The notes beneath the pieces are model-generated. The model worked only from the letters and a program-made list of their open reading frames with translations, was not told where the DNA came from and searched no databases. From positions 1 through 39,211 of IMG/VR virus record IMGVR_UViG_2778261139_000004: a DNA stretch of 39,211 nucleotides. One strand, 5' to 3'. Origin of the DNA: a virus (lineage: Duplodnaviria > Heunggongvirae > Uroviricota > Caudoviricetes). Below, one piece after another: positions 1 to 39,211 of this stretch. The position numbers and the translations under genes are program-made. How positions within the stretch are numbered: position 1 is the stretch's first letter; each line of letters starts with the position of its first letter.

Positions 1-1053
1 TTACGGGGTAATGCCAACCGCTGCCGCCACTTTGTCGCCATTTGGCAGCGTTGCCAGAGGATTGAAACGGAGCGCCGTTTCCAGATGATCCGGTGCCAGA
101 TGTGCGTAACGCATAGTCATTTTTATATCGTGGTGTCCGAGAATTTTTTGTAAGGCCAGAATGTTTCCACCCGACATCATGAAGTGCGCCGCAAACGTAT
201 GGCGCAGAACGTGTGTGAGTTGACCGCGAGGGAGCACGATAGACGTTTTTTCCATCACGGATAAAAATTGAAAATAGCAGTCTGTGAAGAAATTGAACCC
301 ATCAAGCGCCATAATCTCTTCGTAAAGCTCTTTACTGATAGGGATACTTCTGTTTTTCTTCCCCTTCGTTCTTACAAAGGTAATTCGGTATTTGGTCACC
401 TGTGAACGAGTAAGATTTACGGCTTCTCGCCAGCGTGCGCCTGTGCTTAAGCATATCTTAACTACCAGTGCCAGAATTGGGTCCTGACGTTTGCAATCAG
501 CCAGTAATTCAACAATCTGCTCATGGGTAAGCCATGCCATCTCTTTTTCTGAGATGGTGAATTTTCGCATGTTCTCCAGTGGGTTCGGATACGACCATTC
601 GCCCAGACGGGATAGTTCGCTAAAAACACTACTTAGATAGCTTTGCTCCAGGTTAATGGTGACCGGGCTTGCTCCTTTCTTCCATTTCTCGCTGAAGTAG
701 ATCTCGCCTGTCAGGCGTTTATCTCGATAGTGGGCAAACATTTTAGAGGTGAGATCGGTTGCAAGGGGATTGCCCAGAGCGTCAACCATCAACAGCAATT
801 TGTCATAGACATGCTGCCCAGCGGTTAGAGATTTACCATGTAGTTTGAACCATAGCTCAACCACGTCTTTCAGTGTTCGACGATCCACTGATTCTCCCAG
901 CCAGGGCTTTGCTTCGGTTTCTTCCATCGTATGGCGCTCAAAAGCCAGAGCTTCGCCTTTGGTGGCGAATTGTTTACGCACACGACGCCCACTACGTCCG
1001 GCGGGGTAACATTCGCAAAGCCATTTTCCTGTGGTGAGTTTTCGTACTGCCAT
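1..1053 (-). CDS. int: Phage integrase, tyrosine recombinase (P2/186 family)
   Basis: Long minus-strand ORF with the C-terminal tyrosine-recombinase signature (LRHTFA ... HHDIKMTMRYAHL, catalytic Tyr). Sits at the prophage left end next to the repressor. Preferred start is ATG at 1053 (MAVRK); the ORF-track start at 1068 lies inside a hairpin. Confidence 0.9.
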   Translation of the reverse strand: MAVRKLTTGKWLCECYPAGRSGRRVRKQFATKGEALAFERHTMEETEAKPWLGESVDRRTLKDVVELWFKLHGKSLTAGQHVYDKLLLMVDALGNPLATDLTSKMFAHYRDKRLTGEIYFSEKWKKGASPVTINLEQSYLSSVFSELSRLGEWSYPNPLENMRKFTISEKEMAWLTHEQIVELLADCKRQDPILALVVKICLSTGARWREAVNLTRSQVTKYRITFVRTKGKKNRSIPISKELYEEIMALDGFNFFTDCYFQFLSVMEKTSIVLPRGQLTHVLRHTFAAHFMMSGGNILALQKILGHHDIKMTMRYAHLAPDHLETALRFNPLATLPNGDKVAAAVGITP

Positions 1054-1078
1054 AAAAAATGCCCTCATGTCAGAGGGC
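1054..1078 (-). terminator. Putative intrinsic terminator directly upstream of the int start codon
   Basis: On the minus strand, GCCCTC-N6-GAGGGC (1061-1078) is followed by a T-tract (complement of the A-run at 1054-1060). It lies after the stop of the cargo membrane-protein gene. Confidence 0.4.
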
Positions 1079-1134
1079 TAAATTTAACTGTATGTTTGAC
1101 CAGTGGTCAATGTATGGTTTGTGAAATCCATACA

Positions 1135-1665
1135 TTACCTTAATTTATCAAGCTCTCGTTTATTTCTTTTATCATGTATATCATTAAGAAATAATATATT
1201 ACTAGCAATGATACTAAATAACGCTATTATTTGTAGATATACTAATAACGCTGTGATAAAAAATCCAAACTTGCAGAACACGTGCTTATGCAAGGAAATG
1301 AAATCCAGATTTGAAAATATAGGTTTCGTTAAATTTATTATAACAATAGAAAATATTACAATAGCTGAAATTATAATGGTTTTCACTATCAGCGTAATTC
1401 GCTCAATATCTTTTTCTGTTTCCTTATGATAGTTTATACTAGTTATTGTTGATGGCTTTACAATTGAACTTACAGCTGCAGGGTAAATATATGCAAGCCA
1501 AATACCTGCAATAGTGAAGATCATTGCAGAAATGTTTTGCAAGGTAGATAAAATATCTTTTATATCTGCATACGTATATTTGTCTCCGAACAAATAAGCA
1601 ATAGCTATAATTGTTAGGAGAAAACATATGTGCAAAATTTTAGGTTTTATAATCATACTATGCAC
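1135..1665 (-). CDS. Small polytopic membrane protein, about four predicted TM helices, function unknown (cargo)
   Basis: 176-aa ORF with four long hydrophobic segments (ILHICFLLTIIAIAYLF, ISAMIFTIAGIWLAYIY, ITLIVKTIIISAIVIFSIVIINL, FFITALLVYLQIIALFSIIASNILFL). AT-rich. Overlaps the upstream gene by 8 nt, suggesting translational coupling. Confidence 0.6.
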   Translation of the reverse strand: MHSMIIKPKILHICFLLTIIAIAYLFGDKYTYADIKDILSTLQNISAMIFTIAGIWLAYIYPAAVSSIVKPSTITSINYHKETEKDIERITLIVKTIIISAIVIFSIVIINLTKPIFSNLDFISLHKHVFCKFGFFITALLVYLQIIALFSIIASNILFLNDIHDKRNKRELDKLR

Positions 1666-2860
1666 CTATTTTATGAATCTGCACTGCTGTATCATTATCA
1701 GCTTCTGGTTGTTCTATTATATCTTCATTTTTAAAACAATTCACCAAATCATTTCTATGAGCTTTTACTACACTCATTAAATATGAAGAAGAGTAATGTT
1801 TGTTTCTGTTAGAAAGGTCAACGTGAATTTCATGGCGATAAACATATTCATCTAACCAAGTAGTTGAACCATTTTTTCCATTTATTTTGAATCCGATGCG
1901 TGCGTGATCATTCCCTACATTCTCATTGTTGTTTTCTGTATCTTCTGAAATAGGATTGTGGTTTTCTATATATTCATCGATGAGTTTAGTGAACTCTTCA
2001 GGCGTAGGCGTTCCTTCGACTAATAATTCAACGCGATGTTTTTTTGATAAAATAGGAGAGCTTCTTGAGAAAACATCTCCAACTGCATCAAATAACTTCT
2101 GCCATTTTTCCCGTGTATCAGGTATGTTTGTTTCTATTACGTCATGGTAAACAATGTGAGTGATTTTTTTACACAGTTCTTCTATGTTTGCTCCACTCGT
2201 GATCATCCTTGTTTGTTTAGTCTGTACTTTAAAAACTAAACTTTCATCATCACCTTGAGAAAAAAGAACACGTTTGTAATGAACGTCTTCAGGTGAGTCA
2301 TTACGAGGACGAGTCATATCTATGACTTTTTTATTAGGATGCTCCATCCTAAAGTCAACGTATGCTTTAATATAATGACAGAAAAGATCTGTATCCGTAT
2401 TAGAACTTGGGAATCGTATGGATGCAATTTTGTTATATTCTGGAATTACCCAATAGTAGCAAGGTACGCCCCAGATATATTTACCGCCACCTTGAGTATC
2501 AGAGGCGGATACAACATTATCTGAAGTGCCGTCAATCTTACTTTCAGCATCTATACCTTGAATATTTCCAGAGTTATCACCAAGCGTTTTCCAGATAACA
2601 AATAGATAATCTCCTGTCGTACTGTCATATGAAATATTTTTACAGTATGCTTTTGTTCTTCTATTATTATCCTTTCCCCATGGAACAGATTGTTCAACTG
2701 TTCTTGAACAGATCCAGCTATGTAAGTTACACAGAACATGGGATAAGTTCTTTTCGACTAATTCCGGCGATTTACCTTGTCGTATTTTATAAAGGCCAAA
2801 CATTTCTAAATCAAAAAATGTTATAATGCCGCGTTCAGTTTTAAAGTTGGTTTTACTCAT
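1658..2860 (-). CDS. Hypothetical 400-aa soluble protein of unrecognised family (cargo, first gene of a two-gene operon)
   Basis: 400-codon ORF in AT-rich DNA between cI and int. No Walker A, HNH, nucleotidyltransferase or other motif I can recognise. Same strand as cI and int. Confidence 0.6.
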   Translation of the reverse strand: MSKTNFKTERGIITFFDLEMFGLYKIRQGKSPELVEKNLSHVLCNLHSWICSRTVEQSVPWGKDNNRRTKAYCKNISYDSTTGDYLFVIWKTLGDNSGNIQGIDAESKIDGTSDNVVSASDTQGGGKYIWGVPCYYWVIPEYNKIASIRFPSSNTDTDLFCHYIKAYVDFRMEHPNKKVIDMTRPRNDSPEDVHYKRVLFSQGDDESLVFKVQTKQTRMITSGANIEELCKKITHIVYHDVIETNIPDTREKWQKLFDAVGDVFSRSSPILSKKHRVELLVEGTPTPEEFTKLIDEYIENHNPISEDTENNNENVGNDHARIGFKINGKNGSTTWLDEYVYRHEIHVDLSNRNKHYSSSYLMSVVKAHRNDLVNCFKNEDIIEQPEADNDTAVQIHKIGA

Positions 2861-2940
2861 TGTTATTGCTTCTCTTCACCTTTTAAATCTTTCGCTTAAT
2901 ATAATCACTTCTATTAGAATGACATTTGTTGAATGTCACT

Positions 2941-3822
2941 TTAATTCGAAATGATTGTGCTTCTTATGCATGCAACTACCTCGATATCAGAAAATGCACA
3001 TTCAAAGTAAGTTTCTTTACTTCTGATATTTATCATACCTTTAGGTAGCCTAGTAATTTGTCTGACGGAATAGGTTCCATCAATATTAATTAACCAGTAT
3101 CCATCTAATACATCAGAAAATTTCTGATCACAGATGTATGTCACTAAACCATCCTGAACGACAATTGGTGCTGAAAGATTAGCGGGTAAAAATGACGAAT
3201 CGAAAATATATGAGCCACTCTCAACCATTTTGCCTGCATTGAGATGAAATTTAGGCAGTTCTTTTACCGATGTTGTGAGAGCATTGTGCTCGCTGCCTTG
3301 TCCAGTGGCTAGCCATAAAAGAGAATTTCCTGTTTCCAACGAACATTTTATGATCCAATCAGCCGGGAATGTGTCTCGCAAATATCTATTTGCCATAGTG
3401 CTTTTAGATACATTCAGATGGTCGGCAAGTTCTTGTCTTGTTTTAAAGCCATACGCTTTCATTAGCCTGTCTATTGCATCACGTCCGCCTGAGTCCAAAT
3501 TCAGATCGTTCCCAATTGGGGACTTCAGTGTGGTGGCTTGGGAAACGTGCTGAACCTTTGATGCAGTTGCCTTTGACATGACCGGAGCCTCAGTACTCTG
3601 AGGGAATGGTACGCCTTTTCCGAATGAGAGCCACTCGATAGATGCACCCGTTTCAATTGCACACTGAATTACCCAGTCAGCAGGAAATACGTCACGCATC
3701 CAGCGCGTGCCCATAGTGCTTGCAGATACGTTGAACTGTTCGCACAGAGCTTGCCTTGTCTTGAATCCATACGCTTCAAGCATGCGCGTTATGACTGCTT
3801 GTCCTCCGTTTTTGAAATTCAT
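2941..3822 (-). CDS. cI: CI-like immunity repressor (186 type) with a tandemly duplicated N-terminal DNA-binding domain
   Basis: 293-aa ORF divergent from the apl/cII operon. Two related segments occur in tandem (MLEAYGFKTRQALCEQFNVSASTMGTRWMRDVFPADWVIQCAIETGASIEWL and LMKAYGFKTRQELADHLNVSKSTMANRYLRDTFPADWIIKCSLETGNSLLWL), followed by one C-terminal domain. Confidence 0.75.
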   Translation of the reverse strand: MNFKNGGQAVITRMLEAYGFKTRQALCEQFNVSASTMGTRWMRDVFPADWVIQCAIETGASIEWLSFGKGVPFPQSTEAPVMSKATASKVQHVSQATTLKSPIGNDLNLDSGGRDAIDRLMKAYGFKTRQELADHLNVSKSTMANRYLRDTFPADWIIKCSLETGNSLLWLATGQGSEHNALTTSVKELPKFHLNAGKMVESGSYIFDSSFLPANLSAPIVVQDGLVTYICDQKFSDVLDGYWLINIDGTYSVRQITRLPKGMINIRSKETYFECAFSDIEVVACIRSTIISN

Positions 3823-3947
3823 TTATTACGCCTTTGAGTAATTTTTGGTTGACTCTTCTCAAGTGAAGAATTAGTGTGTGCGAAAGTGAACTGAACAGGA
3901 TTAATCACCAGTTACCACACATCTTGTTAAACGAGGAATCTTGCATC
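3823..3947. promoter_or_regulatory. Lysis/lysogeny switch region between divergent cI and apl (face-to-face pR/pL type)
   Basis: 125-bp intergenic region between divergent regulator genes. TTGACT at 3858-3863 followed 17 bp later by TAGTGT is a possible rightward promoter. Operator positions not resolved. Confidence 0.45.
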
Positions 3948-4169
3948 ATGGCTCCACATATTTCAATCACCTTAGCTGTCCCATCTGTTTCTATTGAGAA
4001 ATACAGTGAACTGACTGGGTTATCTATCGATACTATCAATGACATGCTGGCTGATGGACGCCTTATTCGCCATCGTCTCCGTAAAGATAAAAAGCGAGAA
4101 AAGGTAATGATCAATATCGCAGCAATGACCGTTGATGCGCTCTCTGAATGCAATTTGAGTATTAACTAG
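3948..4169 (+). CDS. Apl/Cox-like excisionase and transcriptional regulator (small HTH protein)
   Basis: First gene of the rightward early operon, divergent from cI. Small basic protein with an HTH-like segment (IEKYSELTGLSIDTINDMLADGRL). Start chosen at the internal ATG 3948; the ORF track extends to 3876. Confidence 0.55.
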   Translation: MAPHISITLAVPSVSIEKYSELTGLSIDTINDMLADGRLIRHRLRKDKKREKVMINIAAMTVDALSECNLSIN

Positions 4170-4201
4170 TTCCATTTTGGGATACATCAGGGGGGTCGAC
4201 T

Positions 4202-4711
4202 ATGTTTGATTACCAAGTTTCCAAACATCCACATTTTGACGAAGCCTGTCGTGCATTCGCACTGCGCCACAACCTGGTGCAACTGGCAGAACGTGCAGGC
4301 ATGAATGTACAGATTCTGCGGAACAAGCTGAACCCAGCTCAACCTCATTTATTAACCGCACCAGAAATCTGGTTGCTTACCGATCTGACTGAAGATTCAA
4401 CGCTGGTAGATGGCTTTCTGGCACAGATTCACTGCCTGCCATGTGTACCGATTAATGAGGTGGCAAAAGAGAAACTGCCGCATTACGTCATGAGTGCAAC
4501 CGCAGAGATCGGGCGTGTTGCTGCAGGTGCGGTATCTGGCGATGTAAAAACCAGTGCAGGCCGTCGTGATGCGATCAGCAGCATTAACTCTGTTACACGA
4601 CTGATGGCGCTGGCCGCTGTTTCATTGCAGGCCCGTTTACAGGCTAATCCTGCGATGGCGAGTGCAGTTGATACAGTGACTGGCCTCGGTGCTTCATTCG
4701 GTTTGCTGTGA
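4202..4711 (+). CDS. CII-like establishment regulator (186 CII position and size)
   Basis: 169-aa ORF immediately after the apl-like gene; matches the position and, from recall, the size of 186 CII. Confidence 0.5.
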
Positions 4712-4718
4712 GGTGCTT

Positions 4719-4919
4719 ATGCTGACGAAAGAACCATCATTTGCATCGCTGCTGGTAAAACAAAGCCCGGCAATGCACTACGGTCACGGCTGGATCATGG
4801 GTGAGGATGGTAAACGCTGGCATCCGTGCCGTTCACAAGATGAATTGCTGGCAGAACTATCTACGAAAAAACGGGGGAACAAATGGCTATTGAAGGCGCT
4901 GCGGCGACTGTTCCATTAA
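4719..4919 (+). CDS. Hypothetical small early protein
   Basis: ATG at 4719 preceded by GAGGTG; the ORF track starts at a GTG at 4689. Confidence 0.4.
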   Translation: MLTKEPSFASLLVKQSPAMHYGHGWIMGEDGKRWHPCRSQDELLAELSTKKRGNKWLLKALRRLFH

Positions 4920-5224
4920 GCCCCGGTGAACGCCTGAATGGACTTAATCACATAGCGGAATTAAGGGCGAAAGTTTTTGGCCTGAATATTGAGTCAGAGC
5001 TTGAGCGGTTTATTAAAGATATGCGTGATCCACGGGATATCAATAATGAACAAAATAAACGGGCACTGGCTGCCATATTCTTTATGGCAAAAATTCCAGC
5101 TGAACGTCATAGCATCAGCATTAATGAGCTGACCACTGACGAAAAGCGGGAGCTGATTAAAGCAATGAATCATTTTCGTGCAGTGGTGAGCTTATTTCCC
5201 AGACGGCTAACCATGCCGAATTAA
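4883..5224 (+). CDS. Hypothetical early protein (113 aa)
   Basis: ORF in the early operon, preceded by GGGGGA. Confidence 0.5.
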   Translation: MAIEGAAATVPLSPGERLNGLNHIAELRAKVFGLNIESELERFIKDMRDPRDINNEQNKRALAAIFFMAKIPAERHSISINELTTDEKRELIKAMNHFRAVVSLFPRRLTMPN

Positions 5225-5291
5225 CCAATTACTGAAATTCATGGCGTAAACCCGCCGGGCATCCCTTTATCTAAATTCAGGAGAATTGATT

Positions 5292-5525
5292 ATGCGTAAT
5301 ATTGAAACCCTCTCGACTAAAACCGGACCGGATGACGCAGGGCTTAATATTTTACTGACAGAGGCTCGTCTGGAAGAACGCCGGGCAAGGGGTGAGGCAA
5401 TGGCTGCCCGCCTTGATAGCCTGGCGTGTCATATCACATCCCGCCAGCTAAACCACGTCGAAGCGGCAGAACTGCTGCGTGTGACTGCTGAAGCAATCCA
5501 GAACGAAGCGCAGGAGATCCACTAA
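5292..5525 (+). CDS. Hypothetical early protein
   Basis: ATG at 5292 preceded by AGGAG; the ORF track begins at a TTG at 5286. Confidence 0.5.
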   Translation: MRNIETLSTKTGPDDAGLNILLTEARLEERRARGEAMAARLDSLACHITSRQLNHVEAAELLRVTAEAIQNEAQEIH

Positions 5526-5752
5526 TGGCTGATGCAATGGATCTCGTACAGCAGCGCGTTGAAGAAGAACGTCAGCGCCATATCCGTGCTGCCCGTGCCA
5601 AAACACCGGGCGTGTCTCGCGTGCTTTGCATTGAATGTGAAGCGCCAATTCCGCCAGCAAGACGCCGCGTCATTCCGGGAGTGCAGCTTTGCATTACCTG
5701 CCAGGAAATCGCAGAGCTGAAAGGCAAACATTACAACGGAGGTGCTGTATGA
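5525..5752 (+). CDS. TraR/DksA-type C4 zinc-finger protein
   Basis: 75 aa with CIEC ... CITC cysteine pairs (C-x2-C ... C-x2-C); a typical P2-like early-region small zinc-finger protein. Confidence 0.6.
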   Translation: MADAMDLVQQRVEEERQRHIRAARAKTPGVSRVLCIECEAPIPPARRRVIPGVQLCITCQEIAELKGKHYNGGAV

Positions 5753-6606
5753 GCACCATCCTGAAATGGGCGGGTAATAAAACCGCCATTATGTCCGAAC
5801 TGAAAAAACATCTTCCTGCTGGCCCGCGACTGGTTGAACCTTTCGCGGGTTCTTGTGCTGTGATGATGGCGACGGATTACCCCAGCTATCTGGTTGCGGA
5901 TATTAATCCTGATTTAATCAACCTCTATAAAAAGGTTGCTGCTGATTGTGAGGCGTTTATATCTCGCGCCAGAGTTTTATTTGAGGAAGCAAACAGGGAA
6001 GTGGCTTATTACAACATAAGGCAGGAGTTTAATTACTCCACTGAAATTACTGATTTCATGAAAGCAGTATATTTCCTGTATCTCAATCGTCACGGTTACC
6101 GTGGGTTATGTCGCTATAACAAAAGCGGGTATTTCAACATTCCCTACGGTAATTATAAAAATCCGTATTTCCCTGAAAAAGAAATTCGCGCTTTTGCAGA
6201 AAAAGCCCAGCGAGCAACGTTTATCTGCGCCAGCTTTGATGAAACGCTGGCGATGTTGAAGGCGGGGGATGTGGTGTATTGCGATCCGCCTTATGACGGT
6301 ACGTTTTCCGGCTATCACGCTGACGGCTTTACTGAAGATGACCAGTATCACCTGGCATCCGTTCTTGAACATCGGTCATCAGAAGGACATCCGGTCATTG
6401 TTTCTAACAGTGACACATCCCTGATCCGTTCGCTGTATCGCAATTTTACTCACCACTATATCAAGGTAAAACGCAGCATCGGCGTAGCAGCTGGTGAGAG
6501 TAAATCAGCAACAGAAATCATTGCTGTTTCCGGGCCGCGCTGCTGGGTGGGATTTGATTATTCGCGTGGCGTGGATAGTTCTGCCGTGTACGGAGTACGT
6601 GCATGA
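5749..6606 (+). CDS. dam: DNA adenine methyltransferase (Dam-like, N6-adenine)
   Basis: N-terminal LKWAGNK and FAGS motifs and the catalytic DPPY motif (VYCDPPYDG). ATGA start/stop overlap with the upstream gene. Confidence 0.85.
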
Positions 6607-9017
6607 GCCATGCCGATATGAGCAACTGCTGCGGCTTTAAAGAGGCTGCCGCATCGTTCTCATGGAACAGCCCGAAAAAGGCCATTAACCCTTATCTGGA
6701 CCCGGCGGAAGTTGCGCCGGTTTCTGCGCTTTCAAACCTGATCACTCTGTACGCTGCCGATAACGAGCAGGAACAACTGCGCCGCGAGGCACTGAGTGAT
6801 CAGGTCTGGGAGCGTTATTTCTTTAATGAATCCCGTGATCCTGTCCAACGCGAAATAGAACAGGATAAGCTCATTAGCCGGGCAAAGTTGGCGCATGAGC
6901 AGCAGCGTTTTAACCCGGACATGGTCATTCTGGCAGACGTCAGCGTCCAGCCCTCCCATATCAGCAAGCCGCTGATGCAACGTATTGAATACTTCAGCAG
7001 CCTGGGCAGGCCAAAGGCTTATTCCCGCTATTTACGTGAGACGATTAAGCCATGTCTGGAACGACTGGAGCATGTACGCGACAGCCAGCTATCTGCATCT
7101 TTTCGTTTTATGGCAAGCCATGTAGGGCTGGACGGCCTGCTGATTCTGCCTGAAATGAGTCAGGATCAGGTGAAACGCCTGTCTACCCTTGTCGCTGCGC
7201 ATATGAGCATGTGCCTTGATGCAGCTTGTGGTGATTTGTATGCCACCGATGACGTTAAGCCAGAAGAAATCCGCAAGACATGGGAAAAGGTGGCAGCGGA
7301 AACCCTGCGTCTGGATGTCATCCCGCCTGCGTTTGAGCAACTCCGTCGGAAAAGAAACCGCCGTAAACCCGTGCCCTATGAACTCATTCCGGGTTCGCTG
7401 GCGCGTATGTTGTGCGCCGACTGGTGGTACCGGAAATTATGGAAAATGCGTTGCGAATGGCGGGAAGAGCAGTTGCGTGCTGTCTGCCTGGTCAGCAAAA
7501 AAGCATCTCCCTATGTCAGCTATGAAGCCGTGATGCATAAACGTGAGCAGCGCCGCAAGTCACTGGAGTTTTTCCGTTCTCATGAACTGGTGAACGAAGA
7601 GGGCGACACGCTGGATATGGAAGACGTGGTAAACGCCAGCAGCAGCAACCCGGCGCACCGCCGCAATGAGATGATGGCCTGTGTTAAAGGTCTGGAGCTT
7701 ATCGCGGAAATGCGCGGTGACTGCGCCGTTTTCTACACCATTACCTGTCCGTCACGTTTCCATTCCACGCTCAATAACGGCAGACCAAACCCAACCTGGA
7801 CAAATGCGACGGTAAGACAAAGCAGCGATTATCTGGTCGGCATGTTTGCTGCATTTCGTAAGGCGATGCACAAAGCCGGGTTGCGCTGGTATGGCGTGCG
7901 GGTGGCTGAGCCGCATCATGACGGTACAGTTCACTGGCACCTGTTGTGTTTCATGCGCAAAAAAGACCGCCGCGCCATTACTGCATTGTTGCGTAAGTTT
8001 GCCATCCGTGAAGACCGCGAGGAACTGGGTAATAACACTGGTCCACGCTTTAAATCTGAGCTGATAAACCCGCGCAAAGGAACGCCGACAAGCTACATCG
8101 CGAAATACATCAGTAAGAACATTGACGGGCGTGGTCTGGCTGGCGAGATCAGCAAGGAAACGGGTAAATCCCTGCGTGATAACGCTGAATACGTTAATGC
8201 CTGGGCGTCTCTGCATCGTGTTCAGCAATTCCGCTTCTTTGGCATTCCGGGGCGTCAGGCTTACCGTGAACTGCGATTGCTGGCTGGTCAGGCGGCAAGG
8301 CAACAGGGCGACAAAAAAGCAGGTGCGCCGGTACTGGATAACCCGCGCCTTGATGCCATCCTGGCTGCTGCTGATGCTGGTTGTTTTGCCACCTACATCA
8401 TGAAGCAGGGCGGCGTACTGGTTCCCCGCAAATATCACCTCATCAGAACCGCTTATGAAATTAACGAAGAGCCGACCGCCTATGGCGATCACGGCATTCG
8501 TATTTATGGCATCTGGTCACCCATTGCAGAGGGCAAGATCTGCACTCATGCCGTGAAGTGGAAAATGGTTCGTAAGGCCGTTGACGTTCAGGAGGCGGCA
8601 GCCGACCAGGGCGCTTGCGCCCCTTGGACTCGTGGCAATAACTGTCCCCTTGCTGAAAATTTGAACCAGCAGGAGAAAGATAAATCAGCTGATGGGGACA
8701 CCAGAACGGACATTACCCGCATGGATGACAAGGAGTTGCACGATTATCTGCACAGTATGAGCAAAAAAGAGCGCCGGGAACTGGCTGCAAGGTTACGCCT
8801 GGTTAAGCCGAAACGGCGTAAAGACTACAAACAGCGAATTACAGATCATCAGCGACAGCAGCTCGTCTATGAACTGAAGTCCAGAGGATTTGATGGCAGC
8901 GAGAAAGAGGTCGATTTACTCCTTCGCGGTGGCAGTATTCCGTCAGGAGCAGGCCTGCGTATCTTCTATCGGAACCAGCGTTTGCAGGAAGATGATAAGT
9001 GGCGGGATCTGTATTAA
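6603..9017 (+). CDS. A: Replication initiation endonuclease (P2 gpA family, rolling-circle initiator)
   Basis: 804-aa ORF containing the conserved YIAKYISK active-site tyrosine region; ATGA overlap with dam. Confidence 0.85.
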
Positions 9018-9109
9018 TTATGCGGGTTAACAATTCGTGCTCTTAATAATACCAGGTATATCAGGCTGATGATCGTAAAAAAACGTTTTACATCAGTAAG
9101 ATTATTATA

Positions 9110-9129
9110 TACTGTAAATATAAACAGTG
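9110..9129. promoter_or_regulatory. LexA (SOS) box overlapping a putative -10 element
   Basis: TACTGTAAATATAAACAGTG has CTGT-N8-ACAG and matches the LexA consensus TACTGTATATATATACAGTA at 17 of 20 positions. A TATACT -10 candidate at 9108-9113 overlaps it. Confidence 0.6.
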
Positions 9130-9168
9130 GTTATGCATACAGTATTGCTTGGTGTCATAGGAGGAAAG

Positions 9169-9357
9169 ATGCAGGACTATTTTTTGGAGTCTTTGAAGCT
9201 CCAGCGCATTGATTTTTTTCTTAAGCTTGTAGCGGCTAGTGAGTGTAGTGATGAAGAGAAGGGGCTGGCTTTGCAGTGGGTTTCTGAACTAACAGATGAA
9301 CTCATGGCAAAAATCAGAACCCACGAATACAACCGCTCAATGGATGTCATCAGCTGA
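9169..9357 (+). CDS. Small hypothetical protein, possible N-terminal part of a Tum-like SOS antirepressor
   Basis: 62-aa ORF with AGGAGGA upstream of ATG 9169; directly downstream of the LexA box and upstream of the dinI-like gene. Confidence 0.45.
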   Translation: MQDYFLESLKLQRIDFFLKLVAASECSDEEKGLALQWVSELTDELMAKIRTHEYNRSMDVIS

Positions 9358-9367
9358 GGTGACTTTT

Positions 9368-9601
9368 ATGCGCATTGAAATAATGATCGATAAAGAGCAG
9401 AAGATTAGCCAGTCTACCCTGGACGCCCTTGAATCCGAGCTTTACCGCAATCTGCGCCCCCTGTATCCCAAAACGGTAATTCGTATCCGTAAAGGTAGCT
9501 CTAACGGTGTGGAACTGACTGGACTGCAACTGGACGAAGAAAGGAAGCAAGTGATGAAAATTATGCAGAAGGTGTGGGAAGACGACAGCTGGCTGCATTA
9601 A
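9368..9601 (+). CDS. dinI: DinI-like protein
   Basis: 77 aa, MRIEIMIDKEQ ... VWEDDSWLH; resembles the DinI family in length and pattern (MRIEV ... start, acidic C-terminus with W). Confidence 0.7.
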   Translation: MRIEIMIDKEQKISQSTLDALESELYRNLRPLYPKTVIRIRKGSSNGVELTGLQLDEERKQVMKIMQKVWEDDSWLH

Positions 9602-9736
9602 GAAACGTTGCTGGCGTCTGAACTTGTTTCTGGCGTCAGCAAGGTTTAACAACGAGCCCTTGTGAGGCGTTAGCTCTGTAGTGCATGTCTATGCCGCATG
9701 AGATCGCATGATCGTTTGAGGATCGTTTTTGCTAAG

Positions 9737-9760
9737 GCCCGCCAGAACTGGCGGGCTTTT
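9737..9760 (+). terminator. Rho-independent terminator ending the early operon
   Basis: GCCCGCCAG-aac-CTGGCGGGC stem-loop followed by TTTT. Confidence 0.6.
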
Positions 9761-9807
9761 GCGTAGATCATGCAGGTGCATGAAAACCACTACATAAAGC
9801 GGGCAGG

Positions 9808-9826
9808 CGTGGCGGGGATACGAGCG
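9808..9826. other. cos-like motif resembling the P2/186 cohesive-end core
   Basis: GGCGTGGCGGGGATACGAG; the first 13 nt match my recollection of the 186 cohesive end (GGCGTGGCGGGGAAAGCAT). Recollection only, not verified. Confidence 0.3.
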
Positions 9827-9832
9827 CGCGCC

Positions 9833-9861
9833 TTGCCTTATATCTATTTGTTCATTAAAAT
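9833..9861 (+). promoter_or_regulatory. Putative sigma70 promoter for the retron ncRNA/RT operon
   Basis: TTGCCT (9833-9838), 17-bp spacer, TAAAAT (9856-9861). Confidence 0.3.
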
Positions 9862-10075
9862 CATTATGCTCTTTAGTGTAGGAACATTGGTTCCAGCCGG
9901 GTGATTAGCCAGGCTTAAATTTATTGTCCGGTTTAGGGTTGCGAAAGACACAGATTTCTCCTTCGCATCCCTGCCCGGGGCAGATATGCGAAGGAGAAAT
10001 CTGTGTCTTTCGCTGTCTTTAGTGAAGAGTCAAAGCGCTATGTAAAGTTGCATAGCGCTTTGGTTTTAAGAGGGG
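9862..10075 (+). ncRNA. Candidate retron msr-msd non-coding RNA region; boundaries approximate
   Basis: Structured non-coding DNA directly upstream of a retron-type RT: palindrome GGAAC-attg-GTTCC (9881-9894), perfect 28-bp inverted repeat (9941-10013) and a perfect 12-bp hairpin (10031-10062). a1/a2 repeats not confidently identified. Confidence 0.4.
9941..10013. repeat. Perfect 28-bp inverted repeat with a 17-nt partly palindromic spacer (candidate msd stem-loop)
   Basis: GCGAAAGACACAGATTTCTCCTTCGCAT (9941-9968) and its exact reverse complement (9986-10013); spacer CCCTGCCCGGGGCAGAT. Confidence 0.9.
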
Positions 10076-10079
10076 TTAT

Positions 10080-11015
10080 ATGCAACTAACTTCTAAAATT
10101 ATCAGTAAGTTTAATTATAATAGATTAGCTTTCCAATTACTTTTAAATGAGGCCCCCAAAAAATATAAAGTTTATTATATTCCTAAACGTGGCGCAGGTT
10201 TTCGGGTGATAGCTCAGCCGACAAAGGAACTAAAAAACGTACAGAGATTTATAGTATCTTTGCTACAGCCAAAGCTGCCTGTTCATCATAAGGCAATGGC
10301 ATATGAATATAAAAAAAGTATTAAAGATAATGCATTGTTGCATAAAGATAATAATTATATTCTTAAAATGGATTTTCAGAACTTCTTTAACAAAATTAAA
10401 CCTGATATATTTTTCTCGAAACTTGAGAACACAGGGCTGAAATTGGATTCATTTGATGAGAATACCCTACGTAATTTGCTTTTTTGGCGTCCGGGAAAAA
10501 AGAGAAGTACAACGTTGATATTAAGTGTAGGGGCGCCAAGCTCACCATTTATTAGTAATTTTGTTATGTATGACTTTGACAAGAGTCTTGATGATTGGTG
10601 CCGTAACAATGGTATCACTTATTCAAGGTATGCAGATGATATAACTTTTTCAACTAATATTAAGGATATATTGTGCAGGGTTCCTAAGGTGGTAAAAAAA
10701 ATGTTGTCGCTCCATGTTCCCGGTCTATCAATCAATGAATCTAAAACAATTTTTACATCGATGGCTCATAATCGGCACGTGACTGGTGTAACACTTACAC
10801 CTCAGGGCAATTTATCAATTGGTCGCGATCGTAAAAGGATGCTGTTTGCAAAGATTCATAAATATTCTTTGGGACTCTTATCTTCCGAAGAAATAAATAA
10901 AACCAAAGGGATGATTGCGTTTGCAAATTATTTGGAGGGTGATTTTTTATTAAGGTTACAAAAAAAATATGGTTGTGAGTTAATAACTAAGTTCCTGATG
11001 GAAGGAAACAAATAA
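10080..11015 (+). CDS. Retron-type reverse transcriptase
   Basis: 311 aa with the RT active-site motif YADD (SRYADDITFS), an upstream GAPSSP motif, and the retron-typical VTG motif (NRHVTGV) downstream. AT-rich cargo. Confidence 0.85.
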   Translation: MQLTSKIISKFNYNRLAFQLLLNEAPKKYKVYYIPKRGAGFRVIAQPTKELKNVQRFIVSLLQPKLPVHHKAMAYEYKKSIKDNALLHKDNNYILKMDFQNFFNKIKPDIFFSKLENTGLKLDSFDENTLRNLLFWRPGKKRSTTLILSVGAPSSPFISNFVMYDFDKSLDDWCRNNGITYSRYADDITFSTNIKDILCRVPKVVKKMLSLHVPGLSINESKTIFTSMAHNRHVTGVTLTPQGNLSIGRDRKRMLFAKIHKYSLGLLSSEEINKTKGMIAFANYLEGDFLLRLQKKYGCELITKFLMEGNK

Positions 11016-12649
11016 TGATAAATAAAATGAATTTAGAGACTTGCTATGTTGATTTTTTAGAGTTGGAATCACATGTGATAAACGAGGATTATTTGAAGGA
11101 GTCTGTTGAGCTTCAAAAGCTAATATCTACTTTAAATGAGAGTAAGTTTCATTTAAATAAAATAGGTATACATGATTTTAAACGGATAAGAGAACTACAG
11201 ATTTCTTTAGAAGATGATTTGACTGTTTTTGTCGGGGATAACGGATTCGGTAAAAGCACTATTTTGGATGCAATAGCAATTGTTTTGAGTTGGTTGAGAT
11301 CAAATATTGAAAAGGAGAGTAAGCCTGGTACTTATATTAAAAGCCATGAAGTTAATAACTCTGTTGATGTTGAGTATGCATCAATTGATGCAAATATAAA
11401 ACTCAAGGACTTTAATACCAGTATTTTGATTACTAAAGCGAAAGAGGGGGCATATTATTCTAGAAATAATGAATTGTTGGAGGTAAAAAAACTTGCAAGT
11501 ATTTATAGACTTGTGAATAAATATGTTGATAATGCAAGCTTGCCTTTGATGGCATATTATTCTATTGCGCGTTCTTATATAGGCGGCGGGGTTGATAGGA
11601 AAAGAAAAAATGCTAAAACTAAAACTGTATGGTCAAAATTCGATGTGTATGATGAAATCGAGTTTGACAGAAATGATTTTACCGATTTTTTTCAATGGCT
11701 TGTATTTCTTCATAACAGAGCTTCACAAGAGAAATTGAGTGAGTCACAAACGACAATCAATGCGTTATTTTCAGATATTCAGAGTTTGAAAGCAACATTA
11801 ACTCAACTATCTGCGATTGATAATATTGATTCAACAGTTATAAAAGGTTTAGAGCTTTCGCTTAAAGAAAAATTGAACTACATGAAATCTCTGCAATCAG
11901 GAGAACATAAGTTTAATAATGCAGTATCACTTTATGATAGTGTTATAAATACCATTCTAAAGTTCTTGCCTGAATTTCAGTGGATTAAGCTTGTTTATGG
12001 TGATGATGATTATAAGATTATCCTTAAAAAAGGAGAGGTTGAATTAGATATTCAACAGTTGTCTCAAGGTGAGAAAACTATATTTACTTTAGTTGGTGAT
12101 TTGGCTCGACGTTTAATTTTACTTAATCCAAATTTATCTAATCCTCTATTGGGATATGGGATTGTTTTAATTGATGAAATTGATTTGCATTTGCATCCGC
12201 AATGGCAACAGACAATTATTGAGCGTTTGACATCTACATTCCCAAATGTTCAATTTGTAATTACTACCCATAGCCCACAGGTTTTATCCACTGTTAGCTC
12301 TCGTTCAGTGCGTATTCTACAGGAAGTGGAAGTAGATGGTGTTAATGATTTGATAGTGTCTCACCCCGACTATCAAATAAAAGGTGTTAGTAATCAGGAT
12401 GCACTTTTATATGGAATGAGAACTGATCCTATACCCTCTACTAAAGAAAATGGTTGGCTTGAAGAATATAAAAAATTGGTTGAGCTTAATCGTTATAGCA
12501 GTGACGAGGCTCTTTTGTTAAGAGAAAAAGTTATTAAACATTTCGGATTAGACCATCCTTTAGTTCAAGAGTGTGATGATCTTATATCTGTTTTGGAGTT
12601 CAAAAATAAGATAAATCAGCACTTTTCTGGAAGTAAGGATGTAAAATGA
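11015..12649 (+). CDS. PtuA-like ABC/AAA-type ATPase (Septu-type effector partner of the RT)
   Basis: Walker A GDNGFGKST, Walker B VLIDEIDLHLHP, TTHSP motif. Start overlaps the RT stop. Confidence 0.8.
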   Translation: MINKMNLETCYVDFLELESHVINEDYLKESVELQKLISTLNESKFHLNKIGIHDFKRIRELQISLEDDLTVFVGDNGFGKSTILDAIAIVLSWLRSNIEKESKPGTYIKSHEVNNSVDVEYASIDANIKLKDFNTSILITKAKEGAYYSRNNELLEVKKLASIYRLVNKYVDNASLPLMAYYSIARSYIGGGVDRKRKNAKTKTVWSKFDVYDEIEFDRNDFTDFFQWLVFLHNRASQEKLSESQTTINALFSDIQSLKATLTQLSAIDNIDSTVIKGLELSLKEKLNYMKSLQSGEHKFNNAVSLYDSVINTILKFLPEFQWIKLVYGDDDYKIILKKGEVELDIQQLSQGEKTIFTLVGDLARRLILLNPNLSNPLLGYGIVLIDEIDLHLHPQWQQTIIERLTSTFPNVQFVITTHSPQVLSTVSSRSVRILQEVEVDGVNDLIVSHPDYQIKGVSNQDALLYGMRTDPIPSTKENGWLEEYKKLVELNRYSSDEALLLREKVIKHFGLDHPLVQECDDLISVLEFKNKINQHFSGSKDVK

Positions 12650-13329
12650 AATATCTATCTAGGCAAATGCCAGGGCCTTCCGTTCTTAATAAATTTGACT
12701 ATAGGAGGGATGATTGGAATTCCCTATCATCAAATGATAAAAAAGAAATATGGGAAGAAATAATAAAAATGCAAGGTAAATTATGTGCTTATTGCGAGAA
12801 AAAAATAGAGCATCATAAAAGTGGTGGCAAAAATAAAGTTGAGAGGCATATTGAGCATTTTTACAGGAAAAGTTATTACAAAAATTTAACTTTCGAGTGG
12901 TCTAATTTGTTTGGCTCATGTGGTGAGCCGCAAAGGTGTGGGTTTTATAAGGATAAGCAAAAATATAACGATGATGATTTAATTAAAGCTGATAGACAAA
13001 ATCCAGATGTTTTTTTCCATTTTTTGGAAAATGGTGATGTTCATATTAGAGAAGGCTTGAATGAGAAAGAACACAAAATGGCAGAGGTTACGTTAAGAGT
13101 ATTTAACTTAAACCCGTCCTCAGGAGGAGTCAAGGCGGAAAGAAGACGTGCAATAGAATTAAGCATGACATTAATAAAGGAACTGGTCGGATGTGCATCT
13201 CAGCTTATTGAATCAGGATGTGAAATTGAAGATGTTAGATCTATGGTCTTTGATGAGTTTAAAAAGAATGTAAAAGATAGATGCTTTACCACTGCGATAA
13301 AGCATGTTTTTGAGAATAGAATGCCTTAA
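12646..13329 (+). CDS. PtuB-like HNH-type nuclease
   Basis: CAYCEKKIEHH ... ERHIEHF ... SCGEPQRCG cysteine/histidine pattern consistent with an HNH zinc-finger nuclease. Overlaps the ATPase stop by 4 nt. Confidence 0.65.
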   Translation: MKYLSRQMPGPSVLNKFDYRRDDWNSLSSNDKKEIWEEIIKMQGKLCAYCEKKIEHHKSGGKNKVERHIEHFYRKSYYKNLTFEWSNLFGSCGEPQRCGFYKDKQKYNDDDLIKADRQNPDVFFHFLENGDVHIREGLNEKEHKMAEVTLRVFNLNPSSGGVKAERRRAIELSMTLIKELVGCASQLIESGCEIEDVRSMVFDEFKKNVKDRCFTTAIKHVFENRMP

Positions 13330-13352
13330 AGGTTAGAGGGATGTATATATAA

Positions 13353-14384
13353 TTAATCTATATTATATTCTGAGAAATTGATAATATGCATCCCTATCCA
13401 CTGATTAAATTCATGGATTTTTTTTTGTAGAGGTACTAATTCATTTGTCACAAAAACCTTACTAGCTTTCTCCACATCCCCAAACCCCCCAACATTATTC
13501 GGCATAATCCCCATCATTTGCGGCGGCACACGGTGTGCCGCCATCATGTCGTCCCGGCTCACGTTCTTGATATTCAGAAATTCATCCTTCGCTGCAACTT
13601 CTGACAACGGGATGATCTGAAGCCCGTCCTTTTTGCCGTTAGGCGAGTACATAAACAAGTTACGGAAGTTGCCCGGTCCTTTGGCGCTTTTCATCGCGTT
13701 GCGGAGGTTGTTCACATCCTCCTGGTTCTGCGCGGCGTCAGTCATATACATGATGAAGCCTGCATGACTGCCGTTAATGTAATACTTGCGGCGGAACAGC
13801 GTGGCGGACTCGTTGAGCAGGGCTGACGGAATGGCAGAAAGATAACCGGGCAGGCCGTAGATCTCCTGGTTGATGTCCGGTTCCATCAGATGAAAAATGC
13901 TGCCTTTCGCGAACTGATACGGCTGGGTTGTCATACCGTATTGCACAAACCAGTAGGTATCCAGGTCTAACCCGCGTCGGGTGTATTTTGCCAGCGCAGG
14001 CTCAAGGGCGATAACTTCACCGAATCGGTTCGTGCGTTTCTCCAGGTAGGCGTTACCAAATACCAGATAGTCCAGCACAAAACGCGAAAAAGCCTGCTGG
14101 CTGAGAAGCGGGTGAGGGATGTAGGTGCTGGTCAGAATGTTGCATTTCACTGCAATTGGTGAACTGTGATGCACGGCAGCGCGGAAGGTGCGCGCCAGTC
14201 CGTCAAAGCTGACGGGAGGCTCATACCAGCGATCTGTCTGTACGCATTCCACATAGTCCAGCAGTTCGCGGCGGTCAAGTACTGGAATGGGATCACCGAA
14301 GCTGAATGCTTCGGCTGAAGCTTGGCTTTTATGCTGGATCTGGTTCGTCGCCGCAGCGCGTTTTTTTTTACTCTTTCCCATCAA
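13353..14384 (-). CDS. Q: Portal protein (P2 gpQ-like)
   Basis: 343 aa, syntenic with P2 Q immediately before the terminase ATPase gene; overlaps the P stop by 4 nt. Its 3' end is AT-rich. Confidence 0.85.
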   Translation of the reverse strand: MMGKSKKKRAAATNQIQHKSQASAEAFSFGDPIPVLDRRELLDYVECVQTDRWYEPPVSFDGLARTFRAAVHHSSPIAVKCNILTSTYIPHPLLSQQAFSRFVLDYLVFGNAYLEKRTNRFGEVIALEPALAKYTRRGLDLDTYWFVQYGMTTQPYQFAKGSIFHLMEPDINQEIYGLPGYLSAIPSALLNESATLFRRKYYINGSHAGFIMYMTDAAQNQEDVNNLRNAMKSAKGPGNFRNLFMYSPNGKKDGLQIIPLSEVAAKDEFLNIKNVSRDDMMAAHRVPPQMMGIMPNNVGGFGDVEKASKVFVTNELVPLQKKIHEFNQWIGMHIINFSEYNID

Positions 14385-16147
14385 AAAATCTCCACAATAT
14401 TGCTGGTATTGGCGGACTCGCCCTGCAGCGGTTCGTTAAACAGTGCGTGCATTGTTGCCCAGGCCAGATCGGCATGGCTGGCTTCTTCACTGCGGCTTGC
14501 TTCATAGGTCGGGCGGTTGCCGCTGGCGGTGGTTGCGCGACGGATTGCCATAAATGACTGCGCTATGTCGGTGTGTCCGGCGTCAAACTCCAGACGACGG
14601 TGACTGATAATGTCGTAGGCCTTGAGTACCAGGGCGTTTTTAACGTTGGGGTTGTAGACAAACTCCCGGACGGCTGGAAAAAACGCTTTCACGTTTTCAT
14701 AAACCCCGTGACCGACACCCGTCGAGTCGATGCCGATATAGGTCACGTTGTACTGTTCGGTCAGTTTTTTGATGGCGTCAGCCTGGGCGCGGAAGTCCAT
14801 CCCGCGCCACTGGTGACGCTCAAGAATGCGGAACTTACCGCCCGGCACGGCTGGCGGTGCCACCACCACGCATCCGGCGCTGTCGCCGTTTTGCGTACCT
14901 TTTGCCGGGTCATAACCGATCCACACCTCGCGCCAGCCAAACGGGCGCAGGGCCAGTGCATGAAAGTCGGTCCAGACTTCCCAGCTGTCCACCATGCACG
15001 CCTGCAGCTCGCTGAGCGGGAACACGGACGCGAGATCGTCCACGAACTCGCACATCAGCAGGTTCTGGTATTCGTCCGGGCTGTACTCCATGCGCAACTG
15101 GTCAAGGTCGAACAGGTTACAGCCGCCGCGCACCGCATCTTCCACGGTGACTATCTGGCGGTATTGCCCGTCTGCGCACAGCAGGCCGGGGGCCAGATTG
15201 CTATGGGACAGGTCGATGTCCACCTTGTCGGCTTTGTTGCGTCCACGGTTGAACAGCGCACCGGACCAGAACGGATAAGCACTGTGGGTCAGGCTGGATG
15301 GCGTGGAAAAATAGGTTTGTCGCCATTTTTTGTGAATAGCCATACCGGAAGCCACTTTGCGCAGCTCCTGGAATTTCGGTATCCAGAAATATTCATCCAG
15401 ATACAGGTTGCCGTGGTAACTCTGGGCCGTGCGGGCATTGGTGCCGAGGAAGTAAAGAGTGGCCCCGTTGGGAAGCACCATCGGATCGCCTTTCAGCTCC
15501 ACCTCCACTTCTTTGGCGAAGTCGATGATGTACTGTTTAAAGACGTGGGCCTGTGCCTTACTGGCGGAAAGGAAAATCTGGTTACGTCCGGTTAGCAGGG
15601 CGTCAATCAGGGCTTCACGGGCAAAATAGAAGGTCGCGCCGATCTGGCGTGACTTCAGCAGGTTGCGGATGCGGTTGGTTTTTCCGGCTTCCCACCAGTG
15701 GCGCTGGTAGTTGAACATGGAGGAATGGAAGATTTCTTCCAGCTTCTCAATCTGTTCATCGGTGAAAACATTCTTTTCCGGCTGACGGCGCGGGCCTTTG
15801 TTGCGGTTGGCGACGTTAGGGTTTAAGTCGGCTTCGTTGCCGCCATTGTTAAACTTGCCGATCCGCGCGTGGCGCTCCGACTGGCGCGCCAGCAGGTCAA
15901 TTTCTTTAAAGTCTTTCCCTTCTTTGTGCTCCTTCATGATGAGCTGGCAGTAGCGTGCGGCGGTGGTGAGCTGCATCTGATCCAGCGGCCCATAGTAACC
16001 CCACTTGTCGCGTTTTTTCCAGCTGTGAACGGTTGCAACTTTCTCGCCCAGCATTTCAGCAATGCGGGCTACGCGGTATCCCTGAAAGTACAGCAGCATG
16101 GCCTGCCGACGGGGATCGAGATCTGCGGATGTCAGTGTGGTGTTCAT
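14381..16147 (-). CDS. P: Terminase large (ATPase) subunit (P2 gpP-like)
   Basis: 588-aa ORF divergent from the O-N-M-L operon, in the P2 position. Confidence 0.85.
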   Translation of the reverse strand: MNTTLTSADLDPRRQAMLLYFQGYRVARIAEMLGEKVATVHSWKKRDKWGYYGPLDQMQLTTAARYCQLIMKEHKEGKDFKEIDLLARQSERHARIGKFNNGGNEADLNPNVANRNKGPRRQPEKNVFTDEQIEKLEEIFHSSMFNYQRHWWEAGKTNRIRNLLKSRQIGATFYFAREALIDALLTGRNQIFLSASKAQAHVFKQYIIDFAKEVEVELKGDPMVLPNGATLYFLGTNARTAQSYHGNLYLDEYFWIPKFQELRKVASGMAIHKKWRQTYFSTPSSLTHSAYPFWSGALFNRGRNKADKVDIDLSHSNLAPGLLCADGQYRQIVTVEDAVRGGCNLFDLDQLRMEYSPDEYQNLLMCEFVDDLASVFPLSELQACMVDSWEVWTDFHALALRPFGWREVWIGYDPAKGTQNGDSAGCVVVAPPAVPGGKFRILERHQWRGMDFRAQADAIKKLTEQYNVTYIGIDSTGVGHGVYENVKAFFPAVREFVYNPNVKNALVLKAYDIISHRRLEFDAGHTDIAQSFMAIRRATTASGNRPTYEASRSEEASHADLAWATMHALFNEPLQGESANTSNIVEIF

Positions 16148-16193
16148 GGCACAAACCTACAGCCTTGAATAAAGGCTTTCCCCGCCTGCGGTT

Positions 16194-16211
16194 TGTGTGG
16201 TTGTCGGTACA
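16194..16211. promoter_or_regulatory. TGT-N12-ACA element, candidate Ogr-dependent late promoter activator site in the P/O divergent region
   Basis: TGTGTGGTTGTCGGTACA in the 142-bp region between divergent P and O. Confidence 0.35.
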
Positions 16212-16289
16212 AATACCGCGCATTGTTTCACTGCCCCCATCACCGCAACCATAAGGCTCCAGTAAGTTTTTTCTAACGGAGCACGGCTC

Positions 16290-17123
16290 ATGACAGTGAA
16301 AGCAAAGCGTTTTCGCATCGGGGTGGAAGGTGCCACCACCGACGGACGCGAAATCCAGCGTGAATGGCTGGAACAGATGGCAGCCAGCTACAACCCGGCG
16401 GTGTACACCGCGCTGATTAACCTTGAGCACATCAAGTCTTATCTGCCGGACAGCACCTTTAACCGCTACGGCAAGGTGACGGCGCTGTTTGCTGAAGAAA
16501 TCACGGAAGGTCCGCTGGCAGGCAAGATGGCATTGTATGCCGACGTTGAGCCAACGGAGTCCCTGGTGGAACTGGTGAAAAAAGGCCAGAAATTATTCAC
16601 CTCTATGGAAGTCAGCCCGAAGTTCGCTGATACGGGCAAAGCCTACCTGGTTGGCCTGGCCGCCACTGATGATCCCGCCAGTCTGGGTACGGAAATGCTG
16701 ACATTCAGCGCCAGTGCAGCCCATAACCCGCTGGCAAACCGCAAGCAGAATCCCGCCAATCTTTTTACCGCTGCAGAGGAAACGGTGATCGAACTGGAAG
16801 AAATCCAGGAGGACAAGCCGTCCCTGTTTGCCCGTGTCACGGCGCTGTTTACCAAAAAAGAGCAGTCCGATGACGCCCGGTTCTCTGATGTGCATAAGGC
16901 CGTGGAGCTGGTCGCCACTGAGCAGCAGAACCTGAGCGCACGCACCGAAAAATCCCTGTCTGAGCAGGAAGAACGCCTGTCTGAGCTGGAGACTGCTCTG
17001 CAGGAGCAGCAAACCGCCTTTAACGAACTGGTGAATAAGCTGAGTCATGAAGACAGCCGCCAGGACTACCGCCAGCGTGCAACAGGCGGTAACGCCCCCG
17101 CTGACACTCTGACCAATTGCTGA
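16290..17123 (+). CDS. O: Capsid scaffolding protein (P2 gpO-like)
   Basis: 277 aa, first gene of the rightward head operon; coiled-coil-rich C-terminus. Confidence 0.85.
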   Translation: MTVKAKRFRIGVEGATTDGREIQREWLEQMAASYNPAVYTALINLEHIKSYLPDSTFNRYGKVTALFAEEITEGPLAGKMALYADVEPTESLVELVKKGQKLFTSMEVSPKFADTGKAYLVGLAATDDPASLGTEMLTFSASAAHNPLANRKQNPANLFTAAEETVIELEEIQEDKPSLFARVTALFTKKEQSDDARFSDVHKAVELVATEQQNLSARTEKSLSEQEERLSELETALQEQQTAFNELVNKLSHEDSRQDYRQRATGGNAPADTLTNC

Positions 17124-17139
17124 TGGAGCACAAAACCTG

Positions 17140-18198
17140 ATGAAGAAGAATACCCGCTTTGCTTTTAACGCTTACCTGCAGCAACTGGCACGTCTGAACG
17201 GTGTGGCAGTTGAAGAACTGTCCAGCAAGTTCACTGTAGAGCCGTCTGTGCAGCAGACGCTGGAAGACCAGATCCAGCAGTCCGCCGCTTTCCTGACGCT
17301 GATTAACGTCACGCCAGTGCCTGAGCAGTCCGGTCAGCTGCTGGGGCTGGGTGTTGGCAGCACCATTGCCGGAACCACTGACACCACCGCGAAAGAGCGT
17401 GAACCTGTCGATCCGACGCTGATGGTCGATGTGGAATACAAATGCGAACAGACCAACTTTGACACGGTGCTGACCTACGCGAAGCTGGACCTGTGGGCGA
17501 AGTTTCAGGATTTCCAGGTGCGTATCCGTAACGCCATCGTGAAACGTCAGGCACTGGACCGCATCATGATTGGCTTTAACGGCGTGAAGCGTGCGAAAAC
17601 CTCTAACCGTAGCGAAAACCCGCTGCTGCAGGATGTGAACAAAGGCTGGCTGCAGAAAATCCGTGAGGATGCACCGGATCACGTCATGGGCAGCACCATC
17701 ACGGGCGGTGAAACCACACCGGGTGCGGTGAAAGTCGGGAAAGGTGGCGAATATGCCAACCTGGACGCCGTGGTGATGGATGCCGTCAATGAGCTTATCG
17801 ACGTGGTCTACCAGGACGATGACGATCTGGTGGTGATTTGCGGTCGTGAACTGCTGTCTGACAAGTATTTCCCGCTGGTCAACAAAGAGCAGGAAAACAG
17901 TGAAAAACTGGCTGCCGATATGATCATCAGTCAGAAACGCATGGGTGGCCTTCAGGCCGTGCGTGCGCCGTTCTTCCCGCCGAATGCGCTGCTGATCACC
18001 CGTCTGGATAACCTGTCCATCTACTGGCAGGAAGACACCCGCCGCCGTTCAGTTATCGACAACCCGAAACGTGACCGGATTGAAAACTTTGAATCCGTTA
18101 ACGAAGCCTATGTGGTTGAGGACTACCGCTGCGCCGCACTGGTGGAAAACATCCAGATTGGTGATTTCAGCGCCGCCGCAGCCGAAACCGGAGCGTAA
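17140..18198 (+). CDS. N: Major capsid protein (P2 gpN-like)
   Basis: 352-aa ORF after the scaffold gene. Confidence 0.9.
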   Translation: MKKNTRFAFNAYLQQLARLNGVAVEELSSKFTVEPSVQQTLEDQIQQSAAFLTLINVTPVPEQSGQLLGLGVGSTIAGTTDTTAKEREPVDPTLMVDVEYKCEQTNFDTVLTYAKLDLWAKFQDFQVRIRNAIVKRQALDRIMIGFNGVKRAKTSNRSENPLLQDVNKGWLQKIREDAPDHVMGSTITGGETTPGAVKVGKGGEYANLDAVVMDAVNELIDVVYQDDDDLVVICGRELLSDKYFPLVNKEQENSEKLAADMIISQKRMGGLQAVRAPFFPPNALLITRLDNLSIYWQEDTRRRSVIDNPKRDRIENFESVNEAYVVEDYRCAALVENIQIGDFSAAAAETGA

Positions 18199-18201
18199 TC
18201 C

Positions 18202-18852
18202 ATGAGCCTGAGTCCCGCACGGCAGCATCGCCTGCGCGTTCAGGCTGAACAGGCCGCCCGCGAGGGCGGCAGTGTTCGCCACGCATCGGGCTATGATCTG
18301 ATGCTGCTGCAACTGGCGGAAGACCGCCGCCGTCTCAAGGGCGTTCAGTCCACGGTCAAAAAAGCGGAAATCAAGGTGGAGCTGCTGCCGAAGTACGCCG
18401 CCTGGGCAGAGGGTGTCCTGGCTGCCGGAGGCGCTCAACAGGATGACGTGCTGATGTACGTGATGCTGTGGCGCATTGATGCCGGAGATTATGCCGGGGC
18501 GCTGGAGATCGGGCGTCATGCCCTGCGTCATGGCTGGGTGATGCCGCTGGGTAACCGCAACGTGCAGACCGTGCTGGCAGAGGAAATGGCAGATGCAGCC
18601 CAGAGCGCAATGCTTGCCGCCACCGGCTTTGATGCCGATCTGTTGTTGCAGACGCTGGAGCTGACAGACGGTCTGGATATGCCGGACCAGTCACGGGCGC
18701 GTCTGCATAAAGCGATTGGCGCTGTCCTGAGTGAAAGCAATCCGGCTTCCGCCCTTAATCATCTCAACCATGCGTTACAGCTCGATCCCCGCTGTGGCGT
18801 GAAAAAAGACAAACAGCAGCTGGAGCGCAGACTGCGCAATGACAGCCGCTGA
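18202..18852 (+). CDS. M: Terminase small (endonuclease) subunit (P2 gpM-like)
   Basis: 216-aa ORF in the P2 M position. Confidence 0.8.
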   Translation: MSLSPARQHRLRVQAEQAAREGGSVRHASGYDLMLLQLAEDRRRLKGVQSTVKKAEIKVELLPKYAAWAEGVLAAGGAQQDDVLMYVMLWRIDAGDYAGALEIGRHALRHGWVMPLGNRNVQTVLAEEMADAAQSAMLAATGFDADLLLQTLELTDGLDMPDQSRARLHKAIGAVLSESNPASALNHLNHALQLDPRCGVKKDKQQLERRLRNDSR

Positions 18853-18946
18853 CAGAACGTGCCCCGCGCACGGGCGGCACGGGGTGGCGAAAGGCACTGC
18901 CACATCAAAACCCCGTCCACCGCCCTCTATTTCAGGAGAAAGCAGC

Positions 18947-19411
18947 ATGAAGTTTGTTGCGCCAGAACAGGCACCGGAACAGGCGGAAATCATCAGGAAT
19001 ACGCCGTTCTGGCCTGATGTGAACTTGTCGGAGTTTCGCAGTGTCATGCGCACTGACGGTACGGTGACGCAGCCGCGTTTAAAGCAGGTTGCGCTGTCGG
19101 CAATTTCGGAGGTCAACGCAGAGCTGTATGAGTTTCGCAGACGTCAGCAGATGCTGGGGTATGCGTCGCTGGCTGAGGTTCCGGCGGAACAGCTGGACGG
19201 CAAAAGTGAGCGCATTCAGCATTATTTCAACGCGGTTTACTGCTGGGCACGCGCCATGCTCAACGAACGTTACCAGGACTATGACGCCACGGCGTCCGGT
19301 GTGAAGCGGGGCGAGGAACTGGCGGAAGCAAGCGGTGATTTGTGGCGTGACGCCCGCTGGGCCATCAGCCGGGTGCAGGATGCGCCGCACTGCACAGTGG
19401 AGCTTATCTGA
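18947..19411 (+). CDS. L: Head completion/stabilisation protein (P2 gpL-like)
   Basis: ATG at 18947 with GGAGAAAG upstream; the ORF track extends upstream to 18839. Confidence 0.8.
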   Translation: MKFVAPEQAPEQAEIIRNTPFWPDVNLSEFRSVMRTDGTVTQPRLKQVALSAISEVNAELYEFRRRQQMLGYASLAEVPAEQLDGKSERIQHYFNAVYCWARAMLNERYQDYDATASGVKRGEELAEASGDLWRDARWAISRVQDAPHCTVELI

Positions 19412-19614
19412 TGAAAGTGCGTGCGCATCAGTATGACACGGTGGACGCGCTTTGCTGGCGTCATTACGGGCGCACGCAGGGTGTCACGGAGCAGGTACTG
19501 AAGGCAAATCCGGGGCTTGCCGAATACGGCCCCTTTTTACCTCACGGGCTGCAGGTGGAGCTGCCGGACATTCCGACCACCACCACCGTGCAGACCGTCC
19601 AGCTATGGGACTGA
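19411..19614 (+). CDS. X: Tail protein X (P2 gpX-like)
   Basis: 67-aa ORF in the P2 X position. Confidence 0.75.
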   Translation: MKVRAHQYDTVDALCWRHYGRTQGVTEQVLKANPGLAEYGPFLPHGLQVELPDIPTTTTVQTVQLWD

Positions 19615-19617
19615 ATT

Positions 19618-19833
19618 ATGACGCTTGAGCGAATCAGCGCCTTTATCACGTATTGCATCGCCGTCGTGCTGGCCTGGCTGGGCGATTTGTCCATCAAGGA
19701 TGCCTCAACGCTGGGCGGCCTGATGATTGGTGTGCTGATGCTGGCTATCAACTGGTACTACAAACATAAAGCCTACCAGCTTCTGCGCGACGGGCAGATC
19801 TCGCGGGAGGACTATGAATCCATCAATCGTTAA
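19618..19833 (+). CDS. Holin
   Basis: 71 aa with two hydrophobic helices and a charged C-terminus, immediately upstream of the lysozyme gene. Confidence 0.65.
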   Translation: MTLERISAFITYCIAVVLAWLGDLSIKDASTLGGLMIGVLMLAINWYYKHKAYQLLRDGQISREDYESINR

Positions 19834-20329
19834 ACGCTGCCTTGTCGGGGCCGTGCTGGCTATTGCAGCTACGTTGCCGGGTTTTCAGCAGCTTCACACC
19901 TCCGTGGAGGGGCTGAAACTAATTGCCGATTACGAAGGCTGCCGTCTGCAGCCGTATCAGTGCAGTGCAGGTGTCTGGACCGACGGCATTGGTAATACAT
20001 CGGGCGTCATTCCCGGCAAAACAATCACGGAACGACAGGCAGCAGAAGGGCTGATTTCCAACGTGCTGCGTGTGGAGCGGGCGCTGGAAAGGTGTGTGAA
20101 GCAACAGCCGCCGCAGAAGGTATATGACGCTACGGTGTCGTTTGCCTTCAACGTGGGAACGGGCAATGCCTGCAGTTCCACACTGGTGAAATTACTCAAT
20201 CAGCGGCGCTGGGCAGAAGCGTGCCGACAGTTGCCGCGCTGGGTTTATGTGAAAGGTGTGTTTAATCAGGGGCTGGATAACCGCCGTGCGCGGGAGATGG
20301 CCTGGTGCTTTAAAGGAGCTGGACTATGA
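19814..20329 (+). CDS. Endolysin (lysozyme family) with an N-terminal hydrophobic, possibly signal-anchor-release segment
   Basis: 171 aa; N-terminal Gly/Ala-rich hydrophobic stretch (LVGAVLAIAATL) followed by a lysozyme-like E ... D ... T region (DYEG ... GVWTDGIGNT). Confidence 0.7.
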   Translation: MNPSIVKRCLVGAVLAIAATLPGFQQLHTSVEGLKLIADYEGCRLQPYQCSAGVWTDGIGNTSGVIPGKTITERQAAEGLISNVLRVERALERCVKQQPPQKVYDATVSFAFNVGTGNACSSTLVKLLNQRRWAEACRQLPRWVYVKGVFNQGLDNRRAREMAWCFKGAGL

Positions 20330-20754
20330 CGCGTGCGCTGGCGGTAGTGGCGGCGCTGGCACTCGTTGCGCTGGGCTGGCAGTCGTGGCGGCTTAACAGC
20401 GCCAGCCACACCATCGAAACGCAGCGCGCGGCGCTGAAAAGTAAAGCGCACGAACTAACGAAGAAAAATAGCCAGCTGATCAGTCTGTCCATTCTGGCTG
20501 AAACCAATAACCGGGAGCAGGCGCGGCTCTATGCCGAAGCAGAACAGACCAGCGCGCTGCTGAGACAACGACAACACCGGATCGAGGAACTGAAACGTGA
20601 GAACGAGGATTTACGCCGCTGGGCTGATACTCCTTTGCCTGCTGACATTATCCGGCTGCGAAAACGTCCGGTATTCACCGGAGGTGCAGCTTACCGTCAG
20701 TGGTTGTCCGCGAGTGACGCCGTGTCGGCTGGATCAGGCAACGCCGCGCACTAA
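20326..20754 (+). CDS. i-spanin (Rz / LysB-like)
   Basis: 142 aa with an N-terminal TM segment and a coiled-coil-like charged region. Confidence 0.65.
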   Translation: MTRALAVVAALALVALGWQSWRLNSASHTIETQRAALKSKAHELTKKNSQLISLSILAETNNREQARLYAEAEQTSALLRQRQHRIEELKRENEDLRRWADTPLPADIIRLRKRPVFTGGAAYRQWLSASDAVSAGSGNAAH

Positions 20755-20887
20755 CGGTGATCTGAACGCGTTGCTGGATGAAACGGAGGCCGCCTGGGCG
20801 GTCTGTGCAGACAAAGTGGACATGATTATTGCGTGTCAGGAGCGAAACAGTGAACAAACCACAATCCCTGCGCCACGCCCTCAATAA
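20597..20887 (+). CDS. o-spanin (Rz1 / LysC-like outer-membrane lipoprotein) in an overlapping frame
   Basis: Signal peptide with lipobox LSGC (MRTRIYAAGLILLCLLTLSGC); encoded in a different frame overlapping the i-spanin 3' end and the R 5' end. Confidence 0.55.
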   Translation: MRTRIYAAGLILLCLLTLSGCENVRYSPEVQLTVSGCPRVTPCRLDQATPRTNGDLNALLDETEAAWAVCADKVDMIIACQERNSEQTTIPAPRPQ

Positions 20888-21281
20888 AGCAGTGCCTTAT
20901 GTCCGCAATAACCCGGACAAACTGCATCTGTTTGTGGATAACGGTTCGCTGGTTGCCACGGGGGCCAGCTCCATGTCATGGGAGTACCGCTATACCCTGA
21001 ACGTGGTGATTGAGGATTTCAGCGGCGACCAGAATCTGCTGATGGCCCCGGTTTTGCTGTGGCTGCGGGATAATCAGCCTGATGCCATCAATAACCCGGC
21101 GTTACGGGAAAAGTTATTCACCTTTGAGGTGGATATTCTGCGCAATGATGTCTGTGATATCAGCCTTAACCTGCAACTGACGGAGCGTGTGCTGGTCAGC
21201 ACTGATGGCAGTGTGTCGAGTGTTGAAGCTGTAGCGGAACCCGATGAACCTGAAGAAATGTGGACGGTGAAACGTGGCTGA
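20850..21281 (+). CDS. R: Tail completion protein R (P2 gpR-like)
   Basis: GTG start at 20850 preceded by AGGAG; the N-terminus (NKPQSLRHALNKAV ... FVDNGS) resembles P2 R as recalled. Confidence 0.75.
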   Translation: MNKPQSLRHALNKAVPYVRNNPDKLHLFVDNGSLVATGASSMSWEYRYTLNVVIEDFSGDQNLLMAPVLLWLRDNQPDAINNPALREKLFTFEVDILRNDVCDISLNLQLTERVLVSTDGSVSSVEAVAEPDEPEEMWTVKRG

Positions 21282-21720
21282 ATTGCAGAAGGTGGACGAC
21301 TGGTTGAGTGCCTTGCTGGCGAATCTGGAGCCAGCCGCAAGAAGCCGTATGATGCGCCAGCTGGCGCAAGAACTGCGCCGGACACAGCAGCAGAACATCA
21401 GGATGCAGCGCAATCCAGATGGCAGTAGTTATGAGCCGCGCAGAGTAACAGCACGCAGCAAAAAGGGGCGCATCAAACGTCAGATGTTTGCAAAGCTGCG
21501 CACCAAAAAATACCTGAAAACTGCCGCCAGCGCCGATTCTGCCAGCGTGCAGTTTGAAGGTAAGGTGCAGCGCATTGCCCGCGTTCATCACTACGGCCTG
21601 CGTGATCGTGTTAGTCGTAAGGGGCCGGAGGTACGTTATGCTGAGCGGCGGCTATTGGGTTTCAACGATGAAACTACTCTTCAAATTAAAACAATTTTAT
21701 CTAGTTACTTAATGGGGTGA
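21274..21720 (+). CDS. S: Tail completion protein S (P2 gpS-like)
   Basis: 148-aa ORF with a GTG start overlapping the R stop; the last codons are AT-rich. Confidence 0.75.
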   Translation: MAELQKVDDWLSALLANLEPAARSRMMRQLAQELRRTQQQNIRMQRNPDGSSYEPRRVTARSKKGRIKRQMFAKLRTKKYLKTAASADSASVQFEGKVQRIARVHHYGLRDRVSRKGPEVRYAERRLLGFNDETTLQIKTILSSYLMG

Positions 21721-21806
21721 AGATTCACGCTTTTGCTAGCTTCTACAAGGTTTTATGCTTCTAAACACTGTATGTTTAATTTGACATATAACTATTTGTA
21801 CAAGCG

Positions 21807-23036
21807 GTGAGTATGAAAAAGCAAGATGAGTCCCCCAAAGCTGATAAATCAAATTTAGATAAAAGTGAGTCTGAACCACCAAAAGCGAACTCTATGGCAG
21901 ATGCCATGGCCATAGCGGCAGAGGTTGCTACGACAGCAACGTCAGTTCAAACATCAACCTTTGCAATTATCGCGGATTTTCTACGTTCAGGTGGTATAGA
22001 AAAACTAACTTCAAATGCTATCAAAAATTTAGAAATAAAAGTAAAGGGCCATTCTCAAGCGACAAGAACTACGGTATTGAGGAACCTGAAGACCTCTTTC
22101 AAAGAGGAGAATTTAGTTCTTGTTTTAGGTGCTGGCATTTCTTTAGATTACAGCATACCAACATGGAGTGAATTATTAAAGCGGCTATTGGCAAGAGCTT
22201 TGGATGATAAAAATGAAAATCAGAAAATGGTATCGGTTTTGTTTAATGAGGTTTTCGGTCCGAACGCACTCATAGCAGCCAGATATCTAAAACTACACTT
22301 TGATGGTATTAATACTCCCTTGGAAAAAGAAATTCAGCATGTTTTGTATGAATATTATCAGGAGGAAGAAAGCAGTACATTGAAAGCAATCAAGAAATTG
22401 TGCATATCGGCAGGCAAGTCACCAGGTCTAGATTCCGTTATTACATATAACTATGATGATATTTTGGAACAGACATTAACTAGAGCTGATGTTGGTATAA
22501 AGTATAAGGTGATTTCAAAGACGGGGCAGCATGCAAAAAATGATGAACTGCCGATCTACCATGTGCATGGCTATCTCCCATTGCAGGGGAAAGTTGAACT
22601 CGATGACACGCTAGTCCTTTCTGATGAAAGCTATCATAGGCAATACATGGATTTATACCATTGGAGCAATATGGTTCAGTTGAATAAATTCAAAGATGGA
22701 AATTGCCTGTTTGTTGGTCATTCCTTTACAGATCCAAACCTCAGAAGGTTGATGGATACAGCCAAAAAACTTAGAGGGAATGATTCTAAACCTCATTATT
22801 TAATTAAGTGTAGACATTCGAAAGAAGATGTGATTGCTAATATTCAAAGAATTGTTAGTGACTCAAGAAATGGATTTGATAATAAACTGAATATTAATGA
22901 GGATGCAATCGCGACCTCTCTTTTACAGACAGTGCATACTTTTGAAGAAATCGATGCTAATTCATTTGGCGTGAATGTTATTTGGATCGACTCTTACGAT
23001 GAGATTGCACCAATACTTAATGATCTAACACAATAA
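21807..23036 (+). CDS. SIR2-like (SIR2_2 / DUF4020-type) domain protein, putative NAD-depleting defence effector (cargo)
   Basis: 409 aa with the SIR2-like motifs VLVLGAGIS ... PTWSELL, ITYNYDDILEQ, IYHVHGYL, LVLSDESY and LFVGHSFTDPNL. AT-rich, inserted between S and V. Confidence 0.75.
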   Translation: MSMKKQDESPKADKSNLDKSESEPPKANSMADAMAIAAEVATTATSVQTSTFAIIADFLRSGGIEKLTSNAIKNLEIKVKGHSQATRTTVLRNLKTSFKEENLVLVLGAGISLDYSIPTWSELLKRLLARALDDKNENQKMVSVLFNEVFGPNALIAARYLKLHFDGINTPLEKEIQHVLYEYYQEEESSTLKAIKKLCISAGKSPGLDSVITYNYDDILEQTLTRADVGIKYKVISKTGQHAKNDELPIYHVHGYLPLQGKVELDDTLVLSDESYHRQYMDLYHWSNMVQLNKFKDGNCLFVGHSFTDPNLRRLMDTAKKLRGNDSKPHYLIKCRHSKEDVIANIQRIVSDSRNGFDNKLNINEDAIATSLLQTVHTFEEIDANSFGVNVIWIDSYDEIAPILNDLTQ

Positions 23037-23047
23037 TCTCCCTAAGT

Positions 23048-23065
23048 TGTGCCAGAAATGGCACA
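23048..23065. promoter_or_regulatory. TGT-N12-ACA dyad, candidate Ogr-dependent late promoter element for the V operon
   Basis: TGTGCCAGAAATGGCACA just upstream of V; could alternatively act as a terminator hairpin for the SIR2 gene. Confidence 0.35.
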
Positions 23066-23113
23066 GCTTTAAATCCTATCCTAATGACGGCAGCATTTGG
23101 CAATCTAATTGCC

Positions 23114-23692
23114 ATGAACGCTCAACTAACAGAAATCATGCGCCTTATCACCAATCTGATCCGCACTGGTGTAGTCACCGAAGTGGACCGGGAAAACTGG
23201 CTTTGTCGGGTGAAAACGGGCGACCTTGAAACCAACTGGATTAACTGGCTGACACTGCGCGCGGGCAAATCGCGCACCTGGTGGAAACCGTCTGTGGGTG
23301 AGCAGGTTGTGCTGTTCAGCCTTGGCGGCAATCTGGAAACCGCGTTTGCCCTGCCTGCGGTCTACTCAAACCAGTTTCCGCCACCTTCAGACTCTGAGGA
23401 CGGTAACGTGACGGAATACCCAGACGGTGGCTGGTTTGAATACGAACCCGCCACCGGGCGCTGGTATGTCAGGGGCATCAAATCCATGGTCATTGAGGCC
23501 ACTGACAACATCACCCTGAAAACCAGTGAGTTTGTACTGGAGGCTGACCGCACGCGCATTAACAGCGAAGTGGTGATCAATGGTGGCGTTACCCAGGGCG
23601 GCGGTGCAATGAGTTCTAACGGAATCGTGGTTGATACGCATCAGCATACAGGCGTCCTGAAAGGCGGTGATACCACCGGAGGCCCGGTATGA
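23114..23692 (+). CDS. V: Baseplate spike/assembly protein V (P2 gpV-like)
   Basis: N-terminus MNAQLTEIMRLITNLIRTGVV resembles P2 V as recalled (... IRTGI ...); the ORF track start at 23084 is upstream of the likely ATG at 23114. Confidence 0.85.
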   Translation: MNAQLTEIMRLITNLIRTGVVTEVDRENWLCRVKTGDLETNWINWLTLRAGKSRTWWKPSVGEQVVLFSLGGNLETAFALPAVYSNQFPPPSDSEDGNVTEYPDGGWFEYEPATGRWYVRGIKSMVIEATDNITLKTSEFVLEADRTRINSEVVINGGVTQGGGAMSSNGIVVDTHQHTGVLKGGDTTGGPV

Positions 23693-24048
23693 CGCTTTAT
23701 ATCGGTATGAATAATACCAGCGGTAAAACCATTACTGATATTGGCCATCTGCGCCAGTCGGTGCGGGACATTTTGCTGACGCCGCAGGGTAGCCGCATTG
23801 CCCGTCGGGATTATGGTTCCCTGCTGTCGGCACTGATAGACCAGCCACAAAATCCGGCGTTACGCCTGCAGGTCATGTCGGCAGTGTATGTGGCGCTGAG
23901 TCGCTGGGAGCCACGGCTGACGCTGGATTCCATCACCATCAACAGCAACTTTGACGGTTCAATGGTGGTGGAGCTGACCGGGCGGCGTAATAACGGTGTG
24001 CCTGTTTCCCTTTCCGTATCAACAGGAGCAGAGAATGGCAGTGATTGA
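23689..24048 (+). CDS. W: Baseplate protein W (gp25-like)
   Basis: 119-aa ORF overlapping the V stop, in the P2 W position. Confidence 0.8.
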   Translation: MTLYIGMNNTSGKTITDIGHLRQSVRDILLTPQGSRIARRDYGSLLSALIDQPQNPALRLQVMSAVYVALSRWEPRLTLDSITINSNFDGSMVVELTGRRNNGVPVSLSVSTGAENGSD

Positions 24049-24943
24049 CCTTTCGCAGTTGCCTGCGCCGCAGATTGTGGATGTGCCCGACTTTGAGACG
24101 CTGCTTGCCGAACGCAAGGCAGAATTTGTGGCGCTTCATCCGAAAGATGAACAGGAGGCTGTGATGCGTACGCTGGAACTGGAATCTGAACCCGTCACCA
24201 AATTGTTGCAGGAGAACGCGTACCGTGAGTTGCTTCTGCGCCAGCGCATTAACGAAGCCGCACAGGCGGTGATGGTGGCTTACGCGATGGGCGGGGACCT
24301 TGACCAGCTCGCTGCCAACTACAACGTGAAACGCCTGACGGTGACGCCTGCTGATGATGACGCTGTGCCGCCCGTTGCGGCAGTGATGGAAAGCGATGAA
24401 GCGTTACGCCTGCGTGTGCCTGCAGCCTTTGAGGGGCTTTCAGTTGCGGGACCAACTGCAGCTTATGAATTTCATGCCCGAAGCGCTGACGGTCGGGTGG
24501 CGGATGCCAGTGCAACCAGTCCGGCGCCTGCAGAGGTGGTGCTGACTGTCCTTAGCCGCGAAGGCGACGGAACAGCAGAAAAAGACCTGCTGGATGTGGT
24601 GGAGAACGCCCTGAACAGTGAGAACGTCCGCCCGGTGGCAGATCGTCTGACGGTTCGCAGCGCAGAAATCATCCCGTACCGGGTGGAAGCCACCATTTTT
24701 CTCTATCCGGGGCCGGAAGCCGAGCCGGTAATGGCAGCGGCAAAAGCCAGCCTGCAGAAGTACATCGCCAGTCAGACGCGGCTTGGTCGGGATATTCGCC
24801 GTAGCGCCATTTTTGCCGCCCTGCATGTTGAGGGTGTGCAGCGTGTGGAGCTGGCTTCGCCGCTGGCGGATGTGGTCCTGAACAAAACGCAGGCGGCATC
24901 ATGTACGCAGTGGAGCGTGACCAACGGGGGAACGGATGAATAG
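24035..24943 (+). CDS. J: Baseplate assembly protein J
   Basis: ATG at 24035 (MAVIDLSQLP); the ORF track extends to 23996. Confidence 0.8.
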   Translation: MAVIDLSQLPAPQIVDVPDFETLLAERKAEFVALHPKDEQEAVMRTLELESEPVTKLLQENAYRELLLRQRINEAAQAVMVAYAMGGDLDQLAANYNVKRLTVTPADDDAVPPVAAVMESDEALRLRVPAAFEGLSVAGPTAAYEFHARSADGRVADASATSPAPAEVVLTVLSREGDGTAEKDLLDVVENALNSENVRPVADRLTVRSAEIIPYRVEATIFLYPGPEAEPVMAAAKASLQKYIASQTRLGRDIRRSAIFAALHVEGVQRVELASPLADVVLNKTQAASCTQWSVTNGGTDE

Positions 24944-25541
24944 TCTGCTGCCACCGGGTTCAACACCACTGGAGCGCCGACTGGCGCAGACCTGCAGCGG
25001 GATTTCTGATCTGCAGGTGCCGCTGCGTGACTTGTGGAATCCGGCTACCTGCCCGGTCAGCTTCCTGCCTTATCTCGCCTGGGCGTTCTCTGTGGATCGC
25101 TGGGACGAGGGCTGGACGGAAAGCGTCAAACGACAGGTGGTGAAGGATGCTTTTTATATTCATCAGCATAAAGGAACCACCAGTGCCGTGCGGCGGGTGG
25201 TGGAGCCGTTCGGCTTCCTGATCCGCATTATTGAGTGGTGGCAGACCGGAGAAACACCGGGTACGTTTCGCCTGGATATCGGCGTGCAGGACCAGGGCAT
25301 CACTGAAGATACCTATCTGGAACTTGAGCGACTGATAAGCGATGCCAAACCATGTAGCCGTCACATGATCGGCATGTCCATCAATCTGCAGACCAGCGGC
25401 CCGCATTGGGTGGGAGCCGCCAGCTATCTTGGCGAAGAAATCACGATCTATCCGTATATCAACGAAACAATTATTTCCGGCGGCACCGCGCATGAAGGTG
25501 GGGCGGTCCATGTTATTGACACAATGAGAGTGAATCCATGA
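24936..25541 (+). CDS. I: Tail protein I
   Basis: 201-aa ORF overlapping the J stop. Confidence 0.8.
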   Translation: MNSLLPPGSTPLERRLAQTCSGISDLQVPLRDLWNPATCPVSFLPYLAWAFSVDRWDEGWTESVKRQVVKDAFYIHQHKGTTSAVRRVVEPFGFLIRIIEWWQTGETPGTFRLDIGVQDQGITEDTYLELERLISDAKPCSRHMIGMSINLQTSGPHWVGAASYLGEEITIYPYINETIISGGTAHEGGAVHVIDTMRVNP

Positions 25542-27022
25542 GCACAAAATTTTATACCCTGCTGACGGATATTGGCGCGGCGAAACTTGCCAGCGCCGCC
25601 GCGCTCGGTGTGCCTTTAAAAATTACCCATATGGCGGTGGGCGATGGTGGCGGAACATTGCCGACGCCGGACGCAAAGCAGAGTGCACTGGTAAATGAGA
25701 AACGCCGGGCTGCGCTGAATATGCTCTATATCGACCCGCAGAACAGCAGCCAGATTATTGCTGAACAGGTGATCCCTGAAAACGAGGGCGGTTGGTGGAT
25801 ACGTGAAGTGGGCCTGTTTGATGAGTCAGGGGCATTGATTGCCGTGGGAAACTGCCCGGAAAGCTATAAACCGCAACTAGCTGAAGGCAGCGGGCGCACC
25901 CAGACCGTGCGCATGGTGCTGATTACCAGCAGTACGGACAATATCACCCTGAAAATCGACCCTGCTGTAGTGCTGGCAACCCGTAAATACGTGGATGATG
26001 AAGTCCTGGAATTAAAGCTGTATGTGGATGACCAGATGAGAAACCACATTGCCGCACAAGATCCTCATACCCAGTATGCGCAGAAACATAATCCGACATT
26101 TACCGGAGAACCAAAAGCGCCGACGCCTGCAGCAGGAAATAACACCACGCGGATTGCGACCACTGAGTTTGTTCAGGCCGCTATTACTGCTCTGATTAAC
26201 GGTGCGCCAGCCACGCTGGACACACTGAAAGAAATTGCCGCAGCCATTAACAATGACCCGAAATTCAGTACCACCATTAACAATGCGCTGGCACTAAAAG
26301 CCCCGCTGTCGAGTCCGGCACTCACCGGAACGCCAACAGCACCTACTGCGGCACAGTCGGTCAACAATACACAGATTGCCACTACAGCTTTTGTGAAATC
26401 AGCGATTGCAGCAATGGTGGGTTCTGCACCTGCGGCACTGGATACACTGAACGAACTGGCGGCGGCATTGGGGAATGATCCGAACTTTGCCACGACAATG
26501 CTTAATGCGCTGGCAGGTAAACAACCGCTGGACAATACGCTTACCAATTTGAGTGGAAAGGATGTAGCTGGTCTTCTCGCATACCTTGGTTTGGGAGAAG
26601 GCTCTGCATTACCTGTTGGTGTGCCTGTTCCATGGCCTTCAGCCACACCGCCAACAGGCTGGCTGAAATGCAACGGTGCGGCATTTTCTGCTGAAGAATA
26701 CCCGGAACTGGCAAAGGCTTATCCAACAAATAAATTACCTGATTTACGCGGTGAGTTTATTCGTGGCTGGGATGATGGGCGCGGGGTGGATTCCTCTCGT
26801 GGTTTGTTGACATCTCAAGACCATTTATTTGCTTCTCATGGGCACTGGTTTGACAAGTACTATGCGCTAACAGGTTTTGATCCAACGGGAGGTCGGTTCG
26901 TAGTTACGGCTGATGCTTTCGGGGAACTTATTACGGCAAATTCAATTTCTACGGTATCGGTTGGTGGTTCTGAAACCCGGCCGCGCAACGTCGCATTTAA
27001 CTATATCGTGAGGGCAGCCTGA
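25538..27022 (+). CDS. H: Tail fibre protein H, with the C-terminal variable part inside the invertible segment
   Basis: 494 aa with Ala/Thr-rich internal repeats; the C-terminal region lies beyond the recombination site at about 26586. Confidence 0.85.
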   Translation: MSTKFYTLLTDIGAAKLASAAALGVPLKITHMAVGDGGGTLPTPDAKQSALVNEKRRAALNMLYIDPQNSSQIIAEQVIPENEGGWWIREVGLFDESGALIAVGNCPESYKPQLAEGSGRTQTVRMVLITSSTDNITLKIDPAVVLATRKYVDDEVLELKLYVDDQMRNHIAAQDPHTQYAQKHNPTFTGEPKAPTPAAGNNTTRIATTEFVQAAITALINGAPATLDTLKEIAAAINNDPKFSTTINNALALKAPLSSPALTGTPTAPTAAQSVNNTQIATTAFVKSAIAAMVGSAPAALDTLNELAAALGNDPNFATTMLNALAGKQPLDNTLTNLSGKDVAGLLAYLGLGEGSALPVGVPVPWPSATPPTGWLKCNGAAFSAEEYPELAKAYPTNKLPDLRGEFIRGWDDGRGVDSSRGLLTSQDHLFASHGHWFDKYYALTGFDPTGGRFVVTADAFGELITANSISTVSVGGSETRPRNVAFNYIVRAA

Positions 27023-27624
27023 TGAATAAAGCCGTATTAAATAGCGAACTCATTACTACAAAGGCAGGAAACATTACCGTTTATAATTTTGATGCTGAGA
27101 CGAAGGAATATCTTTTCACATCAACCGAATATCTTGTTGTGGGTGTCGGTATTCCGGCGTATTCCTGTTTAGATGCTCCTGGTACATATAAGGCTGGTTA
27201 TACTATCTGCCGTTCAGCAGATTTAAAATCATGGGAATATATGCCAGACCATCGCGGTGAAATCGTTTTTAGCACCGAAACAGGGGAATCAAAAGAAATC
27301 ACAGCTCCGGGTGATTACCCTGATAATACAACCACTATCGCCCCGTTAACGCCATACGATAAATGGGATGGTGAGAAATGGGTGACGGATACCGAGGCAC
27401 AGCACGGCGCAGCAGTAGATGCAGCAGAAGCACAGCGCCAGTCGCTGATTGATACTGCAATGGCCTCCATCAGTCTGATTCAGCTGAAATTGCAGGCCGG
27501 ACGTAAACTGACGCAGGCAGAAACAACCCGCCTTAACGCTGTGCTGGATTACATTGACGCGGTGACGGCAACAGATACCAGCACCGCGCCGGATGTCATC
27601 TGGCCTGAACTGCCGGAGGCGTAG
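27022..27624 (+). CDS. G: Tail fibre assembly protein (G-like)
   Basis: 200 aa, ends ... APDVIWPELPEA. Confidence 0.8.
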   Translation: MNKAVLNSELITTKAGNITVYNFDAETKEYLFTSTEYLVVGVGIPAYSCLDAPGTYKAGYTICRSADLKSWEYMPDHRGEIVFSTETGESKEITAPGDYPDNTTTIAPLTPYDKWDGEKWVTDTEAQHGAAVDAAEAQRQSLIDTAMASISLIQLKLQAGRKLTQAETTRLNAVLDYIDAVTATDTSTAPDVIWPELPEA

Positions 27625-28048
27625 GCCATTCAATATCTGGCGCACCGGAAGTATCGACCAGCTCCAGTGCGTCCAGATAATCCAGCCACAAATTATATTG
27701 CGCCAGTTCATCATCTTTCAGACGACCAATAGCGGCTTTACCGGGCCATTGCTTACTGTTCATGTATTCGTTGGCCTGGTTAATTAGTAGCTGTCTTTCT
27801 GATTCAGTAATTTCAATAAGTTCTTCATGCGTGGGTGGAGGAATATCTGCCCACGCAGGCAGCCCATCATCTCCGGCAATACGGATTTTTCCTTGTGGCG
27901 GTTCAGCCATAAACTCACTGATAATATTTTGATTTACTTCCTTAGCGTCTGATAAATCCCATCCCTCTGATTTATATTTATCAATCATATCCACAGGGAA
28001 AAAAGCATTATGCCTTGCGCTATAAACATATTCGTTCATATAAATCAC
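27596..28048 (-). CDS. Alternative tail fibre assembly protein (G') in inverted orientation
   Basis: 150 aa, ends ... APDIEWPTPP, paralogous to the G C-terminus; convergent with G. Confidence 0.75.
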   Translation of the reverse strand: MIYMNEYVYSARHNAFFPVDMIDKYKSEGWDLSDAKEVNQNIISEFMAEPPQGKIRIAGDDGLPAWADIPPPTHEELIEITESERQLLINQANEYMNSKQWPGKAAIGRLKDDELAQYNLWLDYLDALELVDTSGAPDIEWPTPPAVQAR

Positions 28049-28059
28049 CCTGAATAAAA

Positions 28060-28434
28060 TTACTCACCAACAGCCCACCAACTGTAATTCATCGATACCG
28101 TGTCGCTGGTTGATGACGTTCTGTAAGCAGAATTAAAGCCGGTTAACGTTGGGCCTTCTGCAGTCATCACGAACCCTCGCCCAGCGCCTAAAGGCGCACC
28201 GCCATCACCAGAATGAGTAAGCATGGCGCAGTCCGCTTTTTTGGGGAAAGGGATGCTGAATGTAATTCTCATTGTTTGCGTCGATAATGTCGGCGTAACC
28301 GCACCACGACCATATTGCAGGATTTTCCCGTTAGGTAATTTCATCCATCCATCACCACTGGCAAAAGAGGCCATGTCCGGTATCTGATTTTCCCCTGTCC
28401 CCACATCCCGTTTTGCCGCTTCTCCCAAACCAAC
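28060..28434 (-). CDS. Promoterless alternative tail-fibre C-terminal cassette (H'), expressed only after inversion
   Basis: Minus-strand reading frame running from the right crossover site to a stop at 28060; it shares the LGLGE junction with H. The Met in the ORF track is unlikely to be a real start. Confidence 0.55.
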   Translation of the reverse strand, partial: VGLGEAAKRDVGTGENQIPDMASFASGDGWMKLPNGKILQYGRGAVTPTLSTQTMRITFSIPFPKKADCAMLTHSGDGGAPLGAGRGFVMTAEGPTLTGFNSAYRTSSTSDTVSMNYSWWAVGE

Positions 28435-28500
28435 GTTTAAGAAAATGCAGAGATAATGGCTAACTGGCATCATCCCCGGTTTTTATTCAGGGGATTGATC

Positions 28501-29058
28501 ATGCTTATTGGCTATGTACGCGTGTCAACAAATGACCAGAACACCGATTTGCAACGTAATGCACTGAACTGCGCGGGATGTGAGCGGATTTTTGAGGATA
28601 AAATCAGTGGCACTAAGTCCGACAGACCGGGGCTGAAAAAACTGCTCAGGACACTATCGGCAGGAGACACGCTGGTCGTCTGGAAGCTGGACAGGTTGGG
28701 GCGCAGTATGCGGCATCTTGTTACGCTGATAGAAGAGTTGCGCCAGCGTGGCGTGAATTTCCGAAGCCTGACTGACAGTATTGATACCAGTACCCCAATG
28801 GGCCGTTTCTTTTTTCATGTCATGGGTGCCCTGGCTGAAATGGAACGCGAACTGATAGTTGAACGCACTATGGCAGGGCTGGCTGCAGCTCGTGCCAAAG
28901 GCAGAGTAGGTGGACGCCGTCCTAAGTTGACCACCGAACAGTGGGCACAGATTGGACGTTTACTCGAGGCCGGAGAATCAAGACAGCGTATTGCGCTGAT
29001 TTTTGACGTGGGCGTTTCTACCATTTATAGAAAATTTCCGGCGAATAAGAGCAATTAA
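28501..29058 (+). CDS. pin: Serine DNA invertase (Pin/Gin/Hin/Cin family)
   Basis: MLIGYVRVSTNDQNTDLQRNAL ... with the catalytic serine in YVRVSTNDQ, DRLGRS, and a C-terminal HTH; very close to e14 Pin as recalled. Confidence 0.9.
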   Translation: MLIGYVRVSTNDQNTDLQRNALNCAGCERIFEDKISGTKSDRPGLKKLLRTLSAGDTLVVWKLDRLGRSMRHLVTLIEELRQRGVNFRSLTDSIDTSTPMGRFFFHVMGALAEMERELIVERTMAGLAAARAKGRVGGRRPKLTTEQWAQIGRLLEAGESRQRIALIFDVGVSTIYRKFPANKSN

Positions 29059-29115
29059 TCGCCCTGAATCAGCATTCTTTTGATTTTTCCTGTAAGCGGA
29101 CAAATACCGTCATTT

Positions 29116-29133
29116 TGTGTGAATAACGGCACA
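29116..29133. promoter_or_regulatory. TGT-N12-ACA element, candidate Ogr-dependent late promoter for the FI operon
   Basis: TGTGTGAATAACGGCACA about 75 bp upstream of the FI ATG, which has CAGGAGG as its Shine-Dalgarno. Confidence 0.35.
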
Positions 29134-29209
29134 ACTGCGATTAGCTGTTTGTCAGGCACAATCACTTCAACATAGGGCGAAGCCTAATCCAATCAGGAGG
29201 TTCGCCACT

Positions 29210-30382
29210 ATGGCTCAGGATTACCACCACGGGGTGCGCGTTGTTGAAGTCAACGAAGGCACCCGATCCATTACCACGGTGAGCACCGCCATCGTGGGTA
29301 TGGTCTGCACGGGCGATGATGCCGATGCAAAAATGTTCCCTCTTAATAAACCCGTGCTGATCACTGATGTGCTGACTGCCAGCGGTAAAGCGGGTGAGTC
29401 CGGTACTCTGGCCCGTTCGCTGGATGCCATCGCTGACCAGGCAAAACCCGTGACCGTTGTTGTGCGTGTGCCGCAGGGTGAAACGGAAGACGAAACCACG
29501 ACCAATATCATCGGCGCAGTGACCGCTGAAGGTAAAAAAACTGGCATGAAAGCCCTGTTATCTGCCCAGTCACAGCTCGGCGTTAAACCACGCATTCTGG
29601 GTGTACCTGGTCACGACACCAAGGCGGTAGCTACTGAGTTGCTGAGCGTGGCGCAAAGCCTGCGTGGGTTTGCTTACCTGTCAGCGTATGGCTGCAAGAC
29701 GATACAGGAGGCGATCACTTACCGTGAAAACTTCAGCCAGCGCGAAGGGATGCTGATCTGGCCTGACTTTACGGGCTGGGACACGGTGCTGAATGCCGAA
29801 GCAACGGCATATGCCACCGCTCGTGCGCTCGGTCTGCGCGCCAAAATTGATGAGCAGACCGGATGGCACAAAAGCCTGTCCAACGTGGGCGTGAACGGTG
29901 TCACCGGAATTTCTGCTGATGTGTTCTGGGATCTGCAGGACCCGGCAACCGATGCAGGTCTGCTTAACCAGAACGACGTTACCACGCTTATCCGCAAAGA
30001 CGGTTTCCGCTTCTGGGGTTCCCGCTGTCTGAGCGATGATCCGCTCTTTGCCTTCGAAAACTACACCCGAACCGCGCAGGTACTGATGGACACGATGGCA
30101 GAAGCGCACATGTGGGCAGTGGACAAACCGCTGAATCCGTCGCTGGCCCGCGACATTATCGAAGGTATCCGCGCCAAAATGCGCAGCCTGGTCAGTCAGG
30201 GGTATCTCATTGGTGGTGATTGCTGGCTGGACGAGTCGGTGAATGACAAAGACACTCTGAAAGCCGGGAAACTCACTATCGACTACGACTACACGCCAGT
30301 GCCGCCACTTGAAAACCTGATGCTGCGTCAGCGCATCACCGATCAGTACCTGGTGAATTTCGCCAGCCAGGTCAGCGCGTAA
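29210..30382 (+). CDS. FI: Tail sheath protein (P2 FI-like)
   Basis: 390-aa ORF with strong RBS, in the P2 FI position. Confidence 0.9.
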
Positions 30383-30391
30383 GGGGACAAC

Positions 30392-30907
30392 ATGGCTTTA
30401 CCACGCAAATTAAAACACCTGAACCTGTTTAACGACGGGAACAACTGGCAGGGGATCGTTGAGTCGCTGACGCTGCCGAAATTCACCCGCAAATATGAGA
30501 AGTATCGCGGCGGCGGAATGCCGGGGGCGGTGGATGTGGATCTGGGGCTTGATGACAGTGCTCTGGACACAGAATTTTCCATTGGTGGTACTGAACTGCT
30601 GCTGTTTAAGCAGATGGGCAAAGCCACTGTGGATGGCATCCAGCTGCGCTTTACTGGCTCTATCCAGCGTGACGATACCGGGGAAGTGCAGGCTGTGGAG
30701 CTTGTGGTGCGTGGACGTCACAAAGAAGTGGATTCCGGCGAGTGGAAGACGGGCGAAAGCAACACCACCAAAGTGACCAGTACCAACAGCTACGCGAAGC
30801 TGACCATCAATGGTGAGGTGCTCTATGAAGTGGACCTTATCAACATGGTGGAAATTGTGGACGGTGTGGACCTGATGGAAGCGCACCGCAACGCCCTCGG
30901 CCTCTAA
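30392..30907 (+). CDS. FII: Tail tube protein (P2 FII-like)
   Basis: 171-aa ORF immediately after the sheath gene. Confidence 0.9.
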   Translation: MALPRKLKHLNLFNDGNNWQGIVESLTLPKFTRKYEKYRGGGMPGAVDVDLGLDDSALDTEFSIGGTELLLFKQMGKATVDGIQLRFTGSIQRDDTGEVQAVELVVRGRHKEVDSGEWKTGESNTTKVTSTNSYAKLTINGEVLYEVDLINMVEIVDGVDLMEAHRNALGL

Positions 30908-30961
30908 TGTATCTGAACGGCGCGGGATACCGCGCCAGAACCCAATTTACAGGACAATAAA

Positions 30962-31264
30962 ATGAGCGATAAGCAGACTGAAAAGACCATTCAACTGGAT
31001 ACCCCCATCATGCGCGGTAAAACAGAAATTACCGAAATTGTGCTGCGTAAACCGCAGTCCGGTGCGCTGCGCGGTACACGCCTGCAGGCCATTATGGATA
31101 TGGATGTGAACGCGATGATGACCGTGATCCCCCGCATCTCCAGTCCGGCACTGACTGCACAGGAAATCGCAGAGATGGACCCGGCAGATCTCACAGCCAT
31201 GTCGGTTGAGGTTGTCACTTTTTTGTTGAAGAAGTCGGTGCTTGCCGGTTTACCGACAGCCTGA
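30962..31264 (+). CDS. E: Tail assembly chaperone E
   Basis: 100-aa ORF upstream of the tape-measure gene; contains the slippery heptamer. Confidence 0.8.
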   Translation: MSDKQTEKTIQLDTPIMRGKTEITEIVLRKPQSGALRGTRLQAIMDMDVNAMMTVIPRISSPALTAQEIAEMDPADLTAMSVEVVTFLLKKSVLAGLPTA

Positions 31265-31398
31265 CGGTTGACGATCTGGTGGCAGATATCGCCACCATTT
31301 TTCACTGGCCGCCATCCGTTACTGACGTTATGCCGCTGACCGAAGTGCTGGAATGGCGGTATAAAGCGATTCAGAGAAGCGGGGCCAACGATGAGTGA
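31219..31398 (+). CDS. E' extension produced by programmed -1 frameshift (E+E' fusion chaperone)
   Basis: Slippery TTTTTTG at 31219-31225; the -1 frame stays open to TGA at 31396-31398, overlapping the T start. Confidence 0.55.
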   Translation, partial: FFVEEVGACRFTDSLTVDDLVADIATIFHWPPSVTDVMPLTEVLEWRYKAIQRSGANDE

Positions 31399-34300
31399 TA
31401 ATAACCTGCGCCTGCAGGTCATTCTTAATGCGGTTGACAAACTCACCCGCCCATTCCGTACTGCACAGGCCAGTTCGAAAGAGCTGGCTGGCGCAATCAG
31501 AAACTCCCGTGACGCATTAAAGCAACTCAATCAGGCGGGTAACAGCCTGGAAAAATTTCGCAAGCTGCAGGCCGATAACAAGAAGTTAGGCGACAGGCTG
31601 AACTATGCCAGACAGAAGGCTAATTTGCTTAGCTCTGAGCTGGAGTCGATGGAACGACCATCACAACGGCACCTTGTGGCTTTAGGTCGGCAAACGCTGG
31701 CAGTCCAACGTCTGGAAGAACAACAAAAATATTTGCAGAAGCAAACGGCGCTTGTGCGTGCAGAACTGTACCGGGCGGGAATTTCTGCGAAAGATGATGC
31801 GGGAGCAACTGCCCGTTTAGCCCGTGAAACATCACGTTATAACCAGGAACTGTCGAAACAGGAGGCGCGGCTGAAGCGACTGGGGGAAGCTCAGCGCAGG
31901 ATGAATGCAGCGCGTGCCAGTTATGCCCGTTCGCTGGAGGTGCGCGATCGCATCGCAGGAGCCGGAGCCACCACCACGGCTGCAGGGCTGGCAATGGGGA
32001 CGCCAGTGATGGCGGCAGTAAAAAGCTATACCAGCATGGAAGATGCCATGAAAGGTGTGGCAAAGCAGGTCAATGGTCTGCGTGACGATAATGGCAACCG
32101 CACTGCACGTTTTTATGAAATGCAGGATGCCATCAAAGCTGCCAGCGAACAGTTGCCGATGGAAAACGGTGCGGTGGACTTCGCTGCACTGGTTGAAGGT
32201 GGTGCGCGCATGAACGTCGCAAACCCTGACGACAGCTGGGAAGACCAGAAACGTGACCTGCTGGCCTTCGCCAGTACGGCAGCAAAGGCGGCAACAGCCT
32301 TTGAGCTGCCAGCGGATGAACTGTCAGAAAGTCTGGGGAAAATCGCCCAGCTCTACAAAATTCCCACCCGCAATATTGAACAGCTCGGTGATGCGCTGAA
32401 CTATCTGGATGATAACGCCATGTCGAAAGGGGCAGACATCATTGATGTGATGCAACGTCTGGGCGGTGTGGCTGACCGTCTGGATTATCGTAAAGCGGCG
32501 GCGCTGGGTTCCACCTTCCTGACACTGGGCGCTGCGCCGGAGGTTGCAGCCAGTGCAGCAAACGCGATGGTGCGTGAATTGTCCATTGCCACCATGCAAA
32601 GCAAGAGTTTCTTTGAAGGGATGAATCTGCTGAAACTCAATCCTGAAGTGATTGAAAAGCAGATGACGAAGGATGCGATGGGAACCATCCAGCGCGTGCT
32701 GGAGAAGGTGAACGCACTGCCGCAGGACAAGCGTCTGTCTGCTATGACCATGTTGTTTGGTAAAGAGTTTGGCGATGACGCGGCGAAACTGGCAAACAAC
32801 CTGCCGGAACTGCAGCGCCAGTTAAAGCTGACAGCGGGCAATGATGCGCTCGGTTCCATGCAGAAAGAATCCGACATCAACAAAGACTCACTTTCTGCTC
32901 AGTGGTTGCTGGTCAAAGCCGGAGCGCAGAACACCTTCAGCAGCCTGGGCGAAACGCTGCGCCAGCCGCTGATGGATATTCTGTACACGGTGAAAAGCAT
33001 CACGGGGGCGTTGCGCCGCTGGGTGGAAGCTAACCCGGAACTGACAGGCACACTGATGAAAGTAGCGGCTGTTGTGGCTGCGGTTACCGTAGGCCTCGGC
33101 ACCTTAGCGGTGGCGCTGGCTGCAGTTCTGGGGCCGCTGGCAGTGATCCGTCTGGGATTCTCTGTGCTGGGTATCAAAACGTTACCTTCCGTTACGGCAG
33201 CAGTAACTCGAACCAGCAGCGCGTTGTCCTGGCTGGCTGGCGCACCACTGGCACTGCTGCGACGCGGGCTTGCTTCATCGGGCAACGCCGCAGGTTTACT
33301 TACTGCGCCGTTGTCGTCTTTGCGCCGCACGGCATCACTGACGGGAAATGTCCTGAAAACTGTAGCAGGTGCGCCGGTTGCACTTTTGCGGTCTGGATTA
33401 TCCGGTTTACGTGCTGTTGCTGTGATGTTTATGAATCCACTGGCGGTACTGCGCGGTGGACTGGCTGCCGCAGGTGCGGTGCTGCGTATGCTGGCATCTG
33501 GTCCGCTGGCGATGCTGCGCGTTGCCCTGTATGCCATCTCTGGTTTGTTAGGTGCACTGTTTAATCCGATAGGTCTTGTGGTTACTGCACTGGCGGGCGT
33601 GGCGCTGGTTGTCTGGAAATACTGGCAACCCATCACCGCATTTCTTGGTGGCGTGGTGGAAGGATTCAAAGCGGCGGCAGGTCCCATCAGTGCTGCATTC
33701 GAACCACTTAAGCCTGTATTTCAGTGGATTGGCGACAAAGTGCAGGCGTTGTGGGGCTGGTTTACTGATCTGCTGACGCCCGTTAAGTCGACCTCTGCCG
33801 AACTGCAGAGCGCAGCGGCAATGGGGCGACGATTCGGGGAGGCACTGGCGGAAGGGCTGAATATGGTTATGCATCCGCTGGACTCCCTCAAATCCGGCGT
33901 ATCCTGGTTGCTGGAAAAACTCGGCATTGTCAGTAAAGAGGCCGCAAAGGCAAAACTGCCGGAAAGCGTGACGCGTCAGCAACCTGCGACGGTGAATGCA
34001 GACGGTAAAGTGATGATGACATCGGGTGGTTTTCCGTCATGGGGATATGGCTTTGCGGGGATGTATGACAGCGGGGGGTATATCCCGCGCGGGCAGTTCG
34101 GCATTGTCGGTGAAAACGGGCCTGAAATTGTCAACGGCCCGGCAAAGGTGACCAGCCGGAGAAATACAGCTGCACTGGCTGCCGTTGTTGCCGGAATGAT
34201 GGGTGTTGCTGCCGCGCCAGCAGAGCTTCCACCGTTGCATCCTTTGGCACTTCCCACGAAAGGCGGTGAAGCAATGGTGAGTCGTGCAGCCACTGTGCCG

Positions 34301-34468
34301 CCCGCTCAACGGATTGAGGCACCGACGCAGATCATCATTCAGACGCAGCCAGGACAAAGTGCGCAGGATATTGCGCGGGAGGTGGCCCGCCAGCTTGATG
34401 AACGTGAACGCAGGCTGAAGGCAAAAGCCAGGAGTAACTACAGCGATCAGGGGGGATACGACGCATGA
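31391..34468 (+). CDS. T: Tail tape-measure protein (P2 gpT-like)
   Basis: 1025 aa, Ala-rich with coiled-coil and hydrophobic repeats. Confidence 0.9.
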   Translation: MSDNNLRLQVILNAVDKLTRPFRTAQASSKELAGAIRNSRDALKQLNQAGNSLEKFRKLQADNKKLGDRLNYARQKANLLSSELESMERPSQRHLVALGRQTLAVQRLEEQQKYLQKQTALVRAELYRAGISAKDDAGATARLARETSRYNQELSKQEARLKRLGEAQRRMNAARASYARSLEVRDRIAGAGATTTAAGLAMGTPVMAAVKSYTSMEDAMKGVAKQVNGLRDDNGNRTARFYEMQDAIKAASEQLPMENGAVDFAALVEGGARMNVANPDDSWEDQKRDLLAFASTAAKAATAFELPADELSESLGKIAQLYKIPTRNIEQLGDALNYLDDNAMSKGADIIDVMQRLGGVADRLDYRKAAALGSTFLTLGAAPEVAASAANAMVRELSIATMQSKSFFEGMNLLKLNPEVIEKQMTKDAMGTIQRVLEKVNALPQDKRLSAMTMLFGKEFGDDAAKLANNLPELQRQLKLTAGNDALGSMQKESDINKDSLSAQWLLVKAGAQNTFSSLGETLRQPLMDILYTVKSITGALRRWVEANPELTGTLMKVAAVVAAVTVGLGTLAVALAAVLGPLAVIRLGFSVLGIKTLPSVTAAVTRTSSALSWLAGAPLALLRRGLASSGNAAGLLTAPLSSLRRTASLTGNVLKTVAGAPVALLRSGLSGLRAVAVMFMNPLAVLRGGLAAAGAVLRMLASGPLAMLRVALYAISGLLGALFNPIGLVVTALAGVALVVWKYWQPITAFLGGVVEGFKAAAGPISAAFEPLKPVFQWIGDKVQALWGWFTDLLTPVKSTSAELQSAAAMGRRFGEALAEGLNMVMHPLDSLKSGVSWLLEKLGIVSKEAAKAKLPESVTRQQPATVNADGKVMMTSGGFPSWGYGFAGMYDSGGYIPRGQFGIVGENGPEIVNGPAKVTSRRNTAALAAVVAGMMGVAAAPAELPPLHPLALPTKGGEAMVSRAATVPPAQRIEAPTQIIIQTQPGQSAQDIAREVARQLDERERRLKAKARSNYSDQGGYDA

Positions 34469-34950
34469 TGATGGTGCTGGGATTGTACGTGTTTATGCTG
34501 CGCACCGTGCCGTATCAGGAACTGCAGTATCAGCGCAGCTGGCGACATGCGGCTAACAGCCGGGTAAATCGTCGTCCGTCCACGCAGTTTCTGGGACCGG
34601 ACAACGACATGCTGACGCTTTCCGGTGTTCTTATGCCGGAGATAACAGGCGGCAGGCTGTCGTTGCTGGCACTGGAGCAGATGGCAGAACAGGGGAAAGC
34701 ATGGCCTCTGATTGAAGGCAGCGGCACGATTTACGGCATGTATGTGATTGAGGGACTGAATCAGACTAAAACGGAGTTTTTCCGCGACGGTATGCCGCGC
34801 CGGATTGAGTTCACCCTGTCGCTCAAACGGGTGGATGAATCCCTGTCCGATATGTTCGGTGATCTCAGTTCGCAGCTGAATAATCTGCAGGACACGGCAA
34901 CATCTGCATTAAGCGATATCAGTAAAACGGTGGGAGGGCTGCTGTCGTGA
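34465..34950 (+). CDS. U: Tail protein U
   Basis: 161-aa ORF overlapping the T stop. Confidence 0.8.
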   Translation: MMMVLGLYVFMLRTVPYQELQYQRSWRHAANSRVNRRPSTQFLGPDNDMLTLSGVLMPEITGGRLSLLALEQMAEQGKAWPLIEGSGTIYGMYVIEGLNQTKTEFFRDGMPRRIEFTLSLKRVDESLSDMFGDLSSQLNNLQDTATSALSDISKTVGGLLS

Positions 34951-36047
34951 ATTTCAGCTCTGAACTGCTTAACAAAGGCAACAAAACTCCGGCATTCAGC
35001 ATCAGTATTGAAGGCAAGGATATCACCACTGTGCTGGACAACCGCCTGATGGGGCTTACGCTGACGGATAACCGGGGCTTTGAAGCAGACCAACTGGAGC
35101 TGGAGCTGGACGACGCCGACGGAAAAATCGTGCTGCCGCGCCGTGGTGCGGTGATTACGCTGGCGCTGGGTTGGAAGGGGCAGCCGCTTTTCCCGAAAGG
35201 GGCATTCACGGTGGATGAAATTGAACACACTGGCGCACCGGACCGCCTGACTATCCGGGCGCGAAGTGCTGATTTTCGTGAAACGCTGAATACCCGCCGT
35301 GAAAAGTCGTGGCACAAGACCACCGTTGGGGAAGTGGTGAAGGAAATAGCTGCGCGGCACAAACTGAAGATGGCACTGGGTAAAGATCTGTCTGATAAAC
35401 CCGTAGAGCATATAGACCAGACTAATGAGAGTGACGGCAGTTTTCTGATGCGGCTGGCGCGACAGTACGGTGCTATTGCGTCGGTGAAAAATGGCAATCT
35501 GTTATTCATCCGGCAGGGACAGGGTAAAAGCGCCAGCGGTAAACCACTACCGATGATCACTATCACACGTAAGGACGGCGACAGTCACCGTTTTACCCTG
35601 GCGGATCGCGGAGCTTACACGGGTGTAATTGCCAGCTGGTTGCATACCCGCGAACCCGCGAAGAAAGAAAGCACCACGGTGAAGCGTAAGCGCAGGACTA
35701 AGAAGCAGAAGAAAGAGCCGGAAGCGAAGCAGGGCGATTACCTGGTGGGTACGGATGAAAACGTGCTGGTACTTAATCGCACTTATGCCAACCGGAGCAA
35801 CGCCGAACGAGCGGCGAAAATGCAGTGGGAACGCCTGCAACGCGGAGTTGCGTCATTCTCGCTACAACTGGCGGAAGGGCGGGCAGATCTCTACACGGAA
35901 ATGCCAGTGAAAGTCAGTGGCTTTAAACAGCCGATAGATGATGCGGAATGGACCATTACGACTCTGACGCATACCGTCAGCCCGGATAACGGTTTTACGA
36001 CCAGTCTGGAGCTTGAAGTGAGGATTGATGATTTCGAAATGGAATGA
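34947..36047 (+). CDS. D: Tail protein D
   Basis: 366 aa with a GTG start overlapping the U stop. Confidence 0.8.
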   Translation: MNFSSELLNKGNKTPAFSISIEGKDITTVLDNRLMGLTLTDNRGFEADQLELELDDADGKIVLPRRGAVITLALGWKGQPLFPKGAFTVDEIEHTGAPDRLTIRARSADFRETLNTRREKSWHKTTVGEVVKEIAARHKLKMALGKDLSDKPVEHIDQTNESDGSFLMRLARQYGAIASVKNGNLLFIRQGQGKSASGKPLPMITITRKDGDSHRFTLADRGAYTGVIASWLHTREPAKKESTTVKRKRRTKKQKKEPEAKQGDYLVGTDENVLVLNRTYANRSNAERAAKMQWERLQRGVASFSLQLAEGRADLYTEMPVKVSGFKQPIDDAEWTITTLTHTVSPDNGFTTSLELEVRIDDFEME

Positions 36048-36137
36048 TTCTTCGCAATGGAGAACTTTTAAGTTTTTAAAATGGAATAATGCGGTATCAT
36101 TATTGTGAATTTAGCAAAAATGGGGAGAGCTCGAAAA

Positions 36138-36356
36138 ATGATGATTTGCCCACTGTGTGGAAGTGCCGCCCATACTCGCAGCAGTTTTCAGGTATCTTCA
36201 TTGACCAAAGAGCGTTACAACCAGTGCCAGAACATTAACTGCAGCCATACTTTTGTTACCCATGAAACTTTTGTTCGTTCGATTGCAACGCCAAAAGAGT
36301 CAAATCCGGTTCAGCCGCATCCAATGAAATCAGGACAGGTGGCGCTCTCTCTTTGA
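36138..36356 (+). CDS. ogr: Ogr/Delta-type zinc-finger late transcription activator
   Basis: CPLCG ... C-x2-C zinc finger (MMICPLCGSAAHTRS ... CQNINCSHTF), resembling P2 Ogr; last prophage gene. Confidence 0.8.
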   Translation: MMICPLCGSAAHTRSSFQVSSLTKERYNQCQNINCSHTFVTHETFVRSIATPKESNPVQPHPMKSGQVALSL

Positions 36357-36436
36357 CGCTGCCGCCAATTTGTCGCCATCATTAAAAAACAGTGCTTCTA
36401 ACATCATGATTTTAAAAGGAATAAATTTCAGGCAAC

Positions 36437-36479
36437 AAAAAACCCATCAACCTTGAACCGAAATGGCGGGGTTGATGGG
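36437..36479 (-). terminator. Possible intrinsic terminator downstream of ybjL, at the prophage/host junction
   Basis: On the minus strand, CCCATCAACC ... GGTTGATGGG (10-bp arms) followed by a T-run; the loop is long and the element lies about 110 nt past the ybjL stop. Confidence 0.3.
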
Positions 36480-36591
36480 CTCCACAAAATGGGGACATCA
36501 AAGAAAAGCAGTGGCACTAATTAAGACTGATGCCCTGCGGAAAAGTTCTGCGGTTGTGCAAAAAAATTTCATTTTCAGGGCAACTTCAGTT

Positions 36592-38277
36592 TTATCCTAA
36601 TCCTGGCCATACCATGACGATGATTGTCCCTGCCAGCGTCAGCAGGACGTTGGCGATTGCGTAGGTGCCCGCGTAGCCCAGCGCAGGGATGTTACTGCGA
36701 GCTGTATCACTGATGATCTCCATTGCCGGCGCGCAGGTGCGTGCGCCCATCATTGCGCCGAACAACAGTGCGCGGTTCATTCGCAATACATAAGCACCGA
36801 ACAAGAAACAGATAACCACGGGCACAAGACTGACAATTAATCCGGCAATCAACATCTGACCGCCAATCGCGCCCAGGCCGTTATTAATACCGCTACCGGC
36901 GCTCAGACCAACGCCTGCCATAAACACCATCAAGCCGAACTCTTTCACCATGCTTAATGCACCTTGCGGAATGTAACCGAAGGTCGGGTGGTTAGCACGC
37001 ATAAAGCCCAGCATAATTCCGGCGAATAACAACCCGGCAGCGTTCCCCATGCCGAAACTGAATGTGCTGAACTGGAAGGTGATCATCCCGATCATCAGCC
37101 CAATAACAAAGAAGGCGCAAAATGCCAGCAGGTCAGTGACCTGGCTGTGAATCGAGATAAAGCCGATGCGATCGGCGATGGTTTTTACGCGACGGGCATC
37201 ACCGCTGACTTGTAAAACGTCACCTTTGTTAAGCACGACGTTGTCATCTATCGGCATCTCAATCTGGCTACGAATGACGCGGTTAAGGAAGCAACCGTGA
37301 TCGGTCAACTTCAGTTGTGCGAGACGTTTACCTACAGCGTTATGGTTTTTAACGACCACTTCTTCAGTGACGATACGCATGTCGAGAAGGTCACGATCGA
37401 AAACTTCTTTACCGTTACGGAAGCTGGGATCGAGTCGGGCATGGGCGTCGGGATAGCCTACCAACGCTATTTCATCGCCCATTTGTAGCACGGCATCACC
37501 GTCTGGATTTGCCAGAATCCCGTTACGTCGAATACGTTCAATGTAGCAGCCGGTTTGTCGATAAATACCCAGTTCACGCAGATTTTTGCCGTCGGTCCAG
37601 GCCACCAGCTCCGGGCCGACGCGATAGGCGCGGATCACCGGTAAATAAACCTTACGGTTGGCATCAGTGTCCAGGCCACGTTCGCGGGCGATTTGCTGGG
37701 CGCTGGTCTGTAAGTCCTGATGCTGCAATTTCGGCAAGTAACGCGCACCAACAATCAAACTCACCAGACCGATTAAATAGGTTAAGGCATACCCGAGGCT
37801 CAGATTATCCAGTGCCAGTGAGAGCTGCCTGCTTTCCATGCCGGAATGACGCAGTGTATCGCCAGCACCGACCAGAACCGGTGTCGACGTCATAGAGCCT
37901 GCTAACATACCGGCCGTCAGGCCAATATCCCAGCCAAACAGCTTACCTAACCCTAAGGCGATCACCAGCGCACTGCCAACCATCACCAGTGCTAACATTA
38001 GGTAATTTTTCCCATCGCGAAAAAAAATGGAAAAAAAGTTCGGTCCGGCTTCGACCCCGACGCAGAAAATAAACAGCATAAAGCCAAGATTAAGCGCATC
38101 GGTGTTAATGCTGAAATGTTGTTGGCCTAATAACAGCGATACGACTAAAACGCCAATGGAATTACCCAGTTGGATCGAACCAAGTCGTAACTTTCCGAGA
38201 CATAGCCCAAGCGCGAGGACCACAAATAATAACAGAATGTAATTCCCATTTAACAATTCGGCGACGTTTATATTCAC
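36592..38277 (-). CDS. ybjL: Putative transport protein YbjL (host)
   Basis: 561-aa multi-TM protein; recognised as the E. coli ybjL product by sequence recall and by synteny with ybjM and grxA. Confidence 0.8.
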
Positions 38278-38546
38278 GGAGGCTAACTTCTTGTTTACTA
38301 GTAAGCTGTTGAAAGAAATGGTAATTTACGATAATGTTTTTTACCAGAATTCAGGGCGCAGATTCATTCAGCGCACCTAAACGATAGTAAAGTAACAATA
38401 TATTTTACTAGTGTAATCACATTAGGTATCAACGGCTATATGAATTGCGTTGGCCTATATTAGCATGGAATGCGAAGCGGCTTTATCTTACTGAACGCCA
38501 CACTGGCGAAAAATGTGTTCGATAGACGCAGTGTCAGGAGGAACGA

Positions 38547-38924
38547 GTGAAACATAAACAACGTTGGGCGGGGGCAATCTGCTGTTTTGTCCTCTTCATT
38601 GTGGTGTGCCTTTTTCTGGCGACGCACATGAAAGGCGCTTTTCGGGCTGCCGGGCATCCTGAAATCGGCTTGCTATTTTTCATTCTTCCTGGAGCAGTTG
38701 CCAGTTTCTTTTCACAGCGTAGAGAAGTCCTGAAACCTCTATTTGGCGCAATGCTGGCGGCACCCTGTTCAATGCTCATTATGCGGCTGTTTTTTTCACC
38801 GACGCGCTCATTCTGGCAAGAGCTGGCATGGTTACTAAGCGCGGTGTTCTGGTGTGCGCTGGGGGCACTGTGTTTCTTATTTATCAGTAGTTTGTTTAAA
38901 CCACAGCACAGAAAAAATCAGTAA
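38547..38924 (+). CDS. ybjM: Inner membrane protein YbjM (host)
   Basis: 125-aa hydrophobic protein between ybjL and grxA, as in E. coli. Confidence 0.75.
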   Translation: MKHKQRWAGAICCFVLFIVVCLFLATHMKGAFRAAGHPEIGLLFFILPGAVASFFSQRREVLKPLFGAMLAAPCSMLIMRLFFSPTRSFWQELAWLLSAVFWCALGALCFLFISSLFKPQHRKNQ

Positions 38925-38953
38925 AGCCCTCAACGCGAGGGCTTGTCAGACGA

Positions 38954-39211
38954 TCAGGCGTCCAGATTTTCTTTCACCCATGCAGCAAAATCGGTATAGC
39001 CGCCGATATGTTGCTGATCGACAAAAATCTGCGGCACGGTTTCTACGGGTTTACCTGCCTTTTGTTGTAGATCTTCTTTAGTGATCCCTTCCGCACGAAT
39101 ATCTACATACTGATACTGAAAATCATCGCGTTCATTGCTCAATTTCTCAGCCAGATCTTTTGCACGCACACAGTAAGGGCAACCCGAACGACCAAAAATA
39201 ACGGTTTGCAT
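38954..39211 (-). CDS. grxA: Glutaredoxin 1 (host)
   Basis: 85 aa with the CPYC active site (MQTVIFGRSGCPYCVRAKDLAEKL ...); the start codon is at the window edge. Confidence 0.9.
   Translation of the reverse strand: MQTVIFGRSGCPYCVRAKDLAEKLSNERDDFQYQYVDIRAEGITKEDLQQKAGKPVETVPQIFVDQQHIGGYTDFAAWVKENLDA

Follow-up and report, generated by a model that had tools for sequence, protein, structure and literature searches.

The S-V locus of a P2-like prophage raises the question of where an exchanged cargo gene ends and the phage backbone begins when the apparent boundary falls inside a structural gene. The window (the whole stretch of DNA that was analysed, 39,211 nt) is such a prophage (Peduoviridae), and its region 21274-23200, which carries a SIR2 gene between the genes S and V, matches E. 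coli NZ_LR778148.1 at 100% identity. The first-pass annotation of the window had noticed that the end of the tail-completion gene S turns AT-rich in continuity with the neighbouring SIR2 gene, and had placed the cargo junction within the 3' end of S. These points were followed up by comparison of the base composition, the C-terminus of S and the flanking regulatory DNA among relatives with and without cargo at the same site.

Layout and base composition of the S-V locus

The features of the locus are as follows, in positions of the window:

20829-21281, gene R (PF06891)
21274-21720 (+), gene S, whole ORF, 148 aa (PF05069, 141 bits; TIGR01635, 120 bits)
21274-21660 (+), S codons 1-129, the phage backbone part of this tail-completion/virion-morphogenesis protein, ending at the invariant L127-L128-G129
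21661-21720 (+), S codons 130-148 and stop, cassette-borne AT-rich replacement of the predicted C-terminal amphipathic helix, FNDETTLQIKTILSSYLMG and then the stop codon
21721-21812 (+), S-SIR2 spacer, 92 nt, AT-rich, containing TTGACA at 21781-21786
21813-23036 (+), SIR2_2 cargo gene, 407 aa (PF13289)
23037-23113 (+), cassette-borne copy of the predicted PV late promoter, 77 nt, with the Ogr-type dyad TGTGCCAGAAATGGCACA at 23048-23065 followed by a weak -10
23114-23692 (+), gene V, baseplate spike (PF04717 plus Apex motif), first gene of the PV operon

The RefSeq start codons agree for the SIR2 gene and for V, and the ORF that is listed from an ATG at 23084 simply extends V upstream in frame. 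The S protein ends in ...RRLLGFNDETTLQIKTILSSYLMG ahead of its stop codon, an end that is also given as ...LLGFNDETTLQIKTILSSYLMG. Elsewhere in the prophage, a retron system occupies the gpA-Q hotspot, and PDC-M18 is located beside the integrase.

The GC content of S codons 1-129 is 56.8% (GC1/2/3 = 0.64/0.46/0.61) and that of V is 55.6%, whereas the DNA between them deviates from the phage backbone, with 28.1% in S codons 130-148 (GC1/2/3 = 0.26/0.32/0.26), 33.7% in the S-SIR2 spacer, 37.2% in the SIR2 gene and 44% in the PV region, i.e., 28-44% for the block as a whole against 55-57% for S and V. The proposed continuity of the AT-rich S end with the SIR2 gene is borne out by this profile, in which S falls from 57% to 28% GC from codon 130 onwards, next to a gene of 37% GC. 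When compared with the late-gene backbone of the window (13500-21600 and 23114-35900, 20.8 kb), the S tail is more AT-rich than all 20,772 overlapping 57-nt segments, the minimum of which is 29.8% GC, and the 32.5% GC of positions 21650-21806 is reached by only 0.08% of the 157-nt backbone segments. The composition switch at the end of S is real and not a chance fluctuation. The GC2 of the S tail equals that of the canonical tail from an empty-site relative (0.32) while GC1 and GC3 collapse, as expected for a similar kind of peptide written in AT-rich codons.

Boundaries of the variable block

In BLAST comparisons of the window with 11 relatives, homology is lost at 21624-21672 (S codons ~118-133) and regained at 23113/23114, the start codon of V, in 10 of the 11, and at 23098 for an empty site. 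A junction within the 3' end of S, as first suspected, is supported by all 11 alignments, which stop in that interval. The right junction was no part of the earlier account and is equally sharp, and its position at the V start codon implies that the PV late promoter is also inside the variable block. This block, ~21650-23113, comprises the S C-terminal helix, the spacer, the cargo and the PV promoter, and is preceded by S codons 1-129 with 91-97% nucleotide identity to relatives that hold other cargo or none. Named relatives illustrate both states of the site. No insert is present in 500465-1, 4LV2017 and Fels-2, in which the S-V gap is 68 nt and S ends in LLGVND(D/E)VE..TRD..L.WLAG with normal GC, and other inserts occupy the S-V site in Cartapus, vB_EcoM-813R9 and Kp4865-2, each with a different AT-rich S end.

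The left junction is graded rather than fixed. The first non-canonical residue is found at positions 130-132 in 20 of 30 distinct occupied tails, with the rest ranging up to 148, and the more non-canonical residues a tail contains, the lower is its GC. The largest cargo cluster, made up of related minus-strand ORFs of 231-252 aa, spans this range by itself, from tails in which only the last residues are changed (L013, L031) to tails that are mostly replaced (L093, L100). Such graded junctions are the pattern expected of crossovers at varied points inside a diverged but homologous segment. Neither target-site duplications nor terminal inverted repeats were found at the block ends. The sole direct repeat is the 9-nt TACTTAATG, a length reached by 21 of 300 shuffles, and its position is not conserved in other alleles. 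Insertion of an IS or transposon, or site-specific insertion, was considered for the block and rejected, as SIR2 is its only ORF and it contains no transposase and no consistent repeats.

Empty and occupied S-V sites

A total of 155 S-V loci from genomes and IMG/VR could be analysed, 124 of them with an S at least 70% identical to that of the window. As the loci were chosen by similarity to the S of the window and many of the empty ones are near-duplicates, counts of unique sequences were used. Empty sites (79/124) have an S-V spacer of 68 nt, and all 79 carry the canonical tail LLGVNDxVExxTRDxxLxWLAG, in 14 sequence variants with GC of 0.50-0.67. Occupied sites (45/124), with 33 unique combinations of tail and insert length, carry a non-canonical tail in 44 of 45 cases, which is AT-shifted and retains the length and amphipathic pattern of the canonical tail. 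Averaged over unique sequences, tail GC is 0.56 where the site is empty and 0.37 where it is occupied (Mann-Whitney p ~9e-7). A comparison of S C-termini with and without an insert had been proposed with the original observation, and its result is this AT-shifted replacement at the occupied sites; empty phages with an equally AT-rich tail, named at the time as the finding that would speak against it, are absent among the 79 GC-normal empty loci.

The lone exception among occupied sites is L160, in which a 1420-nt cargo lies behind a fully canonical tail. An IS insertion does not account for it, since its 429-aa ORF is a P-loop ATPase-like cargo and not a transposase. A junction inside S is common in this lineage and not obligatory, as illustrated by L160 and by P2 itself. 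More than 20 unrelated cargo clusters are distributed across the occupied sites. The recurrent tails other than those linked to SIR2 are each paired, in this sample, with a single cargo; a 2229-nt two-gene cargo, for example, is found with two near-identical tail variants at five loci.

The C-terminal helix of S

The alignment of S contains many invariant columns up to G129 and none beyond. Among 119 cluster representatives with a recognisable motif, drawn from the best 120 matches of a search of 5.8 billion proteins that were dominated by similarity of the S body, 84 different tails are present and all of them follow the invariant L127-L128-G129. Pooled with the loci, these give 115 distinct tails, of which 98 extend 18-20 aa after LLG. 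The 115 tails have a hydrophobic residue at positions 130, 142, 145 and 146 in at least 96% of cases, and at positions 134, 137 and 143 in 61-85%. In the window, S has retained its length of exactly 148 aa and the LLG, together with the hydrophobic register and the closing Y/W-L that are typical of the family.

An AlphaFold2 model predicts residues 132-147 to be a helix with a pLDDT of 86-91; the whole S model is poor (pLDDT 64, pTM 0.29) and the terminal helix alone is confident. A PDB search for a solved S homologue returned no matches. In the model, the block boundary would coincide with a structural boundary, at which a loop ending in LLG gives way to a single terminal amphipathic helix. 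The retained patterns suggest that the tails are homologous functional replacements and not debris, and that they would be functionally equivalent. Beyond what the first-pass annotation described, the replaced segment appears to be a homologous, functional-looking helix and not cargo sequence.

Linkage of the S tail to spacers and SIR2 alleles

SIR2 homologues with 69-76% identity fall into no fewer than four allele groups. Those whose context was examined come from the S-V site of enterobacterial P2-like prophages or prophage remnants, with the exception of L180, which is outside a phage. The S tail, the spacers and the PV copy are specific to each of the four groups, the tails being FNDETTLQIKTILSSYLMG for allele A (the window), FCTESNDAISIILLRYLTS for B, LSRGIDEKVKLFFLRYLLG for C, and FDDISQIKHVLYRYLVS and variants for D. 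Related tails occur with related SIR2 alleles, such as the QIK...YL pattern shared by A and D.

Between the window and allele B, nucleotide identity is 0.92 for the S body and 0.90 for V, and 0.56 for the tail, 0.46 and 0.59 for the two spacers and 0.68 for SIR2. The three allele-D loci have S bodies of 0.73-0.78 identity with tails of 0.80-0.90, spacers of 0.73-0.85 and SIR2 genes of 0.80-0.88. Tail identity is rank-correlated with that of the two spacers (rho 0.61 and 0.65) and not with that of the S body (rho -0.36), and it shows no significant correlation with SIR2 identity by itself (rho 0.39, p 0.15); these values come from 15 non-independent pairs of six SIR2-bearing loci, for which p-values are only indicative. 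Across the six loci, the tail travels with the cassette of cargo and spacers, not with the S body or V.

The PV late promoter within the block

The PO operon of P2 ends with S and the PV operon begins with V, and TGT-N12-ACA is the consensus of the Ogr-dependent late promoters PP, PO, PV and PF (PMC3931495). In the window, the motif is found at PV and also at the other three late promoters (16136, 16194 and 29116). Among unique relatives, it lies 63-66 nt 5' of the V ATG in 47 of 49, together with a conserved A-11 and T-7. The dyad at 23048-23065 is centred 57 nt 5' of the V ATG, and the predicted promoter follows the P2 late-promoter pattern, in which a dyad ~55 nt upstream of the transcription start is combined with a weak -10 and a -35 is lacking. 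In the reference record of P2, the activator site of PV is annotated, and so is a start of transcription that coincides with the first base of V. The GC of the PV region is 0.26-0.47 at occupied sites and 0.48-0.64 at empty sites, with only the motif positions being kept.

The SIR2 cargo gene

The cargo protein matches SIR2_2 (PF13289) with 73.1 bits against a cutoff of 24.5, and its GAGIS106, N213 and H252 align with motifs for NAD binding and catalysis in the SIR2 domain of ThsA. Its PDB matches are the SIR2 NADases ThsA and KomC, and PADLOC matched only the SIR2 portions of the LmuA, ThsA and Dsr1 models, with no complete PADLOC or NCBIfam system model being reached. No SLOG or other sensor domain is recognised by Pfam in the protein, and the cassette contains no partner gene. 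Thoeris (ThsA plus ThsB) was rejected as an assignment, as the ThsA models match the SIR2 part alone and a second gene is absent from the S-V site. DSR1 and DSR2, which exceed 1000 aa and carry a C-terminal sensor, were likewise rejected for a protein of 407 aa that scores 29.6 bits with NCBIfam Dsr1 against a cutoff of 1400. The gene is found in four of 5426 complete E. coli genomes. The closest non-phage relatives, ~50-58% identical, are single genes in superintegron-like Vibrio cassette arrays and in a Shewanella island, and these copies are not P2 cargo, as the arrays and islands in which they sit contain no S or V. The SIR2 gene probably encodes a stand-alone NAD-degrading defence effector.

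Cassette exchange as the proposed mechanism

The best explanation of the locus would be homologous recombination that exchanges cassettes at orf30, a known hotspot of P2, and this reading is given a probability of roughly 75% on the basis of comparative patterns. What the comparisons themselves show is where the block begins and ends, that tail, spacers and cargo are linked, and that the functional patterns are preserved. The boundaries lie in conserved flanks, the block is inherited as a linked unit that is incongruent with those flanks, and it bears no transposition scars, which together are the features by which recombination is recognised. In such an exchange, the left crossover would take place in the conserved S body, most often right after the invariant LLG codons, and the right crossover in the conserved 5' end of V. 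The moving unit would extend from about S codon 130 (~21650-21672) to 23113 and would consist of an alternative S helix, the spacer, the SIR2 gene and an alternative PV copy. Sequence between the anchors would be inherited with the cargo and shielded from homogenisation with other phages, and the only functional constraints inside the block would be an amphipathic helix of fixed length, a TGT-N12-ACA motif at fixed spacing and a weak -10, so that the block would come to share the AT-rich composition of the cargo. The AT-richness itself could reflect an AT-rich donor phage, AT-biased drift in the non-homogenised segment, or selection, such as for silencing by H-NS.

Transcription of the cargo and alternative explanations

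No intrinsic terminator was found between S and SIR2, and the spacer contains no inverted repeats; the only hairpin downstream of SIR2 is formed by the PV activator dyad and has a stem of 11 bp but no T-run. As no terminator follows S, read-through from PO would be likely to transcribe SIR2 during late transcription. The plus strand of the spacer yielded no sigma-70-like pair even in a lenient scan, a type of consensus search that may miss weak signals. The spacer aligns poorly across the SIR2 alleles, and its RNA fold is mildly better than that of shuffled sequences (z = -2.1).

The spacer without a detected promoter favours an explanation in which the AT-rich tail is kept as regulatory DNA of the cargo, either as an embedded promoter or as a site of H-NS nucleation through which a toxic NADase is silenced. 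Selection, and not mere hitch-hiking, would then hold the junction inside S, an arrangement that is compatible with the recombination model. In alleles A, B and D, the hexamers that most resemble a -10 (AACAAT at 21690-21695 in A, TATAAT in B, and CATATT or TATCGT in D) are inside the S tail at about the same codons, and an AT-rich defence island in another P2-like prophage is bound and silenced by H-NS (bioRxiv 10.64898/2026.09.05.749240). However, the resemblance is weak and of a kind that AT-rich DNA yields by chance, and the sole good -10 of allele C sits in the spacer. Tails are also just as AT-rich with opposite-strand cargo (GC of 0.21 in L003, 0.24 in L025 and 0.32 in L006), the promoter of which would be at the far end, and the hexamers within the tail are for this reason a lead only. 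Retention of the tail as regulatory DNA is considered unlikely.

A related idea, that the S-tail allele is functionally coupled to the cargo and is not a passive passenger, is quite improbable. The coupling might take the form just described, in which the AT-rich S end carries a promoter or an H-NS silencing site for the cargo. In a bolder form, the variant S helix might let the resident phage escape its own defence gene, which might then act on superinfecting P2-like phages with the canonical helix. If either were true, the hotspot cassettes would be co-adapted pairs of a structural-gene end and a defence gene.

The very large diversity of tails (84 among the 119 representatives from the best 120 matches) would also be in keeping with an S C-terminus that is hypervariable for reasons of its own, such as selection on virion contacts or evasion of defence systems or satellites, with the link to cargo and the AT-richness being incidental, and the PDB search returned no solved homologue from which the contacts of the helix could be read. 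Nevertheless, all 79 empty sites have one tail type despite 77-89% S-body divergence and hosts that span E. coli, Klebsiella, Salmonella and others, and variation is seen only with cargo. Tail identity tracks the adjoining spacers and cargo, and tail GC drops with the count of non-canonical residues, as expected of imported sequence. Intrinsic hypervariability of the S end is very improbable on these grounds.

The TTGACA hexamer at 21781-21786 had been suggested to belong to a promoter of the SIR2 gene itself. The hexamer is present as described, a perfect -35 consensus 27 nt 5' of the SIR2 ATG (21813), and allele D has TTGCAT at the corresponding place; the promoter role is unsupported, with no -10, no conservation and no enrichment. 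The hexamers at a distance of 16-18 nt are AGCGGT, GCGGTG and CGGTGA, none of them a -10, and a transcript from such a promoter would begin on or after the ATG. TTGACA is absent from alleles B and C, and the window contains 12 copies where 25.9 are expected from shuffles, so that a single occurrence carries no statistical weight. The hexamer also forms the right half of a TGT-N12-ACA match at 21769-21786, one of 11 in the window against 10.5 expected by chance and probably fortuitous. A second Ogr-responsive promoter for SIR2 at this match was rejected, as it is without the TGTG...GG(C/T)ACA flanks of the true dyads and is missing in alleles B and C; a dyad-driven start ~55 nt from its centre would fall near 21832, inside the SIR2 ORF. 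A promoter function of either kind is highly improbable.

A one-off illegitimate insertion, in which SIR2 DNA deleted the end of S and unrelated cargo sequence supplied a new C-terminus, would agree with a tail that has the composition of the cargo and only 45% nucleotide identity to the canonical tail, but is already largely refuted and barely credible in view of the preserved S length, LLG, hydrophobic register and Y/W-L, the predicted helix, the same pattern in 115 tails, the related tails of related SIR2 alleles, the lack of a target duplication and the correctly spaced PV on the right side, which a random insertion would not provide.

Implications

The main value of the analysis is a base-level definition of the swapped unit at one P2-like cargo hotspot. 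For practical purposes, an occupied hotspot can be predicted from an S tail that is non-canonical and AT-rich, and the cargo family from the allele of that tail. For annotation, clusters of S at 90% identity are split mainly by the hitch-hiking tail. The 407-aa stand-alone SIR2 protein is a candidate single-gene defence found in P2 hotspots, with relatives in Vibrio cassette arrays. The data also support homologous recombination through flanking core genes as a fast route for the swapping of defence genes, a point left open by recent surveys.

Comparison with known systems

The orf30 locus is one of three variable loci of P2-like phages, together with the TO region and the Z/fun region (PMC3091744, PMC6823313). 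The locus of the window resembles it in having cargo between the S and V orthologues (S-Orf30-V in the P2 reference), in the AT-rich and non-essential nature of that cargo (P2 orf30 is 34% GC and annotated as nonessential), in a site that is empty or otherwise filled in relatives, and in a PV activator site and leaderless V start directly downstream. It differs in that the cargo is a plus-strand SIR2 gene here and the minus-strand, membrane-type Orf30 in P2, that an O-operon terminator splits S from the cargo in P2 whereas none was detected here, and that the P2 S tail is only mildly low in GC (0.47 vs 0.54) whereas the junction here is inside S at codon ~130.

Hotspots for defence genes in P2-like prophages and in P4 satellites have been described by Rousset et al. 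2022 (PMC9122126) and Moura de Sousa et al. 2026 (PMC13586616), and share with this locus the fast swapping of diverse defence-type cargo among near-identical phages at few fixed positions. The latter reports a hotspot within tail genes for P2 defence cargo and names homologous recombination of flanking genes as a candidate, unproven route for rapid swapping (PMC13586616). In the consulted passages of both papers, the hotspots are described at the gene level, between core genes, and cassettes that extend into a structural gene and take in a late promoter are not mentioned (PMC9122126, PMC13586616).

Compared with the NADase effectors ThsA, KomC, DSR1/2 and SIR2-HerA, the cargo protein belongs to the same SIR2 fold family and aligns at the GAGxS motif and at the catalytic Asn (N213) and His (H252). 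It differs in having no Pfam-recognised sensor and no partner gene in its cassette, and it is far shorter than DSR1.

Phage mosaicism and the 'morons' of lambdoid phages were reportedly described by Hendrix, Juhala and co-workers. A classic moron comes with a promoter and a terminator and is flanked by intact genes. The SIR2 cassette is similar in being an extra gene of deviant composition between late genes, with novel joints where function is preserved and exchange that would proceed via homologous flanks. No promoter or terminator of its own was identified in consensus scans, which may miss weak signals of both types, and the block differs from a moron in bringing replacement copies of functional elements of its neighbours. 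Taken together, the feature adds a further example, in which the cargo is SIR2 and the junction falls at S codon ~130, to a type of element and a hotspot that were both known already. The finding is one of known phage mosaicism and illustrates the working of an established cargo hotspot; it does not define an element of a new type.

Defence-type islands of the prophage

Together with the SIR2 cargo between the tail-completion gene S and V, two further AT-rich regions give this one prophage three separate defence-type islands.

1135-2860, minus strand: two-gene island of 29-36% GC matching PDC-M18 (PADLOC)
10080-13329, plus strand: AT-rich three-gene retron island of 31-35% GC in the classical gpA-portal (old/tin) hotspot

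The first island separates the integrase (1-1068) from the CI-type repressor (2941-3822), and its products match the B (176 aa, 5e-24) and A (400 aa, 2e-36) components of the PADLOC candidate system PDC-M18; no Pfam domains were found in either product. The second encodes a type I-A retron reverse transcriptase (4.9e-131) together with an ATPase resembling PtuA (1.7e-193) and an HNH protein resembling PtuB (1.5e-117).

Low-GC sequence of 32-41% also occurs in short patches among the genes for the tail fibres and their assembly and immediately 5′ of the sheath gene, at the Z/fun position of P2, and these patches perhaps form a further segment that is mosaic or invertible.

26974-27090, 27850-28000 and 28974-29030: low-GC patches
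27596-28048 and 28060-28473, minus strand: two ORFs beside the patches
28456-29058, plus strand: 200-aa ORF beside the patches

SIR2 homologues in decayed and non-phage settings

Relatives of the SIR2 cargo gene are also found in a prophage remnant and outside phages. An Enterobacter prophage remnant (L175/L176:1141-5953) has lost all but a fragment of the portal gene, a complete S with the tail typical of SIR2 allele D, the SIR2 gene itself and the opening codons of V. The remnant adjoins an Asp-Al_Ex/TrkA_C transporter gene, and a gene of the same family is located at 36592-38277, close to the right end of the window. A homologue with 74% identity (L180:2501-3760) lies outside any recognisable prophage, adjoining SymE-toxin and AraC-type genes, and has no S remnant upstream. 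The TGT-N12-ACA dyad typical of the activator sites of P2 late promoters (TGTGTCAATAATGTTACA) is nevertheless present 14 nt past its stop codon, which points either to a cassette of P2 type that has decayed or to a dyad that also serves as the terminator hairpin of the SIR2 gene. The Vibrio homologue P0040 (~52% identical) has at least three distinct gene contexts (L172-L174), where its neighbours are small, same-strand and unrelated genes encoding acetyltransferases, glyoxalase, PIN and OLD-like TOPRIM proteins. Contexts of this kind are characteristic of the superintegron cassette arrays of Vibrio; the presence of P0040 in them implies a SIR2 gene that functions as a single-gene unit.

Signals and repeats around the S tail

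The AT-rich S tail, which is linked to the cargo, contains -10-like hexamers in three SIR2 alleles.

21690-21695 of the window: AACAAT, allele A
L082:1917-1922: TATAAT, allele B
L177:2378-2383: TATCGT, allele D

Their distance to the S stop codon is equal in alleles A and B and ~10 nt shorter in D; possibly they mark a promoter for the cargo that lies within coding sequence, or they are no more than AT-rich noise. Directly 3′ of the S stop codon, the allele-D locus L175 carries a perfect 13-bp palindrome (TGCTAACTTAAAC/GTTTAAGTTAGCA, 3-nt loop; 2412-2440), which may represent an operator or what remains of a terminator; L177 has a degenerate form of it, and the S-SIR2 spacer of the window lacks it. 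A 9-nt direct repeat, TACTTAATG, at 21706-21714 near the end of S and 23014-23022 near the end of SIR2 is probably due to chance, since 21 of 300 shuffles reach the same level and its position is not conserved in the other SIR2 alleles.

Translation start of V

The true start of V is at 23114, matching the RefSeq annotation. An ATG at 23084, taken from a mechanical ORF list, was rejected, as it adds an unconserved 10-codon extension within the cassette-specific PV promoter. Comparison of 23048-23116 in the window with 49 related loci places the centre of the activator dyad ~57 nt before the V ATG; apart from the dyad, conservation upstream is limited to A-11 and T-7 (numbered from the ATG), and no Shine-Dalgarno sequence is present. 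The mRNA of V appears to be leaderless, as is already known for P2, whose reference record puts the transcription start of the V operon on base 1 of the V coding sequence.

Follow-up and report, generated by a model that had tools for sequence, protein, structure and literature searches.

Between the tail-completion gene S and the baseplate gene V of a P2-like prophage we identified a stand-alone gene whose product, judged by its domain match and predicted fold, belongs to the SIR2_2 or 'SIRim' immune (NADase) clade. We consider it probable, though well short of certain, that this gene is a prophage moron encoding a self-contained immune SIR2 NAD+ hydrolase, which would protect the lysogen by abortive infection. 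The window (the whole stretch of DNA analyzed, 39,211 nucleotides) is a complete P2-like prophage of E. coli SC475 (NZ_LR778148, 100% identity), extending from integrase to ogr, and the integration site of this prophage adjoins rybB and ybjL. The features referred to below are as follows.

21661–21720, + strand: AT-rich divergent 3′ end of S (last 19 codons), left edge of the cargo module (S protein and DNA alignments, fall in GC)
21721–21812, + strand: region between S and SIR2, lacking a terminator and a consensus sigma-70 promoter
21813–23036, + strand: stand-alone SIR2_2 (SIRim-type) gene, 407 amino acids
21813–22064, + strand: hypervariable N-terminal tail, codons 1–84 (pLDDT, variant identity, no Pfam match)
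22065–23033, + strand: SIR2 catalytic core, codons 85–407, with the GAGxS loop (aa 106–110), Asn213, His252 and a variable helical insert (aa 336–366) (conservation, alignment)
23044–23069, + strand: 11-bp hairpin with the dyad TGT-N12-ACA (23048–23065), predicted Ogr/activator site of the late promoter pV (fold, spacing, conservation)
23099–23116, + strand: pV -10-like GGCAAT (23099–23104) and the V start ATG (23114), right module edge (P2-like spacing, RefSeq V start)

A single ORF occupies positions 21807–23036 on the + strand and would encode 409 amino acids if started at GTG 21807. The start chosen by RefSeq (WP_050491431, 'SIR2 family protein') is ATG 21813, giving 407 amino acids, and it is favored here because homologues keep the MKK start. 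Met30 was dropped as an internal start, as it varies among the variants whereas MKK is conserved. The GC content is 0.33–0.40 over the gene (0.37 for the gene as a unit) compared with 0.55–0.60 in both flanks. The immediate neighbors, S (21274–21720) and V (23114–23692), are both structural genes. A preceding sequence-only reading had described one AT-rich gene between S and V with no adjoining partner, and both statements held; all the motifs which it quoted (LGAGIS, PTW, TYNYDD, YHVHG, LVLSDESYH and GHSFTDPN) are present in the translation. An Rfam scan gave no match near the SIR2 gene, the sole match being RybB, beyond the prophage.

The protein matches Pfam SIR2_2 (PF13289) with 73.1 bits against a cutoff of 24.5 (E 3e-20). 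The canonical SIR2 family (PF02146) was not matched, and the only other Pfam match at E<=1 was a spurious one to DUF5828. In an alignment of 31 sequences the invariant columns are G106, A107, G108, S110, N213, D215, H250, H252, D307, P308 and N309, and the same columns, including N213 and H252, are again invariant in distant relatives (10 aligned). N213 and H252 correspond to N112 and H152 of ThsA and are conserved alongside the GAGxS, DPNxRR and SFG..W motifs. The AlphaFold model has a mean pLDDT of 72.8 with a confident core at residues 85–407, and the top 50 Foldseek matches to it are all ThsA, KomC or DSR2. A profile of 31 relatives searched against the PDB found ThsA, KomC, SeThsA and human FAM118B. 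PADLOC matched only the SIR2 portions of its models, LmuA with 72 bits and ThsA with 71 bits (profile positions 4–275 of 478); scores for the Dsr1, SIR2-HerA and pAgo-SIR2 models were weak, and that for NCBIfam Dsr1 was 29.6 bits against a cutoff of 1400. Neither PADLOC 2.0 nor NCBIfam contains a curated model covering this SIR2 family.

The region ahead of the core is of a different nature. The N-terminal extension noted from the sequence does exist, but its length is about 84 amino acids and not 95, because residues 85–100 form the first SIR2 helix and align to ThsA residues 10–25. It is no conserved domain, being hypervariable and poorly modeled: pLDDT is below 50 for residues 1–81, residues 1–27 are rich in Lys, Glu and Ser, and residues 28–77 appear in the model as low-confidence helices. 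A Pfam scan of the tail gave no match, and no recognizable sensor domain was found in the protein. A transmembrane anchor in the N-terminus was ruled out, the maximum KD19 being 1.22 and located at the first beta-strand. Among enterobacterial variants the tail is 20–50% identical, compared with 84–88% for the core, and the insert at aa 336–366 is 32–58% identical. Across the family the stretch ahead of the first beta-strand varies from 52 to 125 amino acids. In more distant relatives (30–34% identity) from Pseudomonas, Aeromonas, Paraburkholderia and Bacteroides, a domain of about 190 amino acids is conserved at the N-terminus, and its pattern FE.F..LL...D..AP.G...E.K may point to a PD-(D/E)xK nuclease fold. 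Clostridial relatives possess in addition a domain matching Pfam Mrr_N (E 1e-16 to 1e-19). These varied N-termini indicate that the N-terminus is a modular position of this SIR2 clade, filled in the window protein by a short, fast-evolving tail with no recognizable domain.

In the explanation that we favor, the SIR2 protein would be made in the lysogen and held inactive. Infection by a foreign phage would activate it, probably by assembly into oligomers or filaments of the kind known from the proteins nearest to it in structure, and the active protein would then hydrolyze NAD+ and halt both the infected cell and the invading phage, as abortive infection or superinfection exclusion. The loss of NAD+ would protect sister lysogens and hence the prophage. 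Specificity would probably lie in the tail (aa 1–84) together with the insert (aa 336–366), and we infer that the sensor is located in these variable parts. NADase activity and protection would be likely by precedent: sole-Sir2, a protein of the same architecture, has the former, and a homologue of it confers the latter. The expectation of activation by oligomerization or filament formation comes from analogy: several of the closest structural relatives have been solved as helical or filament assemblies, and filament-dependent activity has been reported for ThsA, Avs5 and FAM118B (PMC12700824).

A search of a protein database clustered at 90% identity returned 982 relatives at E<=1e-5, and the best 120 of these are proteins of 274–444 amino acids with SIR2_2 as their only domain. 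All loci examined for the enterobacterial clade (69–77% identity) have the gene at S/V and on the + strand; its carriers at this position are E. coli SC475, E. coli PS10-3, one further prophage contig and an Enterobacter prophage remnant beside ybjL. Three more S/V contigs carry a variant named by NCBI from Raoultella planticola. Carriage in E. coli is rare (8 of 5426 complete genomes). Among 50,697 phage records there was no close homologue and a single weak match, with 32% identity over 30% of the protein. Away from P2-like phages, a Vibrio homologue (P0040) forms a single superintegron cassette with attC repeats on either side, located as follows in its contig (L010).

5827–5983: attC/VCR copy
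6001–7245: Vibrio SIR2 gene
7244–7384: attC/VCR copy

SIR2 is not mentioned in a preprint on integron defence (10.1101/2024.07.02.601686). A Priestia homologue adjoins GmrSD and an integrase. The remaining genomic contexts have nothing in common, and they include chromosomal islands without phage. Taken together, the prophage cargo slot, the integron cassette and the defence islands support a function in defence.

Neighborhoods were surveyed with one genome per species (182 relatives), using the best 80 of the 182 loci, which come from many phyla, and genes within 5 kb. No neighbor family recurred in more than four of these 80 loci. The commonest Pfam families among the 148 nearest neighbors were Resolvase (3), integrase (2) and TIR (2), and strong matches to defence genes included MkoC, PbeA, Drt8, type I RM specificity subunits and PDC candidates. 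No TIR, HerA, pAgo or SMC gene was found in the prophage. The SIR2 gene is therefore stand-alone and has no conserved partner.

ThsA responds to gcADPR made by a TIR protein, and KomC needs KomB and dITP. With these two proteins as models, the gene could be an orphan effector which is activated by a small-molecule signal or by a partner encoded elsewhere in the host. The closest structures are indeed the signal-activated KomC and ThsA, the former being a bare SIR2 domain; the protein lacks a recognizable sensor domain, and in two of the 80 loci a ThsB-like TIR protein is the immediate neighbor (E 2e-49). We nevertheless regard such an orphan effector as unlikely. The protein ends where the SIR2 domain of ThsA ends, leaving no SLOG or Macro domain for ligand binding, and the neighborhoods do not provide a conserved partner. 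The gene also moves across genera as a one-gene integron cassette and as one-gene prophage cargo, which counts against this explanation because such mobility would be maladaptive for a partner-dependent component.

We then consider where the gene is inserted. The annotation of P2 lists, from S to V, the O-operon terminator, orf30, the pV activator-binding site and V; orf30 is a nonessential gene of 261 amino acids on the minus strand. The first base of P2 V is the transcription start, and the annotated activator site lies 57 nt ahead of the V start. In the window the dyad TGTGCCAGAAATGGCACA (23048–23065) begins 11 nt after the SIR2 stop codon, its center is 57.5 nt ahead of the V ATG compared with 57 nt in P2, and the GCAAT-N9-ATG spacing ahead of V is the same as in P2. 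Every SIR2-bearing locus examined has kept the same variant of the dyad. Because the gene sits between S and this dyad with P2-like spacing to V, its position is exactly that of the P2 orf30 slot, upstream of what is by these alignments an intact pV promoter. The gene also has the properties of an orf30-slot moron: it is located between the S stop and the pV activator site, it is AT-rich, and some relatives lack it. In related P2-like phages from Klebsiella and E. coli both flanks are matched and about 1.3 kb is missing at S/V; altogether 49 phage records (Klebsiella, E. coli and Salmonella) match both flanks at about 91% identity, and none of the 49 contains the middle 1.3 kb.

The AT-rich module is larger than the gene itself. 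Up to residue 129 the S proteins are almost the same, and beyond it they diverge; SIR2-bearing phages share the S tail F.D..QIK.IL.RYL, and another tail is found where the slot is empty. Because the final 19 codons of S are unlike those found in empty-slot phages, the module is placed as beginning inside S, at about position 21661, and it reaches as far as the V start. The divergent end of S together with the shared dyad variant suggests exchange by recombination within S and V, as opposed to a precise insertion.

P2 has three moron regions, the TO region (old/tin), Z/fun and orf30, which are carriers of horizontally acquired AT-rich genes (PMC6823313, PMC3091744). The S/V position, taken from the sequence to be an unfamiliar layout, is accordingly the classical orf30 moron slot already described in these papers. 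Two recent papers on defence hotspots of P2 deal with the old/tin and Z/fun loci only and do not cover the S/V slot. The Sir2 homologue of Vassallo et al. was considered and is not placed at S/V; the systems carried by P2 in that study belong to the old/tin and Z/fun hotspots, and we read this homologue as most probably the companion of the HerA-like protein in PD-T7-2.

A survey of S-bearing IMG/VR contigs, namely the 79 closest ones in which V is present as well, demonstrated that the slot is variable. The S-V gap is empty (72–78 bp) in 65 contigs, 13 contain AT-rich cargo (GC 0.31–0.37) and one is ambiguous. The cargo includes an identical copy of the SIR2 gene (L017), PARIS AriA with AriB/DUF4435 (4 loci), a 566-aa AIPR/AbiU-like protein, DUF6216 membrane proteins and further uncharacterized proteins of about 250 amino acids. 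Since the slot holds PARIS, an AIPR/AbiU-like protein and SIR2, it should be counted as a third defence hotspot beside old/tin and Z/fun. Other cargo in the same prophage comprises retron I-A (RT, PtuA and PtuB), which occupies the old/tin hotspot, and a pair of candidate genes for PDC-M18 located between int and cI.

All other cargos found in the slot, including P2 orf30, are on the minus strand and hence antisense to the late operons, which makes the orientation of the SIR2 gene unusual: it alone is co-oriented with them. A promoter and terminator scan of positions 21400–23400 detected no sigma-70 consensus on the + strand and no terminator, and the RNA of the S-SIR2 intergenic region does not fold significantly (z -1.52). 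Candidate promoter elements are limited to TTGACA at 21781–21786 and a conserved TGTATG, both putative. The sole strong hairpin is the one at 23044–23069, downstream of the SIR2 gene (-16.9 kcal/mol, z -4.85), and this pV-dyad hairpin may serve as the transcript end of the S/SIR2 message. As neither a consensus promoter nor a terminator separates S from SIR2, the default reading of this region is that late transcription of the O operon continues into the gene. Synthesis in the lysogen is thus inferred within the preferred explanation, and co-transcription with the late genes is what the default reading gives. When a prophage-encoded effector is produced along with structural genes, the question arises whether it triggers itself, and a study of the Tha system of Staphylococcus takes up this question for another defence encoded by a prophage (PMC11087260).

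The same arrangement would fit a role in the lytic cycle of the P2-like phage itself, in which the gene would be transcribed along with the late O operon and late NAD+ depletion would bring about host shutdown or interfere with P4-type satellites or co-infecting phages. The orientation of the gene, the missing terminator after S, the lack of a consensus promoter of its own and the position of the strong hairpin all agree with this. Family members are nevertheless found in integron cassettes and chromosomal islands without surrounding phage. In the Enterobacter remnant, moreover, S and SIR2 are intact and V is truncated, and most late genes are gone from the stretch examined, including those for terminase, capsid, lysis, baseplate and tail. 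Retention of an intact SIR2 copy there argues against a lytic function, which we consider quite unlikely.

It could also be proposed that the protein is a sirtuin of the protein-modifying kind, either a deacylase or an ADP-ribosyltransferase, and that its role is to control some protein of the host or of a phage and not to degrade NAD+ in bulk. All SIR2 enzymes have the catalytic Asn/His chemistry in common, and one homologue is named 'NAD-dependent protein deacylase' in RefSeq. This is very unlikely on the grounds of fold: in structure comparison canonical sirtuins scored at most 13.6 and SirTM 9.0, the immune NADases being closer to the model. The protein has three Cys and no CxxC, and so no zinc module. 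Placement in the SIRim clade excludes a metabolic deacetylase, which was the outcome named in advance as refuting the first interpretation; a metabolic sirtuin was rejected both by the domain match (SIR2_2, not PF02146) and by a fold closer to antiphage SIR2, and the assignment as a SIR2_2-type protein was upheld.

Finally, the pattern of substitutions was analyzed among the enterobacterial variants. Synonymous sites are saturated (pS ~0.8), which makes dN/dS ratios of the regions uninterpretable, and so only the contrast in pN was used: 0.33–0.52 in the tail versus 0.08–0.12 in the core. By this measure the core is under purifying selection. That the gene is a passenger without function, AT-rich DNA of foreign origin that does nothing at present, is suggested by its rarity in E. 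coli and its foreign composition but is scarcely credible, given an ORF intact in all variants, the low core pN in the face of synonymous saturation, invariant catalytic residues and a copy kept in a decayed prophage.

A broader reading is offered as a tentative possibility. The gene would encode a minimal autonomous SIR2 protein, whose short hypervariable tail and variable insert, in place of a dedicated sensor domain, sense phage and license filament-driven depletion of NAD+, and which has undergone long diversification in an overlooked third P2 hotspot at S/V; its sense orientation would lead to late co-production, and the protein may act in the lytic cycle of its own phage.

The slot, the enzyme class with its role in defence, and one-gene defence of the 'N-terminus plus SIR2' type are already known. 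In the literature searched we found no documentation of this SIR2 family, no record of its long residence at S/V in P2-like phages across genera, and no description of the S/V slot as a carrier of recognized defence systems. If the cloned gene protects, it would be among the smallest self-contained SIR2 defences and would be handy for studies of sensing by a bare SIR2. Variants with the same core and differing tails and inserts (from the window, PS10-3, Enterobacter and Raoultella) form a natural set of chimeras for the mapping of specificity. The membrane proteins of the slot (DUF6216 and others) and P2 orf30 become defence candidates for testing.

Comparison with known systems defines the position of the protein further. 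P2 orf30 shares the slot with the SIR2 gene, but it encodes an unrelated protein of 261 amino acids on the opposite strand; kinship of the two was rejected (E 0.6). Human FAM118B works with its paralogue FAM118A, a feature which has no counterpart here. Avs5 (SIR2-STAND) has a STAND NTPase and a sensor, both absent from the window protein. SIR2-HerA (Nezha), SIR2-pAgo, Lamassu-SIR2 and Kongming have as obligatory components HerA, a short pAgo/APAZ, the LmuB SMC protein and KomA/KomB, respectively, none of which is encoded beside the SIR2 gene or elsewhere in the prophage. DSR1 and DSR2 are likewise single-gene SIR2 NADase defences, and their SIR2 domains superpose on that of the window protein (Foldseek E 1e-10). 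They are, however, proteins of about 1000 amino acids in which SIR2 lies at the N-terminus and a large sensor region at the C-terminus, whereas the window protein has 407 amino acids and its SIR2 domain is C-terminal.

KomC of Kongming is a filament-forming SIR2 NADase of 264 amino acids and is also a bare SIR2 domain, the window protein being 140 amino acids longer; KomC acts together with KomA and KomB, dITP being the signal, and genes of this kind are absent from the prophage. ThsA, the SIR2-SLOG NADase of type I Thoeris, is the best PDB match at the sequence level (6lhx, E 3e-10), and homology spans its whole SIR2 domain (residues 10–278). [quoted passage not shown] Thoeris also has an adjoining ThsB (TIR) gene, in contrast to the window gene, which has no TIR gene beside it or elsewhere in the prophage.

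The closest counterpart in architecture, as compared by description only, is sole-Sir2: like the window protein it is a single protein with an undefined N-terminus and a C-terminal SIR2 domain, and it has no partner. The preprint that reports it counts it among the CRISPR-supervised immune systems and gives the fold of its N-terminal part as unknown. In vitro its product from NAD+ is ADPR, and E. coli is protected from T2 and T4 by a homologue that has no CRISPR link (bioRxiv 10.1101/2024.12.27.630466). The two differ in that sole-Sir2 has about 440 amino acids and its described copies are encoded inside type I-C cas operons, whereas the window protein has 407 and is encoded in a prophage. A compact one-gene SIR2, initially seen as an uncharacterized layout, thus has precedents in sole-Sir2 and, as single genes, in DSR1 and DSR2. 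From the sequence-only reading the novelty of the slot, the N-terminal extension and the novelty of the one-gene form prove to have been overstated, and what stands is its central proposal, a partner-less SIR2 of the immune type at S/V.

The pV activator dyad, at the late promoter of V, lies directly 3′ of the SIR2 stop codon:

Window 23044-23069: pV activator dyad, a strong 11-bp RNA hairpin (fold z -4.85)

Phages in which the S/V slot (the cargo site between tail-completion gene S and baseplate gene V) is empty have another dyad, TGTATCAGCACTGATACA, within their 72-bp S-V gap, and a separate terminator is absent from that gap. On both counts, the activator site may double as the terminus of the upstream operon.

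The same slot carries other cargo in sister P2-like phages, at the following loci:

L033 5473-7576; L089 5515-7215; L020 5452-6147; L021 642-1448; L018 5444-6205; L031 5463-6224, minus strand: S/V cargo

The cargo comprises PARIS (AriA+AriB), membrane proteins with DUF6216, a protein resembling AIPR/AbiU, and further proteins of ~250 aa with no assigned function, all on the minus strand and with a GC content of 0.31-0.34. The proteins of the last kind are defence candidates.

A SIR2 homologue was also present in Enterobacter:

L005-L008, genes at 5458-7479: P2-like remnant, heavily decayed

In this remnant S and SIR2 are intact and V survives in truncated form, alongside genes for a KAP NTPase and a protein with an FRG domain. 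Within the examined stretch it has lost its genes for terminase, capsid, lysis, baseplate and tail, a pattern suggesting that the cargo has been domesticated. [quoted passage not shown]

Window 36434-36512, minus strand: RybB sRNA (Rfam RF00110, 105 bits)

Analysis of the nearest neighbours of SIR2 relatives at the 80 best genomic loci, one genome per species (L107-L186, alignment A6), revealed a ThsB-like TIR protein (E 2e-49) immediately adjoining a SLOG-less SIR2 of the window-gene family in two of them. The SIR2 core also has distant relatives of greater length (483-605 aa):

L173 5113-6930; L165 5164-6945; L183 5227-6981; also L174-L177, L158, L151, L154: distant SIR2-core relatives

They share a conserved N-terminal domain of ~190 aa with the motif FE.F..LL / D..AP.G / E.K, which by its sequence is possibly of the PD-(D/E)xK fold. 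The Clostridia relatives additionally carry the Pfam Mrr_N domain; PADLOC has no entry for SIR2 fusions to an Mrr-like module.

Three further regions of the window prophage were considered:

Window 10080-13329, plus strand: retron type I-A module (RT, PtuA ATPase, PtuB HNH), annotated Ec78/St85-like
Window ~27022-29058: tail-fibre assembly genes (both orientations), gp53-like fragment, recombinase-family gene
Window 1135-2860, minus strand: two AT-rich genes matching PADLOC candidate PDC-M18

The retron module fills the old/tin hotspot, which is flanked by gpA/DinI and the portal gene; no msr/msd RNA was detected for it by Rfam at the gathering threshold. In the region corresponding to Z/fun in P2, the tail-fibre genes resemble an invertible segment of the host-range type. 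The integrase-cI interval may be a fourth cargo site: its two genes (GC 0.29-0.37) encode products of 173 and 400 aa, which match B and A, respectively, of the candidate two-gene system PDC-M18 (E 5e-24 and 2e-36).

Follow-up and report, generated by a model that had tools for sequence, protein, structure and literature searches.

A Two-State Din-Family Inversion Switch Very Probably Controls Host Range in a P2/186-Like Prophage of Escherichia coli SC475

The window analyzed here, a stretch of 39,211 nucleotides (39 kb) from E. coli SC475, constitutes as a whole an apparently complete P2/186-like prophage. Within its tail-fiber region two sets of fiber tip and chaperone genes face each other on opposite strands next to a gene for a DNA invertase, which raises the question of whether the prophage can exchange the receptor-binding tip of its fiber by inversion of a DNA segment. 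We consider it very likely that the locus is a two-state site-specific inversion system of the Din family (Hin/Gin/Cin/Pin) that controls the host range of the prophage. The switch appears to be real and, as extrapolated from relatives, is probably active in SC475.

Crossover Sites and the Segment Between Them

An inverted repeat with 17/18 matches is located at positions 26583–26600 (ACCTTGGTTTGGGAGAAG) and 28419–28436. It is the sole such pair within positions 25000–30500, where shuffled sequences give 0.02, and its ungapped extension covers 27 nt with a complementarity of 81%. A preceding sequence-only reading of this DNA had placed an 18-bp repeat with 17 matches inside H at the junction of the constant and variable parts and again upstream of the invertase gene, which agrees with our data except that its start coordinate (26584) differs from ours by one base. 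The 17/18 repeat forms the inner portion of two 26-bp Din-type crossover sites. These two were the only sites found when the 39-kb window was scanned, allowing for up to three mismatches, with what we take to be the Din site consensus (0 hits in 100 shuffles); the same scan retrieved the sites of e14 and Mu. No third crossover site was present in the 39-kb window at this threshold, and a shufflon-like multiple-inversion system with at least three sites was therefore rejected.

The left crossover site (26574–26599) reads TTCTCGCATACC-TT-GGTTTGGGAGAA, has its central TT at 26586–26587, and is positioned inside H at codon 350 of 494, whereas the right one (28420–28445) reads TTCTCCCAAACC-AA-CGTTTAAGAAAA, with the central AA at 28432–28433, and ends 56 bp in front of the invertase ATG (28501). 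They deviate from the Din consensus at one and two positions, respectively, whereby in the left outer half-site a T replaces the consensus A (CATACC). Both show an imperfect dyad symmetry and lie in inverted orientation to each other. Alignment to the pix sites of e14 revealed that they are nearly identical to these and have the TT/AA core in common, since of the 26 positions three distinguish the left site from its e14 counterpart in stfP and one distinguishes the right site from that upstream of pinE. Furthermore, the core of the left site (26586–26601) is the published e14 inversion repeat TTGGTTTGGGAGAAGG. A departure of the repeats from functional crossover sites at the central dinucleotide had been named beforehand as an observation that would speak against a functional switch. 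However, the plus strand carries TT in the left site and AA in the right one, and both sites therefore have the same 2-bp core once one of them is turned around to match the other; this objection thus does not apply.

Measured between the two central dinucleotides, the invertible segment spans 1848 bp (about 1.85 kb; 26586–28433). The tail-fiber gene H, which encodes 494 aa in its current assembly (25538–27022, plus strand; from ORF translation, Pfam, and PGAP), enters it from the left. Codons 1–350 (25538–26587) make up the constant part, with a Pfam Phage_tail_fib domain (PF12571) at residues 1–150, and the remaining stretch (26588–27022) encodes a StfE-like variable tip with a Pfam Collar domain at residues 361–408. 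This tip has 59% identity to the C-terminus of e14 StfE, with divergence in the middle of the tip. It is followed on the plus strand by G (27022–27624), encoding the TfaE-like assembly chaperone of 200 aa for the current tip (Pfam Caudo_TAP; 86.5% identity to e14 TfaE). On the minus strand, G′ (27596–28039, with the PGAP start at 28039) encodes an alternative, TfaP-like assembly chaperone of 147 aa (Pfam Caudo_TAP; 53.6% identity to e14 TfaP over 112 aa). G and G′ are convergent and overlap by 29 nt (27596–27624). The silent alternative C-terminus of H (28060–28433, minus strand) is a gp53-like tip of 123 aa including the shared GLGE (Pfam Gp53-like_C); as a free-standing ORF it extends into the fixed DNA, up to an ATG at 28470. 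Thus, one strand carries the Collar tip together with its TfaE-like chaperone and the opposite strand the gp53-like tip and a chaperone of the TfaP type, as in the e14-type P segment module, and the ORFs, Pfam domains, and PGAP annotation agree with the arrangement of H C-terminus and G versus G′ and alternative H C-terminus that had been described for the interval between the repeats. All five ORFs of the locus are intact. In the PGAP annotation these five genes are listed separately, the silent tip as a stand-alone “gp53-like domain-containing protein,” and no invertible switch is marked at the locus.

It had also been suggested that inversion swaps the receptor-binding tip together with its chaperone. 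Inversion of the segment in silico is in line with this, as residues 1–350 of H are joined in frame to the alternative tip, yielding an intact H′ of 473 aa that is followed by G′. Such a tip exchange would be expected to change the host range.

The Invertase, Its Putative Enhancer, and the Predicted Mechanism

Outside the segment, a gene on the plus strand (28501–29058) encodes a serine DNA invertase of the Pin/Gin/Cin/Hin family with 185 aa (Pfam Resolvase, 6.5e-53; HTH_7, 1.5e-15). Members of the Din family typically have approximately 185–195 aa, with the catalytic resolvase domain at the N-terminus and the DNA-binding HTH_7 domain at the C-terminus, and the SC475 protein conforms to this. 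The protein presents 86.7% identity to PinE of e14, which confirmed the presumed closeness to e14 Pin, as well as 78.9% to Cin of P1 and 76.7% to Gin of Mu. Its residues 1–184 align without gaps to the Gin structure 3UJ3 (E 1.4e-93), and Gin 4M6F is matched as well (E 1e-93). The catalytic Ser9 is found in a YVRVST motif, and Arg7, Arg42, Arg68, and Arg71 are present. Residue roles are known from Hin, in which the contacts to Fis and the enhancer are made by the basic residues 47, 48, and 51 together with Gln151, Arg154, and Leu155 (PMC3798978). Conserved in the SC475 protein are Ser9, Arg42, Lys46, Lys47, Arg50, His106, Gln150, Arg153, and Leu154, which correspond in this order to S10, R43, K47, R48, K51, H107, Q151, R154, and L155 of Hin. 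All residues homologous to the Fis/enhancer contacts (K46, K47, R50, Q150, R153, and L154) are therefore kept. As for the Din family in general, the SC475 switch would be predicted to depend on the host proteins Fis and HU as well as on supercoiled DNA.

In the 5′ part of the invertase gene, where a Fis enhancer had been proposed to be looked for, a putative recombinational enhancer is located at 28523–28585 (plus strand). It consists of two Fis-like 15-mers, TGTCAACAAATGACC (28523–28537) and GCGCGGGATGTGAGC (28571–28585), which match what we assume to be the Fis consensus, with their centers 48 bp apart and the proximal center approximately 97 bp from the center of the right crossover site. 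Enhancers of Din systems typically hold two Fis sites spaced by 48 bp, in cis at about 100 bp from one of the crossover sites. The degenerate two-Fis-site pattern occurs four times in the whole window compared to 2.7 expected matches, which is not significant by itself. The motif was thus rejected as stand-alone evidence, and only homologous position and conservation were counted. Conservation of the block extends to pin, gin, and cin, and codons 1–33 of the invertase gene show more conservation at synonymous sites (invariant codons 33% versus 9%; Fisher p = 0.004). In addition, the center of the site and the ATG of the invertase gene are 68.5 bp apart in the SC475 prophage compared to 67.5 bp in Mu and e14. 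Taken together, a Fis enhancer at 28523–28585 is plausible.

According to the proposed mechanism, the invertase would bind as dimers to the two crossover sites, which would then be brought into synapsis, most likely on a Fis-bound enhancer in the 5′-terminal ∼90 bp of the gene of the enzyme itself, and strand religation would leave the 1848-bp segment inverted. In the orientation of the window, H codons 1–350 are read into the Collar-domain StfE-like tip, followed by the TfaE-like chaperone G, whereas in the other orientation the same 350 codons would lead into the gp53-like tip, followed by the TfaP-like chaperone G′. With two such alternating states of tip and chaperone, a lysogen culture would therefore release mixed virions of two receptor specificities.

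It might also be that the switch serves the lysogen, besides or instead of the host range of the virion, whereby the minus-strand ORF at 28060–28470 would act as a StfE2-like receptor blocker against other phages. The StfE2 protein of e14 has recently been reported to block T2 adsorption (PMC12529663). The SC475 ORF is built like StfE2, in that a short leader stems from the fixed DNA in front of the invertase gene and is followed by the crossover site and a gp53-like domain, and it is listed by PGAP as a protein of its own. However, its tip is just 26% identical to the StfP tip of e14, the ATG at 28470 is abutted by a run of G residues with a properly spaced Shine-Dalgarno sequence being absent upon sequence inspection, no promoter for it was detected in a scan of positions 26400–29300, and the StfE2 claim comes from one study. 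Moreover, the prophage looks complete, and virion function therefore suffices as an explanation. We thus regard a receptor-blocking role as unlikely, and it is likewise improbable that the switch doubles as a recombinase-controlled superinfection defense, as it would if the ORF were expressed in the lysogen. Because the crossover sites match those of e14, other Pin-family invertases in the host could flip the segment in trans.

Both Orientations in Natural Relatives

The proposed host-range switch implies two orientations, and both occur in nature. The arrangement of the window is present in 127 complete E. coli genomes and the inverted one in 107, with the breakpoints exactly at the crossover sites. 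In NZ_CM151364.1 the junctions are exact recombinants, whereby the exchange took place inside a 15-bp block that holds the core. The chicken isolates GPEC1040 and GPEC1366 contain the same prophage with a segment of 1911 bp that is 100% identical but has the opposite orientation, flipped exactly between the sites, and the flanking proteins of the two isolates have identical accessions. For the 3.5-kb region of SC475, the closest relatives (96% identity) have the opposite orientation, whereas the closest ones of the same orientation, with the source record itself left out, have 94.5% identity. By comparison of relatives, these data indicate that the segment inverts, and flipping in SC475 itself would be expected from them.

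The SC475 locus could still be a locked fossil, in which the inherited architecture persists although either the invertase or one of the sites has lost its function, so that the tip is fixed in its current orientation. In favor of this, one position of the left outer half-site is off consensus, and the promoter and terminator scan of positions 26400–29300 revealed no clear sigma-70-like promoter upstream of the invertase gene, with counts equal to those of shuffles. On the other hand, the same left-site variant is present in relatives of both orientations, the five ORFs are intact, the catalytic and Fis-contact residues of the invertase are all conserved, and the closest relatives stand in the opposite orientation while those of the same orientation are more distant. 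A locked locus is thus very unlikely. That the database orientations arose without the invertase, by RecA-dependent recombination between short repeats or as assembly artifacts, can practically be dismissed, since the identical block of 15–16 bp that the sites have in common, although in principle recombinogenic, falls short of what RecA requires to recombine DNA efficiently, the breakpoints lie exactly at bona fide Din sites adjoining an intact Din invertase, and a near-even split of orientations over hundreds of independent complete assemblies fits frequent enzymatic flipping.

In relatives with the inverted orientation, PGAP splits H into a pseudogene and separate tail-protein ORFs. The main value of the recognized switch lies in annotation, as it explains such apparent H pseudogenes as well as differences among assemblies of otherwise identical prophages. 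From the switch, a single prophage would be predicted to have two host ranges.

Comparison With Known Inversion Systems

In phage P2 (NC_001895) the late genes follow one another as in the SC475 prophage (V W J I H G, FI FII E T U D), but P2 is devoid of an invertase or an alternative tip and carries the Z/fun cargo gene in the interval from G to FI. The Hin system of the Salmonella H segment belongs to the same family, and its Fis/enhancer-contact residues are conserved in the SC475 invertase; however, Hin flips a flagellin promoter instead of a tail-fiber tip, and hin is located inside its own segment. Cin of the P1 C segment is an enzyme of the same family as the SC475 invertase, to which it is 78.9% identical, and the Fis/enhancer-dependent mechanism would presumably apply to SC475 as well. 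The G segment of Mu follows the same S/U and S′/U′ logic, with the invertase gene just outside the right site, a gap-free Gin alignment at 76.7% identity, a site-to-ATG distance that agrees within 1 bp, and a conserved 5′ block of the invertase gene. In contrast, the Mu segment has a length of approximately 3 kb, its gix core is GA/TC rather than TT/AA, and the constant tail-fiber parts are unrelated.

Correspondence is found in particular with the P segment and PinE of e14, a cryptic prophage of E. coli K-12. The order of constant fiber part, site, tip, tfa, convergent tfa′, tip′, site, and invertase is alike, one tip of either element belongs to the Pfam family Collar and the other to Gp53-like_C, and the overlap of the tfa genes amounts to 29 nt in each case (27596–27624 in the SC475 prophage and 3518–3546 in the e14 locus). 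The flanking sites are of the pix type with a TT/AA core (3/26 and 1/26 differences), and the segment has 1848 bp in the SC475 prophage compared to the published 1797 bp in e14. Differences concern the fiber itself: the constant N-terminal part in SC475 is a P2-type H (PF12571), whereas e14, a defective element, has a truncated lambdoid Stf. With PF12571 at residues 1–150, the constant part is not the e14 Stf, and alignment to e14 yielded no DNA similarity upstream of the left site. The gp53-like tip, at 26% identity to the StfP tip (E 0.006), was rejected as its orthologue, the fold family being common to both, and between G′ and TfaP the identity is 54%.

The P2-like prophages of EPEC E2348/69 likewise carry an invertase homologous to Hin, together with inverted repeats through which the C-termini of tail fibers are exchanged, whereby one EPEC locus has three repeats and four variants compared to the two sites of the SC475 window (PMC4272514). 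In these prophages both orientations coexist in single-colony cultures (Goldberg et al., 2014; PMC4272514). Inversion of tail-fiber segments has thus already been demonstrated in culture for P2-like prophages and e14 (PMC4272514). The SC475 switch raises no new biological question; it belongs to an ordinary and well-known kind of system, a textbook flip-flop DNA switch, and the finding as such is already known.

Crossover sites and the segment between them

The inverted repeat with 17 of 18 matching positions that had been claimed from the sequence alone is real and lies at 26583-26600 and 28419-28436, whereby its start is one base off the coordinate proposed then. It is the sole such pair within 25000-30500 (shuffles give 0.02), extends to 27 nt at 81% complementarity in the repeat search, and makes up the inner portion of two sites of 26 bp each. 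Both have the build of Din-family (Hin/Gin/Cin/Pin) crossover sites, with a 12-bp half-site, a 2-bp core, and a second 12-bp half-site. The left site (26574-26599) reads TTCTCGCATACC-TT-GGTTTGGGAGAA and the right site (28420-28445) reads TTCTCCCAAACC-AA-CGTTTAAGAAAA. A scan of the 39 kb with TTCTCNNAAACCNNGGTTTNNGAGAA, which we take to be the Din-family site consensus, yielded exactly these two sites at up to three mismatches and 0 in 100 shuffles. Since the same scan recovers the sites of Mu and of e14, a cryptic prophage of E. coli K-12, at the annotated segment boundaries, the probe is validated. Compared to the e14 sites, the left site differs at 3 and the right site at 1 of 26 positions, with the core being shared (TT left, AA right). 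The inner repeats of the experimentally inverting e14 P segment, TTGGTTTGGGAGAAGG and CCTTCTCCCAAACCAA (PMC12529663), match the window at 16/16 and 15/16 positions, respectively. When the two sites are aligned in inverted orientation their cores are identical, so the mismatch at the central dinucleotide that had been named as counter-evidence does not occur.

The content of the segment (26586-28433, 1848 bp) is as the sequence-only reading described it: by annotation and Pfam, the plus strand carries the H tip and G, and the minus strand G' and an alternative tip. The tail-fibre gene H (25538-27022, +) encodes 494 aa with a P2-type N-terminal fibre domain (residues 1-150) and a Collar domain (residues 361-408; Pfam), and the left-site core falls in its codon 350. 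The two assembly chaperone genes G (27022-27624, +, 200 aa) and G' (27596-28039, -, 147 aa), both Caudo_TAP, are convergent and overlap at their 3' ends by 29 nt (27596-27624), exactly like tfaP and tfaE of e14. An 18-nt inverted repeat at 27543-27560/27669-27686 arises from the conserved LDYIDA/LDYLDA motifs of both genes. The alternative H tip (28060-28433, -, 123 aa) has a Gp53-like_C domain. In-silico inversion of 26586-28433 left H residues 1-354 unaltered, the last four of which (351-354, GLGE) derive from the inner half-sites, which are identical, and the frame then ran on into the gp53-like tip. The resulting protein of 473 aa is intact, with G' starting 20 nt later.

The silent gp53-like tip is also annotated as a separate protein of 136 aa (28060-28470, -) with its own ATG in the fixed DNA past the right site. 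The start codons are within a short block, GGCATCAT (+ strand), that recurs in conserved form upstream of both pin and gin. The e14 protein StfE2 has the same build and has been reported to block T2 adsorption (PMC12529663). By analogy, it might be that the free-standing ORF protects the lysogen, but this is improbable, since the ATG at 28470 has only an abutting G run instead of a properly spaced ribosome-binding site and a promoter scan found no promoter for it.

The invertase and a candidate Fis enhancer

A serine invertase of 185 aa (28501-29058, +; Pfam Resolvase 6.5e-53, HTH_7) is encoded outside the segment, 56 bp past the right site. The closeness to e14 Pin that had been proposed for it holds, with 86.7% identity to e14 PinE, followed by 78.9% to P1 Cin and 76.7% to Mu Gin. 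Residues 1-184 align without gaps to Gin crystal-structure sequences (E 1.4e-93), and gamma-delta resolvase scores only 1e-31 to 4e-34. The invertases of the deposited P2-like phage Cartapus (annotated) and of Klebsiella phage Kp4845-2 (unannotated record) are 99.5% identical to it. When positions are numbered by gapless offset (Hin number = query number + 1), none of the diagnostic residues is missing. These comprise the catalytic Ser9 (Hin S10) and Arg42 (Hin R43), the basic helix-B residues Lys46, Lys47, and Arg50 (Hin 47, 48, 51), the oligomerisation-helix residues His106, Phe104, and Met108, as well as Gln150, Arg153, and Leu154 (Hin Q151, R154, L155). The basic and Q/R/L residues of Hin contact the enhancer and Fis, and such contact residues show conservation among invertases that depend on Fis, though not among resolvases (PMC3798978).

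When aligned, nucleotides 1-100 of the invertase gene differ very little from pin, gin, and cin. Of the codons that specify an invariant amino acid in all four genes (window invertase, pin, gin, and cin), 33% are nucleotide-identical in codons 1-33 vs 9% in the rest (Fisher p = 0.004), which is a pattern that a cis element embedded in the coding sequence would produce. Two 15-mers, TGTCAACAAATGACC (28523-28537) and GCGCGGGATGTGAGC (28571-28585), fit the degenerate Fis consensus, whereby the motif alone is non-significant (4 matches in the window vs 2.7 expected). Centre to centre they are spaced by 48 bp, and ~97 bp separate the proximal one from the right-site centre, in agreement with the native Hin geometry of ~100 bp (PMC3798978). 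From site centre to invertase ATG there are 68.5 bp in the window and 67.5 bp in Mu and e14. A putative Fis enhancer within the 5' part of the invertase gene is consistent with these features but unproven.

Inversion among relatives and its likely course

Flipping was judged from natural variation among relatives. At a coverage of at least 80%, the 3.5-kb arrangement of the window is found in 127 complete E. coli genomes and the in-silico inverted arrangement in 107. The inverted form finds its best matches in single collinear alignments with 96.1% identity, a higher value than that of the top non-self match in the window's orientation (94.5%); thus, orientation does not track relatedness. Natural inversion has occurred at these very breakpoints: in NZ_CM151364.1 both junctions are exact recombinants, whereby the outer half-sites remain with the flanks and the exchange point lies inside a 15-bp identical block containing the core. 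One and the same prophage is present in two isolates from chicken, GPEC1040 and GPEC1366, in which the proteins to either side of the segment share their accessions and both sites are the same; the 1911-bp segment of one isolate is 100% identical to that of the other but reversed. In culture, populations grown from single colonies contain both, or four, orientations side by side in the case of the P segment of e14 and of the segments that invert in two P2-like prophages of EPEC E2348/69 (PMC4272514).

That the switch is a locked fossil in this prophage is very unlikely, given that the ORFs are intact, the diagnostic residues of the invertase are conserved, and the same site variants flip in relatives. 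RecA-mediated or artefactual inversion is hardly credible, because the identical block comprises just 15-16 bp and the breakpoints are genuine Din sites adjoining an intact invertase. The sites, the frames, the enzyme family, and the two orientations in relatives support the reading of 26584-29058 as a tail-fibre inversion switch, and the original observation is confirmed. By what is established for Hin and Gin, dimers of the invertase on both sites would synapse on a Fis-bound enhancer, cut the strands at TT/AA with a 2-bp stagger while becoming linked to the DNA through phosphoserine, and religate them after a 180-degree rotation of one subunit pair. By analogy to Mu, P1, and carotovoricin, we infer that the outcome would be two receptor specificities.

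In relatives, PGAP labels H as an "incomplete" or "frameshifted" pseudogene (loci L003 1501-1890, L008 3001-3390, and L007 3001-4547), and in L003 and L008, both flipped relative to the window, the gp53-like tip has a separate CDS of its own. Either the switch or a frameshift in the constant part may have produced these calls as a by-product of annotation. The practical value of the finding is annotation, as PGAP leaves the switch unmarked and relatives in the other orientation get H split into a pseudogene and separate ORFs.

The host prophage and known systems

The region matches E. coli SC475 (NZ_LR778148.1) at 100% identity, and the annotation of the corresponding interval (2796116-2835326) agrees with the window, which contains a complete P2/186-like prophage. 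Its annotated order is integrase, CI/CII regulators, replication genes, capsid module, lysis genes, V-W-J-I baseplate, H, G, FI-FII-E-T-U-D, and ogr, with the host genes ybjL, ybjM, and grxA to the right. The RybB small RNA gene (36434-36512, -; Rfam, 105 bits) is immediately right of ogr; therefore, the right end of the prophage adjoins rybB and ybjL, and so, probably, does the attachment site. A TGT-N12-ACA element at 29116-29133 (+), ~75 nt upstream of the tail-sheath gene FI, resembles what we take to be the P2 Ogr-dependent late promoter pF; if it is pF, the invertase gene is located upstream of the F operon. A ~21-nt inverted repeat joins the virion morphogenesis gene (21507-21527) and ogr (36178-36198), possibly by chance (~0.27 such pairs expected per window).

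As cargo, the prophage carries a retron defence system (9940-13329, +) between a DinI-like gene and the portal gene, annotated as an St85-family reverse transcriptase (10080-11015, +), an AAA ATPase (11015-12649, +), and the HNH effector PtuB (12646-13329, +). Just 5' of the reverse transcriptase, a long near-perfect hairpin (9940-10014) resembles the msd stem of a retron non-coding RNA; an Rfam search there gave no match. The virion morphogenesis gene and baseplate gene V are separated by an inserted gene for a SIR2-family protein (21813-23036, +), which GPEC1040 and GPEC1366 lack at the same position and which probably represents a second piece of anti-phage cargo. The interval between integrase and CI repressor (1135-2860, -), with two hypothetical genes of 174 and 400 aa, is likely a further cargo slot.

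The switch is a standard phage host-range switch of an already described kind, and the system is extremely common, since parts of the query match 3094/5426 complete E. coli genomes. P2-like phages recorded from Klebsiella pneumoniae (OK490395.1 and related; OM835953.1) carry the module at ~92% DNA identity, and their invertase is 99.5% identical; the module thus extends across enterobacterial genera. Canonical P2 is without an invertible module and has the Z/fun cargo gene in the G-to-FI interval. The system combines a P-segment module of the e14 type with an H gene of the P2 type. The side now expressed corresponds to the E side of e14, whereby G is 86.5% identical to TfaE, and the current tip shares 59% identity with the StfE C-terminus, being near-identical at start and end and diverged in the mid-part. 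The silent side corresponds to the P side, with G' being 54% identical to TfaP and the silent tip sharing a Pfam family, though only 26% sequence identity, with the StfP tip.

Follow-up and report, generated by a model that had tools for sequence, protein, structure and literature searches.

Tandem 74-residue shaft units and their copy-number alleles in the invertible tail fiber gene of a P2-like Escherichia coli prophage

The tail fiber gene H of a P2-like prophage of Escherichia coli carries, just upstream of the site at which its 3′ end is inverted, two abutting copies of a 74-residue unit. We analyzed this repeat in the 39,211-nucleotide (nt) stretch of viral DNA that held the prophage genes (referred to here as the window). 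The duplication is old, and the unit recurs in the tail fibers of many other phages. Close relatives carry alleles with one, two, or three units, some of them with chimeric units at the junctions. We consider it likely that the pair represents an ancient module of the fiber shaft, the copy number of which has changed rarely, and in frame, through recombination at microhomologies.

Gene H and its tandem repeat

A P2-type tail gene block occupied 23.0 to 30.4 kb of the window. Within this block, H (positions 25538 to 27022, plus strand) was an open reading frame of 494 amino acids (aa) in its current orientation, in which a constant part is followed by an invertible C-terminal part. The N-terminal baseplate-attachment domain (aa 1 to 150; 25538 to 25987, plus strand) matched Pfam family PF12571 from profile position 1 to 150 of 150 (E = 8.7e-65). 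The only other Pfam domain detected in H was Collar (PF07484), at aa 361 to 408. The window also preserved the P2 tail gene order of V, W, J, I, H, tail fiber assembly gene, and sheath gene FI, as established from the open reading frames of the window, the RefSeq annotation of the E. coli SC475 locus, and the Pfam content of a homologous locus (L001). The DNA from 25985 to 26600 was 100% identical to the SC475 chromosome (NZ_LR778148.1), where H is annotated as "phage tail-collar fiber domain-containing protein." Judged by its N-terminal domain and synteny, H is a P2 gpH-type fiber.

Downstream of H, the genes followed the order assembly gene, inverted second assembly gene, inverted alternative fiber C terminus, serine invertase, and sheath gene. 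The assembly gene cognate to the current C terminus of H was at 27022 to 27624 on the plus strand (PF02413, E = 6.6e-33). An alternative assembly gene, which would be used after inversion, was encoded on the minus strand at 27596 to 28048 (PF02413, E = 3.8e-31). It was followed, also on the minus strand, by an alternative C-terminal cassette for H with a gp53-like C-terminal domain (28060 to 28473; PF21882, E = 1e-12), which joins the constant part of H once the segment is inverted. The DNA invertase (28456 to 29058, plus strand), named "recombinase family protein" in RefSeq, was of the Gin/Cin/Pin/Hin type (PF00239, E = 8.6e-53; HTH_7, PF02796, E = 1.7e-15). The left crossover site lay inside H, in codons for LLAYLGLGE (26574 to 26600), and was a 27-nt inverted repeat with 81% complementarity to the right site at 28419 to 28445. 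It resembled the invertase crossover sites of 26 bp that are listed in a table of PMC4134206.

Database proteins with either C terminus had constant parts that were 99 to 100% identical. The form ending in Collar was 494 aa long (P0021), and the gp53-like form, with PF12571 and PF21882, was 465 to 473 aa long (P0014 to P0018). Because both cassettes were found on a constant part of such high identity, both orientations must occur in nature. Together with the adjacent serine invertase, which has a resolvase domain and HTH_7, and the inverted crossover sites of ∼26 bp, one of them within the fiber gene, every defining feature that we tested was present, indicating that the C terminus of H belongs to a Gin/Cin/Pin/Hin-type invertible system. 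A repeat-bearing constant 5′ part and an invertible 3′ part, accompanied by a cognate assembly gene, a serine invertase, and ∼26-bp crossover sites, are likewise found in Mu (S/S′), P1 (S), e14, p15B, and Phi1, Phi2, and Phi4 of EC958. Repetition and rearrangement of tail fiber motifs, including those of the invertible genes of Mu, P1, e14, and p15B, are the subject of a review by Sandmeier (1994, PMID 8065255, as cited in PMC4134206). In the invertible fiber genes of EC958, the constant part has been described as PF03406 repeats (PMC4134206), whereas the repeat in the window is a different unit, one that Pfam does not model.

The initial annotation had placed two related stretches of about 55 aa in H, at 26140 to 26530. 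We located the quoted sequences at aa 201 (NNTTRIATTEF; nt 26138) and aa 276 (NNTQIATTAF; nt 26363). The similarity was confirmed: when one half of the shaft was aligned locally with the other, the score was 215 (BLOSUM62), compared with 34.7 ± 6.2 for composition-preserving shuffles (n = 2,000; maximum, 64; z = 29). The extent of the repeat had been underestimated. The supposed spacer between the two stretches, SSPALTGTPTAPTAAQSV, had a homolog in HNPTFTGEPKAPTPAAGN, the segment ahead of the first stretch. Since these two segments align, the unit is 74 aa long, and the units abut without a spacer. The array therefore begins at 26090, which is 48 nt upstream of the reported start. Unit A (NPTFTGEPKAPTPAAGNNTTRIATTEFVQAAITALINGAPATLDTLKEIAAAINNDPKFSTTINNALALKAPLS) spanned aa 185 to 258 (26090 to 26311, plus strand), as delimited by the alignment and by an hmmsearch with a unit profile that covered positions 1 to 74 in close relatives. 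Unit B (SPALTGTPTAPTAAQSVNNTQIATTAFVKSAIAAMVGSAPAALDTLNELAAALGNDPNFATTMLNALAGKQPLD) spanned aa 259 to 332 (26312 to 26533, plus strand), as delimited by the alignment. Each matched the profile over positions 1 to 74, head to tail, so that H holds full-length copies at the ∼74-aa period of a phage fiber shaft module. A short linker, NTLTNLSGKDVAG (26534 to 26573, plus strand), connects unit B to the left crossover site. This site starts 40 nt after unit B, and the array had thus been correctly positioned just upstream of the inversion site.

Units A and B were identical at 43 of 74 residues (58%) and at 136 of 222 nt (61%). Nucleotide identity was 69%, 77%, and 38% at the first, second, and third codon positions, respectively, and only 22 of the 43 conserved residues were specified by the same codon. 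The longest exact DNA matches were the 12-nt AATGCGCTGGCA (26282 to 26293 in unit A and 26504 to 26515 in unit B, plus strand) and the 8-nt ACACTGAA (26222 to 26229 and 26444 to 26451, respectively, plus strand), the copy of which in unit A encodes part of the LDTLK motif. With 61% nucleotide identity and no exact match longer than 12 nt, the pair lacks the near-identical head-to-tail units of a DNA-level tandem repeat. Tandem Repeats Finder returned no rows over the H repeat at a minimum score of 30, and a seed-based DNA repeat finder reported no repeat across units A and B; both searches were negative because the repeat exists at the protein level only. The levels of identity in nucleotides (61%), third positions (38%), and residues (58%) indicate that the duplication is old and that the protein sequence was kept while synonymous sites drifted. 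The repeat is a protein-level one and not a slippage-prone DNA repeat.

Spread and predicted structure of the unit

To characterize the identity of the unit, we compared it with existing domain models. Pfam searches with each unit and with the pair at E ≤ 10 returned only spurious weak matches (e.g., Acyl-CoA_ox_N and HTH_3), and NCBIfam contained no model that matched the unit. The phage fiber repeat PF03406 (Phage_fiber_2), a 42-position HMM with a gathering score of 22 bits as its bar for membership, did not match H, either unit, or the pair, even at E ≤ 10. In three protein fragments (P0301, P0302, and P0326), the residues covered by PF03406 directly preceded the 74-aa unit. We therefore rejected the identification of the unit with PF03406, which is a 42-aa repeat (…LSSATNSTSETLAATPKAVK…) with a separate position upstream of the unit. 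The P2 gpH-type fibers of the Peduoviridae illustrate this arrangement. For example, R18C gp20 has the PF12571 N terminus and the gene order V-W-J-I-H-tfa found in the window. It also has the same 74-aa unit, but in one copy (aa 256 to 327), with two 42-aa PF03406 repeats upstream. In contrast, H of the window has no PF03406 repeat, two 74-aa units, and a Gin/Cin-type invertible C terminus. P2 itself is not known to have an invertible C terminus of this type.

We then determined the distribution of the unit using a profile built from five unit variants. At E ≤ 1e-3, this profile matched 40,924 representative protein clusters, of which 13,429 remained at the stricter cutoff of E ≤ 1e-10. Among the 150 best representatives, there were arrays at an exact period of 74 aa with up to nine full units (P0122), and in the 20 whose N-terminal domain was of the H type, the number of full units ranged from one to four. 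Each half of the unit was also found without the other: the N-terminal half (xPxFTGxPxAPT…IATTxFV), with up to ∼20 repeats in some proteins, and the C-terminal half, in minor tail proteins of mycobacteriophages. The A-B pair matched 672 phage records and 33 PHROG families; the majority of these families carry a tail or tail fiber annotation, and the others are of unknown function. The match to phrog_454 had an E value of 4.3e-82, and the tail fiber PHROGs covering the unit included phrog_2631 and phrog_7032. The P1-like phage RCS47 carried a collinear A-B pair with 81% identity in its gpS. Matches to single units came from lambda (in a protein annotated as tail fiber protein), R18C, and RE2010, and the unit also occurred in the fibers of Mu-like (BcepMu) and actinobacteriophage genomes. 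A literature search on motif strings such as LDTLNELA found no papers. Taken across these profile and family matches, the unit appears to be an ancient and widely shared structural module of phage tail fibers for which Pfam and NCBIfam have no model.

An AlphaFold2 (AF2) model of aa 259 to 345, based on an alignment of 61 sequences, had a mean pLDDT of 78. In this model, residues 1 to 24 of the unit were extended and were followed by helices at 25 to 38, 40 to 54, and 59 to 68, with the motifs FVxxAIxAL, APxxLDTLxELAxAL, and FxTTxxNALxxK. Each unit is thus predicted to consist of an extended segment rich in Pro, Thr, and Gly (xPxFTGxPxAPT…IATT) and three short helices. Fold searches with the single-unit model returned nothing specific, and a full-length AF2 model of H from a shallow alignment of 21 sequences was too poor for a fold search (pLDDT, 33). 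Sequence matches to proteins of known structure were found for both halves. The N-terminal half matched fiber chains of PDB entries 9k09 and 9cuy. The C-terminal half (FVxxxIAALVxSAPxxLDTLxELAxALxxDPxF) matched residues 199 to 245 of Bxb1 gp4 (PDB 9d93, E = 5.5e-11) and residues 268 to 298 of 80alpha FibU gp68 (PDB 6v8i, E = 1.4e-3); the matching region of gp68 lies beyond residue 123 and is not resolved in the structure. PDB 9d93 is described in a bioRxiv paper as the Bxb1 tail tip. The "tail collar fibers" of Bxb1 and FibU of 80alpha share this helical half with the window, but as a single half-unit in accessory fibers of siphoviruses that infect Gram-positive hosts.

Copy number among relatives

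The initial annotation had suggested that repeats of this kind can vary fiber length by recombination and had proposed comparing their copy number among related prophages. This comparison supported the suggestion: among relatives, we found one-, two-, and three-unit alleles in H genes that were otherwise 80 to 100% identical. The chimeric units at the junctions of these alleles speak for recombination, and a change in fiber length is what the alleles would imply. A search with the constant part of H yielded 120 close relatives, 108 with two units and 12 with three. In seven of the latter (P0006 to P0012), two units were in tandem, and the third, which had diverged further, lay past the inversion site. 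The three-unit tandem arrays were those of P0001 to P0005, and they were of three kinds.

The clearest of these arrays was encoded on a complete E. coli chromosome (P0001, locus L001) and had the structure A-(B|A)-B. The DNA of its middle unit followed the allele's own unit B up to the shared 8-nt ACACTGAA and its own unit A thereafter. Over its 222 nt, it differed from the best chimera at only 3 positions, compared with 33 and 58 for the single parents. Unequal crossing-over in which unit B of one copy pairs with unit A of another would be expected to leave such a unit. The second array (P0002, locus L002) contained a B|A chimera of greater age, which had its breakpoint elsewhere (near nt 75) and 23 mismatches to the best chimera. 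The third (P0003 to P0005, locus L003) was A′-A′-B, in which the A′ copies differed at 2 of 222 nt and the junction fell at the unit boundary, where both unit types start with AGTCCG.

Phage vB_EcoM-640R3 and the chromosomes of E. coli MNCRE44, O157:H7 E32511, and 571 carried one-unit alleles. In these alleles, the remaining unit was an A|B chimera with its breakpoint in the 12 nt common to A and B, AATGCGCTG(G/T)CA, which corresponds to AATGCGCTGGCA in the window. The chimera ran straight into the linker that follows unit B, such that the deletion was exactly 222 nt. Compared with the best A|B chimera, the remaining unit differed at 8 to 13 of its 222 nt. Because the two parts of the chimera match the mutually diverged units A and B, the one-unit form must have been derived from a two-unit form and cannot be its ancestor. 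The breakpoint was the same in all four one-unit alleles examined, which may reflect a single event and not recurrent ones. The allele of E32511 sits in a gene annotated as a pseudogene, and function cannot be assumed for every variant.

To gauge how common these alleles are, we searched 5,426 complete E. coli genomes and found matches to this part of H in 1,408 (1,428 records). Of 60 records taken from the 1,428 at even intervals, ∼41 had the two-unit spacing (616 nt), 11 had the one-unit spacing (394 nt, exactly 222 nt shorter), and none had three units. An 80-nt probe for the A|B junction had a contiguous 80/80 match in seven of the best eight records listed. For the probes of three-unit junctions (B|A of L001 and A′|A′ of L003), the best eight records listed for each were all two-piece matches; a contiguous perfect match would have ranked first. 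The total numbers of matches to junction probes are not diagnostic, as half-matches of ordinary two-unit genes were joined into one place.

Gain of small in-frame segments is also known from T4 gp37, where the motif concerned is the His box. Duplications in gp37 arise in frame at short conserved motifs (Tetart 1996, PMID 8637004; Tetart 1998, PMID 9737921; both as cited in PMC3157838). The mechanism, with tandem copies arising at short motifs, resembles that in H of the window. However, gp37 is a different protein with a different motif in a different location (the receptor-binding tip), and it is not a member of the same family. Moreover, an effect on host range has been shown experimentally for T4.

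Interpretation and significance

The reading that we prefer is of a tandem pair of ancient 74-aa shaft modules that undergo rare, in-frame changes in copy number. The pair sits in the constant shaft of H, between the baseplate-binding N-terminal domain and the receptor-binding tip that is switched by the invertase. Each unit may form one self-contained segment of the shaft in a trimeric fiber, with its helices packed in the trimer. Gain or loss of a unit is always in frame (222 nt, 74 residues) and would move the tip farther from or closer to the baseplate by a constant increment, with whatever effect that may have on adsorption or host range. In this reading, the copy number changes when, on rare occasions, the remaining identities of 6 to 12 nt serve for unequal recombination or for misalignment during replication, and such events have given rise to the one-, two-, and three-unit alleles in P2-like prophages of E. 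coli. Since the units are too diverged in DNA for frequent recombination, such changes represent rare evolutionary events rather than a switch.

A less likely reading is that the units serve chiefly as conserved "linker" homology for swapping receptor-binding C termini between unrelated phages and that copy number is a neutral by-product. The sharing of the unit among fibers of P1-like, lambda, Mu-like (BcepMu), P2-like, and actinobacterial phages, and among 33 PHROG families, would fit such a role. Adhesin specificity of T-even phages is swapped through recombination between conserved fiber motifs (Tetart 1998, PMID 9737921, as cited in PMC3157838). In addition, H of vB_EcoM-640R3 is a mosaic relative to that of the window, with 58 to 73% identity over codons 1 to 150 and 96% from codon 151 through the unit, which puts the boundary just upstream of the module. 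However, this boundary coincides with the end of the N-terminal domain and does not fall within the unit, and the conservation of residues over saturated synonymous sites suggests that protein, and not DNA, has been maintained. Homology for the exchange of fiber parts between phages would be compatible with the shaft module reading as a second role.

A bolder proposal, which we regard as unlikely, is that the unit acts as an uncatalogued but very widespread "spacer" domain, found in phages of Enterobacteria to Actinobacteria and in no fewer than 40,000 protein clusters, with copy number (1 to 9 or more) under selection to match fiber reach to host surface layer thickness (O-antigen or capsule). 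The polymorphism of one, two, and three units would then be an adaptive determinant of host range and not neutral.

A role for the repeat as a programmed contingency locus is much less probable still; in such a locus, frequent copy-number change by slipped-strand mispairing or RecA recombination would yield mixed fiber lengths, analogous to the inversion switch. The repeat does adjoin a true programmed switch, the invertase with its crossover sites, and relatives do carry copy-number variants. Yet the DNA of the units is only 61% identical, with a longest exact match of 12 nt, and neither Tandem Repeats Finder nor the seed-based finder detected a DNA repeat. The hybrid junctions were few and fixed in lineages, and the two-unit form dominated the sample of 60 records, in which the three-unit form was absent. 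We therefore rejected this reading on the grounds that the units differ too much as DNA and that the variants are lineage fixed. The programmed switch is the neighboring invertase system, and the repeat is not part of its mechanism.

Finally, Ala, Thr, and Pro are abundant in the region, and a long shadow open reading frame on the opposite strand (26173 to 26673) shows compositional bias, but an artifact of a low-complexity, Ala/Thr-rich shaft or of duplication during assembly can be set aside as having next to no probability, given that shuffles never scored above 64 against the observed 215, that A and B align position for position with 27 invariant columns across the five unit variants, that the arrangement recurs in more than 900 complete E. 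coli genomes, and that the copies are diverged, unlike those of an assembly duplication. Assembly errors are also an unlikely source of the chimeras among relatives, which were seen in several complete genomes and in independent samples.

Repeated tail fiber modules and recombination at conserved fiber motifs have been known since the 1990s. Variation in the copy number of the H unit is real, but it is ordinary fiber modularity of a known kind. What is new is modest: a very common unit without a domain model, and clean one-, two-, and three-unit alleles with chimeric junctions in E. coli prophages. A domain model for this widespread unit would improve the annotation of thousands of fiber genes. 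The chimeric junctions provide clean examples of unequal recombination at microhomologies of 6 to 12 nt in prophage genes. Furthermore, the natural alleles mark where a P2-type fiber tolerates shortening or lengthening in frame, which would be useful for the engineering of fibers and tailocins.

The invertible segment and the 74-aa unit

The window carries a complete invertible segment of the Gin/Cin/Pin type (26574-28445), with crossover sites inside the tail fibre gene H; the invertase gene lies at 28456-29058. Within the segment, a convergent pair of tail fibre assembly genes overlaps by 29 nt (27596-27624), and a gp53-like C-terminal cassette provides an alternative end for H. Databases hold H in both joined forms, with the constant part 99 to 100% identical. 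In a set of close database relatives of the H protein (P0006 to P0012; 543 aa), the 74-aa shaft unit occurs a third time, at aa 361-434, in a more diverged form. Because this copy lies 3' of the crossover site, within a variable C-terminal cassette, the unit is not limited to the constant part of H, at least in some close relatives.

An open reading frame of 166 aa overlies the H repeat on the opposite strand (26173-26673, minus strand). It looks like a shadow ORF, a product of Ala-rich coding bias in H, and the ORF listing of the window yielded no supporting evidence for its status as a gene.

A SIR2-family gene beside baseplate gene V

A plus-strand gene of 407 to 409 aa (21807-23036), named "SIR2 family protein" in RefSeq, separates baseplate gene V from the tail-completion genes. 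In P2, this site is occupied by the nonessential orf30. The gene has a low GC content (0.36 to 0.39, versus 0.53 to 0.61 for the flanking genes), and PADLOC matched it to an LmuA-named model (E = 9e-21) and to ThsA (E = 2e-20). It is probably anti-phage defence cargo borne by the prophage.

One-unit alleles of H in other genomes

In E. coli O157:H7 E32511 (NZ_CP038380.1; positions 754-1953 of the locus), the annotation presents the one-unit H as a broken gene, made up of an N-terminal pseudogene fragment and a separate "gp53-like domain-containing protein." Therefore, at least some alleles reside in decaying prophages.

We also compared codons 1 to 184 of the one-unit H gene of phage vB_EcoM-640R3 (ON470613.1) with window positions 25538-26089. 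Nucleotide identity was 58 to 73% over codons 1 to 150 and 96% from codon 151 onward, an abrupt mosaic boundary that coincides with the end of the PF12571 domain. This boundary suggests that the whole shaft-plus-tip has been exchanged between genera of the Peduoviridae.
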